In this document: piece after piece, positions 1 through 33,477 of the stretch
How positions within the stretch are numbered: position 1 is the stretch's first letter
Layout of the letters: the number at the start of each line of letters is the position of its first letter
Source: a virus
Lineage: Duplodnaviria > Heunggongvirae > Uroviricota > Caudoviricetes
Length of the DNA stretch: 33,477 bases
IMG/VR virus record: IMGVR_UViG_3300029193_000102
Location: 1-33,477 of that record
Strand: one strand, 5' to 3'
Translations under genes and position numbers: made by a program
Notes under the pieces: generated by a model
Database searches by the model: none
What the model was told of the DNA's origin: nothing
Seen by the model: the letters and a program-made list of their open reading frames with translations, nothing else

Positions 1-798
1 TTAATGAACATTCGTCGCCGAAAACGAGTCTGTATCATTAGCGTGATGCAGTCTCTGCAAAGGATCTTGTTGATAAAATTGGCAGAAACGTTGCCACAAT
101 GAAGGGAAACGAGGAGCAAAAAGTTCTGGGGCGCTAAAGAAATATTCAGAAAGTACGGCAAAACATTCAGCAGGATCACTGGCAGCATAAGCATCGATGC
201 TCGCCGCATTCTCGCCAACCAATTCGATTTCTTCCTGAATGTTGTTCATTGCAGCATGAAGATCGTGTTCCCAGCCAGCAACCTCACGCAACGGAATAAA
301 GGGAACTCCGCTGGCGCGATCGCCGTTACGGGTGTCCAGCTTATGAGCGACTTCATGAATAATCAGGTTAAAACCAGAAGCATCAAAAGAATCTTGTATA
401 TCCAACCAGTTCAAAACGATAGGCCCTTGCTGCCAGCTCTGACCTGACTGAACAATACGTTGGTTATGCACCAGACCGATATCGTCTTCCCATTCATCAT
501 CGACCACAAATGGCGCAGGATAAATTAAGACTTCATGAAAACCATCCAGCCATTCCAGTCCTAACTCCAGAACGGGCAGGCAAAATAGAAGTGCTATCCG
601 GCAGCTTCTTAATGAATTCAGCTCAAAGCCCTGTAAAGGAACAAGCCGTTTTTGCTGTAAAAAACGTTCGGCAAGAGTGACTAATTTGCTTTGTTCCTGT
701 TCCGTCAGACACGTTAAAAGGGGGATCGATAGTGCTTCCTGCCAGGGAAGGGCAGTTTGATGTGCTGATTCTTGTACTTTCCAGGGCCACTTAATCAT
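1..798 (-). CDS. mtfA: MtfA (Mlc titration factor A, YeeI-like); host chromosomal gene
   Basis: ORF track 1..837 (-); product begins [28 protein letters not shown] from the internal ATG at 796..798, which I recall as the MtfA N-terminus; sits next to serU as I recall for E. coli. Confidence 0.8.
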
Positions 799-891
799 CG
801 TTTTGCTCGCAAACTCGTCACTTGAACAAAATTGCACGGACAGGGACTGTTAAAATGCCAAATTTCCTGGCATCATGGCAACCATCTGAAC

Positions 892-981
892 GGAGAGATG
901 CCGGAGCGGCTGAACGGACCGGTCTCGAAAACCGGAGTGGGGGCAACTCCACCGGGGGTTCAAATCCCCCTCTCTCCGCCA
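892..981 (+). tRNA. serU: tRNA-Ser, anticodon CGA; prophage integration target
   Basis: 90-nt sequence GGAGAGATGCCGGAGCGGCTGAACGGACCGGTCTCGAAAACC...GGTTCAAATCCCCCTCTCTCCGCCA with long variable arm, T-loop GGTTCAAATCC and 3' CCA; anticodon loop CTCGAAA. Confidence 0.9.
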
Positions 982-1026
982 AAATTCAATCACTTACACA
1001 TCATTAAGTCAGTGACAAAAATCACA

Positions 1027-1063
1027 CTTGGAATTACTTGGAATATTTTCTTGGAATATTTTC
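1027..1063. repeat. Three direct copies of CTTGGAAT(T/A) (tandem TTGGAATATTTTC x2 plus one partial) between tRNA 3' end and int stop; candidate integrase arm-type sites of attL
   Basis: Copies begin at 1027, 1037 and 1050; overlap the int stop codon (1034..1036) and lie 46 nt after the tRNA. Confidence 0.4.
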
Positions 1064-2059
1064 AGGTAACGGGACATCAAGTGTCGGTGAAACTTTAACC
1101 TTCCTGTCATAGATTAGCACTTGCCCCTCGGTTTTGTGACCAGAGAAAAGTTGCTTATCCCGACTGCTTCCTTCATAGTCTGAAATTCCTTTCGCCTTCA
1201 GATCATGAAAGGTGAAGTCGGTTAAAATACCTGAAATTTTGCCTGCGCGATTTCTTGCTTCTACCCACATTTCGTTAAAGCCTTTGTACATATATCGGTT
1301 GCCGTATTGATTGCTGATTACATAGGCGGATGTTGGTAACTGTTTTGCTTTTTCGATCGCCGCCTGTAATCGTGGACTCCATGCTTTTATCTGTTTTTTT
1401 CCTGTTTTCCCTTGCTGGATAAAGATCCCGTCGTTTCCAATCTGCTCCCATTTCAGCGATAACACATCGGAAACCCTTGCTGCACACAGATAGGCAATTT
1501 CCATTGCGATAAAAACAGGAAGAGGTGCAACGCTTAATACTGCCTGGTATTCTTTGTCGGTTACATATCGTTCGCGGTTTTTGGCCTTGAATTTACTTAC
1601 ACCTGCACATGGGTTAGCCTTCACGTACCCTCGCTCATACCCCCAACTGTAAACACGGGACATACTGCTTTTTTCATGGTTGGCTTGCGTTTTACTCTGC
1701 TCCCCTCTTTTGTCCATGTATCGACGGATGTGTTCTGGTTTTATGGAATCCGCTGGTACCTTACCGAATACGGCAAGCAACTTTTTTTGATGTTGCAGAT
1801 AATCTTTTTGTGTTCTTGGACTAAGGTCACTGTAATAGGCGCTGGCGAGGAATTTTTCCCACAAGCGACCGAATGTCATTGCACGATCGCGATTATTTAC
1901 AGTTTCCTCATACTTTTTCCATAAAGCAGCTAAACCATCCTTGATGGCGGTTAGTGTGACAGATTCTCTGGATGTTGGTTTCCATACATAACTATATTTA
2001 TTTGGGTATACATTTGGAGGTAATTTTTCGTGTTCAGGATTTTTCCTTCGTCTTCCCAT
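1034..2059 (-). CDS. int: Tyrosine integrase, lambda Int family
   Basis: 341 aa; N-terminus MGRRRKNPEHEKLPPNVY resembles the lambda Int arm-binding domain (MGRRRSHERRDLPPNLY); C-terminal HDLKAKG...GH...LIYDRK catalytic-type motifs; adjacent to tRNA. Confidence 0.9.
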   Translation of the reverse strand: MGRRRKNPEHEKLPPNVYPNKYSYVWKPTSRESVTLTAIKDGLAALWKKYEETVNNRDRAMTFGRLWEKFLASAYYSDLSPRTQKDYLQHQKKLLAVFGKVPADSIKPEHIRRYMDKRGEQSKTQANHEKSSMSRVYSWGYERGYVKANPCAGVSKFKAKNRERYVTDKEYQAVLSVAPLPVFIAMEIAYLCAARVSDVLSLKWEQIGNDGIFIQQGKTGKKQIKAWSPRLQAAIEKAKQLPTSAYVISNQYGNRYMYKGFNEMWVEARNRAGKISGILTDFTFHDLKAKGISDYEGSSRDKQLFSGHKTEGQVLIYDRKVKVSPTLDVPLPENIPRKYSK

Positions 2060-2262
2060 CAGATCGCACCAAAATTCGGCTCTACCTCGCGTGGTGGTAA
2101 AGTTTTATTGCAGGTAAATAGATCCCGGCTGACAATCGGTTTGCCACTACGATTGGTATAGAACGGAAGCCCGTTTTCCATTAACCATTTTCGCTGGTGG
2201 CTTGCATATTTGCAGCCCGTTAATATTAGCAATTCATCTTCGGTTAAAAATAAGCTGCTCAT
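2059..2262 (-). CDS. Excisionase-like small protein (DUF4224-type)
   Basis: 67 aa, stop overlaps int start (ATGA); position immediately upstream of int; MSSLFLTEDELLILTGCKYASHQRKWLMENGLPFY resembles DUF4224 excisionase-like proteins. Confidence 0.6.
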   Translation of the reverse strand: MSSLFLTEDELLILTGCKYASHQRKWLMENGLPFYTNRSGKPIVSRDLFTCNKTLPPREVEPNFGAI

Positions 2263-2320
2263 AGCTATATCTCATAACCGCCGCTAACTATATACGGTTA
2301 GCGGCAATTAGGGTTGAACA

Positions 2321-4762
2321 TTAAAAATCAGCCTGACTCGGGATCAGTTTTTGCCAGATAGCTGAAACGTATTTTGCCTGGTAACGAGCGTCATCAAGTG
2401 CATTATGGCGCTCACCTTCGAATGGAATAGCCGTTCTGGCATCGAAGTCTATGGCTTTCCCCAGCTCAACGATTGTGCGTACATCGCGATCGTTGTAGTA
2501 ACGCCACGGGCAGGGGATCCCCTGCCGTTCGTATGAACGGCGCAAAATCGTGTTGTCGAAGTTGGCTCCATTTCCCCAGACCTGAACAAAAAATTCACCG
2601 GAGTTTTCGTCGATAAATTCCCGCAATTGTAACAGTGCATCATCTAACGGGATTTCATCGGTCATAATGGCAGATTGCGCTTCGCGTGATTGCTTAAGCC
2701 ACCATTTAATGGTGTCCCGATCAATGACTCCGCCAGCAGTTTCCAGATCGATAGTCTTACTAAATTCCGGTCCCATATCTCCGGTTTGCGGATCGAAAAA
2801 TATTGCACCTATTGAGATGATCGGGGCATCAGGATTTTTTCCCATGGTTTCAAGGTCGATCATTAGATGGTCACACGTCCTGCTGGTGGATGTGATTTCG
2901 TGATGACCGTTCACCTTAATTGAGTGATCTGCCGTCTCGCCAGTTTTATTATCGCTGGCGTGATGCTGATTGCCGCCAGGGTTCTCCTTGTGTGGATGTT
3001 CAGCGCCTTCCATTTCCTCCGGATCATTTTCCTGAACTTCAACCTGATTCTCTTCATCGAATGTTTCCTGGTATGTTGCGTCGCCCATCACCGCGCCACA
3101 ATCAGGGCAGTTGCCGCCACCGCTCTGACCGCAGGCGGTGCAGACTTTTTCCGGTTCCTGTTGCGCTACTGGTTCGGATTGTTTCGTTTCTGGCTCGTTT
3201 TGTAACGCATTTGGGCTGTTTTGTTCCGCTTTTTGGTCGTTCCGTTCCGATTCATGCTGGTTCTGGTTCACAGAATCGCGAGTCTGGATCCCCTTGACCC
3301 ATTTCGGATCATTAGGGTCGCTAATCCCCTCAACAAATTCACCACGCGATACAGCAAGTAACTTATCGGCGTCAGGCTGGCTGATATTGGCTGCCTGCAT
3401 AATTTTGTTTACTTCGTCAGCGGTGACTTTTACTTGGTTAGCGGAACTCACCTGCGACTGAGCATCCAGCGACTGCGCGTTTTGGCCATGTTCAGTTGTA
3501 TCCGGTTCCATTGTTTCAGTTGTTGCCTGTTCACCTGCCATTGCGTCAGATGGTTGTGGTTTTTCTTCTTCTGTTTCACGCTCAGTAACCACCTCGCGGT
3601 TAATTTCTTCCAGGATATCTTTTTCCGGCGTATGCCGGGCAGCTGTGAGAGTTTCCTTGCTGGGGTTCTCGTGATCAGTTTCCGTCAAATAGGCGTTGAT
3701 ATACCCCTGAAGGCGTCCCGGGTAGTGATAAAATTCAGGGTGTGCGCTTCGGATAAGTGCAAAAATAGCGGCGCGGGAATAGTCCAGAATACCCGGGGTT
3801 GCACGAAGTGCTGCGGACCATTCTTTGAACGGACTTTCTTTGTTCAGGACTACTTCTTTTGCGCGACGATAAACGCTGCCCGGAATTTCATAAATATTAA
3901 AATCCATCGGAAGTGTGGATGCTGCAATCTCCACATCCAGTGTGTCGAGGGTGTGTACTAAATTCGGATTGCGATCGGTTTTGTTCCCACCGCCAGCATT
4001 AGCACCGAAAGCCGTGCGGGTGATGCGTGAAACACGATTTCCTTTCATCCACTCTTTTGTCAGCAGACCCCGATCAGTGTAGTCAGCGTCCAGGTATGCT
4101 TCGAAAAAAGCAGTTATTAGTCCCAGGTCTGAATTACCAGGATTAGGGAAAACTTTGTCAGTGTCACGAACCAGTTTGTGGAGGTCGCGAATCTCCAGCG
4201 AGTCGAGCAGACTGGTTTTATGCGAAATAGCCAGGGCAGTAACAGCCGGTAGTTCTTCAGCCCGTGCAATGTGTAATGCCTGGAGTTCGTCGCGTGAAAC
4301 GTGCGTTACTGGTTTTTCGCTGCCGTGTTGAGCAAGCCAACGAATGGGCAGTTCCTGACCGGAGACAGGCAGAAGCATGCTCTCCTCAATCTCAGTCATG
4401 TCTTCGCCGTTGATGTTGGTATTGTCAGTGCTGGCTGGTTTGTCCCGAACAGAGGGGGAAGGGCCGATAAATGTCATTGTGATGCCATCTTTCCCGCCTT
4501 TTTCATAGCGGTTGCAGAATTCAGTATCAAACACGCCTTCTGGCGGAAGGTCGTCAACAACGGGCAAATTGACGCGGACGGGTTTTTTAAAGTCGTCTTC
4601 ATCATAATCGTTGTCATCCATTGCGGTAATGCAGCGGGAGATTGCAACAGATAATTTTTTTGCTGTAGTCCAGTAAAAACCACCTTTAATTCCTAGGCGT
4701 TTTCTTACTTTGTCATTTTTTGCTTCGCAATATAGTGCAAATTCTTCTTTATCAGTGCTCAT
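2321..4762 (-). CDS. Large exonuclease-like protein: C-terminal DEDDh-type 3'-5' exonuclease domain, central Cys4 zinc ribbon, acidic linker, uncharacterised N-terminal half (possibly the intact form of Qin YdfE)
   Basis: 813 aa; C-terminal motifs [10 protein letters not shown] (Exo I-like) and [13 protein letters not shown] (Exo III H-x4-D-like); [16 protein letters not shown] zinc ribbon; Qin-like gene order int - ydfE - ydfD - dicB. Confidence 0.7.
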
Positions 4763-4855
4763 TATTGGTAAACCTCATCACAGATTTAAGGGTGAACAAA
4801 TCTCTGCCATTGCTGACATATAAGAATGAAACTGGATATTTATTACGGTGCTGTT

Positions 4856-5047
4856 TTAAAGACCTGCCGGGATTTCGTTATTATCCTGGTGAATAACTTT
4901 ATCGACCGGATAACAGTTGCCTGGAATTTTCTGTTCGGTTGCTGCTGCCATACATTCCTGCATTGTTCTGTGAACACTGACTGCAATATCAACTGGCTCT
5001 CCGGAAACAAGAAAAACCGTCAGAATAAGTGCAAATACTGGATTCAT
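4856..5047 (-). CDS. ydfD: YdfD-like small protein with N-terminal hydrophobic segment (Qin lysis-associated peptide)
   Basis: 63 aa from ATG 5045..5047 with AGGA upstream; MNPVFALILTVFLVSGEP... signal/TM-like N-terminus; directly downstream of dicB as in Qin. Confidence 0.55.
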   Translation of the reverse strand: MNPVFALILTVFLVSGEPVDIAVSVHRTMQECMAAATEQKIPGNCYPVDKVIHQDNNEIPAGL

Positions 5048-5232
5048 TGTGCACATCCTTTTGGCATCAGACGTAAACGGGCCAGCATTGAGACAATGCA
5101 TACTTTATTTAATAACTCCCGTTCGTGTTTTCTTTTGTTAATGGCATCTTCAGTAAATACAGGATTACTGATAGTGACGCCAATTTCAAAACAACCTTCA
5201 GACGTATTAACGTTTGGTAATAACGTTTTCAT
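5044..5232 (-). CDS. dicB: DicB cell-division inhibitor
   Basis: 62 aa from ATG 5230..5232 with GAGGA 8 nt upstream; MKTLLPNVNTSEGCFEIGVTISNPVFTEDAINKRK... matches recalled E. coli K-12 DicB in length and sequence. Confidence 0.7.
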   Translation of the reverse strand: MKTLLPNVNTSEGCFEIGVTISNPVFTEDAINKRKHERELLNKVCIVSMLARLRLMPKGCAQ

Positions 5233-5401
5233 TATCGCGTCCTCAACAATGAATTTTGTGATGCAGTGCCTGGTGCCTCCAGGTGACGTTAACCAGTTAA
5301 CAATTAACGCCGGATACAGAGAATCCACCCATAACACTGTTTTTGGTTTTAACTGTTCCGCGTGCGCTCAGCCGCATTCACCACATCACAAAATTCACTT
5401 T

Positions 5402-5459
5402 AAAAAGGGCGGCAGAGCAGTCACGGAGTAAAACTGATACCGCCAAACGTCACCAGAAA
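5402..5459 (-). ncRNA. dicF: DicF small RNA (53 nt at 5407..5459) with 3' stem-loop and U-tract
   Basis: Minus-strand sequence TTTCTGGTGACGTTTGGCGGTATCAGTTTTACTCCGTGACTGCTCTGCCGCCC followed by TTTTT matches recalled DicF; lies upstream of dicB as in the Qin dicB operon. Confidence 0.7.
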
Positions 5460-5799
5460 ATTGATAACAGAGGGCGTTGCAGCGGGGTTGTCACTTAAGC
5501 GTATGGTCAACCTGACAACCCGGTGTCCTCAACGGGGAAGGAATAACCCCGCCATACTTACCGCCGCGCCATTTCGCGGGTTGCCACAACCGGAAGCGCA
5601 CGGTCGACGAAAATTTAACGACAGGCTATCTATGAACCAGCTACCTCGCCGTGTGCTTTCGCGTTATGCTCTGACTTTTCAGAGAAATATCCTTTCAGTA
5701 AACTGTCAGTGCCGGATGTTCACCCGTGTCCGGCGCACGCACTCCACTTCACCCGTGGAGAACTCCTTAATTACCAACCTTAGCTTCGTTGGTTAGCTA

Positions 5800-6018
5800 T
5801 TAACGCGGGTATGTAATCATTCTGGCAATGCTTAATGCCGCTGCTTTTTCCAGATTGGTGATATCCTGCTCCAGAGCGGACAGATTTTCAGCCTGCTTAG
5901 CCCTGGCTTCATTGGCCCATTTCAGATCCTGCGCTGCATTAATTTTCTGGCGCATCCACTCATAAAGTTCATCATCGGTATAGTCTGGCGCGATGATGAC
6001 GGGTTCTCGTTTCTGCAT
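5800..6018 (-). CDS. Hypothetical 72-aa protein (position and size equivalent to Qin YdfC)
   Basis: ATG 6016..6018 with AAGGAG 6 nt upstream; predicted coiled-coil-rich small protein; same strand as the dicB module. Confidence 0.5.
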   Translation of the reverse strand: MQKREPVIIAPDYTDDELYEWMRQKINAAQDLKWANEARAKQAENLSALEQDITNLEKAAALSIARMITYPR

Positions 6019-6089
6019 GTCGGCTCCTTGTGGTTAGCGTTGCCTGCTTTTAACCACGTCAGGCGAGGTGGTATCCTCTGAGGGGTCTG

Positions 6090-6446
6090 TTACTCGAGAG
6101 GAAATTGGTTATGAGTACAATCAAGTTTTCTTGCCCAGAATGTGGTGGCGAAGTCTTTGACACATCCTTTAAGCCGCAGGGCTCTGACAGTTTCGCGGGA
6201 GCCATCTGCAAAAATTGTGGTCACCTTGTAACTGAAGATGAGTCCTCGCAGTTCGATGATGAAATCGTTGACAATATCTTCGGTGCACTCACCAGAGACT
6301 TTCTGAAGTAAAGGCGCATACCGCTTAGTTACCGCTCTGATAATTCTTACCTGTCCGGCAATGGCGCTGATGTCAATATAAAGCGCCATTGCTGCTTCTT
6401 TGCCGATCCCGGGATGCCTTCCATTCTGATGTTTGACTTCGCCCAC
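6090..6446 (-). CDS. Hypothetical 118-aa protein (GTG start); conflicts with the antisense zinc-ribbon ORF at 6111..6311
   Basis: AGAGGA 7 nt upstream of GTG 6444..6446; same strand as the surrounding early-left operon; no recognisable motif. Confidence 0.3.
   Translation of the reverse strand: MGEVKHQNGRHPGIGKEAAMALYIDISAIAGQVRIIRAVTKRYAPLLQKVSGECTEDIVNDFIIELRGLIFSYKVTTIFADGSRETVRALRLKGCVKDFATTFWARKLDCTHNQFPLE
6111..6311 (+). CDS. Hypothetical 66-aa zinc-ribbon protein (CPECGG...CKNCGH); antisense to the 6090..6446 ORF
   Basis: ATG 6111 with GAGAGGAAA upstream; two CxxC pairs ~22 residues apart; opposite strand to neighbouring genes. Confidence 0.35.
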   Translation: MSTIKFSCPECGGEVFDTSFKPQGSDSFAGAICKNCGHLVTEDESSQFDDEIVDNIFGALTRDFLK

Positions 6447-6636
6447 TGAGAAATCCTCTGTTTCCCCTTAACGCCGGGGTAGCGGAACAAAAACCTGCTG
6501 CATAGTTATTAAAGTTGAACCCTGCCGTCATGTTCTTACGCCTCGGGCTGGCTACTTAACCCCTGACCACTGCCTGGTAACTCGAAGTATTGCCCTGCAT
6601 TCTGTGGGGCGGGGTGGGTTGGTATGAAAAGAAGGA

Positions 6637-6673
6637 TACCCATAGGTATTTAAAAAGTAAATACCTATGGGTA
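6637..6673. promoter_or_regulatory. 16-bp perfect inverted repeat TACCCATAGGTATTTA / TAAATACCTATGGGTA (5-bp spacer); candidate operator upstream of the dicB-type operon
   Basis: Arms at 6637..6652 and 6658..6673; lies in the 270-bp non-coding gap between the repressor gene stop and the first early-left ORF. Confidence 0.35.
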
Positions 6674-6715
6674 AATTTTTGCGGTGTCTTAACTGGTGAC
6701 TAGTTGTTTGGTGAG

Positions 6716-7135
6716 CTATGATGCGTTTTGTGCTTTCTTTTTACGGATTTCTTCGTAGATCATATTGTAATACTGTTTTTTCTCTTCAAGAGTTTTTAAT
6801 AATTTATCCGCTTCACTTTCTGGCAGTTCGTCTAAGAGATCTAAAAAAATACGTTGTCGTGGCGTTAGAACCCTTGTTTCATAACTGGAGGCTGTGTTCG
6901 TTGATGATGAAACGATACCATCCATCCATCCCCGGGGTAACCCAAAGGACTCTTCGATAATCTCCACCATATCATCAGCGATCCGTTTTTTTCCCTTTTT
7001 CCCCTCTGGGTACAACATTCTTGATACATAAGAAGGCTCGCGCCCGATCTTTCTGGCCACGTTAACCGCTTTACCATCGCATTTCTCATCACGAATTTTG
7101 ATGAGTTGCTGTCGTCTAAATTCATATTTGTCCAT
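6716..7135 (-). CDS. Prophage repressor, HTH (DicA/RacR-like immunity repressor), possibly translated leaderless
   Basis: 139 aa; HTH-like segment GKAVNVARKIGREPSYVSRML; C-terminal FLDLLDELPESEAD resembles recalled DicA; divergent from a Cro-like gene; no SD before the ATG but a TATTAT -10 (7142..7147) sits just upstream. Confidence 0.7.
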   Translation of the reverse strand: MDKYEFRRQQLIKIRDEKCDGKAVNVARKIGREPSYVSRMLYPEGKKGKKRIADDMVEIIEESFGLPRGWMDGIVSSSTNTASSYETRVLTPRQRIFLDLLDELPESEADKLLKTLEEKKQYYNMIYEEIRKKKAQNAS

Positions 7136-7141
7136 AGGTAA

Positions 7142-7211
7142 ATAATAGATGCGATTACCGCAAGGTAAACAACCTGTGGGTATTGACTTTTGTTTACCTG
7201 TGGGTATTCTT
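7142..7211. promoter_or_regulatory. Divergent promoter/operator region: direct repeats ACCTGTGGGTATT (7172..7184, 7196..7208) overlapping a rightward promoter (-35 TTGACT 7183..7188, -10 ~7205..7211) and a leftward promoter (-35 GTTTAC 7165..7170 rc, -10 TATTAT 7142..7147 rc)
   Basis: Repeats and hexamers read directly; spacings 16-17 bp; placement between the divergent repressor and Cro-like genes. Confidence 0.4.
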
Positions 7212-7235
7212 TGCTGTGTTTACTAAGGAGTAGCT

Positions 7236-7517
7236 ATGGAAGAATTAAGAATATTTCTCAATTCTCTTTCGTCAGATGAACAGCGTATGTTTGCATGCGA
7301 GTGTGGTACCAGCATCGGTTATCTAAGAAAGGCATTGAGTAAAGGTCAAGTGTTAGGGGCATCGTTATGTGTCCTTATTGAGCGAGCCAGTAATGGTGAA
7401 GTTACACGTCAGCAACTAAGGCCTTTTGATTGGATGAATATTTGGCCCGAGCTGGAAGATACCAAAACGTTAACACAACCACTTTCTAGGAGCTTGATTC
7501 ATGAAAATCAAGCATGA
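7236..7517 (+). CDS. Cro-like HTH regulator (YdaS/DicC-like)
   Basis: 93 aa; AAGGAG SD 7 nt upstream; HTH segment CGTSIGYLRKALS; QLRPFDWMNIW resembles recalled Rac YdaS; divergent from the repressor. Confidence 0.7.
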   Translation: MEELRIFLNSLSSDEQRMFACECGTSIGYLRKALSKGQVLGASLCVLIERASNGEVTRQQLRPFDWMNIWPELEDTKTLTQPLSRSLIHENQA

Positions 7518-7926
7518 ACACATCCGCATGGCGATGAATGCATGGGCGCGTCCTGATGGCGAAAAAGTTCCAGCAGCTGGAATAACCCAGGCTTATTTTG
7601 AGTTGGGTATGACGTTCCCAGAACTGTATGACGACAGCCATCCGGAAGCCCTGGCTCGCAATACCCAGAAAATTTTCCGCTGGGTAGAGAAAGACACCCC
7701 TGATGCTGTTGAAAAAATGCAGGCTCTGTTACCGGCGATCGAAAAGGCGATGCCGCCTTTGCTGGTGGCCCGTATGCGCAGCCACAGTTCTGAATATTAC
7801 CGTGAGATCGTCGAACGGAGGGATCGGCTGGTGAAGGATGTCGATGATTTTGTTGCGTCAGCGGTTGTTTTGTATGACCAGATGAATCGCGGCGGCCCGG
7901 CAGGGAATGCTGTGGTGATGCACTAA
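7501..7926 (+). CDS. YdaT-like regulator (CII-position protein)
   Basis: 141 aa; N-terminus MKIKHEHI matches recalled Rac YdaT; AGGAG SD; start overlaps the Cro-like gene end. Confidence 0.65.
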   Translation: MKIKHEHIRMAMNAWARPDGEKVPAAGITQAYFELGMTFPELYDDSHPEALARNTQKIFRWVEKDTPDAVEKMQALLPAIEKAMPPLLVARMRSHSSEYYREIVERRDRLVKDVDDFVASAVVLYDQMNRGGPAGNAVVMH

Positions 7927-7948
7927 AAGCACGGTGTTCGGGGGGTTT

Positions 7949-8911
7949 ATGAGCAGCAAGCTTCATGGTCTTGTCTGGGAAGGGTGCGCCTTCACCGGCA
8001 TGATCTTATCCAGGGTGGCGGTTATGGCCCGTCTTGCAGACTACAGCAATGACGAGGGCGTGTCATGGCCTGCCATTGAAACTATCCGGCGTCAGATCGG
8101 TGCAAGAAGTGAATCCACAGTGAAATCGGCTATTGCAGAACTGGCGAAAGAGGGCTGGCTGACGAAGGAAGAGCGTAAGGTCGGTGGGCGTAATGTAAGC
8201 AATATCTATCGGCTTAATGTGGAAAAACTCGAAGCAGCTGCGGCGGCGGCGCGTGAGTCATATAAACCGAAAAGAAAAATTAGCCCGGCAAAAAATGACC
8301 CGTTAACAGTTGACCCGTCAAATATTGACCCCTCAACGGTTGACCCGTCAAATTTTGATGGATCAACTGTTGATAAAAAACTGCCGATTAGGGGGGCGAT
8401 GATTGACCCCGATCCGTCAGTATTAAAACCTGATCCGTCAGATAAAAGATCTTCTTGTCCGGACGCTTCGCAACCGGACCCGCAGACGGCTGAACAGGAT
8501 TTTTTAACCCGACACCCTGACGCGGTTGTGTTCAGTGCGAAAAAACGCCAGTGGGGAAGTCAGGAAGATTTGGTGTGCGCACAGTGGATCTGGGGACGAA
8601 TCGTGAGTCTTTACGAGCAGGCGGCCAGCTATGATGGCGAGATCACTAGACCGAAAGAACCCAACTGGACAGCATGGGCCAATGACGTTCGCACAATGCG
8701 GATGCTGGATGGCAGAACTCACAGACAAATTTGTGAAATGTTTGGGCGTCTCCAGCGGGATTCGTTCTGGGTAAAAAACATCATGAGTCCGGCAAAACTC
8801 CGGGAAAAATGGGATGAACTGGTTATCCGCCTGGGGCGTTCGCCTGCGCAGCGTTGCGTGAATCACATTTCTGAACCGGACACTGAAATTCCGCCGGGCT
8901 TCAGGGGGTGA
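7949..8911 (+). CDS. Replication initiator (lambda O-like role) with N-terminal winged-helix domain and internal pentapeptide repeat
   Basis: ATG 7949 after G-rich SD (ORF track starts at GTG 7934); N-terminal HTH-type domain; immediately followed by a DnaC-like loader; contains iteron array. Confidence 0.7.
   Translation: MSSKLHGLVWEGCAFTGMILSRVAVMARLADYSNDEGVSWPAIETIRRQIGARSESTVKSAIAELAKEGWLTKEERKVGGRNVSNIYRLNVEKLEAAAAAARESYKPKRKISPAKNDPLTVDPSNIDPSTVDPSNFDGSTVDKKLPIRGAMIDPDPSVLKPDPSDKRSSCPDASQPDPQTAEQDFLTRHPDAVVFSAKKRQWGSQEDLVCAQWIWGRIVSLYEQAASYDGEITRPKEPNWTAWANDVRTMRMLDGRTHRQICEMFGRLQRDSFWVKNIMSPAKLREKWDELVIRLGRSPAQRCVNHISEPDTEIPPGFRG
8310..8441. repeat. Iteron-like direct repeats (TTGACCCGTCAAAT family) with exact 15-bp periodicity inside the initiator gene; candidate replication origin
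   Basis: Copies start at 8310, 8325, 8340, 8355, 8370, with degenerate copies at 8403 and 8431; they encode the repeated VDPSN(I/F)D peptide. Confidence 0.5.
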
Positions 8912-8917
8912 CGTGTC

Positions 8918-9664
8918 ATGAAAAACATTGCGGCAGTTGGGGTTCTTGAACGTATTCGCAGACTTGCACCACAGGGGGCGGTTCCACCGTACCGGACGGT
9001 GGAGGAGTGGCGGGAATGGCAACTTGCTGAAGGACGAAAACGCAGCGAGGAGATTAACCGCCAGAATCGCCAGTTGCGGGTGGAAAAAATCCTGAATCGT
9101 TCGGGCATTCAGCCTCTGCACAGCAAATGCTCGTTTGCAAATTATCAGGTGCAGAACGACGGGCAAAAATACGCGCTGAGCCAGGCCAAATCCATAGCTG
9201 ACGAACTGATGACCGGGTGCACGAATTTTGTGTTCAGCGGTAAAACCGGCACCGGGAAAAATCACCTTGCAGCGGCGATGGGCAACCGGCTGATGGTGAA
9301 GGGGCGCAGCGTGATTATCGTCACCGTTTCTGACGTCATGAGCGTGTTGCATGACAGCTACGACAACGGCAAATCCGGGGAAAAATTTTTACAGGAGCTT
9401 TGCGGGGTTGATTTGCTGGTCCTGGATGAAATAGGCGTTCAGCGGGAGACGAAAAACGAGCAGGTGGTATTGCACCAGATAATTGATCGCCGGACAGCAT
9501 CACTGTGCAGTGTCGGGATGTTAACAAACCTGAATCATGCCGCAATGAGTACGCTTCTTGGTGAGAGGATTATGGACCGCATGACCATGAACGGTGGTCG
9601 ATGGGTGACGTTTAACTGGGATAGCTGGCGTCCAAATGTCAGCAATATGAGGGTTGTGAAGTAA
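8918..9664 (+). CDS. DnaC-like helicase loader (IstB-type AAA+ ATPase)
   Basis: 248 aa; Walker A GKTGTGKNHLAAAMG, Walker B LLVLDEIG. Confidence 0.85.
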   Translation: MKNIAAVGVLERIRRLAPQGAVPPYRTVEEWREWQLAEGRKRSEEINRQNRQLRVEKILNRSGIQPLHSKCSFANYQVQNDGQKYALSQAKSIADELMTGCTNFVFSGKTGTGKNHLAAAMGNRLMVKGRSVIIVTVSDVMSVLHDSYDNGKSGEKFLQELCGVDLLVLDEIGVQRETKNEQVVLHQIIDRRTASLCSVGMLTNLNHAAMSTLLGERIMDRMTMNGGRWVTFNWDSWRPNVSNMRVVK

Positions 9665-9685
9665 TTTTGTCCGGAGGAAATTTTA

Positions 9686-10456
9686 ATGGAAACCGTATCT
9701 GACGCACTGAAAGCACTGAAAAAAGCCTCTTCACATGTGGTGGCAGCTCGCCTTGGAATCAGTCGTGAAGAGGCTGTCAACGAGCTGTGGGAACTCAAAA
9801 GAAAAGGCGTCGTTGATAAAACTGGTCACACCTGGTTTCTGGCTGGCGAAGGTGAATCCCGGGTAACCGAAGAGCGGCCAGTAAAATCTGAAGCACAGGA
9901 TATGCTGACCGGGGAGGTCGAACAAAAAGTTACCGCAGACATGATGATTGAGTTTATCGGTCAGGATGGGGCTAAAACGTGTGAGGAACTGGCGGGTAAG
10001 TTCGGTGTCAGTACTTGCAAGGTTGCTTCCACGCTGGCGGTGGTAACCGCAACGGGGCGGCTGGCACGCGTTAATCAGAACGGTAAATTTCGTTACTGCA
10101 TGCCGGGCGATAATTTACCAGCAGAGCCGAAAGCCGCGCTGGTAACGGAAAGTGATGGTAAGGCCTTTCCTCAGCCAGCAGGTGCTGCGTTACCAGTCCG
10201 GGAAGCCGCAACACAGGAAGAAATTAAAACAGAAACTGTGGCGGACATTGTGCAGCCGTTGCCATCGTTTACCGAAACGCAAGCAGATGAGCTGATTTTT
10301 CCGTCCCTTCGCAGGGCAAACCTGGCGCTGCGCAGGGCGAAAAGTGATGTTCAGAAGTGGGAGCGAGTCTGCGCCGCGCTGCGGGAGCTGAACAAGCACC
10401 GGGATATTGTTCGACAGATTACTGATTCTTCCCGCCGTGTTGTATCGGAAAAGTGA
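9686..10456 (+). CDS. Hypothetical early protein, 256 aa, two winged-helix-like segments
   Basis: GGAGG SD; SHVVAARLGISREEAVNELWELKRKG and TCEELAGKFGVSTCKVASTLAV segments. Confidence 0.55.
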   Translation: METVSDALKALKKASSHVVAARLGISREEAVNELWELKRKGVVDKTGHTWFLAGEGESRVTEERPVKSEAQDMLTGEVEQKVTADMMIEFIGQDGAKTCEELAGKFGVSTCKVASTLAVVTATGRLARVNQNGKFRYCMPGDNLPAEPKAALVTESDGKAFPQPAGAALPVREAATQEEIKTETVADIVQPLPSFTETQADELIFPSLRRANLALRRAKSDVQKWERVCAALRELNKHRDIVRQITDSSRRVVSEK

Positions 10457-10471
10457 TTGCCGGAGGCGCTT

Positions 10472-10864
10472 ATGGCAAAAGTATTTACACCAGAAGAGCG
10501 GGAAGAAGTGAAGGCGCGCATTGTGGAATTCGTGCGCCTGAGCGGACGAGAAACTTTTCGACAACTGGCAGATAAAACGGGTGTCAGTAAGACCGCTATT
10601 CGTCGTTTATCTGGTGCGCTTGCGGCCAGTGGTGATGTCTGGCTCTCTGGTTGCGGGGTATTTCCATCAGAGCAGGCGTATCGCGTATGGCGTAAGACAC
10701 CGGAGAAGGCTGCTGACCCGACACTGATTCGAAAGTTACCTGACGGAGAAATACGTCGTTACAACAGACGGCAGAACATAATTTTTCGTGAGTGCCGCCA
10801 GAGCGAAGTTATGCAGCGTGTGCTGGCGTTCTATCGGGGAAACTTTCAGGAGGTGATGGAGTGA
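10472..10864 (+). CDS. Hypothetical early protein, ~130 aa
   Basis: ATG 10472 with GGAGG 6 nt upstream (ORF track begins at TTG 10457). Confidence 0.5.
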   Translation: MAKVFTPEEREEVKARIVEFVRLSGRETFRQLADKTGVSKTAIRRLSGALAASGDVWLSGCGVFPSEQAYRVWRKTPEKAADPTLIRKLPDGEIRRYNRRQNIIFRECRQSEVMQRVLAFYRGNFQEVME

Positions 10865-11157
10865 GGGTCAGAGTTTATATTGCCGGTCCAATGACGGGAT
10901 ATGAAAATTTCAACCGTGAGGCGTTTCACAAGGCGGAAGAGGAACTGAAACGGGAAGGGCATACCGTCTTAAACCCGGCAGTACTTCCGGACGGGCTGAC
11001 ACAGCCGCACTACATGGATATTTGCATGGCAATGATTCGTTGTGTGGATGCGATTTACATGCTGAATGGCTGGCAGCGGTCAGCGGGCGCTAAGGCAGAG
11101 CTGGCACTGGCGGAGAAACTGGGGCATGCAGTGATTTATCAGGAGGTGGCTCAATGA
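10861..11157 (+). CDS. DUF4406-like protein (nucleoside 2-deoxyribosyltransferase-like fold family)
   Basis: GTG 10861 overlapping upstream stop, GGAGGTG just upstream; motif VYIAGPMTGYENFNREAFHKAEEELKREGH. Confidence 0.5.
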   Translation: MRVRVYIAGPMTGYENFNREAFHKAEEELKREGHTVLNPAVLPDGLTQPHYMDICMAMIRCVDAIYMLNGWQRSAGAKAELALAEKLGHAVIYQEVAQ

Positions 11158-11615
11158 GAGAGGTTAACTATGAGGCGCTTCGTGAGGCAGCACAAAACTA
11201 TCAGTCGACGCTGGCGTGGTATCAGGCTATCCCGGACAGCCCAAATGCTGAACGGGATTGTGATGCGGCTCTTGCTGCGTTTAAGCGTCACATCCGTCAT
11301 CGGGAAGCGGATATTATCGCTGATTTGCTGGATGGACTGGAAGAAGCAAAATCACAACTCAAAGAGCAGCGTGAGTATTACGAAGGCGTTATCTCTGATG
11401 GGAGCAAGCGTATTGCTGAACTGGAAGCGCGGGAAGTTCAATTACCGACTCGCTACGACCTTCGATATGGACACCCGATAAATGCAGATGAGCGACATGT
11501 CATGATACCTAAAGAAAATGGCAGTTGGCTTTACCTGATTGACCTAGAACACGCATTACGCGTCTCTGGCATTCGCATCAAAGGAGAGGAGCATGGAAAT
11601 AAAACCAGAGGATGA
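11154..11615 (+). CDS. Hypothetical early protein, 153 aa
   Basis: ATG 11154 overlaps upstream stop (ATGA); AGGAGG SD. Confidence 0.55.
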   Translation: MREVNYEALREAAQNYQSTLAWYQAIPDSPNAERDCDAALAAFKRHIRHREADIIADLLDGLEEAKSQLKEQREYYEGVISDGSKRIAELEAREVQLPTRYDLRYGHPINADERHVMIPKENGSWLYLIDLEHALRVSGIRIKGEEHGNKTRG

Positions 11616-11949
11616 GTTAAGCAATATCGTTTTATTTCCGGTAAAAGAGGATGACCCTCGTAATCAGGTTAATTTTCTTTATGAGCCATCGGAAAGACCA
11701 TATTGTCATCACGCCTCTGTCCGGGTTGACGAAAAAGAGCGTCAGGTCCGCTGTAAAATCTGCGGTGCAGTTGTGGAGCCATTTGACTGGATGCTCTCTG
11801 TGGCGAAAAGAGAAACCAGACTGGCAGATGATGTAAGGCACTTGCGCCAGGAGGAGCGGGAAAGGCGAAAAAATATAGAAAAGCTAATTCAGATTGAGCG
11901 TAACGCGAAAGCGCGGATACGCAGGGCGACAAAATCCAGAACTGAATAA
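11593..11949 (+). CDS. Hypothetical zinc-ribbon protein, 118 aa, Arg/Lys-rich C-terminus
   Basis: AAGGAGAGGAG SD; CHH...CKICG motif. Confidence 0.55.
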   Translation: MEIKPEDELSNIVLFPVKEDDPRNQVNFLYEPSERPYCHHASVRVDEKERQVRCKICGAVVEPFDWMLSVAKRETRLADDVRHLRQEERERRKNIEKLIQIERNAKARIRRATKSRTE

Positions 11950-12042
11950 TTAAATTTAGCTTTGTTAAAAATTTAATCCTTAACCGGAGGGATTTCTGCA
12001 CCCTCAGAACATCAGGAAGCCGCCCGAAAGGGCGGTAGTTAA

Positions 12043-12225
12043 ATGCGAAAGTTTAAAATAATTATTGAAACGGGAATAGCCGGTGGAGATTTCGAGGATG
12101 AATTCGAAGTGGATGATGATGCGACGCCTGATGAAATACATGACGAAGCAAAAGATATTTTCTTTAACTACTGCAATTACTCATATCACGAAATAAAAGA
12201 CGAAGAGGAAGAGCAAAATGGCTGA
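12043..12225 (+). CDS. Hypothetical small acidic protein, 60 aa
   Basis: ORF with ATG at 12043 preceded by a short hairpin (12020..12035); very acidic composition. Confidence 0.4.
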   Translation: MRKFKIIIETGIAGGDFEDEFEVDDDATPDEIHDEAKDIFFNYCNYSYHEIKDEEEEQNG

Positions 12226-12394
12226 TTTTGGTTCAACTAAATACAACGTCAGTTTTGAAGCATGGCATGAACTGTTAATGGACTATGCAGAGTTACGTGG
12301 TGGCAGTGCTGCTGATGCTGAAGCATGGCGTGATGATTATGAAGCAGGAAAAACTCCGGTCGAAGCATATTGTGATGAGTGGGGCGATGAATGA
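12218..12394 (+). CDS. Hypothetical 58-aa protein (below the ORF-track size cut-off)
   Basis: ATG 12218 overlaps the upstream stop and its TGA overlaps the next ATG (12391); translated by hand as MADFGSTKYNVSFEAWHELLMDYAELRGG...CDEWGDE. Confidence 0.4.
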   Translation: MADFGSTKYNVSFEAWHELLMDYAELRGGSAADAEAWRDDYEAGKTPVEAYCDEWGDE

Positions 12395-12906
12395 GCGAGA
12401 TTAATTATCAGGAAGGGCATGAAACGGCAGGGCAGGCAAAACCAGTTGCATGGCGATATCGCTACGTGAAAAAAGACGTTACAGACTTTCAGGGGAAGCC
12501 GTGGGCTGGTGACTGGAAATATGTACCGACAAAAGAGGATTGTAACGACAGGCCGAACTATGAAATTCAGGCCTTATTCATCGGCCCGCCAGTCCCGGTG
12601 ACATCAGAAGGACTGGTTAAAGCCGTGCGCTTTTATGAACAGGTAAAGCGTGAGAATCCGCCAGTCGAAACAGGAGCATGGAAGGATGCTGTTGACTGGG
12701 TGCTCAGAGAGGCCTGCTGCGCTGCCATTCTGGGTAAAGCCGACAATCCACCAGCATCCGGCAATCAGGTTAGCGAATTAACAATGTGGGTTAAACGACT
12801 GGTCAGTCAACTGAAAAAAGCTCAGCCGGACTGCAAATTACCGGAGAAGGCGATGGATTACCTGAAACGAAATGGACTGATAAGCGTGGAGGATGTTTTA
12901 CGATGA
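12391..12906 (+). CDS. Hypothetical early protein, 171 aa
   Basis: ORF track; translationally coupled to the upstream small ORF. Confidence 0.55.
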   Translation: MSEINYQEGHETAGQAKPVAWRYRYVKKDVTDFQGKPWAGDWKYVPTKEDCNDRPNYEIQALFIGPPVPVTSEGLVKAVRFYEQVKRENPPVETGAWKDAVDWVLREACCAAILGKADNPPASGNQVSELTMWVKRLVSQLKKAQPDCKLPEKAMDYLKRNGLISVEDVLR

Positions 12907-13026
12907 ATATTTAGACTAAAGAGTTTGTAACGCTATGTAAGTGATTTTTTCTGGTTTAGATATTTATATGTCCGGCCAAATTGAGGTGTGTTTAAATGTT
13001 ATTGCTCATTGATTGTAGGGGGAATA

Positions 13027-13206
13027 ATGAAAAACGCATTGCAGTTTTTGTTTGTTGCGTTCTGGTTGTTCGCATCATGTATGCCCATCATCTTCACAGC
13101 AAGGTATATGGAAAAAATTGATGTTTTGATATTAATGTTTGGACATATAAATGCCCTTTTTTTAGGGGTGTTCATGGCGGTCATGTGCATTGAATACTGG
13201 CGGTAA
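13027..13206 (+). CDS. Small two-helix membrane protein (59 aa) in an AT-rich islet
   Basis: ATG 13027 with GGGGGA upstream; two hydrophobic stretches; surrounding DNA is conspicuously AT-rich. Confidence 0.4.
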   Translation: MKNALQFLFVAFWLFASCMPIIFTARYMEKIDVLILMFGHINALFLGVFMAVMCIEYWR

Positions 13207-13465
13207 ATACAGCGAACGCCATTGGTTTAGTTGGATATTTACTGTGCCGGACAAAAACGGTTTGCGGGGAAATCTTAGTTAAGTAGAATAACTGCGGGTG
13301 CTTGAGGCTATCTGTCTCAGGCATGAACACCAAAAGGCAGATAGAGAAAAGCCCCAGTTAACATTACGCGTCCGGCAAGACGCTTAACATTAATCTGAGG
13401 CTCAATCTATGAACGGCAAATCTAGGTTAGCCTCTTACGTGCCGAAAGGCAAGGAGAAGCAGGCT

Positions 13466-13621
13466 ATGAAGCAGCAAAAGGCGATGTTAGTCGCCCTGAT
13501 CGTCATCTGTATTACCGTCATTGTGACGGCACTGGTAACGAGGAAAGACCTCTGCGAGGTACGAATCCGAACCGGCCAGACGGAGGTCACTGTCTTCACA
13601 GCTTACGAACCTGAGGAGTAA
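13466..13621 (+). CDS. hok: Hok/Gef-family type I toxin (HokD/RelF-like)
   Basis: 51 aa MKQQKAMLVALIVICITVIVTALVTRKDLCEVRIRTGQTEVTVFTAYEPEE, near-identical to recalled HokD; AAGGAGAAG SD 7 nt upstream. Confidence 0.8.
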   Translation: MKQQKAMLVALIVICITVIVTALVTRKDLCEVRIRTGQTEVTVFTAYEPEE

Positions 13622-13691
13622 GAGACCAGGCGAGGGGGAAATCCCTCGCCACCTCTGATGAGTCAGGCATCCTCAACGCACCCGCACTTAA

Positions 13692-13717
13692 CCCGCTTCG
13701 GCGGGTTTTGTTTTTTC
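13692..13717 (+). terminator. Rho-independent terminator after hok
   Basis: CCCGC-TTCG-GCGGG followed by TTTTGTTTTTTC. Confidence 0.55.
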
Positions 13718-13788
13718 CTGGCATTCTGGTTTACAATTCGCACGTCAGCCTGAACACCTGACACCTGCTGCGCCAGCAGAGAAAACAG

Positions 13789-14061
13789 ATGGCGCACAAA
13801 ACCAAATTTCACAATTCTGATACCGACCTTGCCATCCGGCATGGGCGGCGTTCACACGCATTTAAAACCGACTGGTACCAACACCCACCATGTACTGAAG
13901 AACAGGCCGAATGGCTAATTCATAACTACCGCAGACGCGGATACGAGATTAAGAAAGCCCTCAGCCTCGATTATCGTCACTGGATAATCTATGTCAGGCT
14001 CCCTTATTCCGAACGCTCACCGCGCCCATCCCGCACATTCCAGCAACGCATCTGGAGGTAA
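13789..14061 (+). CDS. Hypothetical 90-aa protein upstream of DUF968
   Basis: ORF track; its stop (14059..14061) is 1 nt before the DUF968 GTG start. Confidence 0.4.
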   Translation: MAHKTKFHNSDTDLAIRHGRRSHAFKTDWYQHPPCTEEQAEWLIHNYRRRGYEIKKALSLDYRHWIIYVRLPYSERSPRPSRTFQQRIWR

Positions 14062-14062
14062 C

Positions 14063-15121
14063 GTGCGGATATTACTTCGACCTGTTCTGGTACCGGAACT
14101 CGGGCTGGTGATCCTTAGGCCGGGCCGTGAATCCATGCAAGTATTTCATAACCCTCGAGTGCTGGTGGAGCCTGAACCGAAAAGCATGCGCGGTCTGCCG
14201 TCCGGAGTCGTCCCTGCCGTTCGCCAGCCGCTGGCGGAGGATAAATCATTACTGCCATTTTTCAGCGATGAGCGTGTGATTCGTGCTGCTGGCGGCGCTG
14301 GCGCACTGTCTGACTGGCTCCTGCGTCATGTTAAATCCTGCCAGTGGCCTCATGGAGACTATCACCACAGTGAAACCGTCATACATCGTTACGGTACCGG
14401 CGCAATGGTGTTGTGCTGGCACTGCGACAACCAACTGCGCGACCAGACCTCCGAATCACTCGGGCAACTTGCTCACCAAAACCTGTCTGCATGGATGATT
14501 GACGTCATACGCCATGCAATGAATGGCTCGCAGGAACGGGAATTATCGCTGGCTGAATTATCCTGGTGGGCGGTCCGCAATCAGGTGGCGGACGCGCTAC
14601 CGGAAGCGGTATTACGTCGTTCGCTGGGGTTGCGTGCGGAAAAAATCCGCTCAATGTACCGTGAAAGCGACATCGTACCGGGAGAGCAGACCGCCACCAG
14701 CATACTGAAGCAGCGCACAAAAAATATTGCGCTACCACTTCACGCCCACCAGCAACAAATCCGGCCACAGGAAAAGACGGTGGTCAGCATTGCCGTTGAT
14801 CCGGAGTCACCGGCTCAGTATCTCCAGCGCCAGAAACCACAACGGGAAGAGATGCCTGTATACACGCGCTGGGTAAAAACGCAGAAATGCATGACGTGCG
14901 GTAATCAGGCAGATGATCCGCATCACATCATTGGTCATGGACTGGGAGGGATGGGAACAAAGGCTGACGATTTGTTTGTTATTCCGTTGTGCCGTAAATG
15001 CCATAACAAACTACATGCCGGAGTAAAAGATTTTGAAGAAAAACACGGCAGTCAGTTGTTGTTGCTGATTCGTTTTTTAATGCACGCGAGAAACTCGGGT
15101 GTTCTGAAGTGGAAAGCATAA
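14063..15121 (+). CDS. DUF968 protein (YdfU-like) with C-terminal Cys/His motif
   Basis: GTG 14063 with GGAGG 4 nt upstream; ~352 aa like recalled YdfU; C-terminal CMTCGN...HHIIGHG...CRKCHNKLH. Confidence 0.65.
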   Translation: MRILLRPVLVPELGLVILRPGRESMQVFHNPRVLVEPEPKSMRGLPSGVVPAVRQPLAEDKSLLPFFSDERVIRAAGGAGALSDWLLRHVKSCQWPHGDYHHSETVIHRYGTGAMVLCWHCDNQLRDQTSESLGQLAHQNLSAWMIDVIRHAMNGSQERELSLAELSWWAVRNQVADALPEAVLRRSLGLRAEKIRSMYRESDIVPGEQTATSILKQRTKNIALPLHAHQQQIRPQEKTVVSIAVDPESPAQYLQRQKPQREEMPVYTRWVKTQKCMTCGNQADDPHHIIGHGLGGMGTKADDLFVIPLCRKCHNKLHAGVKDFEEKHGSQLLLLIRFLMHARNSGVLKWKA

Positions 15122-15487
15122 ATGACCGAACGCATAGAATTTGTTTTGCCTTACCCGCCGACGGTGAACACTTACTGGCGACGCCGTGGCAGCACATATT
15201 TTATCTCGGAGGAGGGAAAGCGTTATCGCCGGGCTGTGGCGCTTATTGTTCGCCAGCAGCGGCTGAAATTAAGCCTGTCCGGAAGGCTGGCGATAAAGGT
15301 GATTGCAGAGCCACCGGATAAGCGTCGTCGCGACCTGGACAACATTCTGAAAGCACCGCTGGATGCGCTGACGCATGCGGGAGTGCTCATTGATGACGAG
15401 CAGTTTGATGAAATCAATATTGTACGTGGTCAGCCAGTATCTGGTGGACGGCTGGGTGTGAAGATTTACAAAATTGAGAGTGAGTGA
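15122..15487 (+). CDS. rusA: Holliday junction resolvase RusA
   Basis: 121 aa; matches recalled RusA motifs LPYPPTVNTYWRRRG and DKRRRDLDNILKAPLDALTHAGVLIDD. Confidence 0.85.
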   Translation: MTERIEFVLPYPPTVNTYWRRRGSTYFISEEGKRYRRAVALIVRQQRLKLSLSGRLAIKVIAEPPDKRRRDLDNILKAPLDALTHAGVLIDDEQFDEINIVRGQPVSGGRLGVKIYKIESE

Positions 15488-16050
15488 GCGTAAATATGAT
15501 ATATCCGGAAATTACAGGCAAAAGCGGCGAGCATTTGCGTCTAAAAACGCTGGAAGCAGTCTGGATCCAGGGGAAATTACGGATGTGGGGGCGGTGGTCG
15601 TATATTGGCGGCGGTAAGACGGGAAATATGTTCAACCAATTACTGACCTCTAAAAAGCTGACAAAAACGGCAATTAACGAGGCGCTCCGGAGGATGAAAA
15701 AAGCTGGTCTGGACAAACCTGAACTTGAGGCTTTTTTGCGGGATATGATCAACGGCAATCAAAAAAGCTGGCTGGCACATTGTACCGATTCAGAGGCGTT
15801 AATAATCGACAGGGTTATTGGTGAAGTCCTGGCAGGCTATCCCGGGCTGCTCAATGTCCTGAGTCAGCGTTATGTGGGGCGGGGGATGACTAAGCGCAAA
15901 ATGGCTGAACTGCTGAATGATGCACACCCGGAATGGAGTTTAAGAACCTGTGAAAGACGCATTGAGCATTGGCTAAAGGTGGCAGAATTTATTTTGTACA
16001 AACCAATGGTTATGGCTTTTGGTATAGAGAAAAAAGTTATTGCTTTTTGA
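15484..16050 (+). CDS. Putative late-gene antiterminator (Q-like), assigned mainly by position
   Basis: 188 aa; lies between rusA and a strong terminator that precedes the late genes; alternative start ATG 15496. Confidence 0.5.
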   Translation: MSVNMIYPEITGKSGEHLRLKTLEAVWIQGKLRMWGRWSYIGGGKTGNMFNQLLTSKKLTKTAINEALRRMKKAGLDKPELEAFLRDMINGNQKSWLAHCTDSEALIIDRVIGEVLAGYPGLLNVLSQRYVGRGMTKRKMAELLNDAHPEWSLRTCERRIEHWLKVAEFILYKPMVMAFGIEKKVIAF

Positions 16051-16127
16051 CGTAAAAACTGCTTCAATTCCGGTACGCTTCGCAAAGCTGTACCACGAGG
16101 CGAATAGCAGACATGGACATTTGAAAG

Positions 16128-16151
16128 AGCCCGCTTTTTGCGGGTTTTTTT
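16128..16151 (+). terminator. Rho-independent terminator downstream of the Q-like gene (tR'-like)
   Basis: CCCGC-TTTTT-GCGGG followed by TTTTTTT. Confidence 0.6.
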
Positions 16152-16274
16152 ATGCCTGAAAAACGGCACAGAACATTAAACGCGCTGGTGGTTGCGAATA
16201 CCGGTCTTTCAGCTTGCTGGCTTTTCCGACAAGAGTTATTGGTATGTTACGTTAACCAGAAAAGGGAAAAAGAC

Positions 16275-16472
16275 ATGCTAAAACAGCAGGATATGACCGA
16301 AACCGCCAGAGTGGTGTTTAATGAGTTAAGCGTCACCGAACCGGCGACAGTCGGGGAGATTGCACAGAATACTTACCTTTCACGCGAACGCTGCCAGTTA
16401 ATACTGACCCAGCTTGTTATGGCGGGTCTGGCAGACTATCAGTTTGGTTGTTACAGACACCTTCAGTCCTGA
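16275..16472 (+). CDS. Small winged-helix-like protein (65 aa)
   Basis: ATG 16275 with AAAGGGAAAAAG upstream; TVGEIAQNTYLSRERCQLILTQLVMAGLADY; stop codon sits inside a terminator hairpin. Confidence 0.4.
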   Translation: MLKQQDMTETARVVFNELSVTEPATVGEIAQNTYLSRERCQLILTQLVMAGLADYQFGCYRHLQS

Positions 16473-16486
16473 AGGCTTTTTTATTT
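16460..16486 (+). terminator. Rho-independent terminator
   Basis: CCTTCAG-TC-CTGAAGG followed by CTTTTTTATTT. Confidence 0.5.
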
Positions 16487-16804
16487 GTGGTAAATTGGCG
16501 GCTGGTGGGTGTGGTGGTTGTTGCTTTCCCGTTGCTGAAAAAGAAAACGCCAGACTGTTAGCCGGGTATCAGTTATCTGGAGAAATTTTTAAATACCTCA
16601 CAATTCAGGCGGTTGACTGTTGTCTGGTTTGCGGGGAGTTTGTTAAAAGAAACTGGCATGGTGAATCCCCCTGTGCGGAGGGGCAATCAGCAACTGGTGT
16701 TTTGTCACCGACCCTTATCCTTTCTGTGCGGGTTCAGGTGCTGATACTGAACTCACCGGGAGGCACCCGGCATCATGTGCATGATGATACAGATACGCGG
16801 CTTT

Positions 16805-16830
16805 AGCCCCTCTCCGGAGGGGCTTTCTTG
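16805..16830 (+). terminator. Rho-independent terminator (plus strand)
   Basis: AGCCCCTC-TCCG-GAGGGGCT followed by TTCTTG. Confidence 0.45.
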
Positions 16831-16835
16831 TGGGC

Positions 16836-16861
16836 AAAAAAAAGCCCGAGTGGGTTCGGGC
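16836..16861 (-). terminator. Rho-independent terminator (minus strand), convergent with the previous one
   Basis: A8 run then GCCCGA-GTGGGT-TCGGGC on the plus strand, i.e. hairpin plus U-tract on the minus strand. Confidence 0.4.
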
Positions 16862-17043
16862 AACAGCATGAGATATACATTTTTATAATCGAATGGATTT
16901 TAACCAGAATTCATAAGGCTGCGCAACTGCGCGGTCTTTTTCGAATTGCGGGCTGTCGTCTCTCTTCTGCCATTGTCCTGTAACTTCCGGACTTCAGCCT
17001 GCTCCTTATCTGACTCACAATATTATCCCGGCCGGGAGGATTC

Positions 17044-19014
17044 ATGGCATTTAAACACTACGATGTGGTCAGGGCGGCATCGCCGTCAGACCTTGCGGAT
17101 GCGCTTGCTCAAAAAATTCGTGAAGGATGGCAACCATACGGCGGGCCGTTTTCTTCGTACACGGATGATGGCGCAGCACTTATTCAGGCGATTGTCGCAG
17201 AAGGTAATGTCACCACACCTGTGGTGGTGAAGCCGTCGGATGGAGAAGGCGCAGTTATCAGCACCACCAGCAACCCGGAGTATTACTTTGTTGTTGCCCT
17301 GGCCGGGCAGTCAAACGGTATGGCGTATGGTGAAGGGCTTCCGCTGCCGGAGACATATGACCGTCCGGACCCGCGTATTAAACAGCTGGCGCGTCGCAGC
17401 ACTGTCACGCCGGGTGGTGCGTCCTGTAACTACAATGACATTATTCCTGCGGACCACTGCCTGCATGATGTTCAGGATTTGAGTAAGTTTTCACACCCGA
17501 AAGCCAGCGCAGCTCAGTATGGATGCGTGGGGCAGGGATTACATATCGCGAAGAAATTGTTGCCGTTTATTCCGGCGAATGCCGGTATTCTTCTGGTTCC
17601 GTGCTGCCGTGGGGGTTCTGCATTTTTGGCGGGCGATGAAGGTACCTTCAGCGAATCCACCGGCGCAAGCGAGACCTCGGCACGCTGGGGTGTAGATAAG
17701 CCACTGTACAAGGACCTGCTTACCCGTACTCAGGCCGCACTGAAGGCCAACCCTAAAAATATTCTGCTTGCAGTGGTCTGGATGCAGGGCGAGTTTGATT
17801 TGAAACAGGGTGCATACGCCACTCAGCCGGGGCTGTTTGATTCCATGGTGGAAAAATATCGTTCTGACCTGTCGGAATTCGGAGGTCAGTGTCTCGGGGG
17901 CTCTCCGTCATCAGTTCCCTGGATTTGTGGCGACACGACCTACTACTGGAAGCAGACTTATTCTTCGCAATACGATGCGGTGTATGGTGCATACAAGACG
18001 AAATCCGCAAAAAAAATCTTCTTTGTGCCGTTTATGACGGATGAAAACGGGCGAAATGTGGGTACCAACGAGCCGTCAGAAGATCCGGATGTTGCGGATA
18101 TTGGGTATTACGGAGCCGGTGGTCGAACGGACGCCAAAACCTGGACGACGGCTGACCGTAAAACGCATTTTGGATCATGGGCACGTCGTGGGATTATTTC
18201 CGACCGTCTGGCAACGGCGATTCTTGTGCATGCCGGGAGAACCGCTGAATTCATTACCGGAAAACAGCCTGATACGGTGAAGCCCACCGGACCTTCCGGT
18301 GAAGGTACGGAGAGAGAGCCGGAAGGTCCGGTCAGTAACCGAACCCTGATGAGTCTGCTGGCGTCCGGCGAAGACCTGGCATCACAGGGCTGGCGCTATT
18401 ATCACAAACCGGCGAGCGGAGACAATGTTAACAAAAACATTGCTGAAGCGGTGGTCAGTGATGCGGGGGCTACGGGAGGTAAGGCCCTGCAACTGAATAA
18501 ACCGGAAAACCACATCTGGTTTCTGGAGCATGATGCAGCCGGGCAGGGGGCAGAGTTGCTGAAGAAAGGAGGACGTGTGAGCGTACGGTTTAAGTTGCCG
18601 GGTTCACTGGTGCCGAATCAGTTTGCCCTGGGCATTTACTGGCAGTTGTCGTCCCTGCCGGAGGGAGTGACGCTGGCAGAGGAAGGCAACGACATGCTGA
18701 TGTCCTTCTTCCTGCAGACGGATGCGACGAACCTGAACGCGATGCACCACAAGAAGCCGAATGCGAAGCTGGAAACGTTCGGGGTCTTTGATAACGGATG
18801 GCACACACTGGCTTTTGAGTTTGCCGGAAACAACAGCATTCAGGTGACGCCGGTACTGGATGAGAAACGGGGGACGCCGTTCACACTGGTGAAATCTCCG
18901 GCATCAGGGGCGGTGGACAAACTGCAACTGACAGGCATATCAAAGGCGGCGACATATACGCTGCTGATTGACAGTGTGAAGGTGGAAGTGAACAACGCGG
19001 ACATCGCGGCATGA
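17044..19014 (+). CDS. nanS: Prophage sialate O-acetylesterase (NanS-p type; DUF1737 N-terminus plus SGNH/SASA esterase domain)
   Basis: 656 aa; GGAGG SD; N-terminus MAFKHYDVVRAASPSDLADALAQKIREGWQPYGG; esterase motif ALAGQSNG; position between Q and lysis genes as in Stx phages. Confidence 0.8.
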   Translation: MAFKHYDVVRAASPSDLADALAQKIREGWQPYGGPFSSYTDDGAALIQAIVAEGNVTTPVVVKPSDGEGAVISTTSNPEYYFVVALAGQSNGMAYGEGLPLPETYDRPDPRIKQLARRSTVTPGGASCNYNDIIPADHCLHDVQDLSKFSHPKASAAQYGCVGQGLHIAKKLLPFIPANAGILLVPCCRGGSAFLAGDEGTFSESTGASETSARWGVDKPLYKDLLTRTQAALKANPKNILLAVVWMQGEFDLKQGAYATQPGLFDSMVEKYRSDLSEFGGQCLGGSPSSVPWICGDTTYYWKQTYSSQYDAVYGAYKTKSAKKIFFVPFMTDENGRNVGTNEPSEDPDVADIGYYGAGGRTDAKTWTTADRKTHFGSWARRGIISDRLATAILVHAGRTAEFITGKQPDTVKPTGPSGEGTEREPEGPVSNRTLMSLLASGEDLASQGWRYYHKPASGDNVNKNIAEAVVSDAGATGGKALQLNKPENHIWFLEHDAAGQGAELLKKGGRVSVRFKLPGSLVPNQFALGIYWQLSSLPEGVTLAEEGNDMLMSFFLQTDATNLNAMHHKKPNAKLETFGVFDNGWHTLAFEFAGNNSIQVTPVLDEKRGTPFTLVKSPASGAVDKLQLTGISKAATYTLLIDSVKVEVNNADIAA

Positions 19015-19165
19015 TAAAAAAAGGCCGCCAGCAATGAAGGAAAGGGATGAACTGTGTCCACTACATGAATGCTGGCGGCTGGTAAAACGACCACGATGAC
19101 ACCGAAGTTTGCGATATTTTTCTACAAAAATAAGTAAATCATGTCAACTATCACGGTGAGAAACC

Positions 19166-19348
19166 ATGACATTTCTGAACCAGTTAATGCTGTACTTCTG
19201 TACGGCAGTCTGTGTTATGTATCTTCTTTCGGGTGGGTACAGGGCAGTGCGCGATTTCTGGCGCAGGCAGATTGATAAAAGGGCCGCTGAGAGAATCAGC
19301 GCCAGTCAGTCAGCCGGAAGCAAACCCGAAGATCCGCTCATTCCGTAG
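19166..19348 (+). CDS. Small membrane protein, 60 aa
   Basis: ORF track; one hydrophobic helix LMLYFCTAVCVMYLLSG. Confidence 0.4.
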   Translation: MTFLNQLMLYFCTAVCVMYLLSGGYRAVRDFWRRQIDKRAAERISASQSAGSKPEDPLIP

Positions 19349-19385
19349 TCACTTTCTTGACAACACCTTTCAACGAGAAAATCCC

Positions 19386-19631
19386 ATGTCAGAAATCACA
19401 TCCCTGGTCACTGCTGAGGCAGTGAAGGAAGTCCTGCGCTCTGAAGAAGTCCGGAGTGCACTGAAACAGAAACTCCGCCAGAACCTTGAGGCGCGTCTTG
19501 ATGCAGAAGTGGATGCCATTCTGGATGAGCTGCTGGGCGTACCAGCGGTTCCGGAGCCGGAAGGTATCGCGGGTGACGGGAGTGCTTCAGATGGCGGTGA
19601 ACCCACACCTGACAGCGACATGATGATGTAA
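19386..19631 (+). CDS. Hypothetical acidic protein, 81 aa
   Basis: ATG 19386 with GAGAAAA upstream; ORF track's longer version (19212) lacks an RBS. Confidence 0.45.
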
Positions 19632-19707
19632 GCCTGCGCAAGGGACCATCGGTGTGTGCCGGTGGTCTTTATATTGTTGTGAGCTTCCGGATAACGGGAG
19701 ACGGGGT

Positions 19708-19923
19708 ATGTACCAGATGGAAAAAATCACAACAGGTGTGTCATACACCACGTCAGCGGTGGGAACGGGCTACTGGTTCCTGCAGTTGCTGGACAGGGTT
19801 TCCCCGTCTCAGTGGGCGGCAATAGGCGTGCTGGGGAGTCTGCTGTTTGGGCTGCTGACGTACCTGACTAACCTGTATTTCAAAATCAGAGAGGACCGGC
19901 GTAAGGCGGCGCGGGGAGAGTAA
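19708..19923 (+). CDS. Holin with dual-start motif (MYQM)
   Basis: 71 aa; two Met codons at 19708 and 19717; TM segments; resembles recalled DLP12 EssD-type holins (..[40 protein letters not shown]). Confidence 0.8.
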
Positions 19924-19927
19924 AGCG

Positions 19928-20278
19928 ATGAAGAAAAAATACGAACTGGTTGTTAAAGGGATAAATAATTACCCGGATAAGATTACTGTTACTGTGGTAC
20001 TGGAAATTGGTGGGTATCCGTCACTGTTGTTGCCAGATGTGGCGATTAGTCTTGACCGTACTGAAGGTGCCACGCTGGAGTTTTACGAAGCTGAGGCGAA
20101 AAAGCAGGCGAAGCAGTTTTTCATGGATGTTGCTGCCGGGTTATGTGAAGGGAACGAACCGTTGCCGGAAAAGCGCCCCGTAATTTTAGAGGCGCAGAAT
20201 GTGTTGATAACCTACAAAGGAAAGCTACCGGGAAGAATTACTTGTTCTCTGAAGACTCCACCGGAATCACAACCTTAA
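19928..20278 (+). CDS. Hypothetical 116-aa protein inserted between holin and endolysin
   Basis: GGAGAG SD; no signal peptide or TM segment. Confidence 0.5.
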   Translation: MKKKYELVVKGINNYPDKITVTVVLEIGGYPSLLLPDVAISLDRTEGATLEFYEAEAKKQAKQFFMDVAAGLCEGNEPLPEKRPVILEAQNVLITYKGKLPGRITCSLKTPPESQP

Positions 20279-20341
20279 TTCACTGACCGGAACAGATAAA
20301 CCTGTCCGTGGGCAGAAACCGATAAATCCTGATAAATATCC

Positions 20342-20875
20342 ATGAACACCAAAATCAAATACGGCCTGTCGGCTGCCGTTCTGGCGCTGATTGCCGCTGG
20401 TGCGCCTGCGCCTGACATTCTCGACCAGTTTCTGGATGAAAAGGAAGGTAACCACACCACGGCATACCGTGATGGTGCGGGGATCTGGACCATCTGCCGT
20501 GGAGCCACCCGGGTGGATGGTAAGCCTGTTATTCCTGGCATGAAGCTGTCGAAGGAAAAATGCGACCGGGTTAACGCCATTGAGCGTGATAAGGCGCTGG
20601 CATGGGTGGAGAAAAACATCAGAGTGCCACTGACCGAACCCCAGAAAGCGGGGATCGCGTCATTCTGTCCGTACAACATTGGTCCCGGTAAGTGTTTCCC
20701 GTCGACGTTTTACAGACGAATTAATGCAGGTGATCGAAAAGGTGCCTGCGAAGCGATTCGCTGGTGGATTAAGGACGGTGGCAGAGACTGCCGTATTCGC
20801 TCAAATAACTGTTACGGTCAGGTATCCCGTCGTGACCAGGAGAGCGCGCTGGCGTGCTGGGGTATCGACAGATAA
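20342..20875 (+). CDS. Endolysin, lysozyme-type with N-terminal SAR (signal-anchor-release) domain
   Basis: 177 aa; N-terminal YGLSAAVLALIAAGA; catalytic E..D..T region EGNHTTAYRDGAGIWTICRGAT. Confidence 0.85.
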   Translation: MNTKIKYGLSAAVLALIAAGAPAPDILDQFLDEKEGNHTTAYRDGAGIWTICRGATRVDGKPVIPGMKLSKEKCDRVNAIERDKALAWVEKNIRVPLTEPQKAGIASFCPYNIGPGKCFPSTFYRRINAGDRKGACEAIRWWIKDGGRDCRIRSNNCYGQVSRRDQESALACWGIDR

Positions 20876-20967
20876 GCAGAATATTTTGCTGAAAAATAAG
20901 GCATGGCCACGCGGGCGGATAACACGAAATCCTGCGAACTGGCGAAACGTAAGTGAATAAAAGTAAA

Positions 20968-21005
20968 AACCCCGTTTGTTGGCACCAAGCGGGGTTTTGT
21001 GTTTC
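20968..21005 (+). terminator. Terminator-like hairpin plus T-tract after the endolysin gene
   Basis: AACCCCG...CGGGGTT stem followed by TTTTGTGTTTC. Confidence 0.4.
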
Positions 21006-21031
21006 TGACCTTGAGTAAGGCAAGGGAGAAC

Positions 21032-21214
21032 ATGGCGAAGTATAAACGAATTCTGTTGAGGTTGACTATGAAAAACGGCCTTGAACTGAAAGCGCCTGTA
21101 ACTGATGACATCAGCAGAGCACTGGCTTTTGCCATTAAGTGGGTGGCGGTCGGTGTTGCTGTGTCCCCGATGCTGTATGGGCTGGCAAAACTGGTCATTG
21201 CGTTGAAATCATGA
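21032..21214 (+). CDS. Hypothetical 60-aa protein with C-terminal hydrophobic helix
   Basis: ATG 21032 with AGGGAGAA upstream. Confidence 0.4.
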
Positions 21215-21228
21215 AGGGAGGATTAAGC

Positions 21229-21360
21229 ATGCCAGACAAACTCATAACGCTGGCGAAGATCCTCTGTGTAATTGTCGGCATTTCATTTTCACTAATGCTG
21301 GTTGCTCTTTTTCTTTCCATGGCCTGGATGATGTTGTCTTCGTCGGGGCTGCTGGGGTGA
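21229..21360 (+). CDS. Hypothetical 43-aa membrane peptide
   Basis: ATG 21229 with AAGGGAGGA 7 nt upstream; highly hydrophobic. Confidence 0.3.
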
Positions 21361-21830
21361 ACATAAACCGAATGCTTTCCGCGTTTATCGTTATTCTGCT
21401 GGTGGCCTGTGGTGCGCTGTGGATGGCAACAGACCATTACCGTGATAACGCGATTACCTACAAAGCGCAGCGCGATAACAAAGCCAGAGAACTGAAGCTG
21501 GCGAACGCAACCATTACTGATATGCAGGTGCGCCAGCGCGATGTTGCTGCGCTCGATGCAAAATACTCGAGGGAATTAGCCGATGCGAGAGCTGAAAATG
21601 AAACTCTTCGCGCTGATGTTGCCGCTGGTCGTAAGCGCCTGCGGATCAACGCCACCTGCCCCGGTACCGTGCGTGAAGCCACCGGCACCTCCGGCGTGGA
21701 TAATGCAACCGGCCCCCGACTGGCAGACACCGCTGAACGGGATTATTTCATCCTCAGAGAACGGTTGATGACAATGCAGAAGCAGGTGGAAGGGGCGCAG
21801 GAATATATCCGCACTCAGTGTATTAACTAG
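21357..21830 (+). CDS. Rz: Rz i-spanin
   Basis: Strong similarity to recalled lambda Rz ([25 protein letters not shown]...DVAALDAKY...[27 protein letters not shown]); alternative start ATG 21372. Confidence 0.8.
21583..21768 (+). CDS. Rz1: Rz1 o-spanin lipoprotein, embedded in Rz in the +1 frame
   Basis: MLPLVVSAC lipobox; Pro-rich [27 protein letters not shown] matches recalled lambda Rz1. Confidence 0.75.
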
Positions 21831-21853
21831 TATTTTTGTTATCCGGAGAATGC

Positions 21854-22078
21854 ATGAAGAAATTACTGGTAACCGTAAAGCCTCTTCAGGGAACAATTCT
21901 GTTCCGTATTTTGCAGCGTGGTCGTGTTCTTGTTGAAGGTTCGTTCAGTGGTAAATGTATGCAATTACACTCCCGGACCTTTCAGGTGAATGCCACGAAT
22001 GAAGAGCTAACCGTTGAGTGTACGATGAATACCGCTAAATGCCGCATGGTATCCGCTGCATTACAGCGAGTGTGTTGA
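21854..22078 (+). CDS. Hypothetical 74-aa protein
   Basis: ATG 21854 with GGAGAA upstream. Confidence 0.35.
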   Translation: MKKLLVTVKPLQGTILFRILQRGRVLVEGSFSGKCMQLHSRTFQVNATNEELTVECTMNTAKCRMVSAALQRVC

Positions 22079-22329
22079 GCGACCTTATTATCCATGCGCG
22101 GTATTGTCGCCGTATCCCCGCATTAACAGAGACCGCAGCCCGACCGGGATACTCCTCTGCGCGAGTGTGCGGGGATAATCAAAAACGATACACACCGGGG
22201 TTTACCGCGTTAACGGAGCGCGGCGTTGTCCCCTCATAGTCGCCTGTCCGGTGCGATGGTGGAAGAAACCGGACTACATTGAAAATGATAACCATTATCA
22301 TTTTTGCGGGTCCTCCTGGTGGGGTGGGC

Positions 22330-22365
22330 CTGAACACGGGGCGGGCGGCGCGGAAAAAGGCGCAT
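22330..22365. other. Putative cos site (cosN-like) of a lambda-type packaging system
   Basis: ACGGGGCGGGCGGCGCGG resembles the recalled lambda cohesive-end region (ACGGGGCGGCGACCTCGCGGG); ~185 bp upstream of the small terminase gene; downstream cgtcatcatcat and tgtttttaat resemble lambda cosB-region sequence. Confidence 0.4.
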
Positions 22366-22536
22366 TTTTGTGATTTTATCGTCATCATCATAATAATGGT
22401 AACTTATTGTTTTTAATGTGTTTAGCATTAAAAAGATGATGATTGCGGTTGATTTTTGTTCGACATCTTTATATGGCGGCATTTCTTTACAAAAAAAGAG
22501 CCACTTTTGTTCAGCGGTTTATGTGGAGGGATGTAA

Positions 22537-23013
22537 ATGGACGGCGAGCTGAAAAATATGAAGTTAAATATTAATCAACTGGCAGCCCTTTCAGGTCTGC
22601 ACCGGCAGACTGTTGCCGCCAGAATGGCGGATGTTCCTCTTGCACCAGGCAGTAATGAAAAGAAAAAACTGTATCTCCTGACGGATTTGATTATTTCGTT
22701 GCTGGAAAAACCACCGACTTCCGAAGATGAAGAGATGAACCCACATGATCGGAAGGCATGGTATCAGTCCGAGCGCGAGCGTCTTAAATTTCAGCATGAA
22801 ACTGTTCAGCTTGTGCCTGTCAGTGATGTCAGGCGGTCCTTTTCTGTCGTGGTGAAAGCGATAGTTCAGGTACTGGAAACCTGGCCTGACCGGCTGGAAA
22901 GGGACAGAGGTTGGACCGCATCACAACTGAATGAAGTACAGATTGTGGTTGATGAGATCCGCGACACACTGGAAAAGGCAGTCATTGACTGTTGTGATGA
23001 GGCCGATATGTGA
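22537..23013 (+). CDS. Terminase small subunit
   Basis: 158 aa; GGAGGGA SD; N-terminal HTH NINQLAALSGLHRQTVAARM; immediately upstream of the large terminase gene. Confidence 0.7.
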   Translation: MDGELKNMKLNINQLAALSGLHRQTVAARMADVPLAPGSNEKKKLYLLTDLIISLLEKPPTSEDEEMNPHDRKAWYQSERERLKFQHETVQLVPVSDVRRSFSVVVKAIVQVLETWPDRLERDRGWTASQLNEVQIVVDEIRDTLEKAVIDCCDEADM

Positions 23014-25133
23014 ATCAGGTGAACGAGAGCCATAGCCGCGCATCCGATATCTGGCGCGAAGTGGCCTCGCTGTTTCGCCCGCCCAGCCGGTTACCAGTAG
23101 CGGAAGCCATCAGGCGTTATATGCGGGTACCACGGGGAGCCAATACTTCCGGTCCGTGGGAGTCATCGCTGACGCCCTATATGATTGACCCCATTAATAC
23201 ATTATCAGCCCGTGAATATGACGCGGTGGTGTTTGTGGGACCTGCGCGAACCGGGAAAACCGAAGGGCTGATTGACGGCTGGATTGTGTACGGCATCATC
23301 TGTGATCCGGCGGATATGCTGGTGGTGCAAATGACCGAGACGAAGGCGCGGGAACACTCCAGAACGCGTCTTTCCAGAACGTTTCGTCACAGCCCGGAGG
23401 TCAGTAAGCGTCTCAGTCCTTCCCGTAATGACAACAACGTCCACGATAAAATGTTTCTTGACGGCTCCTTCCTGAAGATTGGCTGGCCGTCGATCACTGT
23501 ATTTTCTTCTTCGGATTACCGTCGTGTGGCGCTGACGGATTATGACCGTTTCCCTGAAAACGTGGACGGGGAAGGGGATGCCTTCACCCTGGCATCAAAG
23601 CGTACCACCACCTTTATGTCCTCGGGGATGACCCTGGTCGAGAGTTCGCCGGGGCGGGATATCACTGACACCAAATGGCGCTGTGGCGGCGCACATGAGG
23701 CACCGCCAACAACGGGGATCCTGTCACTGTATAACCGGGGAGACCGCCGCCGGTGGTACTGGCCGTGTCCGCACTGCGGGGAATATTTTCAGCCGGTGAT
23801 GGATAACATGACCGGATACCGGAATAACCCGGATTTTGTGGCTGCCGGTCAGGCTGCCCGTCTGATGTGTCCGCATTGTCGCGGGCTGATTGCCCCTGAG
23901 CAGAAACGCGAACTGAATAACAAAGGGATCTGGCTTCGTGAAGGTGAACGGGCGGTGGCGGACGGCAGTATCACCGGAACACCACGAAATTCCAGGATTG
24001 CGTCATTCTGGATGGAGGGGCCGGCTGCGGCGTTTCAGACCTGGGAACAACTGATTTTTAAACTGCTGGCGGCAGAAGAAGAGTATGAGCGAACCGGCAG
24101 TGAAGAGACCCTGAAAGCGGTGGTGAACACCGATATCGGACGCCCCTATCTGCCCCGTTCAGCCACGGAACAGCGTAAAAGTGAACTGCTTGAACAGCGT
24201 GCCGAGCCGTTTCCCCGGCGATCTGTGCCGGATGGTGTGCGTTTTATTGAGGCAACGGTTGACGTACAGGGCGGTAAAAATCGCCGTTTTGTTGTGCAGA
24301 TCACCGGATACGGAGAGCAGGGGGAACGCTGGATTGTTGATCGCTATAACATCCGGCATTCACTGCGCTGCAGTCCCAACGGTGAAAGTCTGCCGGTTGA
24401 TCCGGCGGCATATCCGGAGGACTGGGATTTGTTGCTGACGGATGTGTTCCATAAAACATGGCCGCTGGCTTCTGATCCGGATGTGCGCATGCGTCTGATG
24501 GCCATGGCGGTGGATACGGGAGGGGAAGCCGGGGTGACAGATAACGCCTATCGTTTCTGGCGTCGTTGCCGGAGTGACGGACTGGGCAACAGGGTGTTTC
24601 TGTTCAAGGGGGATGGACTTCGCCGTGACAGGCTGATTAACCGTACCTTCCCGGATAATACCGGCAGAAGTGCCCGCCGTGCCAGAGCCAGTGGCGATGT
24701 CGCGCTGTGGCTGGTTCAGACGGATGCGTTTAAGGACCGTGTAAATAATGCCCTGTGGCGTGACACACCAGGGCCGAACTATATCCACTTTCCCGACTGG
24801 CTGGGGCGATGGTTTTACGATGAGCTGACCTATGAAGAGCGCGGCAGTGACGGAAAATGGCGAAAACCGGGCAGGGGAGCTAACGAGGCGTTTGACCTGC
24901 TGGTTTATGCGGATGCGCTTGCCGTTCTGCATGGTTACGAAAAGATCCGCTGGCCCTCCGCACCGGACTGGGCACAGCGGGAAACGTGGCTCGTCTTCCC
25001 GCAGGAGCGTTCTGGTGAAACGGTATCCCCGGAACTGACGGCCGGGGCAGAAAAACGCCGTCGCCGGAAGAAAAAACTACGGACGGAGCGTGCGGAAGAT
25101 AATCCATGGATAACATCAGGAGGCTGGTTGTGA
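23010..25133 (+). CDS. A: Terminase large subunit (lambda gpA family)
   Basis: 707 aa; ATPase motif VGPARTGKTE, CPHCGE zinc motif and nuclease-region DTGG as in lambda gpA; GTG start overlapping the small-subunit stop. Confidence 0.9.
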   Translation: MNQVNESHSRASDIWREVASLFRPPSRLPVAEAIRRYMRVPRGANTSGPWESSLTPYMIDPINTLSAREYDAVVFVGPARTGKTEGLIDGWIVYGIICDPADMLVVQMTETKAREHSRTRLSRTFRHSPEVSKRLSPSRNDNNVHDKMFLDGSFLKIGWPSITVFSSSDYRRVALTDYDRFPENVDGEGDAFTLASKRTTTFMSSGMTLVESSPGRDITDTKWRCGGAHEAPPTTGILSLYNRGDRRRWYWPCPHCGEYFQPVMDNMTGYRNNPDFVAAGQAARLMCPHCRGLIAPEQKRELNNKGIWLREGERAVADGSITGTPRNSRIASFWMEGPAAAFQTWEQLIFKLLAAEEEYERTGSEETLKAVVNTDIGRPYLPRSATEQRKSELLEQRAEPFPRRSVPDGVRFIEATVDVQGGKNRRFVVQITGYGEQGERWIVDRYNIRHSLRCSPNGESLPVDPAAYPEDWDLLLTDVFHKTWPLASDPDVRMRLMAMAVDTGGEAGVTDNAYRFWRRCRSDGLGNRVFLFKGDGLRRDRLINRTFPDNTGRSARRARASGDVALWLVQTDAFKDRVNNALWRDTPGPNYIHFPDWLGRWFYDELTYEERGSDGKWRKPGRGANEAFDLLVYADALAVLHGYEKIRWPSAPDWAQRETWLVFPQERSGETVSPELTAGAEKRRRRKKKLRTERAEDNPWITSGGWL

Positions 25134-25342
25134 GCACAGAAGAAGCCAGAGAAATGATACAGCGGTACCGTGAAGCGGAAATGGCCGTACTGGAGGGGAA
25201 GTCTGTCACCTTCAACGGACAGCAACTGACGCTGGAAAGCCTTTCTCAGATCCGCGCCGGACGTCAGGAGTGGGAACGCAGGCTTGCCGCGATGGTGAGC
25301 CGCAGGCGGGGAAAACCAGGATTTAAACTGGCGAGGTTTTAA
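25130..25342 (+). CDS. W: Head-tail joining protein W-like
   Basis: ~70 aa from GTG 25130 (AGGAGG 6 nt upstream; alternative ATG 25106); C-terminus RRRGKPGF resembles lambda gpW. Confidence 0.6.
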   Translation: MSTEEAREMIQRYREAEMAVLEGKSVTFNGQQLTLESLSQIRAGRQEWERRLAAMVSRRRGKPGFKLARF

Positions 25343-26844
25343 TGGCAATTATTGATGATGTGATAGGCGTGTTTTCCCCCGGCTGGAAAGCAGCCAGACT
25401 GCGTTCAAGGGCGTTAATCATGGCCTATGAGGCGGTGAAACCGACCCGGACACATAAAGCCCGGCGGGAAAATCGCTCTGCTGATCAGCTCAGTAAATAC
25501 GGTGCGGTTTCCCTGCGGGAGCAGGCCCGTTTTCTGGATATCAATCATGACCTGGTGATTGGTGTGTTTGACAAGCTGGAAGAGCGGGTGATTGGTGCCA
25601 GGGGAATTATTGTGGAGCCTCAGCCATTACGAAAAAACGGGGAAATGGCGGCAGAGCTGGCTGCGGATATCCGCCGGTTGTGGGCTGAGTGGTCCGTGAG
25701 TCCGGATGTGACAGGGCAGTATACCCGTCCCGTGCTTGAACGTTTACTGCTGCGGACCTGGCTGCGGGATGGTGAAGTGTTTGCGCAGATGGTCAGTGGT
25801 GCGGGAAACGGTCTGGAACGGACGGCGGGAGTGCCATTCTGGCTTGAGGCGATGGAGCCGGATTTTGTTCCCATGCGCACTGATGAATCCGCCGGACTGA
25901 ATCAGGGGGTTTTTCTTGATGAGTGGGGAAGACCGAAAAAATATCTGGTTTATAAAAATTATCCGGTCAGCGGCCGGCAGAGTGATACGAAAGAAATCGC
26001 TGCCGGAAAAATGATCCACCTGAAGTTCACTCGTCGTCTGCATCAGACGCGAGGCTCATCCATGTTATCGGGGGTGCTGATACGGATCAGTGCCCTTAAG
26101 GAGTATGAGGATGCGGAACTCACTGCGGCGCGTATTGCCGCGGCGCTGGGACTGTATATCCGTAAAGGTGACGGGCAGGACTATGAAGAGCCGGGGATCA
26201 AAGAAACCGACCGGGAAGTCCATATCACACCGGGTATTATTTATGACGATTTGCGCAAGGGCGAGGATATCGGCATGGTCAAATCAGACCGTCCCAATCC
26301 CAACCTTGAAACTTTCCGCAACGGCCAGTTGCGTGCAGTGGCAGCGGGCAGTCGTCTGAGTTTTTCCAGTGCGGCGCGTAACTATAACGGCACCTACAGT
26401 GCCCAGCGGCAGGAGCTGGTCGAGTCCACGGATGGTTACCTGATCCTGCAGGACTGTTTTATTGGCGCGGTAACCCGTCCGGTGTACCGGACATGGCTGA
26501 ATATGGTGGTTGCGGCAGGTCTGCTGAAAATTCCGGCGGATGTGGAGATGAAAACGCTATATAACGCGACGTATTCCGGTCCGGTGATGCCGTGGATCGA
26601 CCCGGTTAAGGAAGCTGAAGCCTGGAGAATTCAGATCCGGGGTGGTGCAGCGACAGAATCTGACTGGGTGCGTGCCGGCGGGCGCAATCCGGATGAGGTC
26701 AAACGTCGCCGCAAGGCTGAAATTGATGAAAACAGCAGACTGGGGCTGGTCTTTGATACTGACCCCGTCAACGACAAAGGAGGCAACAGTGCCGGAACTG
26801 AACAACAGCGTCAGCAGGCCACCGACAGCCAGCATGAAGAATAA
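25342..26844 (+). CDS. B: Portal protein (lambda gpB family)
   Basis: 500 aa, placed after W and before the protease as in lambda. Confidence 0.85.
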   Translation: MAIIDDVIGVFSPGWKAARLRSRALIMAYEAVKPTRTHKARRENRSADQLSKYGAVSLREQARFLDINHDLVIGVFDKLEERVIGARGIIVEPQPLRKNGEMAAELAADIRRLWAEWSVSPDVTGQYTRPVLERLLLRTWLRDGEVFAQMVSGAGNGLERTAGVPFWLEAMEPDFVPMRTDESAGLNQGVFLDEWGRPKKYLVYKNYPVSGRQSDTKEIAAGKMIHLKFTRRLHQTRGSSMLSGVLIRISALKEYEDAELTAARIAAALGLYIRKGDGQDYEEPGIKETDREVHITPGIIYDDLRKGEDIGMVKSDRPNPNLETFRNGQLRAVAAGSRLSFSSAARNYNGTYSAQRQELVESTDGYLILQDCFIGAVTRPVYRTWLNMVVAAGLLKIPADVEMKTLYNATYSGPVMPWIDPVKEAEAWRIQIRGGAATESDWVRAGGRNPDEVKRRRKAEIDENSRLGLVFDTDPVNDKGGNSAGTEQQRQQATDSQHEE

Positions 26845-28813
26845 ATCCTGGTTCAGGATGCAGGCGGGTGGTCAGGGTGAGGCGGATATTTATATTTATG
26901 ACGAGATTGGTTTCTGGGGAGTTACCGCGAAGCAGTTTGTCAGCGATATGAATGCCCTGGGTGATATCACCCACATTAATCTCCACATCAACTCACCGGG
27001 TGGCGATGTCTTTGAAGGCATCGCCATTTTTAATGCCCTGAAAAATCACGGTGCGGCCATTACCGTGTATGTGGATGGCGTTGCCGCCTCGATGGCATCC
27101 CTGATTGCGATGGCCGGTGACACGGTCATTATGCCGGAAAATGCCTTCATGATGATCCATAAACCCTGGGGGATCAGCGGTGGTGATGCGGAGAAAATGC
27201 GCACTTATGCCGAACGTCTGGACAAACTTGAGTCGGTTATGGTGCCGGTATATGCGCAGAAAACCGGAAAAACTACCGATGAAATTGCCGCCATGCTGGC
27301 GGATGAGACCTGGATGTCCGGTGCCGAGTGTCTGGCACACGGATTTGCAGACCAGGTGACGCCAGCCGTTAAGGCAATGGCATGTATTCAGTCAAAACGT
27401 ACAGAGGAATTTAAAAAGATGCCGGAATCCATCCGAAATATGATCACGCAGCCATACAACAGTGCCCCGCGTGATACCACAGTGACAATCCCTGCACCGG
27501 CGGTAACAGAACCATCACCGGTACCGGCAGTGTCTGATGAGGCGACCATTCGCGCCCGCGTTATGGCAGAACAGAAAGCCCGCATGTCAGGCATTAACGA
27601 TCTGTTTGCCATGTTCGGCGGTCGCTATCAGACGCTTCAGGCACAGTGCGTGGCTGATCCTGACTGTTCGCTGGAAATGGCCCGTGAACGTCTGCTGAAT
27701 GAAATGGGCAAGGAGTCCTCGCCGACCAACAAAAATACACCGGCTCATATTTATGCCGGAAACGGCAATTTTGTGGGGGACGGGATCCGCCAGGCGATGC
27801 TGGCCCGTGCCGGATTTGAAAATGTCGAGAAGGATAACGCCTATAACGGGATGACCCTGCGTGAATGGGCTCGCATGTCACTGACGGAGCGCGGTATTGG
27901 GGTGGCCAGTTATAACCCCATGCAGATGGTCGGGCTGGCGCTGACGCACAGCACCTCTGATTTTGGCAATATTCTGCTGGATGTGTCGAACAAGGGGCTG
28001 ATCCAGGGCTGGGAGGAATCAGAAGAAACCTTCCAGAAGTGGACCCGTAAGGGACGCCTGTCAGACTTCAAAACAGCGTATCGCGTGGGGATGGGCGGTT
28101 TTGGTTCTCTGCGCCAGGTTCGTGAGGGGGCGGAGTATAAATACATCACCACCTCAGATCGCAAGGAGACCATTGCACTGGCCACTTACGGGGAGATTTT
28201 CTCCATCACCCGCCAGGCCATTATCAATGATGATCTGAATATGCTGGTGGACGTGCCGATGAAGATGGGGCGTGCGGCGAAGGCAACGATTGGTGACCTG
28301 GTTTACAAGGTGCTGACGGATAACCCGAAACTGTCAGACGGTAAGGCGCTGTTCCATGCCGATCACAAAAATATTGCCACCGGTGGGATTTCCGTTTCCG
28401 GACTGGATGCGGCCCGTCAGATGATGCGCCTGCAGAAAGAAGGCGATCGCGCCCTGAATATCCGTCCGGCCTTTATGCTGGTACCGGTGGCACTGGAGAC
28501 GGTGGCGAACCAGACCATCAAATCGGCCAGTGTGAAAGGGGCGGATGCAAACGCCGGTGTCATTAACCCCATCCAGAACTTTGCTGAGGTGATTGCAGAA
28601 GCGCGTCTTGATGCGGCAGATCCGAAAACCTGGTATCTGGCGGCGGCACAGGGCACTGACACCATTGAAGTGGCCTGGCTGGATGGTGTGGACACTCCAT
28701 ACATTGATCAGCAGGAAGGTTTCACCACTGACGGCATTGCCACAAAAATCCGTATTGATGCCGGAGTGGCACCACTTGACTGGCGCGGGCTGGTGCGTTC
28801 GTCGGTGGCCTGA
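26834..28813 (+). CDS. Prohead protease (ClpP/S49-like) fused to a putative major capsid domain
   Basis: ~660 aa from ATG 26834 (track ORF begins 26642 inside the portal gene); protease region INSPGGDVFEGIAIFNAL...ASMASLIAMAGD; C-terminal ~330 aa of capsid-like character; no separate major capsid gene follows. Confidence 0.7.
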   Translation: MKNKSWFRMQAGGQGEADIYIYDEIGFWGVTAKQFVSDMNALGDITHINLHINSPGGDVFEGIAIFNALKNHGAAITVYVDGVAASMASLIAMAGDTVIMPENAFMMIHKPWGISGGDAEKMRTYAERLDKLESVMVPVYAQKTGKTTDEIAAMLADETWMSGAECLAHGFADQVTPAVKAMACIQSKRTEEFKKMPESIRNMITQPYNSAPRDTTVTIPAPAVTEPSPVPAVSDEATIRARVMAEQKARMSGINDLFAMFGGRYQTLQAQCVADPDCSLEMARERLLNEMGKESSPTNKNTPAHIYAGNGNFVGDGIRQAMLARAGFENVEKDNAYNGMTLREWARMSLTERGIGVASYNPMQMVGLALTHSTSDFGNILLDVSNKGLIQGWEESEETFQKWTRKGRLSDFKTAYRVGMGGFGSLRQVREGAEYKYITTSDRKETIALATYGEIFSITRQAIINDDLNMLVDVPMKMGRAAKATIGDLVYKVLTDNPKLSDGKALFHADHKNIATGGISVSGLDAARQMMRLQKEGDRALNIRPAFMLVPVALETVANQTIKSASVKGADANAGVINPIQNFAEVIAEARLDAADPKTWYLAAAQGTDTIEVAWLDGVDTPYIDQQEGFTTDGIATKIRIDAGVAPLDWRGLVRSSVA

Positions 28814-28835
28814 TAACCGAGTTATCACAATCACT

Positions 28836-28854
28836 GCCCGAAAGGGCTTTTTTT
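28836..28854 (+). terminator. Terminator-like hairpin plus T7 after the capsid gene
   Basis: GCCC-GAAA-GGGC followed by TTTTTTT; preceded by palindrome TGATAACCGAGTTATCA (28811..28827). Confidence 0.4.
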
Positions 28855-28901
28855 ATGCCTGAAAAACAGCCCCACAGGGGGCTGTCCGGAGAAACAGCAT
28901 T

Positions 28902-29228
28902 ATGGCGAAAAATTTTGTACAGGACGGTACCACCATTGAACTGGTGAATGCCGGAGATCAGACCATCCTGAGCGGTGCTGCGGTGGTGGTCGGCAGTATG
29001 GTGGCCGTGGCCATTACCGATATTCCTGCCGGTGATGCCGGTGACGGTTTTGCCGAAGGCGTGTTCCTTCTGCCCAAACAGTCTGCTGACGACATTCAGT
29101 CCGGCGCGGTGGTTTATCTGAAGGACGGGGTTGTGCAGCTGGCTGCAGAGGGTGCGGTGGCCGCGGGGGTAGCCTGGGAAAATGCTCCTGCAAACAGCGC
29201 CACTGTGGCGGTAAAAATCAATGTCTGA
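28902..29228 (+). CDS. Putative head decoration protein
   Basis: 108 aa Gly/Ala/Val-rich protein directly after the capsid gene; lambda D-equivalent position. Confidence 0.5.
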   Translation: MAKNFVQDGTTIELVNAGDQTILSGAAVVVGSMVAVAITDIPAGDAGDGFAEGVFLLPKQSADDIQSGAVVYLKDGVVQLAAEGAVAAGVAWENAPANSATVAVKINV

Positions 29229-29502
29229 TCTGTTTACGCGAATGTGTTGCCGGATGGACGGGGCGACCGTTCGGGTGATGGGCAAACAGGCGGAGATTAA
29301 CGGCGTCGTGTATGACGTGATGCCGGAGGAAGAGTCCGCGGAGATGGGGGCGCTTTCGGGCAGCCAGTTGTCACTGGTGGTGTTTTCAGCCCGGTACCGT
29401 CCGGCCCGTCATGATGTTGTTGTGTTTGATGGCCGTACACTGACGGTGACCCGTTATGACACGTACAACGGTAAACCCCGGATTTTTGTCGAACAGGAAT
29501 GA
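29221..29502 (+). CDS. Putative head-tail connector / head completion protein
   Basis: 93 aa; overlaps upstream stop; position between decoration protein and Z. Confidence 0.45.
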   Translation: MSDLFTRMCCRMDGATVRVMGKQAEINGVVYDVMPEEESAEMGALSGSQLSLVVFSARYRPARHDVVVFDGRTLTVTRYDTYNGKPRIFVEQE

Positions 29503-29504
29503 GC

Positions 29505-30128
29505 ATGGCAATAAAAGGTCTGGCGCAGGCCATGAAAAATCTGGATGCAATTGACCGCCGTGCCGTTCCCCGGGCCTCTGCCACGACACTGAACCGCGTG
29601 GCGGGGGCCATCATTGCGAAAACGGCCACTTCAGTTGCCAGGGAGCTGGCCGTTCCCCGCCGTCTTATCCGTGCCCGCATCCGGTTAAGTCCGGCACGAC
29701 CGGATAAGGTTTATGCAAAGGTTTACATCAATACCGGCAACCTGCCTGCCATCAAACTGGGGGAGGCCCGCGTTCGACTTTCCCGCAGAAAACGGAGAAA
29801 GAAAGGACAGCGTGCGGCCCTGAAAGGGGGCGGCAGTGTGCTGATTGTGGGGAAAAGACGGATCCCGGACGCCTTTATCACCCGACTGGCTAACGGACGC
29901 TGGCATGTGATGCAGCGTATGCCGTGGGCACCATCGTCCACCGGCGCTGACAGCAAAGGGAGGCCGAAACGCCACCGTCTGCCAATTGAAGTGGTGAAAA
30001 TTCCGACTGCCGGACCGCTGGCAGAAACCTTTGAACGTGAACGGGACCGGATGTACCGGGAAAAATTACCAGTGCAGATGATGAAAGCCATGACGCATCA
30101 GTTACGCCTGGTGCTGAAAAGAAAATGA
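29505..30128 (+). CDS. Z: Tail completion protein Z
   Basis: MAIKGLAQA..., RRKRRKKGQRAALKGGGSVL, NGRWHVMQR, VVKIP and HQLRLVLKR match recalled lambda gpZ. Confidence 0.8.
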   Translation: MAIKGLAQAMKNLDAIDRRAVPRASATTLNRVAGAIIAKTATSVARELAVPRRLIRARIRLSPARPDKVYAKVYINTGNLPAIKLGEARVRLSRRKRRKKGQRAALKGGGSVLIVGKRRIPDAFITRLANGRWHVMQRMPWAPSSTGADSKGRPKRHRLPIEVVKIPTAGPLAETFERERDRMYREKLPVQMMKAMTHQLRLVLKRK

Positions 30129-30140
30129 CAGGGAGGGTGT

Positions 30141-30539
30141 ATGAAACACCGTGAAATACGGGCGGCAGTTCTGTCTGCCCTGAAAGACAATATTTCTGAG
30201 CGGGTGAGCTGGTTTGACGGCCGCCCGGTTTTTATTGATGAACAGGAACTGCCTGCTGTTGCTGTTTACCTGACTGATGCGTCTGCTGCTGACGAGTTCG
30301 TTGATGAGGGGACCTGGGAGGCGACACTGCATATTGAATTTTTTCTCAGGGCAAAAGAACCGGACTCGGCACTGGATATGTGGATGGAAGAGAAAATCCT
30401 TCCTGCGCTGGAGGCGGTTCCCGGCCTCAGTGCGTTACTGCTGAAGATGAATCTTCAGGGGTATGACTACCGCCGGGATGATGAGTTTATGATGTGGGGA
30501 TCGGCAGATCTCCTGTGGAAAATTACCTACGAGATGTGA
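30141..30539 (+). CDS. U: Tail terminator protein U
   Basis: [11 protein letters not shown]...FPAVAVYLT...GYDYRRDD...ITYEM match recalled lambda gpU. Confidence 0.85.
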
Positions 30540-30546
30540 GGACGAT

Positions 30547-31293
30547 ATGGCAACACCAAATCCCCTGGAGCCGGTAAAAGGTGCCGGTACCACTCTGTGG
30601 GTTTACAACGGCAAGGCTGATGCTTATGCAAACCCGTTGTCAGACGATGACTGGCAGCGACTGGCTAAGGTGAAGGATCTGACGCCGGGCGAGATGACGG
30701 CTGAACCCTACGATGATAACTACCTGGATGATGAAGACGCGGACTGGACCGCGACCGGGCAGGGACAGAAATCTGCAGGTGATACCAGTTTTACGCTGGC
30801 CTGGAAACCGGGAGAGGAAGGTCAGAAAGGGCTTATAGGCTGGTTTGAAAGCGGCGATGTCCGGGCCTATAAAATCCGTTTTCCGAATGGCACGGTGGAT
30901 GTGTTTCGTGGCTGGGTCAGCAGTATCGGTAAGGCCGTGACGGCGAAAGAAGTGATCACCCGCACGGTGAAAGTCACTAACGTGGGTAAACCTTCTGTAG
31001 CGGAAGAACGCAGCAAAATTACGCCGGTCACTGCGATTAAGGTAACGCCGACAGGTACGGTTGAAAAAGGGAAAACAACCACCCTGACCGTTACTGTGGA
31101 ACCGGAAAATGCAACGGATAAGACATTCAGGGCGATTTCCGCCGATCCATCGAAAGCCACCATTAGCGTGAAAGATATGACGATTACTGTGACGGGGGTT
31201 AAGGATGGAAAAGTCAGCATCCCTGTGATTTCCGGTAATGGTCAGTTTGCTGCGGTGGCTGAAATTACCGTTAATAATGTGCCGGGTGGCTAA
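30547..31293 (+). CDS. V: Major tail protein V with C-terminal Ig-like domain
   Basis: Near-identical stretches to recalled lambda gpV ([52 protein letters not shown]). Confidence 0.9.
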
Positions 31294-31311
31294 AGAGCTG
31301 AGAGATAAGCG

Positions 31312-31743
31312 ATGTTCCTGAAAACAGAACAATTTGAATATAACGGTGTATCCGTCACGCTTTCTGAGCTGTCTGCGCTGCAGCGTATTGAGCATCTTGC
31401 CCTCCTGAAACGGCGGGCAGAAGAGGCTGAAGCCAGCGGCAACCTGCAGGTGAGTGTGGAAGATCTTGTCAGAACCGGCGCGTTTCTGGTGGCGATGTCC
31501 CTGTGGCATAACCATCCACAGAAAACGCAGTCACCGTCAATGAATGAGGCCGTGATGAAGATAGAGCAGGAAGTGCTCACCACCTGGCCTGCCGATGCCA
31601 TTGCCCGGGCGGAAGACGTGGTGTTGTGCCTGTCCGGGATGATCGAAGCTGTTCGTCCGGATACTGATATTACTGAAGTGGCGAAAAATAACACGCTGAC
31701 TGATGATGATTTTTCTGCGGGAAAGTCTTCGACGGTGAGCTGA
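31312..31743 (+). CDS. G: Tail assembly chaperone G
   Basis: MFLKTEQFEYNGVSVTLSELSALQRIEHLAL...FLVAMSLWHNHPQKTQ...SAGKSSTVS matches recalled lambda gpG. Confidence 0.85.
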   Translation: MFLKTEQFEYNGVSVTLSELSALQRIEHLALLKRRAEEAEASGNLQVSVEDLVRTGAFLVAMSLWHNHPQKTQSPSMNEAVMKIEQEVLTTWPADAIARAEDVVLCLSGMIEAVRPDTDITEVAKNNTLTDDDFSAGKSSTVS

Positions 31744-32174
31744 ACTTTGCCCTCAGACTGGCGCGTGAGATGGGGAGACCCGACTGGCGCGCCATGCTTG
31801 CCGGGATGACATCCACCGAATATGCCGACTGGCACCGTTTTTACCGCACGCATTATTTTCAGGATACCCAGCTGGATATGCATTTTTCCGGGCTGACGTA
31901 CGCTGTACTCAGCCTGTTTTTTTGCGATCCGGATATGCATCCCTCTGATTTCAGTCTGCTGGCACCCCGACGTGATGATGAGCAGACGGAGATGCCGGAT
32001 GAGGACGATATGCTGATGCGGAAAGCGGCAGGTCTTTCTGGTGGTGTCCGCTTTGGGGCTGACGGGAAGGAAATCGTTATGGTCAGTGATGACATGCGGA
32101 GCAGTACAGAGGATGAAGCCATGCTGATGATGGTGTCTGAGGGAATTCCAGGAGGTGTACGCTATGGCGGGTAA
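31312..32174 (+). CDS. T: Tail assembly chaperone G-T fusion made by programmed -1 ribosomal frameshift at GGGAAAG (31719..31725)
   Basis: Slippery heptamer in X XXY YYZ register near the end of G; -1 frame continues VFDGELNFALRLAREMGRPDWRAMLAG... matching recalled lambda gpT. Confidence 0.75.
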
Positions 32175-33477
32175 TTTTGCCGATCTGACAGCTGTTCTTA
32201 CACTGGATTCAACCCGTTTTTCTGAAGAGGCTGCACGGGTAAAGAAAGAACTGGGTGAAACCAGTGACCTTGCGGATTTGATGGCCGGGCGTGTCAGCCA
32301 GTCTTTTAAGAAACAGGCCGCTGCTGTTGAGCAGGGGCTGAGCCGTCAGGCGCTGGCTGCACAAAAAGCCGGGATTTCCGTCGGGCAGTATAAAGCGGCC
32401 ATGCGAACCCTGCCCGCACAGTTTACGGATATCGCCACGCAGCTTGCCGGTGGTCAGAATCCGTGGCTGATCCTGCTGCAACAGGGCGGTCAGGTGAAGG
32501 ACTCCTTCGGCGGGATGATCCCCATGTTCAGGGGGCTTGCCGGTGCGATCACCCTGCCGATGGTCGGGGTCACCTCGCTGGCGGTGGCGACAGGTGCGCT
32601 GGTGTACGCCTGGTACCAGGGAGATTCCACGCTTTCAGCGTTTAATAAAACCCTGGTTCTTTCCGGTAATCAGTCCGGACTGACTGCCGATCGCATGCTG
32701 ACGCTCTCCAGAGCCGGACAGGCCGCAGGGCTGACGTTTAACCAGGCGAGTGAGTCACTGGCAGCCATGGTGAATGCCGGTGTGCGTGGTGGTGAACAGT
32801 TTGATGCCATCAACCAGAGTGTCGCGCGTTTTGCGTCTGCATCCGGTGTGGAGGTGGACAAGGTTGCAGAGGCTTTCGGAAAACTGACCACCGACCCGAC
32901 GTCGGGGCTGACTGCAATGGCGCGCCAGTTCCGTAACGTGACGGCAGAGCAGATTGCGTATGTCGCACAGCTGCAGCGTTCCGGAGACGAGGCCGGGGCC
33001 TTACAGGCGGCGAACGATATCGCCACGAAAGGCTTTGATGAGCAGACCCGTCGCCTGAAAGAAAACATGGGGACACTGGAGACCTGGGCGGATAAAACAG
33101 GGAAGGCATTCAAATCGATGTGGGATGCCATTCTGGATATCGGTCGTCCTGAGTCCTCAGCGGATATGCTCGCCAGTGCACAGAAGGCATTTGATGAGGC
33201 GGATAAAAAATGGCAGTGGTACCAGAGCCGGAGCCAGCGCCGGGGAAAAACCGCCTCTTTTCGTGCCAACCTTCAGGGCGCATGGGATGACCGGGAAAAT
33301 GCCCGTCTGGGTCTGGCAGCGGCAACGCTGCAGTCGGATATGGAAAAAGCCGGTGAACTGGCGGCAAGGGACAGGGCTGAGCGTGAGTCGTCACAGCTGA
33401 AGTATACCGAAGAGGCGCAGAAGGCTTACGAACGGCTGCAGACGCCGCTGGAGAAATATACCGCCCGTCAGGAAGAA
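32163..33477 (+). CDS. H: Tail tape-measure protein H, 3'-truncated by the window edge
   Basis: ATG 32163 with GGAGGTG upstream; long stretches identical to recalled lambda gpH (QALAAQKAGISVGQYKAAMR, GGQVKDSFGGMIPMFRGLAGAITLPMVG); no stop before the window end. Confidence 0.9.

What the first reader, a model, noticed from the sequence alone, without database searches (positions are those of the whole stretch)
892..1063. Prophage left junction at the serU 3' end with candidate arm-type integrase sites
The integrase gene ends 53 bp after the tRNA CCA end, and the interval contains three direct CTTGGAAT(T/A) repeats that overlap the int stop codon. The attachment core is expected to coincide with the tRNA 3' portion, which the phage would regenerate on integration. 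The right junction is outside the window.
Basis: partly seen in the sequence, partly recalled or inferred. Interest (0 to 1): 0.4.

Follow-up and report, generated by a model that had tools for sequence, protein, structure and literature searches.

The report
Prophage integrase arm sites beside serU
This is the left end (attL) of a lambda-like prophage inserted in the E. coli/Shigella serU tRNA gene, and the three short repeats next to the integrase gene are very probably the sites where the integrase's N-terminal domain binds; it is an ordinary, well-understood kind of feature.

Summary
serU tRNA-Ser(CGA) lies at 892-981. The integrase ORF (1034-2059, minus strand) stops 53 bp after the CCA end. 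CTTGGAAT occurs at 1027, 1037 and 1050, and only once more in the 33 kb window.

- **Junction.** Empty serU loci and the attR of three related lysogens show a 62-bp repeat, window 920/921-981, running from the anticodon stem to CCA.
- **Crossover.** Two phage-derived compensatory substitutions (G943, C954) place the crossover at 921-942, the anticodon stem-loop, not at the tRNA 3' end.
- **P arm.** In relatives, the far-end arm carries the same 8-mer once direct (-119) and once inverted (-54). These are conserved islands in an otherwise 44%-identical arm.
- **Family pattern.** Phages ST64B and KpF5 keep sites at the same positions with spacing 10 and 13, and ZF40 keeps the P-arm positions; 26 of 48 related loci keep spacing 10 or 11, then 13. 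The motif sequence differs, and it tracks the integrase N-terminal domain, not Xis.
- **Integrase.** It models as a full three-domain lambda Int.

Prophage integration at serU is already published; the arm sites seem undescribed. This is a new member of a known kind, of low to moderate interest.

The parts
1..837 (-). mtfA, the bacterial flank on the left. It is not part of the element.
   Evidence: ORF listed. Annotated as mtfA in every matching E. coli record.
892..981 (+). serU tRNA-Ser(CGA). Here it is a hybrid: host 5' part and phage-supplied 3' part.
   Evidence: ARAGORN and Rfam tRNA at 57 bits. G943/C954 are present only in occupied sites.
921..981 (.). The att identity block: the sequence repeated at both prophage ends, running from the anticodon stem to CCA. 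The block starts at 920 in EC931 and HS13-1 and at 921 in O157.
   Evidence: attL/attB/attR alignment, O157 attR and exact 25-mer matches at both prophage ends.
919..935 (.). Anticodon stem-loop: stem 919-923 and 931-935, loop 924-930. Predicted to hold the inverted core-type Int sites flanking a 7-bp overlap. The crossover is bounded to 921-942.
   Evidence: The left limit comes from the start of attR identity. The right limit comes from phage-derived G943. Placement in the loop is inferred by analogy and from the same left boundary in ST64B, KpF5 and ZF40 attP.
943..954 (+). The end bases of this span, G943 and C954, are two phage-derived compensatory substitutions that form a G:C pair in the tRNA variable-arm stem. 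The host has A:T at these positions.
   Evidence: attL of the window and of EC931 carries G/C. attB and both attR copies carry A/T.
986..996 (+). TCAATCACTTA, an IHF-core-like element (TCAANNNNTTR) just 3' of the tRNA. It is a candidate H' bend site.
   Evidence: Found at +59..+69 from the anticodon centre in the E. coli element, ST64B and KpF5 alike. It is a consensus match only.
1027..1034 (+). P'1, the first candidate arm-type Int site (CTTGGAAT), at +100 from the anticodon centre. It overlaps the int stop codon.
1037..1044 (+). P'2, the second candidate arm-type site, at +110. It lies inside the last int codons.
1050..1057 (+). P'3, the third candidate arm-type site, at +123. It lies inside the last int codons.
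   Evidence: Present in 1085 of 1152 genomes with this int. Absent in F2_81.
1037..1062 (+). Perfect 13-bp tandem (CTTGGAATATTTT twice). Loss of one unit removes a P' site and shifts the Int C-terminus from …PRKYSK* (341 aa) to …PSNSKCDFCH* (345 aa).
   Evidence: Sequence, alignment with F2_81 and translation.
1034..2059 (-). int, a lambda-type tyrosine integrase of 341 aa with an N-terminal arm-binding domain, a core-binding domain and a catalytic domain.
   Evidence: Pfam PF00589, PF22022 and PF14659. Lambda Int 1Z1B by sequence, E 8e-13, aligned from residue 1. AF2 model at pLDDT 86, with Foldseek top hit 1Z1B_A over 335 columns.
2059..2262 (-). Candidate excisionase (xis), 67 aa, DUF4224, overlapping the int start.
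   Evidence: Pfam PF13986, E 1.9e-15. Homologous small genes sit upstream of int across the family.

Best explanation
Window 892-1063 is the attL (B-O-P') junction of a lambdoid prophage integrated in serU.

**Integration (shown by comparison).** The phage attP carries a copy of the 3' 61-62 nt of a tRNA-Ser(CGA) gene, from the anticodon stem to CCA. Integration rebuilds the gene as a host/phage hybrid. It leaves a 62-bp direct repeat at the two prophage ends.

**Crossover (bounded, partly inferred).** Strand exchange took place within 921-942. It was most likely in the 7-nt anticodon loop (924-930), with the two halves of the anticodon stem acting as inverted core-type sites.

**The three repeats (inferred).** The CTTGGAAT copies at 1027, 1037 and 1050 are the P'1-P'2-P'3 arm-type sites. 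They would be bound by the N-terminal domain of the integrase encoded immediately alongside. Together with one direct (P1, -119) and one inverted (P2, -54) copy in the other arm, and IHF-induced bends, they would let the heterobivalent Int bridge arm and core DNA. The resulting intasome would resemble lambda's. The DUF4224 Xis would direct excision.

**Overlap with int.** In this lineage the int ORF runs through P'3 and P'2 and stops in P'1.
For: **Junction**
- Empty-site genomes diverge from the window just after the tRNA.
- attR copies of 920/921-981 are present in three related lysogens.
- Published reports agree. One describes a prophage at serU with a 77-nt duplication (PMC2608844). Sakai Sp14 also sits at serU (PMC8190617), and its circular attP form was detected after induction (PMC2669165).

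**Crossover**
- G943/C954 occur in attL only.
- The identity block starts in the 5' half of the anticodon stem in the E. coli element, ST64B, KpF5 and ZF40.

**Arm sites**
- The 8-mer has 3 of its 4 window copies here.
- Both exact copies in 5.5 kb around the EC931 attR lie in the P arm, at -119 (direct) and -54 (inverted).
- The O157 and EC931 P arms are 44% identical overall. The P1 window is 93% identical and the P2 window 92%.
- ST64B and KpF5 have TGAGAAAA at -117, -54 (inverted), +101, +111 and +124. ZF40 has TTCCTAAT at -117, -53 (inverted), +136 and +148.
- Of 48 related loci with a tRNA next to int, 30 show a triple direct repeat scoring at least 6 of 8, against 1 of 240 shuffles. About 26 of those 30 have spacing (11,13) or (10,13) out of 81 spacings tried, with at least eight different motifs.
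- Identity in the first 58 Int residues ranks loosely with motif similarity. Xis identity does not.

**Reader protein**
- The best sequence match is full-length lambda Int, aligned from residue 1.
- hhalign of the family N-termini against lambda Int residues 1-25 gives E 5e-5.
- The AF2 model shows a three-stranded sheet plus helix at residues 17-58. Foldseek's top hit is full-length lambda Int over 335 columns.
- The ST64B homologue recombines attP with attB in vitro (PMC12455584).
Against: - No binding or recombination data exist for this element. Protein-DNA contacts are inferred.
- The window's own attR and P arm could not be read, because the source genome is not in the collections. The P arm comes from relatives whose prophages are mosaics.
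- The exact cleavage positions are not resolved inside 921-942.
- P'2 and P'3 are a perfect 13-bp tandem inside coding sequence. Recent slippage and coding constraint therefore contribute to their identity in this lineage.
- The IHF-like element at 986-996 matches only the core of the consensus.
- The family has Lys where lambda has the second catalytic Arg. The chemistry may therefore differ in detail.
- One report judged the Sp14 Xis probably non-functional and found only weak excision (PMC2669165).
Confidence: 0.85

Rival explanations
1. The repeats are binding sites for the excisionase (DUF4224 protein) or another phage-encoded accessory protein, not for the integrase N-domain.
For: - Recombination directionality factors also bind short direct repeats in att arms.
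- A Xis-like gene lies immediately upstream of int.
- No binding data exist.
Against: - Xis similarity does not follow the motif. Xis is 65% identical between CTTAGAAT and TTCCTAAT loci. It is 90% identical between TTCAGAA and TTCrCTATAT loci. It is only 25% identical between two TTAGAAT-type loci.
- The Int N-domain follows motif similarity more closely than Xis does.
- The motif sits in both arms in the lambda Int pattern: one direct and one inverted copy in P, and a direct tandem in P'.
Confidence: 0.06
2. The repeats are a non-functional by-product: replication-slippage duplications in the AT-rich 3' end of int, kept only because they encode the Int C-terminus.
For: - 1037-1062 is a perfect 13-bp tandem, and a 13-bp-shorter allele exists.
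- The repeats lie inside the ORF.
Against: - Relatives keep three sites at +100/+101 with the same 10-11/13 spacing although their int stops 20-60 bp further on. There the sites are non-coding.
- The motif recurs in the P arm, outside any int coding sequence, as conserved islands.
- The residues encoded by the repeats are not conserved in the family.
Confidence: 0.03
3. The sites act mainly in regulating int, not (or not only) in building the intasome. Int bound at its own 3' end, or read-through from serU, would modulate int expression.
For: - The sites overlap the int stop codon.
- No intrinsic terminator was detected between serU and int, so serU read-through would be antisense to int.
- Integrase autoregulation through att-arm sites is described for KplE1 (title and abstract of PMC2951348, listed).
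Against: - The sites are at the 3' end of int, not at its promoter.
- In most relatives the sites do not overlap int at all.
- The terminator scan is a crude consensus test, and the empty locus also lacks a hit.
Confidence: 0.05

Closest known systems
Bacteriophage lambda attP/Int system (P1, P2, P'1-P'3 arm-type sites; IHF sites H1, H2, H'; heterobivalent Int)
   Same: - Int has three domains, with an N-terminal sheet-plus-helix domain that begins MGRRR…LPPN(L/V)Y.
- int lies next to the P' arm, so attL carries the three direct tandem sites.
- The five-site layout is one direct and one inverted site in P and three direct sites in P'. The lambda layout is from my own knowledge.
- IHF-consensus elements sit between the arm sites and the core.
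   Different: - The core lies in a tRNA anticodon stem-loop, not in the gal-bio intergenic attB.
- The P' sites are about 100 bp from the crossover, because 54 bp of tRNA intervene.
- The arm motif is CTTGGAAT, unrelated to lambda's.
- Int is only about 21% identical to lambda Int and has Lys at the second catalytic Arg position.
- Xis is a DUF4224 protein.
- int overlaps its own arm sites.
Salmonella phage ST64B IntA/attP, with Klebsiella phage KpF5
   Same: - Int is 59% identical.
- attP contains a tRNA-Ser(CGA) 3' segment starting CGGTCTCGAAAACCG.
- Sites lie within 2 bp of the same positions, with spacing 10 and 13.
- The TCAAnCACTTA element is shared.
- ST64B IntA is shown to recombine attP x attB in vitro (PMC12455584).
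   Different: - The arm motif is TGAGAAAA.
- The Int N-domain is only 37% identical, against 63-65% for the rest of the protein.
- int stops about 40 bp beyond P'3, so there is no overlap.
- The tRNA segment carried by the phage differs in the variable and T arms.
E. coli O157:H7 prophage Sp14 / CP-933U and SE11 PP_SE11-6 (published serU prophages)
   Same: - The integration site is the same. O157:H7 strains carry a near-identical int 3' end with the identical 57-bp three-repeat stretch.
- A 77-nt duplication is reported at serU in SE11 (PMC2608844), which matches the 920-996 similarity seen here.
- The circular form of Sp14 was detected after induction (PMC2669165).
   Different: - The rest of the prophage is mosaic. 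The window matches no complete genome over more than 93% of positions 9000-33477, at 98% identity.
- The O157 version has a diverged P arm and carries tccP and espJ at its right end.
- Arm-type sites were not described in the papers I could search.
tRNA anticodon-loop integration class of tyrosine integrases (sublocation classes of Williams 2002; cited from my own knowledge)
   Same: - The identity block begins in the 5' half of the anticodon stem and runs to the tRNA 3' end.
- The symmetrical stem flanks a 7-nt loop.
- The phage restores the gene.
   Different: The exact cleavage sites are not determined here, only bounded to 921-942.

Membership tests
Lambda-type (heterobivalent) tyrosine integrase with an arm-type/core-type attP | C-terminal tyrosine-recombinase catalytic domain with nucleophile Tyr and the conserved catalytic residues | tested here: met
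   PF00589 at E 3e-11. Aligned to lambda Int: R195, H285, H308 and Y317 are present. The second Arg is replaced by K288 (HDLK against HELR), invariant in 57 family members. The family is active: ST64B IntA in vitro (PMC12455584) and Sp14 circles (PMC2669165).
Lambda-type (heterobivalent) tyrosine integrase with an arm-type/core-type attP | Separate N-terminal arm-DNA-binding domain (three-stranded sheet plus helix) ahead of the core-binding domain | tested here: met
   The AF2 model has strands at 17-19, 23-26 and 34-38 and a helix at 39-58, with pLDDT 88-91. Foldseek's best hit is full-length lambda Int 1Z1B_A over 335 columns, E 7.5e-16. hhalign to lambda residues 1-25 gives E 5e-5. No Pfam model hits residues 1-60.
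Lambda-type (heterobivalent) tyrosine integrase with an arm-type/core-type attP | A repeated motif, different from the core sequence, present in both att arms | tested here: met
   The P' arm has copies at 1027, 1037 and 1050. The P arm of relatives has a direct copy at -119 and an inverted copy at -54. Both are conserved islands in a 44%-identical arm.
Lambda-type (heterobivalent) tyrosine integrase with an arm-type/core-type attP | The Int N-domain physically binds the arm-type sites | not testable with these tools
   Only indirect evidence exists. The motif changes together with the N-domain across about 30 loci and not with Xis.
Lambda-type (heterobivalent) tyrosine integrase with an arm-type/core-type attP | Host bending-protein (IHF) sites between the arm sites and the core | tested here: inconclusive
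   Full WATCAANNNNTTR matches at -92..-80 and -37..-25 in the EC931 P arm. A core-only match lies at +59..+69, window 986-996. These are partly conserved in the O157 arm, at 62-69%. They are consensus matches only.
Integrated prophage junction (attL) | Direct repeat of the core at the opposite prophage end, and an empty-site allele lacking the element | tested here: met
   Empty sites occur in most E. coli genomes. attR repeats are present in EC931, HS13-1 and O157:H7 strain 2149. This was not testable for the window's own genome.
tRNA anticodon-loop integration class | Crossover within the 7-nt anticodon loop, flanked by the stem halves as core-type sites | tested here: inconclusive
   The crossover is bounded to 921-942 by the start of attR identity and by phage-specific G943. 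The loop is 924-930. The cleavage points themselves are not resolvable from sequence.

The most novel reading that the evidence does not exclude
The perfect 13-bp tandem (1037-1062) could act as a slippage-prone switch. One step would remove or restore a P' arm site and, at the same time, swap the integrase C-terminal tail (341-aa …PRKYSK against 345-aa …PSNSKCDFCH). That would toggle the prophage between mobile and locked-in states.

More broadly, this integrase family offers a natural 'recognition code' series. At least eight arm motifs sit in a fixed geometry, each paired with a distinct N-domain.
Probability: 0.1. Interest if true: 0.5.

Novelty: new member of a known kind. Interest (0 to 1): 0.25.

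Why it matters
- It gives a concrete, testable map of the attachment site for a very common E. coli/Shigella prophage family. The family is present at serU in about a fifth of complete E. coli genomes and includes O157 Sp14/CP-933U, which carries the tccP and espJ effector genes.
- The map covers the crossover region, five candidate arm sites and candidate IHF sites.
- It explains why RefSeq flags this integrase as 'frameshifted' in at least the two genomes I read (HS13-1 and EC931): the reference reading frame comes from a rare 13-bp-shorter allele.
- Motif and N-domain change together at fixed geometry across the family. That could be used to design or retarget arm-dependent integrases.
- None of this changes the current understanding of site-specific recombination.

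Tried and rejected
- **Source genome.** I looked for it so as to read its own attR. The best complete E. coli genome (EC931) covers 93% of window 9000-33477 at 98.3% identity, so attR had to come from relatives.
- **Free phage with this int.** I searched the phage collection at DNA level. The two hits are predicted-prophage cut-outs that still carry mtfA and serU, so they are not real attP.
- **IMG/VR scan with the Int alignment.** It returned 80 near-identical E. coli prophage fragments and added no diversity. The one-genome-per-species scan was the useful one.
- **Homology running to 996.** The megablast result first suggested that the core extends 15 bp past the tRNA. The multiple alignment shows this is weak, gapped similarity of the 3' flanks, and that the exact repeat ends at CCA.
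- **Third repeat as a frameshifting duplication.** I first read the third repeat as a recent duplication that damages int, because PGAP labels int 'frameshifted' in HS13-1 and EC931. I rejected this. The three-copy form is present in 1085 of 1152 genomes. The exact 341-aa protein is on at least 1000 contigs, against 2 for the 345-aa form. The 10/13 spacing is the family norm.
- **Pfam on the N-domain.** Pfam gave no hit on Int residues 1-60. The domain assignment rests on the lambda Int alignment and the structure model.
- **Terminator scan.** It found nothing convincing downstream of serU in either the occupied or the empty locus. The antisense read-through idea therefore stays speculative.
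- **Literature.** Searches for arm-type sites in ST64B or serU phages found none.

Full report
**1. The observation**

The window holds one tRNA gene, tRNA-Ser(CGA), at 892-981 on the + strand (Rfam tRNA). Upstream lies mtfA (1-837, - strand), so the tRNA is serU.

A 341-aa ORF on the - strand spans 1034-2059. Its stop codon starts 53 bp after the CCA end.

CTTGGAAT occurs at 1027, 1037 and 1050, with spacing 10 and 13. There is only one other copy in 33.5 kb, against about 1.5 expected for the whole window. The first copy overlaps the stop codon. The other two lie in the last int codons.

Positions 1037-1049 and 1050-1062 are a perfect 13-bp tandem.

**2. It is a prophage-chromosome junction**

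A 701-bp probe across the site matched 5422 of 5426 complete E. coli genomes.
- In 1144 genomes the match runs through into int.
- In the others it stops at window 996 and the chromosome continues into yodB and zinT.

The window's own genome is not in the collection. The best relative, EC931, covers 93% of 9000-33477 at 98.3% identity.

EC931, HS13-1 and an O157:H7 strain carry prophages with this int at serU. In all three the far prophage end, next to yodB, has a second copy of the tRNA 3' segment. No such copy exists inside the window. In EC931 it lies about 11 kb beyond the point where the window ends.

Published work agrees:
- A prophage at serU with a 77-nt duplication was reported in strain SE11 (PMC2608844).
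- Sakai prophage Sp14 sits at serU (PMC8190617).
- serU is listed as a Stx-phage insertion site (PMC8065619).
- Sp14 circles were detected after mitomycin C (PMC2669165).

**3. Where the crossover is**

Aligning attL, attB and attR shows an exact repeat from window 920 to 981. In O157 it starts at 921. That is 61-62 nt, from the 5' half of the anticodon stem to CCA.

Inside this block the window and EC931 attL carry G943 and C954. Empty sites and both attR copies carry A and T. The two positions pair in the variable-arm stem, so the change is compensatory.

The 3' part of serU in a lysogen is therefore phage DNA. The exchange happened between 921 and 942.

The anticodon stem (919-923 and 931-935) flanks the 7-nt loop (924-930). 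This is the classic inverted-repeat-plus-overlap geometry of a core site.

The phage attP of ST64B, KpF5 and ZF40 also starts its tRNA homology in or 1 bp before the 5' stem half. I infer cleavage around the loop. The sequence cannot resolve it further.

The apparent extension of homology to 996 is weak, gapped similarity of the 3' flanks (TTCAATCACTTA in the phage against ATCAATGACTTA in the host). It probably explains the '77 nt' figure in the literature.

**4. The repeats as arm-type sites: a prediction tested on the other arm**

If CTTGGAAT is the arm-type motif, the P arm at the far end should carry it too.

In 5.5 kb around the EC931 attR there are exactly two perfect copies, and both lie in the P arm.
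- One is direct, at -119..-112 from the anticodon centre.
- One is inverted, at -54..-47.

The O157 P arm is only 44% identical to the EC931 arm. Yet the 14-bp window around P1 is 93% identical and the 12-bp window around P2 is 92% identical. Spacers are 43-53% identical.

Full IHF consensus matches lie at -92..-80 and -37..-25. An IHF-core match (TCAATCACTTA, window 986-996) lies at +59..+69.

The resulting map is P1 - H - P2(inverted) - H - core - H' - P'1 P'2 P'3. This is the lambda layout as I know it.

**5. Comparative test across the family**

tblastn found true phage relatives: ST64B and KpF5 (59% identical) and ZF40 (50%).

| Element | Arm motif | P1 | P2 (inverted) | P' sites |
|---|---|---|---|---|
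| E. coli serU prophage (P arm from EC931) | CTTGGAAT | -119 | -54 | +100, +110, +123 |
| ST64B, KpF5 | TGAGAAAA | -117 | -54 | +101, +111, +124 |
| ZF40 (uses tRNA-Leu(UAA)) | TTCCTAAT | -117 | -53 | +136, +148 |

A scan of one genome per species gave 80 loci with Int 45-100% identical. They lie next to tRNA-Ser(CGA or TGA), tRNA-Leu(TAA or CAA) or tRNA-Cys.

For the 48 loci with a tRNA beside int, I searched every pair of spacings from 8 to 16 for three direct 8-mers.
- 30 loci scored at least 6 of 8, against 1 of 240 shuffles.
- About 26 of those 30 had spacing (11,13) or (10,13).
- The first copy lay near +100 for all tRNA-Ser loci and mostly at +132-135 for tRNA-Leu(TAA).
- The motifs differ: CTTGGAAT, CTTAGAAT, TTGGTAT, TGAGAAAA, TTCAGAA, TTCCTAAT, TTCACTAT, TTCGCCAT.

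Fixed geometry with a changing sequence is what protein-specific sites look like. It excludes host-factor sites and chance.

In most relatives the sites are non-coding. Coding constraint therefore does not explain them.

**6. Who reads them**

The integrase's best sequence match in the PDB is full-length lambda Int, aligned from residue 1 (MGRRR…LPPNVY; E 8e-13). The family N-termini match lambda residues 1-25 by hhalign (E 5e-5).

An AlphaFold2 model built on 57 homologues (pLDDT 86) has three strands at 17-38 and a helix at 39-58. A core-binding domain and a catalytic domain follow. Foldseek's top hit is full-length lambda Int over 335 columns.

Between the E. coli and ST64B integrases, residues 1-58 are 37% identical and the rest 63-65%. 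ST64B and KpF5, which share a motif, are 86% identical in that domain.

Across 30 loci, N-domain identity to the E. coli protein roughly ranks with motif similarity.
- CTTAGAAT and TTGGTAT loci show 41-52% identity and share an NKYSY or similar (NHYSY, NGYSY) strand.
- Loci with unrelated motifs show 21-37%.
- The overlap is real: the TTrGAAT locus L104 scores 36%, below ST64B at 37%.

The upstream Xis-like protein does not track the motif.
- It is 65% identical between CTTAGAAT and TTCCTAAT loci.
- It is 90% identical between TTCAGAA and TTCrCTATAT loci.
- It is 25% identical between two TTAGAAT-type loci.

The Int N-domain is the best candidate reader. Binding itself remains inferred.

**7. 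The 13-bp tandem and the 'frameshift'**

RefSeq annotates this int as frameshifted in HS13-1 and EC931.

A 13-bp-shorter allele exists in F2_81 and probably in N17. It reads …PENIPSNSKCDFCH* (345 aa).

The three-copy form is the norm:
- 1085 of 1152 genomes with this int have it.
- The exact 341-aa protein is on at least 1000 contigs, against 2 for the 345-aa form.
- The 10/13 spacing matches the family pattern.

Both forms keep everything conserved in the family, through …SPTLD. The short allele is best read as a deletion that removes one P' site. In F2_81 it sits in a prophage remnant whose int is cut by an insertion element.

**8. Comparison with what is known, and verdict**

It works like lambda attP/Int. 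It meets the testable membership criteria: catalytic domain, arm-binding domain fold, a motif in both arms, and att repeats. Two caveats remain: the IHF sites and the cleavage positions are inconclusive, and no biochemistry exists.

It differs from lambda in four ways:
- It uses a tRNA anticodon-loop core, so the P' sites lie about 100 bp out.
- It has its own arm motif.
- It has a DUF4224 Xis.
- It has Lys in place of the second catalytic Arg.

Integration at serU and excision of Sp14 are published. The arm sites appear not to be, within the searchable library.

It is a new member of a known kind. Interest is low to moderate.

Noticed in passing
window 1196-1198 (Int codon K288; motif FHDLK): The integrase has Lys where lambda Int has its second catalytic Arg (HDLK against HELR). 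The Lys is invariant in 57 family members. The family is nonetheless active, according to the literature on ST64B IntA and Sp14.
   Followed up: partly
window 1009-1062; L001 48232-49282; L002 45975-47025: RefSeq (PGAP) labels this integrase 'frameshifted' in HS13-1 and EC931. The apparent cause is that the reference frame is the rare 345-aa, 13-bp-shorter allele. The 341-aa form is the common one (1085 of 1152 genomes; at least 1000 contigs).
   Followed up: yes
window 982-996 against L004 2883-2900: The phage DNA just 3' of its tRNA copy (TTCAATCACTTA) resembles the native serU 3' flank (ATCAATGACTTA, a full IHF consensus). This is either a trace of the attP's origin from a serU-like locus or a shared bend site. 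It probably explains the '77-nt duplication' in the literature.
   Followed up: partly
window 982-1400: A simple scan found no intrinsic terminator between serU and the converging int gene, apart from one weak hairpin at 1371-1383. serU read-through could therefore be antisense to int. The empty locus also lacks a detectable terminator.
   Followed up: partly
window 5407-5458 (-), 13296-13471 (+), 16627-16835 (+), 16839-16891 (-): Rfam hits inside the prophage: DicF, sok (with hok nearby), STnc100 and AsxR ('anti-stx2' sRNA). The last two sit just upstream of a 656-aa ORF (17044-19014). In EC931 the matching gene follows the Q antiterminator and is annotated DUF6645.
   Followed up: no
L171 12095-14086 (O157:H7 strain 2149): The O157 version of the serU prophage carries the type III effector genes tccP and espJ just inside attR. 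Its P arm is only 44% identical to that of EC931 and HS13-1. This shows heavy mosaicism behind a shared int-attL module.
   Followed up: partly
L091-L170 (one genome per species): Integrases of this family sit next to tRNA-Ser(CGA), tRNA-Ser(TGA), tRNA-Leu(TAA), tRNA-Leu(CAA) or tRNA-Cys(GCA). The target tRNA and the arm motif vary semi-independently. For example, TTAGAAT-type arms occur with Ser(TGA), Leu(CAA) and Cys targets.
   Followed up: partly
window 2321-4762 (-): The 813-aa Exo VIII / Rv2179c-like exonuclease fusion gene is intact in the window. Its counterpart in EC931 is annotated with an internal stop, and in one phage-collection record it is split in two.
   Followed up: no

What the first reader, a model, noticed from the sequence alone, without database searches (positions are those of the whole stretch)
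2321..4762. 813-aa exonuclease-like protein with no recombinase partner
The C-terminal ~190 aa carries DEDDh-type 3'-5' exonuclease motifs ([10 protein letters not shown] ... [13 protein letters not shown]), preceded by a Cys4 zinc ribbon and a long acidic low-complexity linker, while the N-terminal ~450 aa has no motif I can name. It sits where lambdoid phages usually carry exo/bet or recE/recT, but no single-strand annealing protein gene is nearby. It may be the uninterrupted version of the gene that is split in K-12 Qin (YdfE), which is my recollection and not checked.
Basis: partly seen in the sequence, partly recalled or inferred. Interest (0 to 1): 0.55.

Follow-up and report, generated by a model that had tools for sequence, protein, structure and literature searches.

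The report
RecE scaffold with swapped DEDDh exonuclease
This prophage gene keeps the poorly understood front three-quarters of the recombination enzyme RecE but replaces its cutting domain with an unrelated 3'-to-5' exonuclease like phage T4 DexA; this swapped form never has the partner gene recT beside it and is more common in E. coli than RecE itself.

Summary
The 813-aa ORF at 2321-4762 (-) is real. Residues 1-615 are RecE-like: 59% identity to K-12 RecE 52-588, including the Cys4 ribbon and acidic linker. Homology stops at residue 615. Where RecE has its PD-(D/E)XK nuclease domain, this protein has an Rv2179c/DexA-type DEDDh domain (PF16473, E 7.6e-68) with all five catalytic residues (D636, E638, D736, H786, D791). 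Its nearest solved fold is T4 DexA. The gene is the last member of a repressor-controlled ydfC-dicF-dicB-ydfD early-left operon, directly upstream of xis-int.

No annealing protein is encoded in the window, and this is systematic. In species-representative genomes, 7 of 7 PD-(D/E)XK-type loci have recT downstream and 0 of 5 DEDDh-type loci do. In complete E. coli genomes the DEDDh domain occurs at 8111 places, against 1827 for the RecE nuclease domain and 1842 for recT.

The YdfE idea is half right. ydfE is the IS2-truncated stump of an allelic 823-aa exonuclease (phages mEp460, Tritos) that shares residues 270-812 with this protein, but the stump is a different N-terminal module.

The most likely role is an annealase-independent 3'-5' DNA-end exonuclease of the phage early programme. 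That role is inferred, not shown. Verdict: new variant of a known kind, moderate interest.

The parts
2321..4762 (-). Complete CDS, 813 aa plus stop: RecE-scaffold::DEDDh exonuclease. The exact sequence is in nr as DAM55717.1, named 'exonuclease VIII'.
3968..4762 (-). Module A, aa 1-265: RecE-type N-terminal module (Pfam Exonuc_VIII). Alpha/beta sub-domain at aa 1-100 followed by a helical sub-domain. Replaced by an unrelated YdfE-type module in mEp460, Tritos and Qin.
3572..3955 (-). Module B, aa 270-397: helical core found in nearly all family members examined (RecE-type, YdfE-type, DEDDh-type and PD-(D/E)XK-type).
2882..3571 (-). Acidic, mostly disordered linker, aa 398-627. Contains the two ordered islands listed below.
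3299..3373 (-). Most conserved motif of the family examined, aa 464-488 (D..K..A..RGE.V.GISDPND.KW). Invariant in 9 of 9 diverse members, pLDDT about 80. Candidate partner-binding element (inferred).
3098..3142 (-). Cys4 zinc ribbon, C541/C544/C552/C555. Shared with K-12 RecE but absent from some relatives.
2918..2920 (-). Codon 615: last residue with RecE homology (RecE residue 591). The cassette junction lies here, about 15 aa before the catalytic domain.
2324..2881 (-). Module C, aa 628-813: Rv2179c/DexA-like DEDDh 3'-5' exonuclease domain with catalytic D636, E638, D736, H786, D791.
4856..5101 (-). DUF1482 (ydfD-like) gene immediately upstream in the same operon.
5044..5337 (-). dicB (the Pfam DicB match covers aa 36-97 of this ORF).
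5407..5458 (-). DicF sRNA (Rfam RF00039, 76.7 bits).
6716..7135 (-). DicA/CI-position repressor gene upstream of the early-left operon. The assignment rests on synteny and on PGAP annotation of relatives; Pfam found no family.
2059..2262 (-). DUF4224 (excisionase position) directly downstream of the exonuclease, where Rac carries recT.
1034..2059 (-). Tyrosine integrase (341 aa, intact here) next to tRNA-Ser(cga) at 892-981.

Best explanation
The gene encodes a mosaic member of the RecE scaffold family. A RecE-type N-terminal platform (modules A and B, an acidic disordered linker with an invariant GISDPNDxKW motif, and a Cys4 ribbon) carries a DexA/Rv2179c-type DEDDh domain in place of RecE's PD-(D/E)XK 5'-3' nuclease. 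It is transcribed as the last gene of the repressor-controlled dicF-dicB-ydfD early-left operon, so it would be made mainly after prophage induction or infection. Shown: the domain composition, the intact active site, the operon position, and the systematic absence of recT. Inferred: the C-terminal domain removes nucleotides from free 3' ends by two-metal DEDDh catalysis, most probably on DNA. The shared platform brings it to the same unknown partner or substrate to which it brings RecE's nuclease. The protein therefore acts as an annealase-independent DNA-end-processing enzyme of the phage early programme, comparable to the 3'-end trimming role reported for T4 DexA in double-strand-break repair, and not as one half of a RecET/Red-type two-component recombinase.
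For: Domain swap: NCBIfam RecE model matched only at positions 1-602 of 877, score 938 against a cutoff of 1269. BLASTP aa 58-615 = RecE 50-591 at 58% identity, with nothing beyond. PF16473 E 7.6e-68. The only PDB sequence hit is DexA, and there is no hit to the RecE nuclease domain 3h4r. Foldseek top hit is DexA 8kel at E 1.7e-11, followed by RNase T and Orn. All five catalytic residues are conserved here and in 13 of 14 family members aligned. Omega is about 0.2 for the DEDDh domain. Operon: DicF, dicB and DUF1482 lie upstream, the gap is 93 nt, and there is no minus-strand promoter or terminator hit in the gap. In Qin the dicBF transcript runs ydfABC-dicF-dicB-ydfDE and is repressed by DicA (PMC10448788). 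The gene is present in the viable phages mEp460 and Tritos in the same slot. No annealase, systematically: 7 of 7 PD-(D/E)XK loci have RecT downstream and 0 of 5 DEDDh loci do. E. coli genomes hold 8111 DEDDh places against 1827 RecE-nuclease and 1842 recT places. A whole prophage from integrase to tail fibre has no annealase. DexA acts on DNA and contributes 3'-5' degradation during T4 intron homing (PMC12153337). Platform modularity: the same scaffold carries DEDDh, PD-(D/E)XK or RecT at its C-terminus. A stand-alone DEDDh gene occupies the same pre-xis slot in Salmonella phage 118970_sal3.
Against: There is no biochemistry for this protein or any close relative. Polarity and substrate are inferred from homology, and the Pfam family founder Rv2179c and the structural neighbours RNase T and Orn act on RNA. 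3'-5' resection yields 5' tails, which are not the substrate for RecA or annealase loading, so a recombination role is not obvious. The function of the platform is unknown even for RecE (PMC11611040). The confident N-terminal model has no informative structural neighbour. The only tested temperate-phage homologue, EcD, was reported to be an anti-T4 defence nuclease.
Confidence: 0.55

Rival explanations
1. Prophage-encoded anti-phage nuclease of the EcD/HREX kind. The DEDDh domain degrades the incoming, possibly base-modified, DNA of superinfecting phages and so protects the lysogen or the induced cell.
For: The C-domain is 38% identical (E 1.5e-37) to EcD, recovered via the published primers. 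According to PMC12153337, plasmid-borne EcD cleaves 5hmC DNA and protects against T4. EcD is itself a temperate-phage (P2-like) early gene. DicB in the same operon is reported to protect against phage infection (PMC6832061, listed). The gene is retained in 75% of complete E. coli genomes, often in several copies.
Against: By the paper's own criteria this domain is not EcD-type: DexA W152 aligns with Y756, D169 with A770, and the tetramer residue D90 is kept as D708, whereas EcD has W132 and A78. The alignment around D169 is uncertain. The gene sits in a repressor-controlled lytic operon with no promoter of its own detected. There is no PADLOC match. The EcD evidence comes from one study using plasmid expression.
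Confidence: 0.2
2. 3'-5' exoribonuclease. The domain trims RNA 3' ends, as Rv2179c and RNase T do, for example phage or host transcripts or sRNAs such as those from the dicF-containing operon transcript.
For: PF16473 is named after the exoribonuclease Rv2179c, which acts on 3' overhangs of dsRNA (Abendroth 2014 as cited in PMC10534295). After DexA, the structural neighbours are RNase T, oligoribonuclease, ERI and 3'hExo. PGAP names some copies '3'-5' exoribonuclease'.
Against: The closest characterised phage homologues, DexA and EcD, act on DNA. The domain replaces a DNA exonuclease on a scaffold known only from a DNA recombination enzyme. DicF maturation is attributed to RNase E and RNase III.
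Confidence: 0.12
3. Ordinary RecE (exodeoxyribonuclease VIII), a 5'-3' dsDNA exonuclease, as labelled in several phage records and in nr.
For: Depositors' names are 'exodeoxyribonuclease VIII' or 'exonuclease VIII'. The N-terminal 615 aa are RecE-like. The best PHROG is the exonuclease VIII family (printed there as 'exonuclease VII').
Against: There is no similarity to RecE 592-866 or to the 3h4r nuclease domain. The score is below the NCBIfam equivalog cutoff. A DEDDh domain is in its place. No recT is present.
Confidence: 0.02
4. Decaying remnant with no function: a fossil fusion in cryptic prophages.
For: Many carriers are defective prophages (for example, the integrase is frameshifted in the relatives). 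The K-12 allele ydfE is a pseudogene.
Against: The 813-codon ORF is intact here, and a place covering at least 80% of the gene occurs in 1245 genomes. The catalytic residues are conserved across relatives that are less than 50% identical. Omega is about 0.2 in the catalytic domain. The gene is present in the viable phages mEp460 and Tritos.
Confidence: 0.03

Closest known systems
RecE (exodeoxyribonuclease VIII) of the Rac prophage, E. coli K-12
   Same: The N-terminal platform is shared: aa 58-615 match RecE 50-591 at 58% identity, including the [10 protein letters not shown] motif, the Cys4 ribbon and the acidic linker. The position in a lambdoid early-left operon before xis-int is also the same.
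   Different: RecE's PD-(D/E)XK 5'-3' nuclease domain (residues about 592-866, PDB 3h4r) is absent and replaced by a DEDDh 3'-5' domain. The overlapping recT gene is absent. The score falls below the NCBIfam equivalog cutoff.
T4 DexA (exonuclease A; PDB 8KEL/8KEN)
   Same: Same DEDDh fold and the same five catalytic residues. It is the nearest solved structure. DexA is a 3'-5' DNA exonuclease of a phage early programme.
   Different: Only about 28% identity. DexA is a stand-alone 227-aa protein with extra loops, and has no RecE platform. DexA W152 and D169 are not conserved here.
EcD / HREX (E. coli DexA homologue, GenBank HAK9828821.1; PMC12153337)
   Same: Same Pfam family, 38% identity, and encoded by a temperate phage.
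   Different: EcD is a stand-alone 189-aa protein in a P2-like prophage. It has W132 and A78 at the positions the paper treats as diagnostic, where this protein has Y756 and D708. Its defence function has not been tested for this subfamily.
823-aa exonuclease of phages mEp460 and Tritos, and its K-12 stump YdfE (Qin)
   Same: Same operon slot (dicF-dicB-ydfD-exo-xis-int). Residues 270-812 here are 67-71% identical to their residues 245-822, and the 3' 1.1 kb is 94-97% identical in DNA. The DEDDh domain is the same and there is no annealase.
   Different: Their first ~256 aa (the YdfE sequence) are unrelated in sequence to module A here, which is RecE-type.
Rv2179c of M. tuberculosis (founder of PF16473)
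   Same: Same Pfam family and DEDDh chemistry.
   Different: Rv2179c is a stand-alone bacterial exoribonuclease. No PDB chain with that name appeared in my sequence searches, including the profile search.
Two-component phage recombinases (lambda Exo/Beta, RecE/RecT)
   Same: Same genomic niche in lambdoid phages.
   Different: Those pair a 5'-3' PD-(D/E)XK exonuclease with an annealase. Here the polarity is predicted to be opposite and the annealase is systematically missing.

Membership tests
RecE / exodeoxyribonuclease VIII (NCBIfam NF007259 equivalog) | Full-length match above the curated equivalog cutoff | tested here: not met
   937.9 bits against a cutoff of 1269. Only model positions 1-602 of 877 are matched.
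RecE / exodeoxyribonuclease VIII | C-terminal PD-(D/E)XK (RecB-like) nuclease domain, as in PDB 3h4r | tested here: not met
   No alignment to RecE 592-866. phmmer against the PDB finds DexA only, not 3h4r.
RecE / exodeoxyribonuclease VIII | N-terminal RecE region (Pfam Exonuc_VIII plus linker and Zn ribbon) | tested here: met
   PF06630 E 2.3e-35. 58% identity over RecE 50-591.
RecE / exodeoxyribonuclease VIII | Adjacent recT (two-component recombinase) | tested here: not met
   The next genes downstream are DUF4224 and integrase. tblastn with RecT against the window gives its best E at 0.26. 0 of 5 DEDDh-type loci have RecT, against 7 of 7 PD-(D/E)XK-type loci.
RecE / exodeoxyribonuclease VIII | 5'-3' dsDNA exonuclease activity | not testable with these tools
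   Needs a biochemical assay.
DEDDh exonucleases, Rv2179c-like family (PF16473) | Pfam gathering threshold | tested here: met
   228.1 bits against a cutoff of 27; aa 632-803 cover profile positions 2-177 of 177.
DEDDh exonucleases, Rv2179c-like family (PF16473) | Catalytic D-E-D-H-D pentad | tested here: met
   D636, E638, D736, H786 and D791 align with DexA D7, E9, D119, H186 and D191.
DEDDh exonucleases, Rv2179c-like family (PF16473) | DnaQ-like fold | tested here: met
   AF2 domain pLDDT 75-94. Foldseek: DexA E 1.7e-11, RNase T about 1e-8, Orn about 1e-6, all at probability 1.00.
DEDDh exonucleases, Rv2179c-like family (PF16473) | Metal-dependent 3'-5' exonuclease activity, and the nature of the substrate (DNA or RNA) | not testable with these tools
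   Needs a biochemical assay.
HREX / EcD-type 5hmC-specific defence exonuclease (PMC12153337) | DexA homologue with an intact active site | tested here: met
HREX / EcD-type 5hmC-specific defence exonuclease (PMC12153337) | Trp equivalent to DexA W152 and an acidic residue equivalent to D169 | tested here: not met
   Y756 and A770 here; EcD has W132. The alignment near D169 is uncertain: EcD itself shows S146 in my alignment.
HREX / EcD-type 5hmC-specific defence exonuclease (PMC12153337) | Loss of the tetramer residue D90 (Ala in EcD) | tested here: not met
   D708 is retained. A78 is confirmed in the recovered EcD sequence.
HREX / EcD-type 5hmC-specific defence exonuclease (PMC12153337) | Protection against T4 and selective cleavage of modified DNA | not testable with these tools
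   Needs plaque assays and nuclease assays.
YdfE (Qin prophage, K-12) | Sequence homology to YdfE | tested here: not met
   Best BLASTP E is 3.9 and 4.9.
YdfE (Qin prophage, K-12) | Same operon position, and a shared remainder with the full-length YdfE-type gene | tested here: met
   Synteny. aa 270-812 are 67-71% identical to mEp460 and Tritos aa 245-822, whose aa 1-256 are YdfE.
Known defence systems (PADLOC-DB 2.0) | Match to any defence-system protein model | tested here: not met
   Only a 12-bit, E 0.031 hit over 23 residues to a generic exonuclease effector.

The most novel reading that the evidence does not exclude
The shared platform (module B, the acidic linker with the invariant RGE.V.GISDPND.KW motif, usually a Cys4 ribbon, and one of two alternative N-terminal modules) is a dedicated targeting or docking device. 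It delivers interchangeable effectors to one conserved host or phage partner: a 5'-3' PD-(D/E)XK nuclease with RecT, a 3'-5' DEDDh nuclease alone, or RecT itself. The DEDDh form would then be a distinct, annealase-independent DNA-end-processing or exclusion system carried by about three quarters of E. coli genomes. The natural domain swaps would give a direct handle on the old question of what RecE's dispensable N-terminal ~590 residues do.
Probability: 0.3. Interest if true: 0.65.

Novelty: new variant of a known kind. Interest (0 to 1): 0.45.

Why it matters
There are three reasons.

1. Annotation. Thousands of prophage genes, including this exact sequence in nr (DAM55717.1) and several phage records, are called 'exonuclease VIII' or 'RecE family'. 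Yet they carry a nuclease of unrelated fold and predicted opposite polarity, and have no RecT. Anyone mining 'RecE' homologues for recombineering would pick the wrong genes.

2. RecE biology. The function of RecE's N-terminal ~590 residues is unknown, although it boosts linear-linear recombination (PMC11611040). Nature has attached the same platform to a DEDDh nuclease, to a PD-(D/E)XK nuclease and to RecT. One short motif stays invariant in the diverse members aligned. This indicates that the platform has a role independent of nuclease polarity and of the annealase, and it points to a specific motif to mutate or use as bait.

3. Prevalence. The DEDDh form is present in 75% of complete E. coli genomes, in up to 7 copies, and outnumbers canonical recET about 4 to 1. 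Whatever it does (end processing, exclusion or RNA trimming) is a common and unstudied activity of E. coli lambdoid prophages, including those of pathogenic strains.

Tried and rejected
- The direct YdfE homology test was negative. The link emerged only through the mEp460 and Tritos full-length alleles.
- The search for homologous proteins with aa 1-394 returned only near-identical, mostly partial E. coli sequences, which were useless for diversity. The 50%-identity representative search replaced it.
- One literature search was wasted because prefix matching made 'RecE' match 'receptor'. Searches for Rv2179c plus prophage, and for PF16473, PF06630, Rv2179c-like or Exonuc_VIII, found nothing on this architecture. 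A search for ydfE found no functional study.
- The profile search of the PDB with alignment A3 gave a 3h4r hit. This is an artefact of my having included PD-(D/E)XK-type relatives in the alignment, so I disregarded it.
- PADLOC gave no meaningful hit.
- The search for related loci with the diverse alignment A2 failed for lack of a conserved stretch. It worked with the motif-centred alignment A4.
- The promoter and terminator scan found no more sites than shuffled sequence does, and I use it only as absence of evidence for a promoter of the gene's own.
- dN/dS for module B and for unrelated modules is saturated or meaningless. Only the DEDDh value is used, with the caveat that it rests on few substitutions.
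Full report
OBSERVATION. The window holds an uninterrupted 813-codon ORF at 2321-4762 on the minus strand with an ATG start. A GAGG Shine-Dalgarno lies 10 nt upstream. PGAP calls the same 2442-nt CDS in related genomes. The exact protein is in nr as DAM55717.1, named 'exonuclease VIII'.
- A C-terminal DEDDh domain (PF16473 Rv2179c-like, aa 632-803, E 7.6e-68).
- A Cys4 ribbon at C541/C544/C552/C555.
- A long acidic, polar linker, with net charge -16 over aa 398-537 and -14 over aa 561-631. AlphaFold2 predicts it to be disordered.

WHAT THE N-TERMINUS IS. The N-terminus is not anonymous. Pfam Exonuc_VIII (PF06630) matches aa 57-189. The NCBIfam RecE equivalog model matches aa 1-615, but only over model positions 1-602 of 877 and below its cutoff, at 938 against 1269 bits. 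BLASTP against K-12 RecE aligns aa 58-615 with RecE 50-591 at 58% identity. The alignment includes the Cys4 ribbon and most of the acidic linker, then stops. RecE's nuclease domain (residues 564-866 in the review PMC11611040; PDB 3h4r) has no counterpart. A phmmer search of the PDB finds only T4 DexA (8kel/8ken) over aa 633-766. The protein is therefore a RecE platform whose catalytic cassette has been exchanged.

THE CATALYTIC DOMAIN. D636, E638, D736, H786 and D791 align with the DexA catalytic residues D7, E9, D119, H186 and D191. They are conserved in 13 of 14 family members aligned (DexA residues from PMC12153337). The AF2 model of aa 398-813 folds the domain with pLDDT 75-94. Its nearest solved structures are DexA (Foldseek E 1.7e-11), then RNase T, oligoribonuclease and other DEDDh enzymes. 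A Nei-Gojobori estimate against the mEp460 and Tritos alleles gives omega of about 0.2 for this domain, from few substitutions. The domain family is widespread in phages, with 1620 records matched by tblastn, including T4 dexA at about 28% identity.

CONTEXT. The prophage is integrated at tRNA-Ser(cga), next to mtfA. On the minus strand the order is: repressor (6716-7135), ydfC-like gene, DicF sRNA (5407-5458, Rfam 76.7 bits), dicB, DUF1482/ydfD, the exonuclease, DUF4224 in the excisionase position, and integrase. This is the Qin arrangement. In Qin, one DicA-repressed transcript covers ydfABC-dicF-dicB-ydfDE (PMC10448788). I found no promoter or terminator pattern in the 93-nt gap upstream of the gene. 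It is therefore most likely the distal gene of the early-left operon, made on induction or infection. That step is inferred.

NO ANNEALING PROTEIN, AND NOT BY ACCIDENT. Pfam scans of the larger early-left, early-right and late ORFs in the window found RusA, replication, lysis and morphogenesis genes, but no RecT, Red-beta, Erf or Rad52-type protein. tblastn with RecT is negative. Related prophages at other integration sites have the same layout, as do the viable phages mEp460 and Tritos.

To generalise, I fetched loci from one genome per species using the invariant motif [ED]GISDPND. Thirteen loci were confirmed, all Enterobacteriaceae (Escherichia, Shigella, Kluyvera, Citrobacter) apart from two MAG contigs. 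All 7 PD-(D/E)XK-type loci have a RecT-family gene immediately downstream. These include a diverged 1028-aa Citrobacter braakii protein. None of the 5 DEDDh-type loci has one. In the four whose downstream gene I scanned, the next large gene is the integrase, and the fifth has the same ORF layout.

In 5426 complete E. coli genomes the DEDDh domain DNA occurs at 8111 places in 4069 genomes. The Rac RecE nuclease domain occurs at 1827 places and recT at 1842. recT thus tracks the PD-(D/E)XK domain roughly one-to-one, and the DEDDh form is about 4.4 times more frequent.

A MOSAIC GENE FAMILY, AND YdfE. The N-terminal 400 aa have only 213 relatives among 1.84 billion 50%-identity cluster representatives. 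Among the long ones, 14 carry the DEDDh domain and 25 carry at least part of the RecE PD-(D/E)XK domain. Two carry RecT fused directly to the platform. Many carry nothing I could recognise.

K-12 YdfE is not similar to the window's protein. However, the 823-aa exonucleases of mEp460 and Tritos start with the YdfE sequence, at 96% and 99% identity over aa 1-256. From residue 245 they align with residues 270-812 of the window's protein at 67-71% identity. The 3' 1.1 kb is 94-97% identical in DNA.

The family is therefore built from three parts:
- Module A, about 260 aa, in two unrelated versions: RecE type or YdfE type.
- A shared core: helical module B, the acidic linker with an invariant RGE.V.GISDPND.KW segment, and usually the Cys4 ribbon.
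- Module C: DEDDh, or PD-(D/E)XK plus recT.

ydfE is the IS2-truncated stump of a YdfE-A/DEDDh allele at the same locus.

RELATION TO EcD/HREX. A 2025 paper reports that an E. coli DexA homologue, EcD, cleaves only 5hmC DNA and protects against T4 when plasmid-borne (PMC12153337). I recovered EcD from viral contigs with the published forward primer. It is a 189-aa protein with A78 at the DexA D90 position, as the paper states. It lies in a P2-like prophage early operon beside a Dam methylase. The window's domain is 38% identical to EcD and 57% identical to a stand-alone gene that occupies the same pre-xis slot in Salmonella phage 118970_sal3. By the paper's own criteria the window's domain is not EcD-type: it has Y756 for W152, A770 for D169, and D708 retained for D90. 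PADLOC has no model for it. A defence role remains possible but is not favoured.

MECHANISM AND CONFIDENCE.
- Shown: the architecture, the intact DEDDh active site, the operon position, the cassette-like linkage of PD-(D/E)XK with recT and of DEDDh with no annealase, the prevalence, and the mosaicism.
- Inferred: two-metal 3'-5' exonucleolysis on DNA 3' ends, delivery by the RecE-type platform, and a role in annealase-independent DNA-end processing during the phage early programme. The last is by analogy with DexA's reported 3'-5' role in T4 double-strand-break repair.

I give this 0.55. The rivals are an EcD-like exclusion nuclease (0.2), an RNA 3' exonuclease (0.12), a remnant with no function (0.03) and canonical RecE (0.02).

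NOVELTY. The Pfam domain pair is visible in databases, and PGAP already names complete copies 'exonuclease' or '3'-5' exonuclease'. I found no paper describing the swap, its linkage rule with recT, its prevalence or the YdfE connection. I rate it a new variant of a known kind, with moderate interest.

Noticed in passing
window 5407-5458 (-): A full-length DicF sRNA gene (Rfam RF00039, 76.7 bits) lies between the ydfC-like gene and dicB, so this prophage carries a complete dicBF-type operon.
   Followed up: partly
window 6637-6673: A 16-bp-stem palindrome (TACCCATAGGTATTTA...TAAATACCTATGGGTA) scores as a terminator on both strands. It lies immediately downstream of the repressor gene and ahead of the early-left operon.
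   Followed up: no
window 1034-2059 (-): The integrase ORF is intact here (341 aa). The corresponding gene is annotated as frameshifted in the closest relatives, E. coli 042 and AVS0196.
   Followed up: no
window 6105-6311 (+): A 68-aa double CxxC zinc-ribbon ORF lies on the opposite strand inside the early-left region. The matching ORF in a relative is annotated as 'ECs_2282 family putative zinc-binding protein'. It overlaps a 118-aa minus-strand ORF at 6090-6446.
   Followed up: no
L048 (Citrobacter murliniae CP163158.1) 6269-9098: A 513-aa family member has a YdfE-type N-terminus and the shared core but no recognisable catalytic domain. It is followed by a 272-aa protein with no Pfam match and a Sipho_Gp157 gene before the integrase. 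This may be a third type of C-terminal cassette.
   Followed up: partly
protein P0123 (703 aa): The RecE platform is fused directly to a RecT domain (PF03837, E 1.2e-42 at aa 528-678), with no nuclease domain. It could be a natural deletion or a genuine fusion.
   Followed up: no
L031 6401-6991 (-) and neighbours (IMG/VR contig 2671181127_000013): EcD, the 'bacterial' HREX defence exonuclease of PMC12153337, is encoded in the early operon of a P2-like prophage, between a Cox-like gene and a Dam methyltransferase and gpA replication gene. This context is not mentioned in the parts of the paper I read.
   Followed up: partly
one search hit list; window 2321-4762: Nearly all of the best 120 database hits to the N-terminal 394 aa are annotated 'partial', many on contigs of only a few kb. 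This fits the multi-copy gene (up to 7 per genome) breaking short-read assemblies.
   Followed up: no
alignment, one DEDDh-type representative: One family member has Lys in place of the catalytic Glu (E638 position) and Ala in place of the Asp (D736 position). It is probably an inactive variant.
   Followed up: no
window 26642-28813 (+): A single 723-aa ORF combines a ClpP-type protease domain (aa 94-240) with a major capsid domain (aa 430-720). It is a fused prohead protease-capsid gene.
   Followed up: no
window 17044-19014 (+): A 656-aa protein with DUF1737, SASA (sialate O-acetylesterase) and DUF6645 domains lies between the antiterminator and the lysis genes. The relative has tRNA-Ile and tRNA-Arg genes in this interval, but ARAGORN finds none here.
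   Followed up: no

What the first reader, a model, noticed from the sequence alone, without database searches (positions are those of the whole stretch)
4856..5459. Qin-type dicB module (DicF sRNA, DicB, YdfD) inside an otherwise complete lambdoid prophage
The minus strand at 5407..5459 reads TTTCTGGTGACGTTTGGCGGTATCAGTTTTACTCCGTGACTGCTCTGCCGCCC plus a U-tract, which I recognise as the 53-nt DicF sRNA. Downstream on the same strand are a 62-aa DicB-like ORF and a 63-aa YdfD-like ORF with a hydrophobic N-terminus. These host-targeting functions (division inhibition, lysis) are best known from the defective Qin prophage; here they sit in a prophage that still has integrase, replication, lysis and morphogenesis genes.
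Basis: partly seen in the sequence, partly recalled or inferred. Interest (0 to 1): 0.5.

Follow-up and report, generated by a model that had tools for sequence, protein, structure and literature searches.

The report
Known DicF–DicB–YdfD prophage cassette
The window carries a textbook copy of the E. coli prophage cassette ydfC–dicF–dicB–ydfD (a small RNA and two small proteins that block cell division and lyse the host), sitting in the early-left operon of a lambda-like prophage; this cassette is found in most E. coli genomes and in isolated phages, so the finding is correct but ordinary.

Summary
Window 5407..5459 (-) is 53/53 identical to K-12 DicF and hits Rfam DicF at 76.7 bits (cut-off 48). 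The 62-aa ORF is DicB (Pfam 135 bits, 60/62 identical to K-12). The 63-aa ORF is YdfD (DUF1482, 57/63 identical, hydrophobic N-terminus). ydfC upstream is 72/72 identical.

Homology to Qin covers one 1,248-bp block (4771..6018). The block lies between a full-length exonuclease gene and a non-DicA immunity region with its own operator repeats. It therefore lies where a lambdoid early-left (PL) operon lies. The prophage looks intact as far as the window reaches; it ends inside the tape-measure gene.

None of this is new. The cassette matches 4,748 of 5,426 complete E. coli genomes, often several times per genome. It also occurs in 60 phage records, including the isolated phages Tritos and mEp460_ev081. 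A 2023 paper already remarked on dicB/dicF in a functional temperate phage.

One side result may be unreported. The 174-nt dicF–dicB leader is a diverged structural homologue of the prophage sRNA family STnc100, closed by a ~20-bp helix that holds the published RNase III cut.

The parts
5407..5459 (-). dicF, 53-nt DicF sRNA: single-stranded 5' part, terminator hairpin, then a U-tract at 5402..5406
   Evidence: Rfam RF00039 76.7 bits, full model. 53/53 identical to K-12. Hairpin fold -15.9 kcal/mol.
5044..5232 (-). dicB, 62-aa cell-division inhibitor
   Evidence: Pfam DicB 135.4 bits and NCBIfam 134.3 bits. 60/62 identical to K-12. 7 synonymous against 2 non-synonymous codon changes.
4856..5047 (-). 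ydfD, 63-aa DUF1482 lysis protein with a hydrophobic N-terminus. Its start overlaps the dicB stop (ATGA).
   Evidence: Pfam DUF1482 87.9 bits. 57/63 identical to K-12. Hydropathy 2.08 over residues 1-15.
5800..6018 (-). ydfC, 72-aa first gene of the conserved cassette. The left edge of homology to Qin is at its start codon.
   Evidence: 72/72 identical to K-12 YdfC. blastn block 4771..6018 at 96.6% to Qin.
5460..5799 (-). ydfC-dicF spacer, the DicF precursor region. Published work in K-12 places the RNase III (190-nt species) and RNase E (53-nt species) cuts here.
   Evidence: 11 differences to K-12, all in the first 149 nt. The last 191 nt are identical. Processing data: PMC10448788.
5233..5406 (-). 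dicF-dicB leader: three-hairpin RNA domain closed by a ~20-bp helix (GUGAAUUUUGUGAUGUGGUG / CACUGCAUCACAAAAUUCAU) that ends just before the dicB ribosome-binding site. It is STnc100-like.
   Evidence: 0 differences to K-12 in 174 nt. Fold. Rfam STnc100 34.4 bits, below the cut-off of 47. 11 pairs changed on both sides. Reciprocal model hit.
2321..4762 (-). 813-aa exonuclease downstream of ydfD on the same strand. The gene at this position in K-12 Qin (ydfE) is a truncated pseudogene next to IS2.
   Evidence: Pfam Exonuc_VIII (N-terminal part) plus Rv2179c-like 3'-5' exoribonuclease domain (C-terminal part). NCBIfam exodeoxyribonuclease VIII 937.9 bits, below its equivalog cut-off of 1269. K-12 annotation.
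6637..6673 (.). Candidate left operator (OL): two perfect copies of TACCCATAGGTA forming a 16-bp-stem palindrome. A candidate PL on the minus strand overlaps it (-35 TTTACT 6661..6656, -10 TATCCT 6638..6633; inference only). It could also act as the terminator of the repressor gene.
   Evidence: Motif search: all 7 hits in the window fall here or at 7129..7206. Palindrome followed by a T-run. Sequence.
6716..7135 (-). Prophage repressor, 139 aa, of DicA-like build but different specificity. No peptidase domain was found.
   Evidence: phrog_5736 transcriptional regulator, 234 bits. 39% identical to the Tritos CI. 33% identical to DicA over the C-terminal 46 aa only. No Pfam hit.
7129..7206 (.). 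Candidate right operator (OR): three copies of the same 12-mer between the repressor and cro-like genes
   Evidence: Promoter-like sites at 7169..7142 (-) and 7183..7210 (+).
1034..2059 (-). Integrase, 341 aa, next to tRNA-Ser (892..978). This is the distal end of the leftward transcription unit.
   Evidence: Pfam Phage_integrase plus N-terminal domains. tRNA. Same 341-aa ORF annotated as integrase in ON470583.

Best explanation
This is an ordinary, intact copy of the dicBF cassette (ydfC, DicF precursor, dicF, structured leader, dicB, ydfD). It sits in the leftward early (PL-type) operon of a lambdoid prophage integrated at tRNA-Ser next to mtfA.

Shown here: the identity of each part, the gene order, the limits of the cassette, and the immunity region with repeated operators on both sides of the repressor gene.

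Inferred from K-12 experiments on identical or near-identical sequence:
- In the lysogen the prophage's own repressor (not DicA) holds the operon nearly off.
- When repression is lifted, one long transcript runs through ydfC and the precursor region.
- RNase E makes the DicF 5' end. The DicF hairpin and U-tract terminate part of the transcripts, giving the 53-nt form.
- Read-through transcripts are cut by RNase III in the long helix just downstream (72-nt form). They carry dicB and the translationally coupled ydfD, and probably the exonuclease, excisionase-like and integrase genes.
- DicF pairs with ftsZ, manX, xylR and pykA mRNAs.
- DicB brings MinC to the septum through ZipA, and with MinC also blocks the ManYZ route of phage DNA entry.
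- YdfD causes lysis through IspG inhibition.

The net effect is a halt of host division and exclusion of competing phages, comparable to lambda Kil in the same operon position.
For: - Identity: Rfam DicF 76.7 bits and 53/53 identity to K-12. DicB and YdfD pass their curated family cut-offs at 60/62 and 57/63 identity, and ydfC is 72/72.
- Purifying selection: 7 synonymous against 2 non-synonymous codon changes in dicB, and 2 against 0 in ydfC.
- Processing determinants: 418 contiguous non-coding nt around DicF are identical to K-12. The K-12 mapping of RNase E and RNase III cuts and the absence of an internal promoter therefore carry over (PMC10448788; PMC5069750).
- RNase III site: the predicted ~20-bp helix begins 9 nt after the DicF 3' end (GUGAAUU... 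from 5398). The reported 72-nt end (53+19) falls at 5388, inside its 5' arm.
- Operon position: all genes from ydfC to int are on the minus strand, downstream of the repressor gene. The operator 12-mer occurs only at 6637..6673 and 7129..7206, on either side of that gene.
- Same layout elsewhere: the isolated phages Tritos (DicF annotated) and mEp460_ev081 have it. In Shigella Stx phage 75/02 the same leader precedes kil instead of dicB.
- Published functions: PMC5069750, PMC6832061, PMC8835842.
Against: - There are no expression data for this prophage.
- The PL promoter is only a weak consensus match (8/12) and was not picked up by the scan.
- About 620 nt separate the candidate operator from ydfC. 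They contain a plus-strand zinc-ribbon gene (6105..6311) that the transcript would have to cross antisense.
- No N-like antiterminator was recognised, yet the DicF terminator sits inside the operon.
- The repressor has no self-cleaving peptidase domain, and the Qin antirepressor gene rem has no match in the window. The inducing signal is therefore unknown.
- YdfD has six substitutions, four of them in the hydrophobic N-terminus. Its activity is assumed, not shown.
Confidence: 0.85

Rival explanations
1. The cassette works mainly in the lysogen as a host-benefit (lysogenic conversion) module. Low-level or condition-dependent expression (stationary phase, low oxygen) gives DicF-based metabolic and virulence regulation and DicB-based resistance to lambda-type phages. 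It would not be a lytic-cycle takeover function.
For: - In K-12, DicF accumulates in stationary phase despite DicA repression (PMC10448788).
- Brief dicBF expression lowers lambda-vir plating to 4% through DicB (PMC6832061).
- The same paper cites work showing that O157:H7 DicF copies act under microaerobic conditions.
- The cassette is kept in 4,748 of 5,426 genomes, including decayed prophages such as Qin.
Against: It does not exclude the main explanation, because both use the same transcript and the same parts. The cassette is also kept in isolated, plaque-forming temperate phages (PMC10448788), where a role in the phage's own cycle is expected. Nothing in the sequence separates the two roles.
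Confidence: 0.1
2. The cassette has its own promoter and is expressed independently of the prophage's immunity region.
For: An older study suggested a promoter upstream of dicB (mentioned in PMC10448788). The cassette travels with at least four different repressor types.
Against: Primer extension and RNase mutants in K-12 found no additional promoter (PMC10448788), and the window is identical to K-12 over that region. No promoter-like site on the minus strand lies inside 4856..6018.
Confidence: 0.04
3. The ORFs and the sRNA are decaying remnants with no function, or the DicF match is a chance resemblance.
For: None beyond the small size of the genes.
Against: Full-length ORFs, curated family scores far above their cut-offs, an excess of synonymous changes, a 53/53 match and E 1.9e-15.
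Confidence: 0.01

Closest known systems
dicBF operon of the defective Qin prophage, E. coli K-12 (ydfABC-dicF-dicB-ydfDE)
   Same: ydfC, the DicF precursor, dicF, the leader, dicB and ydfD are in the same order and spacing, 96.6% identical over 1,248 bp. DicF and 418 nt around it are identical.
   Different: - No ydfA or ydfB upstream. A different segment with a plus-strand zinc-ribbon gene lies there instead.
- The repressor is not DicA (33% identity over the C-terminal 46 aa only) and has different operators.
- rem has no match in the window.
- The downstream exonuclease is full length and differs in sequence from the ydfE remnant.
- The surrounding prophage keeps replication, lysis and morphogenesis genes that Qin has lost.
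Isolated temperate coliphages Tritos (OV696610) and mEp460_ev081 (LR597641)
   Same: int, xis, exonuclease, ydfD, dicB, dicF, then the immunity region, in the same order and strand. DicF is annotated in Tritos. DicF scores 72.5 and 76.7 bits in the two phages.
   Different: Different immunity: the Tritos CI is 39% identical, and mEp460_ev081 has a C2/DicA-type repressor. mEp460_ev081 lacks ydfC. The integration sites differ.
Lambda kil in the PL operon
   Same: A small division inhibitor that acts on the FtsZ ring, encoded in the early-left operon between the recombination genes and the immunity region (PMC3961180, listed). In Shigella Stx phage 75/02 a kil gene follows the same conserved leader that precedes dicB here.
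   Different: There is no sequence relation between Kil and DicB. DicB acts through MinC and ZipA, and Kil acts on FtsZ with ZipA. Lambda has no DicF.
STnc100 (Rfam RF02076) / PasD prophage sRNA family
   Same: The dicF-dicB leader shares the closing helix and two hairpins, with the invariant GGUGAAU and the UCACC-NGG-AGGCA-CCN-GGCA motif. 11 base pairs are changed on both sides. The model matches are reciprocal.
   Different: - The leader scores 34.4 bits, below the family cut-off of 47.
- Its first hairpin is in another register.
- It has no terminator of its own.
- Its closing helix is lengthened to ~20 bp.
- It lies in the early-left operon as the 5' leader of dicB, not near Q and the late genes.

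Membership tests
DicF sRNA (Rfam RF00039) | Covariance-model score at or above the gathering score over the full model | tested here: met
   76.7 bits against 48, model 1-52/52, E 1.9e-15.
DicF sRNA (Rfam RF00039) | Sequence of the experimentally characterised K-12 DicF, including both target-pairing regions | tested here: met
   53/53 identical.
DicF sRNA (Rfam RF00039) | 3' intrinsic terminator hairpin followed by a U-tract | tested here: met
   Hairpin -15.9 kcal/mol, then UUUUU.
DicF sRNA (Rfam RF00039) | [quoted passage not shown] | not testable with these tools
   Only the sequence determinants could be compared. They are identical to K-12 over 418 nt. Experiments: PMC10448788, PMC5069750.
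DicB (Pfam PF05358 / NCBIfam NF049927) | Profile score above the curated cut-off over the full 62-residue length | tested here: met
   135.4 bits against 27, and 134.3 bits against 100. Residues 1-62 match model positions 1-62.
DicB (Pfam PF05358 / NCBIfam NF049927) | MinC- and ZipA-dependent division block | not testable with these tools
   60/62 identical to the tested K-12 protein. The substitutions are Q36H and I44V.
YdfD (Pfam DUF1482) | Profile score above the cut-off; ~63 aa; hydrophobic N-terminal segment | tested here: met
   87.9 bits against 25. 63 aa. Hydropathy 2.08 for residues 1-15. No NCBIfam model matched.
YdfD (Pfam DUF1482) | Lysis on expression; binding to IspG | not testable with these tools
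   57/63 identical to K-12 YdfD. 6 synonymous and 6 non-synonymous codon changes. Function from PMC8835842.
Qin-type dicBF operon | Gene order ydfC - dicF - dicB - ydfD on one strand, downstream of a lambdoid repressor gene | tested here: met
Qin-type dicBF operon | Control by DicA/DicC and the antirepressor Rem; ydfA and ydfB at the head of the operon | tested here: not met
   The repressor is only distantly DicA-like (24.5 bits against a cut-off of 101; 33% identity over 46 aa). ydfA, ydfB and rem have no match in the window.
STnc100 (Rfam RF02076), for the dicF-dicB leader 5233..5406 | Covariance-model score at or above the gathering score | tested here: not met
   34.4 bits against 47. E 4.6e-4 for the whole window.
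STnc100 (Rfam RF02076), for the dicF-dicB leader 5233..5406 | Shared secondary structure kept by compensatory changes | tested here: met
   Three of four helices are 96-100% paired, with 11 pairs changed on both sides, against 34-43% paired when the partners are slid. A model built from leaders alone finds every Rfam STnc100 locus at 42-46 bits.

The most novel reading that the evidence does not exclude
The 174-nt stretch between dicF and dicB is not a plain spacer. It is a diverged member of the STnc100/PasD structured-RNA lineage that has been turned into the 5' leader of the division-inhibitor gene (dicB here, kil in Shigella Stx phage 75/02). Its closing helix, lengthened to ~20 bp, is the RNase III target. 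Cleavage would do three things at once: trim DicF to the 72-nt form, release a ~100-nt structured RNA, and reshape the 5' end of the dicB mRNA next to its ribosome-binding site. The toxic downstream genes would then be set by RNase III and by read-through of the DicF terminator. The structural homology is well supported here. The regulatory role is speculation. I found no mention of this relation in the papers that discuss STnc100.
Probability: 0.3. Interest if true: 0.35.

Novelty: already known. Interest (0 to 1): 0.12.

Why it matters
As stated, the finding adds nothing new. DicF, DicB and YdfD are well studied. The cassette is in the large majority of E. coli genomes. Its presence in large lambdoid prophages and in a functional temperate phage is already in print.

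Its practical value is for annotation. PGAP-style records label dicB, ydfD and ydfC but usually not dicF, and here the sRNA can be placed exactly. The window also shows the cassette in what looks like its native setting: a full early-left operon under a non-DicA repressor. That supports the view that Qin is a decayed relative and that the cassette is a mobile block shared among phages of different immunity.

The side observation on the STnc100-like leader could interest people who study how dicB or kil expression is kept in check.

Tried and rejected
- Chance or decay: rejected by the scores, the identity and the substitution pattern.
- The whole prophage as a Qin relative: rejected. blastn homology to the 25-kb Qin region is limited to 4771..6018, hokD, the ydfU region, the holin and the lysozyme.
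- The 118-aa minus-strand ORF 6090..6446 as first gene of the operon: probably not a gene. It has no family match. The overlapping plus-strand ORF is an ECs_2282 zinc-binding family member (57.2 bits against 37), and 6 of 7 substitutions fall on that ORF's third codon positions.
- Another Rfam family in the 340-nt region upstream of DicF: none at E up to 1.
- An internal minus-strand promoter in the cassette: none in the consensus scan.
- The vB_Eco* 'phage' records as proof of function: rejected. They are partial records that include host genes such as mtfA and lolCDE, so they are prophage regions.
- STnc100 family membership of the leader: not met at the curated cut-off. It is reported as a relation, not as membership.

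Full report
**1. What is in the sequence**

Read on the minus strand, the region has the following parts:

| Part | Window coordinates | Size |
|---|---|---|
| ydfC-like ORF | 6018..5800 | 72 aa |
| Non-coding stretch | 5799..5460 | 340 nt |
| TTTCTGGTGACGTTTGGCGGTATCAGTTTTACTCCGTGACTGCTCTGCCGCCC, then TTTTT | 5459..5407 | 53 nt |
| Non-coding stretch | 5406..5233 | 174 nt |
| ORF (dicB) | 5232..5044 | 62 aa |
| ORF (ydfD), start overlapping the previous stop (ATGA) | 5047..4856 | 63 aa |

A scan of the whole window against Rfam places DicF (RF00039) at 5458..5407 on the minus strand. The match covers the whole model at 76.7 bits, against a gathering score of 48, with E 1.9e-15.

**2. Identity tests**

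I fetched the K-12 MG1655 Qin region and compared it with the window.

| Part | Identity to K-12 | Family score |
|---|---|---|
| DicF | 53/53 | Rfam 76.7 bits (cut-off 48) |
| YdfC | 72/72 | no family model matched |
| DicB | 60/62 (Q36H, I44V) | Pfam DicB 135.4 bits (27); NCBIfam DicB 134.3 bits (100) |
| YdfD | 57/63 | Pfam DUF1482 87.9 bits (25) |

- Four of the six YdfD changes are hydrophobic-for-hydrophobic in the N-terminal segment. The first 15 residues have a mean hydropathy of 2.08.
- Codon changes against K-12 are 7 synonymous to 2 non-synonymous in dicB, 2 to 0 in ydfC, and 6 to 6 in ydfD.
- The DicF hairpin folds at -15.9 kcal/mol and is followed by five U.

**3. Limits of the cassette and its setting**

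blastn of the whole window against 25 kb of K-12 Qin gives one block of 1,248 bp (4771..6018, 96.6%). That block starts at the ydfC start codon and ends 85 nt past ydfD. The only other matches are short or weaker ones to hokD, the ydfU region, the holin and the lysozyme. The cassette is therefore a mosaic block, not part of a Qin-like genome.

*Downstream, same strand:*
- An 813-aa exonuclease (2321..4762), with an Exonuc_VIII N-terminal region and an Rv2179c-like 3'-5' exoribonuclease domain.
- A DUF4224 excisionase-like gene (2059..2262).
- A 341-aa integrase (1034..2059).
- tRNA-Ser (892..978), next to mtfA.

*Upstream:*
- A 139-aa repressor (6716..7135, minus strand; phrog_5736).
- A cro-like gene (7236..7517) and a YdaT-like gene on the plus strand.

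The repressor is 39% identical to the CI of phage Tritos. It resembles DicA only over its last 46 residues (33%). It has no Pfam peptidase domain.

The 12-mer TACCCAYAGGTA, allowing two mismatches, occurs seven times in the window (2.6 expected). All seven copies fall in two clusters: 6637..6673 and 7129..7206. The first cluster is two perfect copies forming a 16-bp-stem palindrome. The two clusters lie on either side of the repressor gene, which is the layout of lambdoid left and right operators. I infer that the cassette lies in the PL-type operon of this prophage and is held off by this repressor, not by DicA. The promoter itself (-35 TTTACT 6661..6656, -10 TATCCT 6638..6633) is my reading of the sequence only. 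It matches the consensus at 8 of 12 positions and was not reported by the scan.

**4. Is the prophage otherwise complete?**

Within the window I found these genes:

| Function | Coordinates |
|---|---|
| O-like replication gene | 7934..8911 |
| DnaC-like replication gene | 8918..9664 |
| Q antiterminator | 15484..16050 |
| Holin | 19654..19923 |
| Endolysin | 20342..20875 |
| Rz, with embedded Rz1 | 21357..21830 |
| Small terminase | 22537..23013 |
| Large terminase | 23010..25133 |
| Portal | 25342..26844 |
| Protease-capsid fusion | 26642..28813 |
| Major tail protein | 30547..31293 |
| Tape measure, open to the end of the window | from about 32170 |

No insertion sequence or broken gene was seen. 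Two things limit the claim. The window stops inside the tape-measure gene. In addition, the gap-free, 98.8%-identical integrase of strain AVS0196 is marked 'frameshifted' by PGAP, although another record annotates the same 341-aa ORF as integrase. 'Complete' is plausible but not shown.

**5. How common is this?**

- A 1.4-kb query (4700..6100) matches 4,748 of 5,426 complete E. coli genomes, and 2,676 of them over at least 80% of its length. The median is two places per genome and the maximum is ten.
- It matches 60 phage records. These include Tritos, where DicF is annotated as a feature between dicB and the ydfC homologue, and mEp460_ev081. They also include Stx2a- and Stx2c-converting phages.
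- In 2016 Balasubramanian et al. reported the locus in several O157:H7 lambdoid prophages but found none in about 2,000 phage genomes (PMC5069750).
- In 2023 Ragunathan et al. wrote that a functional temperate phage, mEp460_evo81, carries dicB, dicF, dicAC and rem (PMC10448788).

The point that made the finding look interesting is therefore already published and is visible in public records.

**6. How it most likely works**

The 418 nt from 191 nt upstream of DicF to the dicB start codon are identical to K-12. Over the same comparison dicB differs at 9 of 189 nt and ydfD at 14 of 192 nt. The K-12 results therefore apply directly:
- No promoter lies inside the operon.
- RNase III makes the 5' end of a 190-nt species.
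- RNase E makes the 5' end of the 53-nt species.
- The 3' end comes from termination at the DicF hairpin, or from RNase III, which gives a 72-nt form (PMC10448788; PMC5069750).

The fold of this stretch shows a helix of about 20 bp (GUGAAUUUUGUGAUGUGGUG with CACUGCAUCACAAAAUUCAU). It starts 9 nt after the DicF 3' end and finishes a few nucleotides before the dicB ribosome-binding site. The 72-nt end (53+19) falls at 5388, inside its 5' arm.

Published functions then give the expected outcome:
- DicF represses ftsZ, manX, xylR and pykA.
- DicB blocks division through MinC and ZipA, and with MinC blocks the ManYZ route of phage DNA entry.
- YdfD lyses cells through IspG (PMC5069750, PMC6832061, PMC8835842).

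Open points for this prophage:
- The inducing signal is unknown. The repressor has no peptidase domain and rem has no match in the window.
- It is unclear how transcription passes the DicF terminator to reach the exonuclease, excisionase-like and integrase genes.
- The effect of a plus-strand zinc-ribbon gene (6105..6311, ECs_2282 family) lying antisense to the transcript is unknown.

**7. A side result: the dicB leader is STnc100-like**

A permissive Rfam search on two divergent relatives gave a below-threshold hit to STnc100 (RF02076) over the dicF-dicB leader. The window's own leader scores 34.4 bits (cut-off 47). E is 1.1e-5 in an 801-nt search and 4.6e-4 in the whole window. A genuine STnc100 lies in the late region of the same window (16627..16835, 130.6 bits).

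I aligned six leader-type and three STnc100-type sequences and counted pairs for a structure I specified:
- The closing helix and two hairpins are 96-100% paired.
- 11 pairs are changed on both sides.
- When the partners are slid by one to three columns, 34-43% of cells pair.
- No shuffle of 500 reached the covariation score.
- The first hairpin, in the Rfam register, does not hold in the leaders (71% paired).
- The sequences form only two clades, so the 11 pairs reflect few independent events.

As a reciprocal test I built a model from seven leader sequences alone. It found nothing else apart from the dicF-dicB leaders themselves (both strands) and one E = 0.4 match at window 6630..6680.

The core of the leader is invariant in nine loci. 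One of them is Shigella Stx phage 75/02, where kil replaces dicB and the sRNA at the DicF position is not recognised as DicF.

A 2026 preprint relates PasD to STnc100 but does not mention DicF or dicB. A 2025 paper places STnc100 downstream of stx2 and leaves its function open. I treat this as a supported structural relation with an unknown role.

**8. Verdict**

- Observation: confirmed.
- Interpretation: supported, with 'complete prophage' unproven.
- Novelty: already known.
- Interest: low (0.12).
- Most novel reading not excluded: the STnc100-like, RNase III-cut leader acts as a regulator of dicB or kil expression (probability about 0.3, interest about 0.35 if true).

Noticed in passing
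window 5233..5406 (-); compare window 16627..16835 (+): The dicF-dicB leader is a diverged structural homologue of the STnc100 prophage sRNA family. Rfam scores it at 34.4 bits, below the cut-off. 11 base pairs are changed on both sides. The closing helix is lengthened to ~20 bp and contains the published 72-nt DicF RNase III end.
   Followed up: yes
L009 (Shigella phage 75/02 Stx) 2760..3253; L006 (STEC711) 1786..2240; L007 (AF6) 2149..2200: The DicF position holds different sRNAs in relatives. AF6 has a DicF with a different 5' 14 nt (61 bits). STEC711 and the Shigella Stx phage have another hairpin that Rfam does not call DicF, while the flanks and the leader stay conserved. In the Shigella phage the leader precedes kil instead of dicB.
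   Followed up: partly
window 6637..6673 and 7129..7206: The operator-like 12-mer TACCCAYAGGTA occurs only in two clusters that flank the repressor gene. The left cluster is a perfect 16-bp-stem palindrome followed by a T-run, so it could serve as both operator and terminator.
   Followed up: partly
window 6105..6311 (+), overlapping ORF 6090..6446 (-): A 68-aa ECs_2282-family zinc-ribbon gene lies on the plus strand, antisense to the presumed early-left transcript. 6 of 7 substitutions against relatives fall on its third codon positions, so it rather than the 118-aa minus-strand ORF is probably the real gene.
   Followed up: partly
window 2321..4762 (-): The 813-aa 'exonuclease VIII' has the RecE-type N-terminal region joined to an Rv2179c-like 3'-5' exoribonuclease domain. 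It scores below the NCBIfam equivalog cut-off (937.9 against 1269). No RecT/Bet-type partner gene lies next to it.
   Followed up: no
window 15484..19014: The late region resembles Stx-converting phages (~90% identical to Stx2a phages). It has Q, STnc100 (16627..16835), an AsxR/AgvB-type anti-sRNA exactly at the Rfam cut-off (16839..16891, minus strand) and a NanS-p-type esterase (17044..19014). There is no room for stx genes, so this is an stx-negative relative.
   Followed up: partly
window 13296..13715: A hok/sok type I toxin-antitoxin locus: Rfam sok at 112.4 bits, and 13452..13715 is 95.8% identical to Qin DNA spanning hokD. The Qin antirepressor gene rem, which follows hokD in K-12, has no match in the window.
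   Followed up: partly
window 6461..6629: A ~165-nt segment just downstream of the candidate left operator is 97-99% identical in Tritos, vB_EcoS-689R5 and STEC711, although their neighbouring genes differ. It may be a conserved start of the early-left transcript. Its function is unknown.
   Followed up: no
window 1034..2059 (-) and L004 13009..14059: PGAP flags the integrase as 'frameshifted' in strain AVS0196, although that sequence has no gaps relative to the window's 341-aa ORF. Whether the integrase is intact is unsettled.
   Followed up: partly
phage collection hit H47 (Aeromonas phage AP1, MT713136, 249906..250152): A 98.8%-identical copy of window 5223..5469 (DicF plus leader) sits in a 254-kb Aeromonas phage record with no annotated feature. 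This is an odd host for an E. coli element and may be an assembly or contamination artefact.
   Followed up: no

What the first reader, a model, noticed from the sequence alone, without database searches (positions are those of the whole stretch)
5460..5799. 340-bp ORF-free stretch upstream of DicF with repeats and hairpins
No ORF of 60 aa or more with a ribosome-binding site lies between the YdfC-like gene and DicF, yet the stretch is GC-rich and structured. It has a 10-bp direct repeat TTCACCCGTG at 5719..5728 and 5748..5757, a 9-bp stem GGGTTGTCA/TGACAACCC at 5485..5521 (partly under DicF), and a GCCGGA/TCCGGC hairpin at 5711..5734. It is presumably part of the operon transcript, so it could hold processing sites, a second small RNA or tiny ORFs.
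Basis: seen in the sequence. Interest (0 to 1): 0.45.

Follow-up and report, generated by a model that had tools for sequence, protein, structure and literature searches.

The report
Structured leader of the DicF precursor

Summary
The operon runs on the minus strand: YdfC 5800-6018, spacer 5459-5799, DicF 5407-5458, DicB. However, the stretch is not GC-rich (52.6% against 51.2% for the window) and nothing lies under DicF.

The spacer is 97-98% identical to the E. coli K-12 Qin ydfC-dicF spacer. There, Northern blots and primer extension showed a 190-nt "long DicF" whose 5' end is made by RNase III, and a 53-nt DicF made by RNase E.

I find that the 5' body of that 190-nt RNA (5476-5590) is a conserved four-helix domain with a pseudoknot. 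Across 69 distinct sequences, 96% of pair cells are paired, against 54% or less in slid controls, and 12 pairs show compensatory changes. It occurs in lambdoid prophages of several Enterobacterales genera and in phage P1, and an intrinsic terminator follows in 23 of 24 representatives. It has no Rfam family.

Just upstream, a 20-bp duplex (5646-5668 with 5585-5607) is conserved in structure but not in sequence. It is the likely RNase III substrate.

Frame-breaking indels rule out coding across the domain. The domain's function is unknown. My best guess is a maturation and stability scaffold. Autonomous RNA and put-like antiterminator remain open.

The parts
5407..5458 (-). DicF small RNA: 5' seed plus intrinsic terminator hairpin. 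Outside the finding, but it defines the finding's 3' boundary.
   Evidence: Rfam RF00039, 76.7 bits, E 1.9e-15, full length. Hairpin followed by UUUUU.
5459..5475 (-). Single-stranded, A/U-rich linker (GCCCUCUGUUAUCAAUU) holding the RNase E cut that creates the DicF 5' end.
   Evidence: RNase E dependence of the 53-nt species is reported in PMC10448788. Positions 5460-5471 are invariant in 31 full-length relatives. The exact cut was not tested here.
5476..5590 (-). Conserved structured RNA domain, the 5' body of the 190-nt long DicF.
- P1: 5583-5590 with 5476-5483.
- P2: 5575-5579 with 5564-5568.
- P3 base: 5560-5562 with 5522-5524.
- P3 variable hairpin: 5547-5551 with 5533-5537, with a C/U-rich loop.
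- Pseudoknot: 5552-5557 (GUAUGG) with 5501-5506 (CCAUAC).
   Evidence: Covariance model R1 scores 157 bits, and there is a single copy in the window. Across 69 distinct sequences, 96.4% of cells are paired against 33-54% when slid, and 12 pairs have changes on both sides. RNAalifold independently recovers P2, P3 and P4 but not P1. There are 39 invariant columns among 25 diverse representatives. No Rfam family matches.
5585..5668 (-). Long imperfect duplex H-III, the probable RNase III substrate. The 5' strand 5646-5668 pairs with the 3' strand 5585-5607, and the apex is 5608-5645. It takes in GUUGUG (5585-5590), which is also the 5' strand of P1.
   Evidence: RNAduplex gives 20 bp and -25.9 kcal/mol in the window (z -1.0 against shuffled 3' strands). 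An equivalent duplex of -26 to -34 kcal/mol exists with different sequence in 12 of 13 lambdoid-type relatives tested (z -1.8 to -5.6). Serratia symbiotica (-15.5), phage P1 and pPE4 lack a convincing one. The apex is the most variable segment.
5591..5596 (-). Inferred position of the RNase III cut that makes the 5' end of the 190-nt species (GUGCGC/UUCCG).
   Evidence: Counted back 190 nt from the DicF 3' end at 5407, allowing 0-5 U of tail. The RNase III dependence and the primer extension are in PMC10448788. The exact base is not readable from the stored figure.
5669..5684 (-). Small hairpin CUCUGA-AAAG-UCAGAG just 5' of H-III.
   Evidence: Present in the MFE fold. Relatives carry CCCUGA/UCAGGG, a U:A to C:G change, but also mismatched variants. 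Weak support.
5711..5734 (-). Hairpin GCCGGA-CACGGGUGAACA-UCCGGC. Its loop carries repeat copy 5719-5728.
   Evidence: Seen in the sequence. Conserved in E. coli copies, with mismatches and no compensatory change. Function unknown.
5742..5760 (-). Hairpin CUCCAC-GGGUGAA-GUGGAG, carrying repeat copy 5748-5757.
   Evidence: Present in the MFE fold. Lost where the upstream gene is replaced, as in L051 and L156. Function unknown.
5773..5795 (-). Hairpin directly after the ydfC stop codon (AACCAAC-GAAGCUAAG-GUUGGUU).
   Evidence: MFE fold only. The K-12 variant weakens it. Weak support.

Best explanation
The stretch is the untranslated spacer between ydfC and dicF of a Qin-type dicBF operon, the PL-like early-left operon of a lambdoid prophage. 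It is transcribed on the minus strand and it works as RNA.

From 5' to 3' it holds:
- a few poorly supported hairpins (5669-5795);
- a 20-bp duplex, H-III, that RNase III cuts at about 5591-5596;
- a 115-nt conserved four-helix domain closed by helix P1 and locked by a pseudoknot (5476-5590);
- an A/U-rich linker that RNase E cuts to free the 53-nt DicF.

Shown by published experiments on the near-identical K-12 locus:
- a single transcript;
- a 190-nt species dependent on RNase III;
- a 53-nt species dependent on RNase E;
- both species accumulate in stationary phase;

Shown here:
- the fold of the 5' domain and its covariation;
- its distribution across genera and in phage P1;
- its fixed position before an intrinsic terminator;
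- the structural conservation of H-III;
- the absence of coding potential across the domain.

Inferred:
- Before cleavage, H-III holds GUUGUG, which is the 5' strand of P1.
- The RNase III cut removes the competing strand, so P1 can close.
- Closure brings the new 5'-monophosphate end next to the RNase E site about 20 nt past P1.
- The domain thus acts as a compact, nuclease-resistant scaffold that sets the timing and precision of DicF release and stabilises the long form.
For: Identity with K-12:
- DicF lies at 5407-5458 on the minus strand.
- The region is 97-98% identical to the K-12-type locus, with nothing annotated between ydfC and dicB.

Published processing. Hfq enrichment upstream of dicF.

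Geometry: 190 - 53 = 137 nt puts the RNase III end 1-6 nt 5' of P1.

Fold:
- Searches support the fold.
- G:U pairs work only on the minus strand. For example, column pair 102/112 is U:G in 66 of 69 sequences and column pair 100/114 is G:U in 48.
- The pseudoknot is paired in 100% of cells, with U:A changed to C:G in the P1-type sequences.

H-III is conserved as structure.

Context:
- A terminator was found downstream in 23 of 24 representatives, clear (-12.7 to -22.5 kcal/mol) in 19, with at least 5 different seed linkers.
- In phage P1 the domain sits directly downstream of the C1-controlled Pban promoter. A primary 5' end there would stand where RNase III makes the end in lambdoid phages.

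Non-coding.
Against: - A plain scaffold would not need 39 invariant positions in loops and junctions across genera. That degree of conservation suggests a specific partner.
- P1 is the least supported helix: only 2 pairs with compensatory change, it is not found by RNAalifold, and it is absent from the L062/L165 deletion variants.
- Single-sequence folding does not favour the proposed fold. The MFE of the 195-nt RNA keeps P4 and the P3 hairpin but pairs the conserved 5' part with the DicF 3' half.
- In the window itself the H-III duplex is no better than shuffled controls (z -1.0). The case for it rests on the relatives.
- The refolding step and the 5'-end effect on RNase E are pure inference.
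- The exact RNase III position is estimated from a gel size.
Confidence: 0.6

Rival explanations
1. The conserved domain is a functional RNA in its own right. RNase III hairpins on both sides excise it from the operon, and it binds a specific protein, RNA or small molecule. DicF-type seeds would be interchangeable add-ons between it and the terminator.
For: - There are 39 invariant positions, mostly unpaired or at junctions, while the stems covary.
- In cdtI-type phages the linker to the terminator is only about 12 nt, leaving no DicF-like seed, so the domain plus terminator is the whole RNA.
- P3 hairpin type and seed type assort independently.
- The P3 loop stays C/U-rich (UCCUU or CUCC) in most variants.
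- A second long inverted repeat follows the terminator, at window 5384-5400 with 5248-5263 and in cdtI/F1055-type loci.
- The 190-nt form is stable in stationary phase.
- An Hfq-enriched interval lies upstream of dicF.
Against: - No partner or target has been identified.
- There is no match to any Rfam family.
- RNase E removes DicF from the domain, and only the DicF-containing species have been probed, so the fate of the free 137-nt fragment is unknown.
Confidence: 0.22
2. The domain is a cis-acting processive antiterminator RNA that works like HK022 put or the Bacillus EAR element. It would modify RNA polymerase so that the early-left operon reads through the DicF-type terminator and later ones in phages that have no N protein.
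For: - It lies directly upstream of the first intrinsic terminator of the operon.
- In cdtI, 2H10 and Stx2c phages it lies in a leader of about 350 nt between cI and the first PL gene, with no N-like ORF.
- mEp460, which has an int/xis/exo left arm and a DicA-type repressor, has no annotated N upstream.
- In P1 it precedes a terminator, then tRNAs and ban, all downstream of Pban.
- None of 141 loci with an intact domain has a lambda-type or 933W-type N. The two N-positive loci keep only remnants of the domain.
Against: - It does not resemble put: 115 nt with a four-way junction, against about 70 nt with two stems.
- Model R1 finds nothing in the whole HK022 genome.
- There is no second copy on the PR side of the window.
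- In K-12 the transcript ending at the DicF terminator is the main species, and the read-through form accumulates only in the rne-ts strain.
- In Qin-type operons the domain lies far from the promoter, after three genes.
- The N survey covered only two N families and a sample chosen for having the domain.
Confidence: 0.12
3. The domain is a riboswitch-like attenuator. A ligand-binding fold would decide whether the DicF terminator forms, setting the ratio of DicF to downstream dicB expression.
For: It has an aptamer-like architecture: a closing helix, a multi-helix junction, a pseudoknot and an invariant core, followed by an intrinsic terminator.
Against: - I found no conserved alternative pairing between the domain and the 5' half of the terminator.
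- Linkers and terminators differ completely between variants.
- No riboswitch family matches at E up to 10.
- The GGCGGUA similarity to the terminator's 5' strand is absent in phage P1.
Confidence: 0.04
4. The stretch encodes one or more small proteins: the + strand 111-aa ORF, the minus-strand 36-aa GTG ORF 5491-5601, or the 23-aa TTG ORF 5706-5777.
For: - An open + strand frame spans the whole spacer.
- Gene callers annotate + strand 'hypothetical proteins' over the element in several phages.
- The 36-aa ORF matches phrog_8854 (E 7e-12).
Against: - Length differences between invariant flanks are not multiples of 3 in 24 of 49 variants.
- Single-base indels occur at 5534-5538.
- There is no third-position excess (17/23/22).
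- There is no ATG start or ribosome-binding site.
- Covarying stems with G:U pairs point to RNA.
- phrog_8854 is most simply a family of ORF calls laid over a conserved RNA.
- The 23-aa ORF lies outside the domain and is argued against only by its start codon and missing ribosome-binding site.
Confidence: 0.02

Closest known systems
The 190-nt long DicF species of the E. coli K-12 Qin dicBF operon (Faubladier 1990; Ragunathan et al. 2023, PMC10448788)
   Same: This is the same locus at 97-98% identity, and the conserved domain scores the same 157 bits in both. It shares the RNase III-made 5' end, the RNase E-made 53-nt product and the terminator 3' end.
   Different: The accessible papers treat the upstream 137 nt only as precursor sequence. 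I found no description of its fold, its pseudoknot, its conservation outside E. coli or its presence in P1. Rfam DicF covers 52 nt only.
Phage P1 'dicF-like region' misc_feature (NC_005856 68791-68892)
   Same: It overlaps the P1 copy of the domain (P4, linker, terminator), which scores 95.5 bits with R1.
   Different: Rfam DicF finds nothing there at E 0.1 or below. The similarity is to the upstream domain, not to DicF proper. P1 has no H-III duplex, and the domain sits directly downstream of Pban.
HK022 put RNAs (putL, putR)
   Same: Both are cis RNAs in the early operons of a lambdoid phage without N, upstream of terminators.
   Different: put is about 70 nt with two stems, has an RNA triplex, and binds the beta' zinc-binding domain. 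This domain has a four-way junction with a pseudoknot. It has no match in HK022 and only one copy per phage.
3'-UTR-derived or intra-operonic sRNAs matured by RNase E (CpxQ, SroC, MicL), as reviewed in PMC9438474
   Same: The sRNA is released from an mRNA by RNase E just upstream of a terminator hairpin, and DicF is listed among them.
   Different: As far as I know, those precursors have simple stem-loops guiding cleavage. They do not have an RNase III-excised, sequence-invariant multi-helix domain shared across genera.
EAR (eps-associated RNA) of Bacillus, a processive antiterminator (recalled from my own knowledge, not checked here)
   Same: It is a structured RNA of about 120 nt with a pseudoknot, inside an operon, upstream of terminators.
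   Different: It comes from Firmicutes and a non-phage context.

Membership tests
DicF RNA (Rfam RF00039) | Match to the 52-nt covariance model at or above 48 bits | tested here: not met
   The model hits 5407-5458 only (76.7 bits). Nothing is found within 5460-5799 at E up to 10. The finding lies next to DicF, not in it.
190-nt long DicF precursor (K-12 Qin) | Same sequence as the K-12 ydfC-dicF spacer shown in Fig. S1 of PMC10448788 | tested here: met
   Identity is 97.3% to a K-12-type chromosome over 5380-5830. The conserved domain scores the same 157 bits in both. The Fig. S1 text reads the same sequence, allowing for OCR errors.
190-nt long DicF precursor (K-12 Qin) | 5' end generated by RNase III within a long duplex | tested here: inconclusive
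   A 20-bp duplex covers the expected cut site and is structurally conserved in relatives, although in the window it is no better than shuffles (z -1.0). Cleavage itself cannot be tested with these tools.
190-nt long DicF precursor (K-12 Qin) | RNase E cleavage releases the 53-nt DicF | not testable with these tools
   There is an A/U-rich single-stranded linker at 5459-5475. The dependence on RNase E is known only from the literature.
HK022 put antiterminator RNA | About 70 nt, two stem-loops, homologous to putL/putR | tested here: not met
   The architecture differs. R1 finds no hit in the complete HK022 genome at E up to 10.
HK022 put antiterminator RNA | Lies in an early operon of a phage lacking N, upstream of terminators | tested here: met
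   Searches show the context. None of 141 domain-bearing loci has lambda-type or 933W-type N. Only two N families were searched.
HK022 put antiterminator RNA | Suppresses termination by binding RNA polymerase beta' zinc-binding domain | not testable with these tools
   This needs transcription assays.
Riboswitch (aptamer plus expression platform) | Conserved mutually exclusive terminator/antiterminator pairing | tested here: not met
   Linkers and terminators are unrelated between variants. By inspection I found no conserved complement to the 5' half of the terminator.
Riboswitch (aptamer plus expression platform) | Match to a known aptamer class | tested here: not met
   cmscan of 5300-6100 against 4227 Rfam families at E up to 10 returns only DicF and two chance hits.
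Lambda-type nut site (boxA plus boxB with N) | A single-stranded boxA, a boxB hairpin and an N gene | tested here: not met
   The boxA-like UGCUCU upstream of the domain in cdtI/F1055 types is one strand of the H-III duplex. No N was found.
tRNA or tRNA-like gene | Cloverleaf recognised by tRNA models | tested here: not met
   The Rfam tRNA model has no hit in 5300-6100. ARAGORN finds nothing in eight related loci.
Small protein gene | Reading frame preserved among relatives | tested here: not met
   for the ORFs that cross the conserved domain. The 23-aa ORF at 5706-5777 was not tested this way.

The most novel reading that the evidence does not exclude
The conserved domain is a new class of phage RNA that acts on the transcription machinery. 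It would be a put- or EAR-like processive antiterminator, letting N-less lambdoid prophages and the P1 ban operon read through the DicF-type terminator and express their early-left genes.
Probability: 0.12. Interest if true: 0.8.

Novelty: new member of a known kind. Interest (0 to 1): 0.42.

Why it matters
DicF is one of the oldest and best-studied bacterial small RNAs. It controls cell division (ftsZ), metabolism and, in EHEC, virulence.

If the 5' body of its precursor is a conserved tertiary-structured domain, then DicF biogenesis is not simple trimming of a leader. The region queried (5380-5830) is found in about 4,300 of 5,426 complete E. coli genomes, with a median of 2 copies per genome that has it. 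The domain alone (5472-5595) matched about 500 plasmid records, most of them 85-120-kb non-mobilizable plasmids. It also occurs in several other genera.

The domain gives a concrete handle for mutagenesis (helices P1-P4 and the pseudoknot). It suggests that many 'DicF-like' alleles with different seeds share one maturation module. It also corrects two annotations: the P1 'dicF-like region' and phrog_8854.

If instead the domain has its own activity, such as antitermination or binding a partner, it would explain how N-less lambdoid prophages express their left operons.

Tried and rejected
- **BoxA/nut idea.** The UGCUCU motif upstream of the domain looked like boxA. I rejected this because it is one strand of the H-III duplex and no N is present.
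- **tRNA-like idea.** The four-way junction has a 7-8-bp closing stem. There is no tRNA model hit and no T-loop or CCA features.
- **put homology.** No hit in HK022.
- **Known ribozyme or riboswitch.** No Rfam hit at E up to 10. The DicF 5' end is RNase E-dependent, so self-cleavage is unnecessary.
- **Auto-inhibition of the DicF seed by the variable P3 hairpin.** P3 type and seed type assort independently.
- **Antiterminator pairing of GGCGGUA with the terminator's 3' strand.** The MFE suggests it, but it is not conserved in P1 and is kinetically implausible.
- **Alternative pairing of UGGCAACCCG (5577-5586) with the P4 5' strand.** It is present in E. coli, cdtI and Izhakiella types but absent in P1 and pPE4. 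It is recorded as unexplained, not adopted.
- **Coding.** Rejected for the domain.
- **Internal promoter.** None is predicted on the minus strand of the spacer, and none was found experimentally.
- **Literature dead ends.** Faubladier & Bouche 1994, Murashko & Lin-Chao 2017 and Melson & Kendall 2019 are not held. The Pas sRNA and HnrS papers are unrelated. A search on whether Stx2c phages lack N returned nothing usable.
- **Distant homologues.** The genome contigs pattern scan returned mostly chance hits outside Enterobacterales, so more distant relatives, if any, were not reached.

Full report
**Orientation and observation**

Rfam places DicF at 5407-5458 on the minus strand (76.7 bits). The ORF list and Pfam give these neighbours:
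- YdfC at 5800-6018, minus strand;
- DicB at 5044-5232, minus strand (PF05358, E 5e-40);
- a DUF1482 protein, and then an 813-aa exonuclease-like ORF.

The finding is therefore the spacer between ydfC and dicF, read as the reverse complement.

Two details are wrong. The stretch is not GC-rich (52.6% against 51.2% for the window), and no part of it lies under DicF.

Thermodynamic folding alone is unremarkable. The z-score is 0.06 for 5459-5600 and -2.3 for 5400-5805. The 10-mer repeat is not enriched in the window when one mismatch is allowed (5 matches against 2.7 expected).

**What is already known**

The region 5380-5830 matches 4331 of 5426 complete E. coli genomes, with a median of 2 and up to 8 places per genome that has it. 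It is 97.3% identical to a K-12-type chromosome. RefSeq annotates nothing there between ydfC and dicB.

For that locus, Ragunathan et al. 2023 (PMC10448788), confirming Faubladier 1990, report the following:
- One polycistronic transcript from dicBp, with no internal promoter.
- A 190-nt DicF species that disappears in an rnc mutant and accumulates in rne-ts.
- A 53-nt DicF that needs RNase E.
- Both species accumulate in stationary phase.

Reviews add a 72-nt form made by RNase III downstream of DicF. Bilusic et al. [quoted passage not shown]

**A separately conserved block**

A sensitive search of phage records showed that window 5468-5590 is conserved on its own at 78-89% identity. It occurs in phages that share nothing else with the spacer: cdtI, Stx2c phages, 2H10, Salmonella F1055, and P1, P7 and SJ46.

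In P1 the match overlaps the annotated 'dicF-like region', directly downstream of the C1-controlled Pban promoter. Rfam DicF finds nothing there.

Two pattern scans extended the family. They recovered 75 distinct sequences, including Citrobacter, Trabulsiella, Serratia symbiotica, Erwinia tracheiphila, Izhakiella, E. albertii and Shigella. A plasmid search with the domain alone (5472-5595) found 510 records. Most of these are 85-120-kb non-mobilizable plasmids, which by size and mobility look P1-like; that typing was not checked.

**The fold**

An alignment of 25 diverse representatives has 39 invariant columns. I proposed this structure, in window coordinates on the minus strand:

| Helix | 5' strand | 3' strand | Note |
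|---|---|---|---|
| P1 | 5583-5590 | 5476-5483 | closing helix |
| P2 | 5575-5579 | 5564-5568 | |
| P3 base | 5560-5562 | 5522-5524 | |
| P3 hairpin | 5547-5551 | 5533-5537 | variable, C/U-rich loop |
| P4 extension | 5510-5512 | 5498-5500 | |
| Pseudoknot | 5552-5557 (GUAUGG) | 5501-5506 (CCAUAC) | |

Tests of the structure:
- On the MAFFT alignment, 93.3% of pair cells are paired, against 33-52% when the 3' partners are slid. Eleven pairs have changes on both sides.
- I built covariance model R1 and re-aligned 72 hits, 69 of them distinct. On that alignment 96.4% of cells are paired against 33-54% when slid, 12 pairs have compensatory changes, and no shuffle reaches the observed values. This alignment was fitted to the model, so it leans towards the structure.
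- P4 has 6 covarying pairs. Izhakiella, for example, has GGGUAACCA/UGGUUACCC.
- The P3 hairpin is replaced by unrelated stems with indels.
- The pseudoknot is 100% paired and changes from U:A to C:G in the P1-type sequences.
- Many G:U pairs exist only in the minus-strand sense, so the structure belongs to the transcript.
- RNAalifold on its own recovers P2, P3 and P4 but not P1. P1 is the weakest helix.

R1 finds a single copy in the window (157 bits) and none in the HK022 genome. No Rfam family matches at E up to 10.

**Not coding**

Between invariant flanks, 24 of 49 distinct variants differ from the window by a length that is not a multiple of 3. One-base indels sit at 5534-5538. Variable columns of the + strand 111-aa ORF fall 17/23/22 on codon positions 1/2/3.

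The phrog_8854 match of the minus-strand 36-aa ORF is best read as ORF calls over a conserved RNA. The same holds for the 'hypothetical proteins' annotated across the element in several phages.

**The RNase III duplex**

The 24 nt that end with GUUGUG (5585-5608) pair with 5646-5668 in a 20-bp imperfect duplex of -25.9 kcal/mol.
- Twelve of 13 lambdoid-type relatives tested have an equivalent duplex of -26 to -34 kcal/mol. It is built from quite different sequences, for example GAUGAGAGCA/UGCUCUCUUC in F1055, Erwinia and Izhakiella.
- Its outer end is CA(C/U)AAC/GUUGUG in all of these, and its apex runs from 22 to 128 nt.
- Against shuffled 3' strands the relatives score z -1.8 to -5.6. The window's own duplex scores only z -1.0, because an A replaces the usual G and creates a mismatch.
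- Serratia symbiotica (-15.5), P1 and pPE4 lack a convincing duplex.

Counting 190 nt back from the DicF 3' end puts the RNase III cut at about 5591-5596. That is inside this duplex and 1-6 nt before P1.

GUUGUG thus has two exclusive partners: the upstream strand before cleavage, and the P1 3' strand after it. The refolding this implies, and the resulting closeness of the new 5'-monophosphate to the RNase E site in the linker (5459-5475), are my inferences.

In P1 no such duplex exists. The domain sits directly downstream of Pban, so a primary 5' end would replace the processed one.

**Context**

A terminator hairpin followed by a U-run was found downstream in 23 of 24 representatives.
- It is clear (-12.7 to -22.5 kcal/mol) in 19.
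- It is weak or degenerate in the Erwinia, Izhakiella and Shigella copies, and the automatic call missed the obvious one in L008.
- The script found none in Trabulsiella, although a long hairpin with a U-run can be seen by eye.

The linkers come in at least five unrelated types, which amount to allelic DicF-like seeds. P3 type and seed type assort independently. A second long inverted repeat follows the terminator. In the window it is 5384-5400 with 5248-5263, just before the dicB start. This matches the published downstream RNase III site.

In cdtI, 2H10 and Stx2c phages the unit lies in the leader between cI and the first PL gene, with no N-like ORF. mEp460 also has no annotated N. None of 141 domain-bearing loci has a lambda-type or 933W-type N by tblastn. 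The two N-positive loci keep only remnants of the domain.

**Function**

The identity of the stretch, its processing and its fold are well supported. What the domain does is not. I commit to a maturation and stability scaffold for DicF as the most economical reading.

The invariant loops argue for a specific partner. Its position in front of the first terminator of N-less early operons keeps a put-like antiterminator alive. A classical riboswitch is unlikely, because no conserved alternative pairing exists.

**The rest of the spacer (5669-5799)**

This part holds four small hairpins. Two of them display the repeated CACGGGUGAA. They are conserved only within E. coli copies, with mismatches and almost no compensatory change, and they are lost where the upstream gene differs. 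I assign them no function.

**Novelty**

The locus and its processing are known. In Rfam 15 and in the papers I could search, I found no description of these points:
- the conserved pseudoknotted domain;
- its spread to P1 and to several genera;
- the structurally conserved RNase III duplex;
- the modular layout of domain, variable seed and terminator.

Faubladier & Bouche 1994, which compared dicF-like prophage sequences, is not held and might contain part of this.

Noticed in passing
window 5384-5400 with 5248-5263 (minus strand): A 16-nt inverted repeat (AAGUGAAUUUUGUGAUG ... CAUCACAAAAUUCAUU) encloses about 120 nt between the DicF terminator and the dicB start at 5232. It fits the published RNase III site that gives the 72-nt DicF. 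Analogous long hairpins follow the terminator in cdtI-type and F1055-type loci.
   Followed up: partly
loci L008, L009, L026, L062, L095, L002, L005 (about 10-70 nt downstream of the domain): At least five unrelated linker or 'seed' sequences precede the terminator after the same upstream domain. These look like allelic DicF-like sRNAs, several of which Rfam DicF scores poorly or not at all.
   Followed up: partly
L005 about 2640-2740, L181 about 4430-4520, L188 about 2270-2360 (apex of the upstream duplex): There are two T-arm-like hairpins (CUGG-UUCGAUU-CCAG, and GUCCG-UUCAAUU-CGGAC followed by ACCGGCA). They resemble tRNA 3' halves, but ARAGORN calls no tRNA.
   Followed up: partly
L181 4713-4823, L005 about 2440-2310, L188: In Erwinia, Izhakiella and F1055 types the terminator hairpin carries AGGAG plus AUG or GUG in its loop. 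This opens a short ORF (36 aa in L181) whose conserved part, FTQQ.RASP.DGLITQSTR, coincides with the next long RNA hairpin. Whether it is coding or RNA is unresolved.
   Followed up: partly
window 6090-6446 (-) and 6105-6311 (+): Two overlapping antisense ORFs both have family matches. The minus-strand ORF matches phrog_21318 (E 8e-66, full length). The plus-strand 68-aa ORF has a CxxC...CxxC zinc-ribbon motif and weak Pfam and PHROG hits. Which one is real is unclear. They replace ydfA/ydfB of K-12.
   Followed up: partly
window 6041-6076 (minus strand): The leader motif ACCACCUCGCCUGACGUGGUUAAAAGCAGGCA lies upstream of ydfC. In loci lacking ydfC (L017, L028, L069) it abuts the RNase III duplex directly. 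Elsewhere it follows operator-like TTGTTGGGGA repeats. It is probably the 5' end of the PL-type transcript.
   Followed up: no
window 5577-5586 against 5513-5522: UGGCAACCCG (the end of P1 and start of P2) is complementary to the 5' strand of P4. It changes with it in cdtI types (C to U paired with G to A) and remains compatible in Izhakiella. It is absent in P1 and pPE4. This may be an alternative conformer.
   Followed up: partly
window 5562-5578 and 5647-5663; loci L062, L165: A 17-nt direct repeat (CGCGAAAUGGCGCGGCG against CGCGAAAGCACACGGCG) lies between P2 and the 5' strand of the duplex. The Shigella-type variants L062 and L165 look like deletions between related repeats, which removed the 5' strand of P1. 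L165 also has a decayed terminator.
   Followed up: partly
L004 (PP818812, 'Actinobacillus phage vB_Apl-pPE4') 2440-2720: The record carries an E. coli-type DicA, domain, DicF-like and Kil region, with a tandem duplication of the DicF-like unit. The host assignment looks doubtful. Aeromonas phage AP1 (MT713136) likewise holds a 90-nt segment 97.8% identical to the window, covering DicF and its flanks (window 5380-5469).
   Followed up: no
window 6637-6673: A perfect 16-bp hairpin with U-runs on both strands forms a bidirectional terminator between the DicA-like repressor gene (6716-7135) and the rest of the left arm.
   Followed up: no
window 16627-16891, 13296-13471, 892-978: Rfam also finds STnc100, AsxR, a sok antitoxin RNA and a tRNA. 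The window is therefore an EHEC-type lambdoid prophage rich in small RNAs.
   Followed up: no
L004 2244-2428, L006/L007 2332-2539, L001 1135-1254: There are sub-threshold STnc100-like matches (28-39 bits) just downstream of the DicF-like unit, in the kil leader, and in the P1 ban operon.
   Followed up: no

What the first reader, a model, noticed from the sequence alone, without database searches (positions are those of the whole stretch)
6090..6446. Fully nested sense/antisense ORF pair, each with its own ribosome-binding site
A 118-aa minus-strand ORF (GTG start, AGAGGA upstream) completely contains a 66-aa plus-strand ORF with two CxxC pairs (CPECGG ... CKNCGH) and a GAGAGGAAA SD. The two are codon-aligned antiparallel frames, so one is probably a shadow of the other. 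Strand context favours the minus ORF; the zinc-ribbon motif favours the plus ORF. I could not resolve it from sequence alone.
Basis: seen in the sequence. Interest (0 to 1): 0.4.

Follow-up and report, generated by a model that had tools for sequence, protein, structure and literature searches.

The report
Two conserved genes on opposite strands
In the early control region of an E. coli lambdoid prophage, the same 200 bases appear to encode two real proteins, one on each strand, a 66-residue zinc-ribbon protein and a 99-residue early-operon protein, so neither reading frame is just a by-product of the other.

Summary
A minus-strand ORF (6090..6446) fully contains a plus-strand CxxC...CxxC ORF (6111..6311), and their codons are exactly aligned.

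The interpretation that one is probably a shadow is not supported.

- **Plus ORF:** it is an ECs_2282-family zinc-binding protein (57 bits, cutoff 37). It keeps its ATG, about 66 codons and four Cys in 15 lineages. Its omega is 0.19.
- **Minus ORF:** its non-overlapping N-terminal part has its own coding signature (omega 0.23), while the aligned plus frame there does not. It always runs in the direction of the phage early operon. It is open in every lineage (chance about 3e-4 to 1e-3).
- **Minus ORF inside the overlap:** omega is 0.36-0.38, significantly below the 0.74 seen for true shadow frames of 14 control genes.
- **Minus start:** it is most likely ATG 6389 (99 aa), not GTG 6446.

Caveats:
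- No expression data were available.
- Constraint on the minus frame is not detectable within the E. coli clade alone.
- 38% of E. coli copies carry a nonsense allele in the plus ORF.

The function of both proteins is unknown. Lysogen-versus-induction strand switching through convergent promoters is inferred, not shown.

The parts
6111..6311 (+). Plus-strand gene: a 66-aa zinc-ribbon protein (CPEC at residues 8-11, CKNC at 33-36) with an acidic C-terminal half. It belongs to the ECs_2282 family.
   Evidence: - ORF and translation.
- NCBIfam NF047912: 57.3 bits against a cutoff of 37.
- PGAP annotates it in RefSeq.
- ATG, about 66 codons and four Cys are kept in 15 lineages.
- omega+ = 0.19, LRT 93-113.
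6096..6104 (+). Shine-Dalgarno-like GAGAGGAAA, 6 nt before the plus ATG.
   Evidence: - Sequence.
- A purine-rich AGGA/AAGGA block is kept at this spot in all lineages aligned.
6050..6077 (+). Candidate promoter of the plus gene: -35 TTAACC (6050-6055), 16-nt spacer, TG (6069-6070), -10 TATCCT (6072-6077). Inferred, not shown.
   Evidence: - The block ...CTTTT(A/C)ACCAC..CAGGC..GGTGGTATC(C/T)T is conserved in 8 lineages that are otherwise about 60-70% identical.
- It scores 8/12 to consensus, below the scan's threshold.
- The assignment rests on conservation plus the TGn extended -10.
6090..6389 (-). Minus-strand gene as corrected here: a 99-aa protein (ATG 6389, stop 6092-6090). It is the first ORF of the early-left (pL/dicB-type) operon.
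   Evidence: - phrog_21318: full-length match, E = 4e-66, 99 positions.
- PGAP 99-aa product WP_001240336.
- Start placement.
- Never interrupted in 97 loci.
- AlphaFold2 pLDDT 71 with defined helices and a beta-hairpin.
- omega- = 0.36-0.38 in the overlap.
6312..6389 (-). Part of the minus gene that does not overlap the plus ORF (minus residues 1-26 of the 99-aa form).
   Evidence: - Third-position-biased substitutions among diverged lineages.
- ML gives omega(minus frame) = 0.23, LRT 32.9.
- The aligned plus frame there gives omega = 0.67, not significant.
6390..6446 (-). It is probably not part of the protein.
   Evidence: - Amino-acid conservation collapses here.
- 17 nonsynonymous against 7 synonymous variants within the E. 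coli clade, and a 1-nt deletion here in the O157 allele.
- A stop lies in this frame in L092.
6637..6673 (.). Perfect 16-bp palindrome made of two operator-like copies of ACCCATAGGTA. The same motif recurs at 7126-7211. It is a probable OL and is terminator-like on both strands.
   Evidence: - Repeats I1, I2, I5, I9 and D3, D5.
- Terminator-like hits on both strands.
6647..6675 (-). Candidate early-left promoter: -35 TTTACC (6675-6670), 17-nt spacer, -10 TAAATA (6652-6647). It overlaps the operator palindrome. Inferred.
   Evidence: - Sequence.
- The same TTTACC hexamer and layout occur at the OR-side promoter found by the scan at 7169-7142.
6074..6102 (.). Inverted repeat TCCTCT (6074-6079) / AGAGGA (6097-6102). 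It encloses the minus stop codon and includes the plus SD. Its role is unresolved.
   Evidence: - The arms are TCTTGG/CCAAGA in the non-E. coli lineages, so both sides change and pairing is kept.
- RNAalifold predicts the hairpin.

Best explanation
Both ORFs are real protein-coding genes that share the same DNA on opposite strands. They form a codon-aligned, fully nested antisense gene pair that travels as one cassette among lambdoid prophages of Enterobacterales.

Shown by comparative analysis:
- The 66-aa zinc-ribbon frame is under strong purifying selection.
- The 99-aa minus frame is under purifying selection both outside and, more weakly, inside the overlap.

Inferred, not shown:
- The minus gene is the first ORF of the repressor-controlled early-left transcript. 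That transcript would start at a pL-type promoter overlapping the operator palindrome at 6637-6673, so the minus protein is made on induction.
- The plus gene has its own weak promoter (about 6050-6077) facing pL from about 600 bp away. It would therefore be expressed like a moron in the repressed lysogen and be shut down by convergent transcription when pL fires.
- The OL palindrome would terminate the plus transcript.

The biochemical roles of both proteins are unknown. The plus protein is a small Zn-ribbon with an acidic tail, so a protein-binding or inhibitor role is my guess.
For: Plus frame:
- NF047912 scores 57.3 bits against a cutoff of 37.
- ATG, SD, about 66 codons and 4 Cys are invariant in 15 lineages down to about 50% identity.
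- Close comparisons change mainly plus third positions, for example [4,3,16].
- omega+ = 0.195, and the LRT against 1 is 93 (p = 5e-22).

Minus frame:
- The non-overlapping 22-26 codons give omega = 0.23 (LRT 33), while the aligned plus frame there gives 0.67, not significant.
- A conserved start with an SD is present.
- In the overlap, omega- = 0.377 (95% CI about 0.26-0.54).
- The LRT against 1 is 29. The LRT against the empirical shadow value 0.744 is 14.5 (p = 1.4e-4).
- The largest LRT among 14 control genes was 5.75.
- The result holds without L099/L100, without the E. coli clade, and with 15 taxa (omega- = 0.357; LRT against 0.744 = 21).
- In the overlap, position 2 changes far less than positions 1 and 3, which change about equally. 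No control gene shows that pattern.
- Among 26 Ser and 19 Leu codon states in the plus frame, none creates a minus stop (P about 3e-4 to 1e-3).
- The minus frame is open over the whole overlap in all 15 lineages. These include lineages found through the plus protein alone; lineages found through the minus protein alone also keep the plus ORF.
- The minus ORF runs with the early operon in both genomic contexts: after the repressor, or after cro.
- AlphaFold2 gives pLDDT 71 for the minus protein, highest in the overlapped part.

Promoters and operators.
Against: - No transcription or translation data for either strand were available here.
- Within the E. coli clade alone, omega- = 0.64 and is not significant. 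Plus-synonymous polymorphisms there include radical minus changes such as K/E, R>C and G>R.
- The second half of the overlap gives omega- = 0.54, not different from the control value.
- Two of 14 control genes gave nominally low shadow omega (0.26 and 0.35, p = 0.02-0.04), so the test is somewhat anti-conservative.
- The plus ORF carries E14* in 520 places (516 genomes) against 862 intact places (850 genomes), and E44* in one locus.
- AlphaFold2 gives only pLDDT 58 for the plus protein.
- Neither protein has a known function. Fold and PDB searches were uninformative.
- The plus promoter is weak by consensus (8/12). It also conflicts with placing the 6074-6102 hairpin in the plus mRNA.
Confidence: 0.68

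Rival explanations
1. Only the plus zinc-ribbon ORF matters in the overlap. The minus gene is real at its 5' end, but its C-terminal 73 codons are an unconstrained read-through tail. That tail stays open only because the plus gene happens to avoid TCA/TTA/CTA, or because translation through the region prevents polarity on ydfC, DicF and dicB.
For: - The plus frame is the more strongly constrained one (omega+ 0.19 against omega- 0.38).
- Within E. coli, omega- is not significant and many radical minus replacements segregate.
- The second half of the overlap is not distinguishable from controls.
- Any single lineage has a 7-35% chance of an open antisense frame.
Against: - The most constrained part of the minus frame is its extreme C-terminal third (omega- = 0.23, LRT against 0.744 = 17).
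- Joint stop avoidance across lineages has P about 3e-4 to 1e-3.
- Family-wide omega- is below every reliable control.
- AlphaFold2 places the beta-hairpin and two helices in the overlapped part, with the highest confidence there.
Confidence: 0.13
2. Only the minus ORF is a gene, as the deposited phage records annotate. The plus ORF is a shadow whose Cys pattern is fortuitous.
For: - Phage GenBank records call only the minus ORF.
- Strand context favours the minus ORF.
- The plus ORF is truncated at codon 14 in 38% of E. coli copies, while the minus ORF is never broken.
Against: - Substitutions concentrate at minus first positions, which is the opposite of the expectation for a minus-only gene.
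- omega+ = 0.19, LRT 93-113.
- All four Cys require NCA codons in the minus frame and are invariant in 15 lineages.
- The plus ATG, SD and length are conserved.
- A curated HMM hit lies above threshold.
Confidence: 0.05
3. Only the plus ORF is a gene, as PGAP annotates where it is intact. The whole minus ORF is a non-coding shadow.
For: - PGAP calls only the plus ORF in most RefSeq genomes.
- The minus protein matches no Pfam or NCBIfam family.
Against: - The minus ORF shows a coding signature where no plus ORF exists (omega 0.23, LRT 33).
- Its start and SD are conserved.
- It always runs with the early operon, in two different insertion contexts.
- Stop avoidance is significant.
- A PHROG family of exactly 99 positions matches it.
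Confidence: 0.05
4. Nucleotide-level constraints mimic selection on the second frame. Candidates are RNA structure, an antisense regulatory RNA, or synonymous-site selection near the plus start.
For: - 14 of 66 codons are invariant at all three positions.
- Conserved hairpins with compensatory changes lie at the cassette's left edge.
- Convergent transcription would create sense/antisense RNA pairing.
Against: - A strand-neutral constraint would lower all substitution classes alike. It would not specifically spare changes that are synonymous in the minus frame (NS rate 0.26 against 0.14 in controls at equal NN).
- No Rfam family matches.
- Stop avoidance is a frame-specific signal.
Confidence: 0.07

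Closest known systems
Antisense overlapping genes reported in E. coli O157:H7 (ano antisense to ECs2385, PMC5960689; oloz0137, oloz4542 and oloz5029, PMC9927249)
   Same: In both cases a protein-coding ORF is embedded antisense in another protein-coding gene of E. coli. Each has its own ribosome-binding site and, where tested, its own promoter. oloz0137 is also in frame -1.
   Different: - Those genes were found by Ribo-seq and RNA-seq and tested by translationally arrested mutants. Here there are no expression data.
- The evidence here is comparative instead: both frames are conserved and under purifying selection across several genera. Both partners have the same narrow phylogenetic range, so it is unclear which, if either, is the older mother gene.
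- The authors state that none of the three oloz genes lies in a phage-derived region (PMC9927249, section 5). This pair lies in a prophage immunity region.
NCBIfam NF047912, ECs_2282 family putative zinc-binding protein
   Same: The plus ORF is a member (57.3 bits against a cutoff of 37). It has two CxxC pairs and lies in a prophage.
   Different: The family annotation carries no function and does not mention that every member examined here is embedded antisense in a second conserved ORF.
Lar-type restriction-alleviation proteins (TIGR03655, phrog_6422)
   Same: These are small (about 55-65 aa) CxxC...CxxC proteins encoded in early-left regions of lambdoid or Rac-type prophages.
   Different: The matches are only weak: 15.7 bits against a cutoff of 39.6, and E = 0.008. 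This protein is not a member, and the resemblance may be generic to zinc ribbons.
Morons and immunity-region accessory genes of lambdoid phages, and face-to-face lytic/lysogenic promoters such as pR/pL of coliphage 186 (my own knowledge)
   Same: A small gene with its own promoter sits in an early operon and is plausibly expressed from the repressed prophage. Convergent promoters would give transcriptional interference.
   Different: Here the accessory gene does not sit between operon genes. It lies inside one of them, on the other strand. Expression in the lysogen and interference are inferred, not measured.

Membership tests
NCBIfam NF047912 (ECs_2282 family putative zinc-binding protein), plus ORF | Whole-protein HMM score at or above the curated cutoff (37 bits) | tested here: met
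   57.3 bits, E = 1e-15, residues 4-59 on profile positions 1-56 of 60.
NCBIfam NF047912, plus ORF | Two CxxC pairs | tested here: met
   C8, C11, C33 and C36 are invariant in all 15 lineages.
phrog_21318, minus ORF | Full-length match to the family profile | tested here: met
   E = 4.3e-66, residues 1-99 on profile positions 1-99 of 99. The function of the family is unknown.
Lar restriction-alleviation family (TIGR03655), plus ORF | HMM score at or above the cutoff (39.6 bits) | tested here: not met
   15.7 bits, E = 0.014. phrog_6422 gives E = 0.008 with no passing stretch.
Antisense overlapping protein-coding gene pair | Both ORFs are open and kept in relatives beyond chance | tested here: met
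   Both are open in all 15 lineages. This includes lineages found through only one of the two proteins. Stop avoidance has P about 3e-4 to 1e-3.
Antisense overlapping protein-coding gene pair | Purifying selection on each frame beyond what the other frame imposes | tested here: met
   - omega+ = 0.19 and omega- = 0.36-0.38.
- Both are significantly below 1 and below the empirical shadow value 0.744.
- omega- is not significant within the E. coli clade alone.
Antisense overlapping protein-coding gene pair | Transcription and translation of both strands | not testable with these tools
   No expression data were available. No paper mentions ECs_2282.
Antisense overlapping protein-coding gene pair | Phenotype of a strand-specific knockout | not testable with these tools
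   Suitable mutations exist: G6240T stops plus and is silent in minus, and C6245A stops minus and is silent in plus.
Shadow ORF (non-coding ORF left open by the codon usage of the gene opposite) | No constraint on its own frame, and no conservation outside the overlap | tested here: not met
   This fails for the plus ORF and for the minus ORF.
Lambda N-type antiterminator, considered for the minus ORF because it is the first pL gene | Arginine-rich RNA-binding motif at the N-terminus | tested here: not met
   The N-terminus is MALYIDISAIAGQVRIIRAVTK, with no arginine-rich stretch. No family match was found.

The most novel reading that the evidence does not exclude
The cassette is a strand switch. 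The same 200 bp yields the zinc-ribbon protein from the repressed prophage and the 99-aa protein from the induced early-left transcript. Convergent transcription makes the two states mutually exclusive. The two products may also act on each other or on the same target.
Probability: 0.22. Interest if true: 0.78.

Novelty: new member of a known kind. Interest (0 to 1): 0.6.

Why it matters
- **A debated class of genes.** Whether bacteria and phages hold functional proteins on both strands of one stretch of DNA is still disputed. Most proposed cases are young, poorly conserved ORFs known only from ribosome profiling. This pair is conserved as a unit across Escherichia, Citrobacter, Klebsiella, Enterobacter and Serratia prophages. 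Measurable purifying selection on both frames makes it a clean comparative case.
- **Easy to test.** It sits in E. coli, and single-base changes can stop either gene while staying silent in the other.
- **An annotation conflict.** PGAP calls only the plus gene, or only the minus gene where the plus gene is broken. Phage depositors call only the minus gene. One-gene-per-locus rules hide the other gene each time. The cassette occurs in at least 937 of 5,426 complete E. coli genomes.

Tried and rejected
- **Domain searches of the minus protein** found nothing beyond a PHROG of unknown function: Pfam, NCBIfam, PADLOC.
- **Deep HMM search with the minus alignment** over 1.84 billion representatives found only 8 hits, all the same narrow family. 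No remote homologue free of the antisense ORF exists to separate the two genes.
- **Genome-contig scan with the plus alignment** gave only two spurious zinc-ribbon hits.
- **PDB sequence searches** found nothing meaningful.
- **Rfam** found no RNA family in 5950-6730.
- **Literature** holds no paper mentioning ECs_2282. The paaR2-paaA2-parE2 paper on CP-933P does not discuss this gene. The three oloz genes are other loci.
- **N-type antiterminator** was rejected for the minus protein because it lacks an arginine-rich motif.
- **Lar family membership** was rejected for the plus protein because the score is below the cutoff.
- **The simple NN/NS ratio test alone** was only suggestive: 0.48 against controls of 0.50-1.26. 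I therefore replaced it with the ML model calibrated on controls.

Full report
**Setting**

The window is a lambdoid prophage of E. coli of the Qin/DicB type. The minus strand carries these features from right to left:
- a repressor-like gene (6716..7135)
- the ORF in question
- ydfC (5800..6018)
- the DicF sRNA (5407..5458, 76.7 bits)
- dicB, an exonuclease and an integrase, the last next to a tRNA

cro-like and YdaT-like genes run rightward from 7236. The minus strand is therefore the early-left operon.

**The observation**

- Minus ORF: 6090..6446, GTG start, 118 aa, AGAGGA upstream.
- Plus ORF: 6111..6311, 66 aa, with CPEC and CKNC, and GAGAGGAAA upstream.
- Frames: the two are exactly codon-aligned, so plus position 1 is minus position 3.

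In this frame relationship an antisense ORF stays open whenever the gene opposite avoids TCA, TTA and CTA. For proteins of this composition that happens in 7-35% of random synonymous recodings. The ORF pair alone is therefore not remarkable.

**Annotation is split**

- Deposited phage genomes call only the minus 118-aa ORF.
- RefSeq/PGAP calls only the plus ORF, as "ECs_2282 family putative zinc-binding protein". The NCBIfam match is 57.3 bits against a cutoff of 37.
- In an O157:H7 allele where the plus ORF is truncated, PGAP instead calls a 99-aa minus product.
- PHROGs holds a 99-position family that matches the minus protein end to end.

**Relatives**

Both translations have homologues down to about 60% identity in Citrobacter, Klebsiella and Enterobacter.
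- A full HMM search with the minus alignment found only 8 proteins. The two most remote (L099, L100/L101) also carry the antisense 66-aa CxxC...CxxC ORF.
- Remote members found through the plus protein alone (Serratia L103, L104, L105) all keep the aligned antisense frame open.
- The two ORFs were never found apart.

**Context**

In most loci the cassette lies just downstream of the repressor, as here. In L087 and L088 it lies after cro, in the early-right operon. In both layouts the minus ORF points with the operon.

In other E. coli phages the same slot holds ydfA/ydfB-type genes instead (H15-H18). The cassette is therefore a mosaic module, bounded at roughly 6040 and 6460.

**The minus ORF is a gene, starting at ATG 6389**

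- In the 26 codons that do not overlap the plus ORF, diverged lineages differ mostly at minus third positions, for example [3,4,12]. Codons vary freely while amino acids are kept.
- A dual-frame ML model gives omega = 0.23 for the minus frame there (LRT 32.9). The aligned plus frame, which is not an ORF there, gives 0.67 (not significant).
- Upstream of residues 18-20 conservation collapses. Diverged lineages have an ATG preceded by a GGAG-type SD at that point, and L092 has an in-frame stop three codons upstream.
- The O157 allele has a 1-nt deletion between the GTG and the ATG.

The product is therefore most likely 99 aa.

**The plus ORF is a gene**

- Close comparisons differ mainly at plus third positions ([3,3,12], [4,3,16]). 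That is the reverse of what a minus-only gene would give.
- Within 48 E. coli haplotypes there are 24 plus-synonymous variants against 17 plus-nonsynonymous single-base variants (8 NS and 9 NN). This is despite four times as many nonsynonymous sites.
- ATG, SD, length and all four Cys are invariant.
- omega+ = 0.195, LRT against 1 = 93.

**Is the minus frame constrained inside the overlap?**

This was the crux. The tests gave the following.
- **Position pattern.** Position 2 changes far less than positions 1 and 3, which change about equally (for example [22,7,28]). In 14 real gene pairs from the same loci, positions 1 and 2 change about equally and far less than position 3.
- **Substitution classes.** Changes that are nonsynonymous in plus but synonymous in minus run at twice the control rate (0.26 against 0.14), at equal rates for the other classes.
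- **ML estimate.** On a 12-taxon tree omega- = 0.377 (95% CI about 0.26-0.54), LRT against 1 = 29.
- **Calibration.** The shadow frames of real genes also come out below 1 (pooled 0.744; individual values 0.26-1.2; largest LRT 5.75). I therefore tested against 0.744, which gave LRT 14.5, p = 1.4e-4.
- **Robustness.** The result holds without the two most remote taxa, without the E. coli clade, and with 15 taxa (omega- = 0.357, LRT 21).
- **Location.** The signal is strongest in the minus C-terminal third (omega- = 0.23) and weak in the middle (0.54).
- **Stop avoidance.** None of 26 Ser and 19 Leu codon states in the plus frame would create a minus stop (P about 3e-4 to 1e-3). TCA is used exactly where the minus ORF ends in L087/L088.
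- **Structure prediction.** AlphaFold2 gives the minus protein pLDDT 71, with three helices, a beta-hairpin and a C-terminal helix. Confidence is highest in the overlapped part. The plus protein gives only 58.

**Evidence that tempers the conclusion**

- Within the E. coli clade alone omega- is 0.64 and not significant. Radical minus replacements segregate there.
- The plus ORF is truncated by E14* in 520 places (516 genomes) against 862 intact places (850 genomes) among complete E. coli genomes, and by E44* once.
- The minus ORF is never broken in 97 loci, although one-step routes to a stop are similar in number (18 in plus, 22 in minus).
- No expression data exist for either strand.

**How it probably works (inferred)**

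- Operator-like repeats (ACCCATAGGTA) occur at 7126-7211 and as a perfect 16-bp palindrome at 6637-6673.
- A TTTACC-17-TAAATA promoter on the minus strand overlaps that palindrome. It mirrors the OR-side promoter found by the scan. The minus gene would then be the first ORF of the repressed early-left transcript.
- Upstream of the plus ATG, a block conserved in 8 lineages contains TTAACC-16-TGGTATCCT, an extended -10-type promoter.
- The two promoters face each other about 600 bp apart. The palindrome is terminator-like for the plus strand.
- This suggests the plus gene is expressed in the lysogen and silenced by convergent transcription on induction.

**Function**

Function is unknown for both proteins. 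Lar-like hits are below threshold. PADLOC, PDB and fold searches are uninformative.

**Comparison with known cases**

Antisense overlapping genes have been reported in EHEC from Ribo-seq and mutant phenotypes (PMC5960689, PMC9927249). The latter paper states that none of its three genes lies in a phage-derived region. No paper mentions this family.

The present pair differs in that it is supported by cross-genus conservation of both frames. I file it as a new member of a known, still contested kind.

Noticed in passing
window 6042-6104: A conserved non-coding block lies at the left edge of the cassette. It holds interleaved inverted repeats GCCTG (6042-6046)/CAGGC (6060-6064) and ACCAC (6053-6057)/GTGGT (6068-6072). 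It also holds the hairpin TCCTCT (6074-6079)/AGAGGA (6097-6102), which encloses the minus stop codon and includes the plus SD. Both-sided changes keep the pairing in other lineages (GCCGGG/CCCGGC in L100; TCTTGG/CCAAGA outside E. coli). Which strand's RNA uses it is unresolved, and it conflicts with the proposed plus promoter.
   Followed up: partly
window 6637-6673 and 7126-7211: Operator-like repeats of ACC(C/T)(A/G)T(A/G)GGTA occur at both sites. The left set forms a perfect 16-bp palindrome with a 5-nt loop that also scores as an intrinsic terminator on both strands. It may serve as both OL and a bidirectional terminator.
   Followed up: partly
window 6150 (plus codon 14): A G>T allele (GAA>TAA in plus, Phe>Leu in minus) occurs at 520 places in 516 complete E. 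coli genomes, including O157:H7. The intact allele occurs at 862 places in 850 genomes. Many strains carry both alleles in different prophages.
   Followed up: yes
L004 and 8 identical loci (O157 allele), equivalent to window ~6436: A 1-nt deletion lies just after the GTG of the 118-aa reading. It puts that start out of frame while the 99-aa ORF stays intact.
   Followed up: yes
window 5407-5458 (-): DicF sRNA (Rfam RF00039, 76.7 bits) lies downstream of ydfC, followed by dicB. The cassette therefore heads an operon that encodes cell-division inhibitors.
   Followed up: no
window 13296-13471 (+): A sok antitoxin RNA match (RF01794, 112 bits) implies a hok/sok-type toxin-antitoxin locus in the prophage.
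   Followed up: no
window 16627-16835 (+) and 16839-16891 (-): STnc100 sRNA (130.6 bits) lies next to AsxR, the anti-stx2 sRNA (63 bits, exactly at the gathering score). This pairing is typical of EHEC-type lambdoid prophages.
   Followed up: no
L097 2031-2509 and L098 732-1210: In these CP-933P-like relatives a PaaA2/ParE toxin-antitoxin pair sits between the repressor and the cassette. This is the paaR2-paaA2-parE2 system of PMC8630535.
   Followed up: no
L087 4001-4285 and L088 4001-4285: The same two-strand cassette is inserted after cro in the early-right operon instead of after the repressor. The minus ORF again points with the operon, and the upstream sequence before the plus ATG is different.
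   Followed up: partly
L105 3001-3204: This is the most aberrant family member. The plus ORF (67 aa) is intact and the aligned antisense frame is open, but the minus N-terminal region is not homologous and FW is replaced by LS. It lies next to a molybdopterin oxidoreductase gene on a 4-kb contig.
   Followed up: no
window 7508-7966 (-): A 152-aa ORF lies antisense to the YdaT-like gene (7501..7926). It looks like a shadow ORF.
   Followed up: no

What the first reader, a model, noticed from the sequence alone, without database searches (positions are those of the whole stretch)
6637..6673. Perfect 16-bp palindrome in the gap between the repressor gene and the early-left operon
TACCCATAGGTATTTA-aaaag-TAAATACCTATGGGTA is a perfect inverted repeat and is AT-rich, so it does not look like a terminator. 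It sits where an operator/promoter controlling leftward early transcription (the dicB-type operon) would be expected. Its half-site loosely resembles the ACCTGTGGGTATT repeats on the other side of the repressor gene.
Basis: partly seen in the sequence, partly recalled or inferred. Interest (0 to 1): 0.45.

Follow-up and report, generated by a model that had tools for sequence, protein, structure and literature searches.

The report
Prophage early-left operator and promoter

Summary
TACCCATAGGTATTTA-aaaag-TAAATACCTATGGGTA (6637-6673) is a perfect 16+5+16 inverted repeat and the longest in the window.

- Each arm holds a 12-bp box, TACC-N4-GGTA. The only other perfect copies in 33.5 kb lie in the repressor/cro gap.
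- In 48 loci that encode the same DNA-binding domain (Enterobacterales to Neisseria and Xanthomonas), the box sits at -73 and -33 of the repressor ATG. In 35 of them it recurs downstream of the repressor gene as a pair spaced 24-27 bp (mostly 25-26).
- That pair always frames a one-directional sigma-70 promoter: TTGACA-like hexamer right after box 1, then 17-18 nt, then TAnnnT starting in box 2.
- In phage mEp043 the pair sits directly upstream of nutL and gene N.
- Phage Tritos and Qin have other DNA-binding domains. There the same position carries other motifs that match their own cI/cro gaps.

So the arms are OL2 and OL1, over PL (-35 6661..6656, -10 6638..6633, minus strand). PL drives ydfC-dicF-dicB.

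The perfect palindrome itself is confined to one E. coli lineage, which lacks a separate repressor-gene terminator. A secondary terminator role is possible but unproven.

Verdict: new member of a known kind, of modest interest.

The parts
6637..6673 (.). Perfect 16+5+16 palindrome, equal to the whole OL region (two operator boxes plus the PL -35 hexamer and spacer).
6662..6673 (-). OL2-type operator box. On the minus strand it reads TACCCATAGGTA. It lies immediately upstream of the PL -35 hexamer.
   Evidence: Perfect TACC-N4-GGTA. It occupies the position of box 1 of the conserved downstream pair.
6637..6648 (-). OL1-type operator box. On the minus strand it reads TACCTATGGGTA. It covers the PL spacer and the first two bases of the -10 hexamer.
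6656..6661 (-). Predicted PL -35 hexamer, TTTACT (4 of 6 matches).
   Evidence: The hexamer directly after box 1 has the consensus TTGACA in 35 loci, with a mean of 4.5 of 6 matches. The mirror orientation gives 1.7 of 6. It is colinear with TTGACC of Qin dicBp.
6633..6638 (-). Predicted PL -10 hexamer, TATCCT, after a 17-nt spacer. The inferred transcription start is about 6626-6625.
   Evidence: The -10 has the form TAnnnT, with T at position 6 in 35 of 35 loci. It is colinear with TAATCT of Qin dicBp. Similarity to heteroimmune phages ends at 6619-6628.
6674..6680 (-). A-tract (AAAAATT on the minus strand) upstream of OL2; possibly an UP-like element.
   Evidence: An A-rich run precedes box 1 in most loci. 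The function is inferred only.
6716..7135 (-). 139-aa repressor gene. It has a helix-turn-helix (HTH) DNA-binding domain (residues 1-73) and a DicA-like helical C-terminal domain. It has no S24 peptidase domain.
   Evidence: phrog_5736 at E 6e-70. No Pfam hit. The DNA-binding domain is shared with S24-type repressors. The C-terminal domain is 33% identical to that of DicA. AlphaFold2 model, pLDDT 84.8.
7156..7167 (.). OR3-type box TACCGCAAGGTA, overlapping the -35 hexamer of the PRM-like promoter.
   Evidence: A box is conserved at -32/-33 of the repressor ATG.
7171..7182 (.). OR2-type box AACCTGTGGGTA (one mismatch), lying between PRM -35 and PR -35.
   Evidence: The same position is occupied in mEp043 and in other loci.
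7195..7206 (.). OR1-type box TACCTGTGGGTA, covering the PR spacer and the start of its -10 hexamer.
   Evidence: A box is conserved at -71 to -73 of the repressor ATG.
7183..7210 (+). PR-like promoter, TTGACT-16-TATTCT, for the cro-like (YdaS family) gene and the YdaT/CII-like gene.
7142..7169 (-). PRM-like promoter, TTTACC-16-TATTAT. The inferred start is at the A of the repressor ATG, which would give a leaderless mRNA.
   Evidence: The same layout appears in relatives. Inferred only.
7236..7517 (+). Cro-like gene, 73% identical to Cro of phage mEp043.
5044..6625 (-). First part of the operon predicted to be driven by PL. It comprises a conserved leader, a ydfA-like remnant (6373-6531), ydfC (5800-6018), the DicF sRNA (5407-5458) and dicB (5044-5232). 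The DUF1482 gene (4856-5101) and the exonuclease gene (2321-4762) follow further left on the same strand, outside these coordinates.
   Evidence: Pfam. Rfam DicF at 76.7 bits. RefSeq annotation. The gene order matches the Qin dicBF operon (PMC10448788).

Best explanation
The palindrome is the left operator (OL) of this lambdoid, Qin/Rac-like E. coli prophage, superimposed on the early-left promoter PL. Each arm contains one 12-bp dyad-symmetric box, TACC-N4-GGTA, which is the recognition site of the HTH domain of the adjacent 139-aa repressor. Presumably one repressor dimer binds each box. Read on the minus strand the layout is: A-tract, box OL2 (6673..6662), -35 TTTACT (6661..6656), a 17-nt spacer that contains most of box OL1 (6648..6637), -10 TATCCT (6638..6633), and a start near 6626/6625. 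Repressor bound at the two boxes, which lie 25 bp centre to centre, would occlude RNA polymerase. That would keep the leftward operon silent in the lysogen: leader, ydfA remnant, ydfC, dicF, dicB, DUF1482 and exonuclease. The same protein would act at three boxes in the repressor/cro gap (7156, 7171, 7195) to repress PR and autoregulate PRM, as lambda CI does. The Cro-like protein probably uses the same boxes. What is shown: the motif sharing, its position-specific conservation, the directional promoter consensus, and the co-variation of the site with the DNA-binding domain. What is inferred: physical binding, stoichiometry, cooperativity, promoter activity and the exact start site. The perfection of the 16-bp palindrome is not a family feature. 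It arises because each box is already self-symmetric in 8 of 12 positions, the two N4 cores here are reverse complements, and the flanks are TTTA/TAAA.
For: (1) Within the window, perfect TACC-N4-GGTA occurs only in the two arms and in the repressor/cro gap. ACCTRTGGGTA occurs 4 times against 0.45 expected.
(2) In 48 loci (288 kb) encoding the same DNA-binding domain there are 142 perfect boxes against about 4.4 expected by chance. Of these, 73 lie at -71..-75 or -32..-35 of the repressor ATG, 63 lie in downstream pairs and 6 lie elsewhere.
(3) A downstream pair spaced 24-27 bp is present in 35 of 48 loci. It sits 43 to 2169 nt after the repressor stop, on the repressor's strand.
(4) The promoter is directional. 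The hexamer after box 1 has the column counts T35 T30 G25 A29 C23 A16, which is the TTGACA consensus. The spacer is 17-18 nt. The -10 is TAnnnT, with T at position 6 in 35 of 35 loci. The mirror orientation scores 1.7 of 6 for the -35.
(5) Phage mEp043 has a cI whose DNA-binding domain is 76% identical and a Cro that is 73% identical. There the pair follows a GC-rich terminator and lies directly upstream of a lambda-like nutL (boxB GCCCTGAAGAAGGGC) and gene N.
(6) Co-variation. Phage Tritos has the same PL leader (identical up to window 6619) and the same repressor C-terminal domain, but a different DNA-binding domain. The palindrome position there holds ATGTACTAAAAGTAC-type repeats, which recur in Tritos's own cI/cro gap as a 13-nt perfect match. 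In K-12 Qin the colinear position is the DicA-repressed dicBp (TTGACC-17-TAATCT), flanked by TGTTAG-type repeats that resemble the DicA operator Oc (PMC10448788; PMC3441716).
(7) The predicted repressor structure is a five-helix XRE/lambda-type HTH domain followed by a helical C-terminal domain.
Against: There is no experimental binding, footprint or transcription-start evidence for this repressor family in the searchable literature. The window's PL hexamers are only 4+4 of 12 and fell below the scanner's threshold. Because of the palindrome, the plus strand offers an equally good match here (TTTAAA-17-TAAATT), so in this one sequence the direction rests on the family comparison. A plus-strand Zn-ribbon gene (6111-6311) lies between PL and ydfC, so read-through to dicF and dicB is assumed, not shown. 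Thirteen of the 48 loci showed no downstream pair within the stored flank.
Confidence: 0.85

Rival explanations
1. Dual function. Besides being OL/PL, the extended hairpin serves as the intrinsic terminator, or as a 3'-end stabiliser, of the repressor (PRM) transcript. It would stop read-through into the toxic dicF/dicB operon. This lineage has lost the separate terminator that relatives carry.
For: The element is terminator-like on the minus strand: a 16-bp stem with the tail TCCTTCTTTT. The RNA hairpin has a free energy of -23.9 kcal/mol, z = -7.1. At least 11 relatives have a canonical GC-rich terminator between the repressor stop and OL, for example AAACCCGC..GCGGGTTTTTTT. The window, L046 and L045 have none. 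None of 27 distinct contexts with a stem of 14 bp or more has a dedicated upstream terminator, against 46 of 109 other contexts. Nine sequence variants keep 97.9% of cells paired. Two pairs show compensatory changes, UA<->CG and AU<->GC, the latter with G-U intermediates on the minus strand. The covariation score is 0.130 against 0.092 for shuffles, reached by 12 of 500 shuffles.
Against: All extended palindromes belong to one E. coli lineage, so the association rests on a single evolutionary event. Only 5 of the 16 stem pairs are G-C. The T-rich tail is missing in the palindromic relatives L046 (TCCTACATTCC) and L045 (ACTAGCCACACC). Similar T-rich discriminators follow the -10 in Klebsiella loci that have no palindrome. 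Two variants carry C-A mismatches. The covariation is weak by the tool's own calibration. It could also come from template-switch 'correction' of quasi-palindromes, a known mutational process in E. coli (my own knowledge).
Confidence: 0.25
2. It is only a bidirectional Rho-independent terminator that separates the convergent repressor gene (minus strand) from the Zn-ribbon gene (plus strand). It has no operator or promoter role.
For: The terminator scan is positive on both strands. The hairpin is stable on both strands.
Against: This does not explain why both arms carry the box that is otherwise confined to the repressor/cro gap. It does not explain the family-wide conservation of the boxes without hairpin conservation, the embedded directional promoter consensus, or the co-variation with the DNA-binding domain. 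The Zn-ribbon gene has its own GC-rich hairpin with a T tail at 6358-6392.
Confidence: 0.04
3. In this lineage the palindrome creates a second, mirror-image promoter on the plus strand: TTTAAA 6649-6654, 17 nt, TAAATT 6672-6677. It would be controlled by the repressor and would fire an antisense RNA into the 3' end of the repressor gene once repression is lifted.
For: It matches the consensus as well as PL does, at 4+4 of 12, in the window and in L046.
Against: The mirror orientation is not conserved across the family, with a mean -35 match of 1.7 of 6. Many close relatives have ...AAAAAGT before the box, which weakens the mirror -10 to TAACTT. There is no transcript evidence.
Confidence: 0.07
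4. It is the binding site of a different protein, such as the YdaT/CII-like protein or a host factor, and not of the repressor.
For: The palindrome by itself does not say which protein binds it.
Against: YdaT of CP-933P recognises TTGATT-N6-AATCAA (PMC9986795, abstract), and that motif is absent here. The boxes track the repressor's DNA-binding domain across loci that differ in their CII/YdaT-type gene: YdaT_toxin in L045-L048 and Phage_CII in L049-L052. They are replaced when that DNA-binding domain is replaced. The Cro homologue does track with the DNA-binding domain, so Cro sharing these sites is expected and is compatible with the best explanation.
Confidence: 0.04

Closest known systems
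Bacteriophage lambda OL/PL, with OR/PR/PRM and the CI and Cro proteins (textbook knowledge).
   Same: The repressor gene is flanked by two operator clusters that share one dyad-symmetric motif. Adjacent sites are about 24-25 bp apart. The sites overlap the -35 and -10 hexamers of divergent early promoters. There are three sites at OR. A PRM-like promoter would give a leaderless repressor mRNA. The immunity module ends at the PL start.
   Different: The box is 12 bp (TACC-N4-GGTA) rather than 17 bp. There are two OL sites, not three. OL lies only 43 nt after the repressor stop, with no rex genes and no separate terminator. The repressor lacks the S24 self-cleavage domain. The early-left operon has no N gene or nutL in this prophage.
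Qin prophage DicA / dicBp / dicBF operon of E. coli K-12 (PMC10448788; PMC3441716).
   Same: The repressor is short (135-139 aa) and lacks an S24 domain. Its C-terminal domain is homologous, at 33% identity. The repressor gene is followed directly by a repressed PL-type promoter. That promoter aligns colinearly with the predicted PL here. It drives ydfA, ydfC, dicF and dicB.
   Different: The DNA-binding domain is unrelated: DicA is Pfam HTH_3, whereas the window protein has no Pfam hit. The operator motif differs: TTGTTAGTCATAACTAACAA for DicA against TACC-N4-GGTA here. In Qin the operator pair is not a perfect palindrome.
Immunity region of lambdoid phage mEp043 (PV340537, NC_019706).
   Same: The cI DNA-binding domain is homologous (76% identity) and so is Cro (73%). 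OR has the same three-box layout, and there is a two-box OL over a TAGACA-17-TATATT promoter. The immunity specificity is probably the same or overlapping.
   Different: The mEp043 cI is a 228-aa S24-type repressor. Its OL lies 409 nt downstream, after an extra ORF and a canonical terminator, and it precedes nutL and N. The two boxes there are not embedded in an extended palindrome. No operator study of mEp043 was found.
Rep/Ant of Salmonella phage SPC32H (PDB 5D50).
   Same: It is the best structural match to the predicted repressor, at Foldseek E 8e-4. It is a short HTH repressor that is inactivated by an antirepressor rather than by RecA-dependent cleavage.
   Different: Sequence identity is only 17-24% and the TM-score about 0.45. 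Its operator was not compared here. The resemblance is a lead, not evidence of membership.

Membership tests
Lambdoid left operator/promoter (OL/PL) | It lies downstream of the repressor gene, on the same strand, upstream of the early-left operon. | tested here: met
   It sits 43 nt after the repressor stop. ydfC, dicF, dicB and the exonuclease gene follow on the minus strand.
Lambdoid left operator/promoter (OL/PL) | It carries two or more copies of the dyad-symmetric motif that also occurs between the repressor and cro genes. | tested here: met
   TACC-N4-GGTA is found at 6637 and 6662, and at 7156, 7171 and 7195, and as a perfect copy nowhere else.
Lambdoid left operator/promoter (OL/PL) | The sites overlap the -35 and -10 hexamers of a sigma-70 promoter that points away from the repressor gene. 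| tested here: met
   In the window the promoter is TTTACT-17-TATCCT, 8 of 12 matches. In the family (35 loci) the consensus is TTGACA / TAnnnT on the repressor's strand only. This is sequence evidence; promoter activity was not measured.
Lambdoid left operator/promoter (OL/PL) | The operator sequence co-varies with the repressor's DNA-binding domain among heteroimmune relatives. | tested here: met
   Shown for Tritos and Qin. The boxes are conserved across 48 loci with the same domain.
Lambdoid left operator/promoter (OL/PL) | The repressor binds it physically and represses leftward transcription. | not testable with these tools
   This needs EMSA or footprinting and reporter fusions. No published data were found.
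Rho-independent terminator | A stable stem-loop is followed immediately by a U-rich tract. | tested here: inconclusive
   It passes a simple scan on both strands, and the hairpin is -23.9 kcal/mol. However, only 5 of 16 stem pairs are G-C, and the tail is interrupted (UCCUUCUUUU).
Rho-independent terminator | The structure, rather than the sequence, is conserved in relatives. | tested here: inconclusive
   Within the E. coli lineage, 2 of 16 pairs show compensatory changes, with 12 of 500 shuffles as high. Outside that lineage the arms are not complementary beyond the boxes. The U-tail is absent in L046 and L045.
DicA-type immunity system (Qin) | The repressor belongs to the DicA family (HTH_3 N-terminal domain plus DicA C-terminal domain). 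| tested here: not met
   Only the C-terminal domain matches: NCBIfam DicA at 24.5 bits against a cut-off of 101, and 33% identity over 46 aa. The N-terminal domain has no HTH_3 hit, whereas DicA has one.
DicA-type immunity system (Qin) | The promoter is colinear with dicBp and drives a ydf-dicF-dicB operon. | tested here: met
   Alignment with K-12. DicF at 76.7 bits. DicB Pfam hit at E 2e-39.
Any curated RNA family (Rfam 15) | A covariance-model match at the palindrome. | tested here: not met
   A search of 4500-7600 at E <= 1 found only DicF and a sub-threshold STnc100 match.

The most novel reading that the evidence does not exclude
In this E. coli lineage the two OL boxes have been shaped into a near-perfect 16-bp palindrome. 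One 37-bp element would then do three jobs: repressor operator, core of the early-left promoter, and hairpin terminator (or 3' stabiliser) of the repressor's own mRNA. The hairpin would replace the dedicated terminator that relatives keep between the repressor gene and OL. Possibly the element also carries a mirror, repressor-controlled antisense promoter.
Probability: 0.2. Interest if true: 0.45.

Novelty: new member of a known kind. Interest (0 to 1): 0.3.

Why it matters
This element is the likely switch that keeps DicF and DicB silent. Both are cell-division inhibitors; DicB also blocks phage entry and DicF has been linked to EHEC virulence. The prophage immunity type that carries it is present in 822 of 5426 complete E. 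coli genomes (15%), including EPEC E2348/69. The comparison also yields a testable operator code, TACC-N4-GGTA, with 3 sites at OR and 2 at OL. That code belongs to a repressor DNA-binding domain that no Pfam model covers and that is spread from Enterobacterales to Neisseria, Burkholderiales and Xanthomonas. It predicts cross-immunity between this prophage and mEp043-type phages. In kind, however, it is textbook lambda-style regulation.

Tried and rejected
Rfam search of 4500-7600 found nothing at the palindrome.

PDB sequence search with the repressor found nothing significant.

Pfam has no family for the repressor. Its identity had to come from PHROGs, from homologues and from a structure model.

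Literature searches for the box sequences, for mEp043 operators and for YdaS/YdaT operators found no description of this operator.

A pure-terminator reading was rejected because the boxes are conserved without the hairpin. A chance palindrome was rejected.

A YdaT/CII-type site was rejected because the known YdaT motif, TTGATT-N6-AATCAA, is absent.

I looked for a third OL box by eye in 6560-6716. The one-mismatch scan found none either.

The association between an extended palindrome and the absence of a dedicated terminator turned out to rest on one lineage. It therefore cannot be used as statistics.

Orientation by promoter score is ambiguous for the palindromic lineage itself, which ties at 8 against 8. 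Some rows are consequently the same element read on the other strand.

Full report
OBSERVATION.
The sequence at 6637-6673 reads TACCCATAGGTATTTA-aaaag-TAAATACCTATGGGTA. The repeat finder reports arms 6637-6652 and 6658-6673 as 16 nt, 100% complementary and 5 nt apart (pair I2). It is the longest perfect hairpin-type inverted repeat in the window. In 30 composition-preserving shuffles the longest arm was 8-13 nt.

CONTEXT.
Over 6300-7300 the window is 100% identical to a prophage of avian-pathogenic E. coli BEN5202. That prophage is integrated next to a tRNA-Ser gene. Reading leftward on the minus strand, the genes are:
- a 139-aa repressor (6716-7135; phrog_5736 'transcriptional regulator', E 6e-70; no Pfam hit);
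- a gap with no annotated gene (6312-6715);
- ydfC (5800-6018);
- the DicF sRNA (5407-5458; Rfam 76.7 bits);
- dicB (5044-5232);
- a DUF1482 gene;
- an exonuclease gene (2321-4762).
A small Zn-ribbon gene (6111-6311) lies on the plus strand. To the right of the repressor are a Cro-like YdaS-family gene (7236-7517) and a YdaT/CII-like gene (7501-7926). This is the layout of the Qin prophage. There DicA, a short repressor without an S24 domain, represses dicBp, the PL analogue that drives ydfABC-dicF-dicB (PMC10448788).

THE ARMS ARE TWO COPIES OF THE MOTIF FOUND IN THE REPRESSOR/CRO GAP.
ACCTRTGGGTA occurs four times in the window: twice in the palindrome and twice at 7172 and 7196. The chance expectation is 0.45, and none of 100 shuffles reached four. 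The core is a 12-bp box, TACC-N4-GGTA, that is itself dyad-symmetric. Perfect copies occur only at 6637, 6662, 7156 and 7195, with a one-mismatch copy at 7171. The functional unit is therefore not a 16-bp half-site. It is two complete boxes 25 bp apart, plus three boxes at the other end of the repressor gene.

HOMOLOGOUS REPRESSORS HAVE THE SAME BOXES IN THE SAME PLACES.
The first 73 residues of the repressor are 50-80% identical to the N-terminal domain of LexA/S24-type phage repressors of about 225 aa. These come from Salmonella, Klebsiella, Edwardsiella, Pantoea, Yersinia, Aeromonas, Neisseria, Burkholderiales and Xanthomonas, and the presumed recognition segment EPSYVSRMLY is conserved. 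I fetched 42 such loci from one genome per species, and added mEp043 and several short-form relatives. In the 48 loci (288 kb) there are 142 perfect boxes against about 4.4 expected by chance.
- 73 boxes lie at -71..-75 or -32..-35 of the repressor ATG.
- 63 lie in pairs downstream of the repressor gene.
- 6 lie elsewhere.
The window's boxes at 7195-7206 and 7156-7167 sit at -71 and -32, the family positions. A downstream pair spaced 24-27 bp is found in 35 of 48 loci, from 43 to 2169 nt after the stop codon. The N4 cores and the inter-box spacer vary freely between genera while the eight specified bases hold. That is a phylogenetic footprint, not merely inherited sequence.

THE PAIR FRAMES A ONE-DIRECTIONAL PROMOTER.
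On the repressor's strand, the hexamer directly after box 1 has the column counts T35 T30 G25 A29 C23 A16, which is TTGACA (mean 4.5 of 6). A spacer of 17-18 nt follows. The -10 hexamer begins with the last TA of box 2 and has T at its sixth position in 35 of 35 loci. That position is not part of the box definition. The mirror orientation gives a -35 match of only 1.7 of 6. In the window this places:
- PL -35 at 6661..6656 (TTTACT);
- PL -10 at 6638..6633 (TATCCT);
- the start near 6626/6625.
PR on the other side has the same architecture: box, TTGACT, box, TATTCT. An A-tract precedes box 1 in most loci and may act as an UP-like element (inference).

ANCHOR IN A BONA FIDE PHAGE.
Lambdoid phage mEp043 has a cI whose DNA-binding domain is 76% identical and a Cro that is 73% identical. 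It has three boxes in its cI/cro gap, spaced 25 and 15 bp; in the window the spacings are 24 and 15 bp. Its downstream pair follows a canonical terminator. The pair lies immediately upstream of a lambda-like nutL (boxA-like TGCTCTTAA, boxB GCCCTGAAGAAGGGC) and gene N. In mEp043 the pair is therefore OL/PL by position.

CO-VARIATION WITH THE DNA-BINDING DOMAIN.
Phage Tritos provides a natural domain swap. Its repressor has a different N-terminal domain but nearly the same C-terminal domain. Its early-left leader is identical to the window's up to 6619. Between 6620 and 6715 there is no similarity. In place of the palindrome Tritos has ATGTACTAAAAGTAC-type repeats. A 13-nt perfect copy of that motif recurs in Tritos's own cI/cro gap (pair I2).

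K-12 Qin is a third immunity type. Its DicA-repressed dicBp (TTGACC-17-TAATCT) aligns colinearly with the predicted PL. It is flanked by TGTTAG-type repeats that resemble the genetically defined DicA operator Oc, TTGTTAGTCATAACTAACAA (PMC3441716).

Similarity of other heteroimmune phages to the window also stops at 6625-6628. The sequence at the palindrome's position thus changes together with the DNA-binding domain and the OR motif, while the flanks stay homologous. This is the strongest non-experimental evidence for an operator.

MECHANISM.
Shown by sequence:
- two boxes overlap a PL-type promoter;
- three boxes overlap PR and a PRM-type promoter.
Inferred:
- a repressor dimer binds each box, the pair occludes RNA polymerase at PL, and it silences the dicF/dicB operon;
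- binding at OR represses the cro-like gene and autoregulates PRM, whose -10 (7147..7142) places the start at the A of the repressor ATG;
- Cro uses the same boxes.
The AlphaFold2 model (pLDDT 84.8) has a five-helix HTH domain, a disordered linker at residues 76-87 and two long C-terminal helices. The best structural match is the antirepressor-controlled Rep of Salmonella phage SPC32H (Foldseek E 8e-4). The C-terminal domain is 33% identical to that of DicA. With no S24 domain present, induction is more likely to go through an antirepressor than through RecA-dependent cleavage. This follows the Rem/DicA precedent in PMC10448788 and is an inference.

IS THE PERFECT PALINDROME ITSELF MEANINGFUL?
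It is not a family feature. Outside one E. coli lineage the arms are complementary only within the boxes.

Within that lineage, a scan of IMG/VR for the same backbone gave the following N4 pairs:
- CATG/TATG: 93 (15 of 16 paired; a G-U pair in minus-strand RNA);
- CATG/CATG: 10 (perfect);
- CATA/TATG, the window's type: 9 (perfect);
- CACG/TATG: 2;
- CATG/CATA: 1;
- CGTG/TATG: 1.
E. coli loci with a 92%-identical repressor have CACA/TGTG, which is perfect. L221 has CACG/CGTG. On nine distinct variants, two of the 16 pairs show compensatory changes and 97.9% of cells pair. The covariation score is 0.130 against 0.092 for shuffles, reached by 12 of 500 shuffles. This is suggestive, but weak by the tool's own calibration.

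The element passes a terminator scan on both strands, and its RNA hairpin is stable at -23.9 kcal/mol. At least 11 relatives carry a canonical GC-rich terminator between the repressor stop and OL, and this lineage has none.

Against a terminator role:
- only 5 of the 16 stem pairs are G-C;
- the T-rich tail is absent in the palindromic relatives L046 and L045;
- a similar T-rich discriminator follows PL in Klebsiella loci that have no palindrome;
- all extended palindromes trace to one lineage;
- quasi-palindromes are known to be 'corrected' by template switching in E. coli (my own knowledge).
I rate a secondary terminator or 3'-stabiliser role at about 0.25, and a pure-terminator reading at about 0.04.

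Because of the symmetry, the plus strand also offers TTTAAA-17-TAAATT. A mirror antisense promoter cannot be excluded, but nothing in the family supports it.

COMPARISON WITH WHAT IS KNOWN, AND NOVELTY.
In kind this is lambda-style OL/PL, and most specifically the DicA/dicBp arrangement of Qin. It is not a member of the DicA system by its DNA-binding domain or its operator. At sequence level it belongs with the immunity region of mEp043, for which I found no operator study.

It is therefore a new member of a known kind. The additions here are:
- the exact box;
- the 2+3 site architecture;
- the promoter assignment and its direction;
- the breadth of the repressor/operator family;
- the chimeric nature of the repressor;
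- the open question of why this lineage keeps the arms complementary.
The OL segment occurs in 822 of 5426 complete E. coli genomes, including EPEC E2348/69.

Noticed in passing
window 6716-7135 (minus strand): The repressor is a domain chimera. Residues 1-73 form an mEp043-cI-type HTH domain, shared at 50-80% identity with S24/LexA-type repressors of about 225 aa across Gamma- and Betaproteobacteria; no Pfam model covers it. Residues 89-134 are DicA-like: 33% identical to K-12 DicA and nearly identical to the repressor C-terminus of phage Tritos. There is no S24 domain, so control by an antirepressor is likely.
   Followed up: partly
window 7135-7169 (minus strand): The PRM-like promoter TTTACC-16-TATTAT ends 7 nt before the A of the repressor ATG. 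That implies a leaderless repressor mRNA, as for lambda cI. The same layout appears in relatives.
   Followed up: partly
window 6358-6392: A perfect GC-rich 11-bp inverted repeat (GCAATGGCGCT ... AGCGCCATTGC, 13-nt loop) lies just after the plus-strand Zn-ribbon gene (6111-6311). It has a T-rich tail only on the plus strand and is probably that gene's terminator. It sits inside the path of PL transcripts.
   Followed up: no
window 6300-6625: The early-left leader (CCAACCCACCCCGCCCCACAGAA...) and the ydfA-like start are shared at 95-98% identity with heteroimmune phages (Evi, vB_EcoS-640R1, PPompW, Tritos). Partial matches to the 6300-7300 query occur in about 3700 of 5426 E. coli genomes. Similarity to those phages stops at 6619-6628, the predicted PL start. 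The ORF at 6373-6531 begins MTAG, like DUF1391 YdfA of relatives, but then diverges and has no Pfam hit.
   Followed up: partly
L044 (phage mEp043) 4560-4590; also L012, L014, L018 and L020: An extra inverted repeat, TTACCTG-N10-CAGGTAA (which reads as TACC-N14-GGTA), lies about 30 nt upstream of the OL pair in several relatives. It is absent from the window. Its function is unknown.
   Followed up: no
window 18286-18332: A 14-bp perfect GC-rich inverted repeat (ACCGGACCTTCCGG ... CCGGAAGGTCCGGT, 19-nt loop). It appears to lie inside an annotated hypothetical gene of the BEN5202 record.
   Followed up: no
window 6865-7125 (minus strand, alternative frame); proteins P0010 and P0019: Some E. coli genomes encode frameshifted versions of this repressor. 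Their N-terminal part is read in the frame of the 86-aa ORF and their C-terminal part in the normal frame. This suggests repressor pseudogenes in some prophage copies.
   Followed up: no
window 5337-5800: RefSeq coordinates of dicB and the DUF1482 gene in BEN5202 are shifted by 18 bp relative to the window's ORFs. The window therefore differs from that record by an 18-bp indel somewhere between dicB and ydfC, although 6300-7300 is identical.
   Followed up: no
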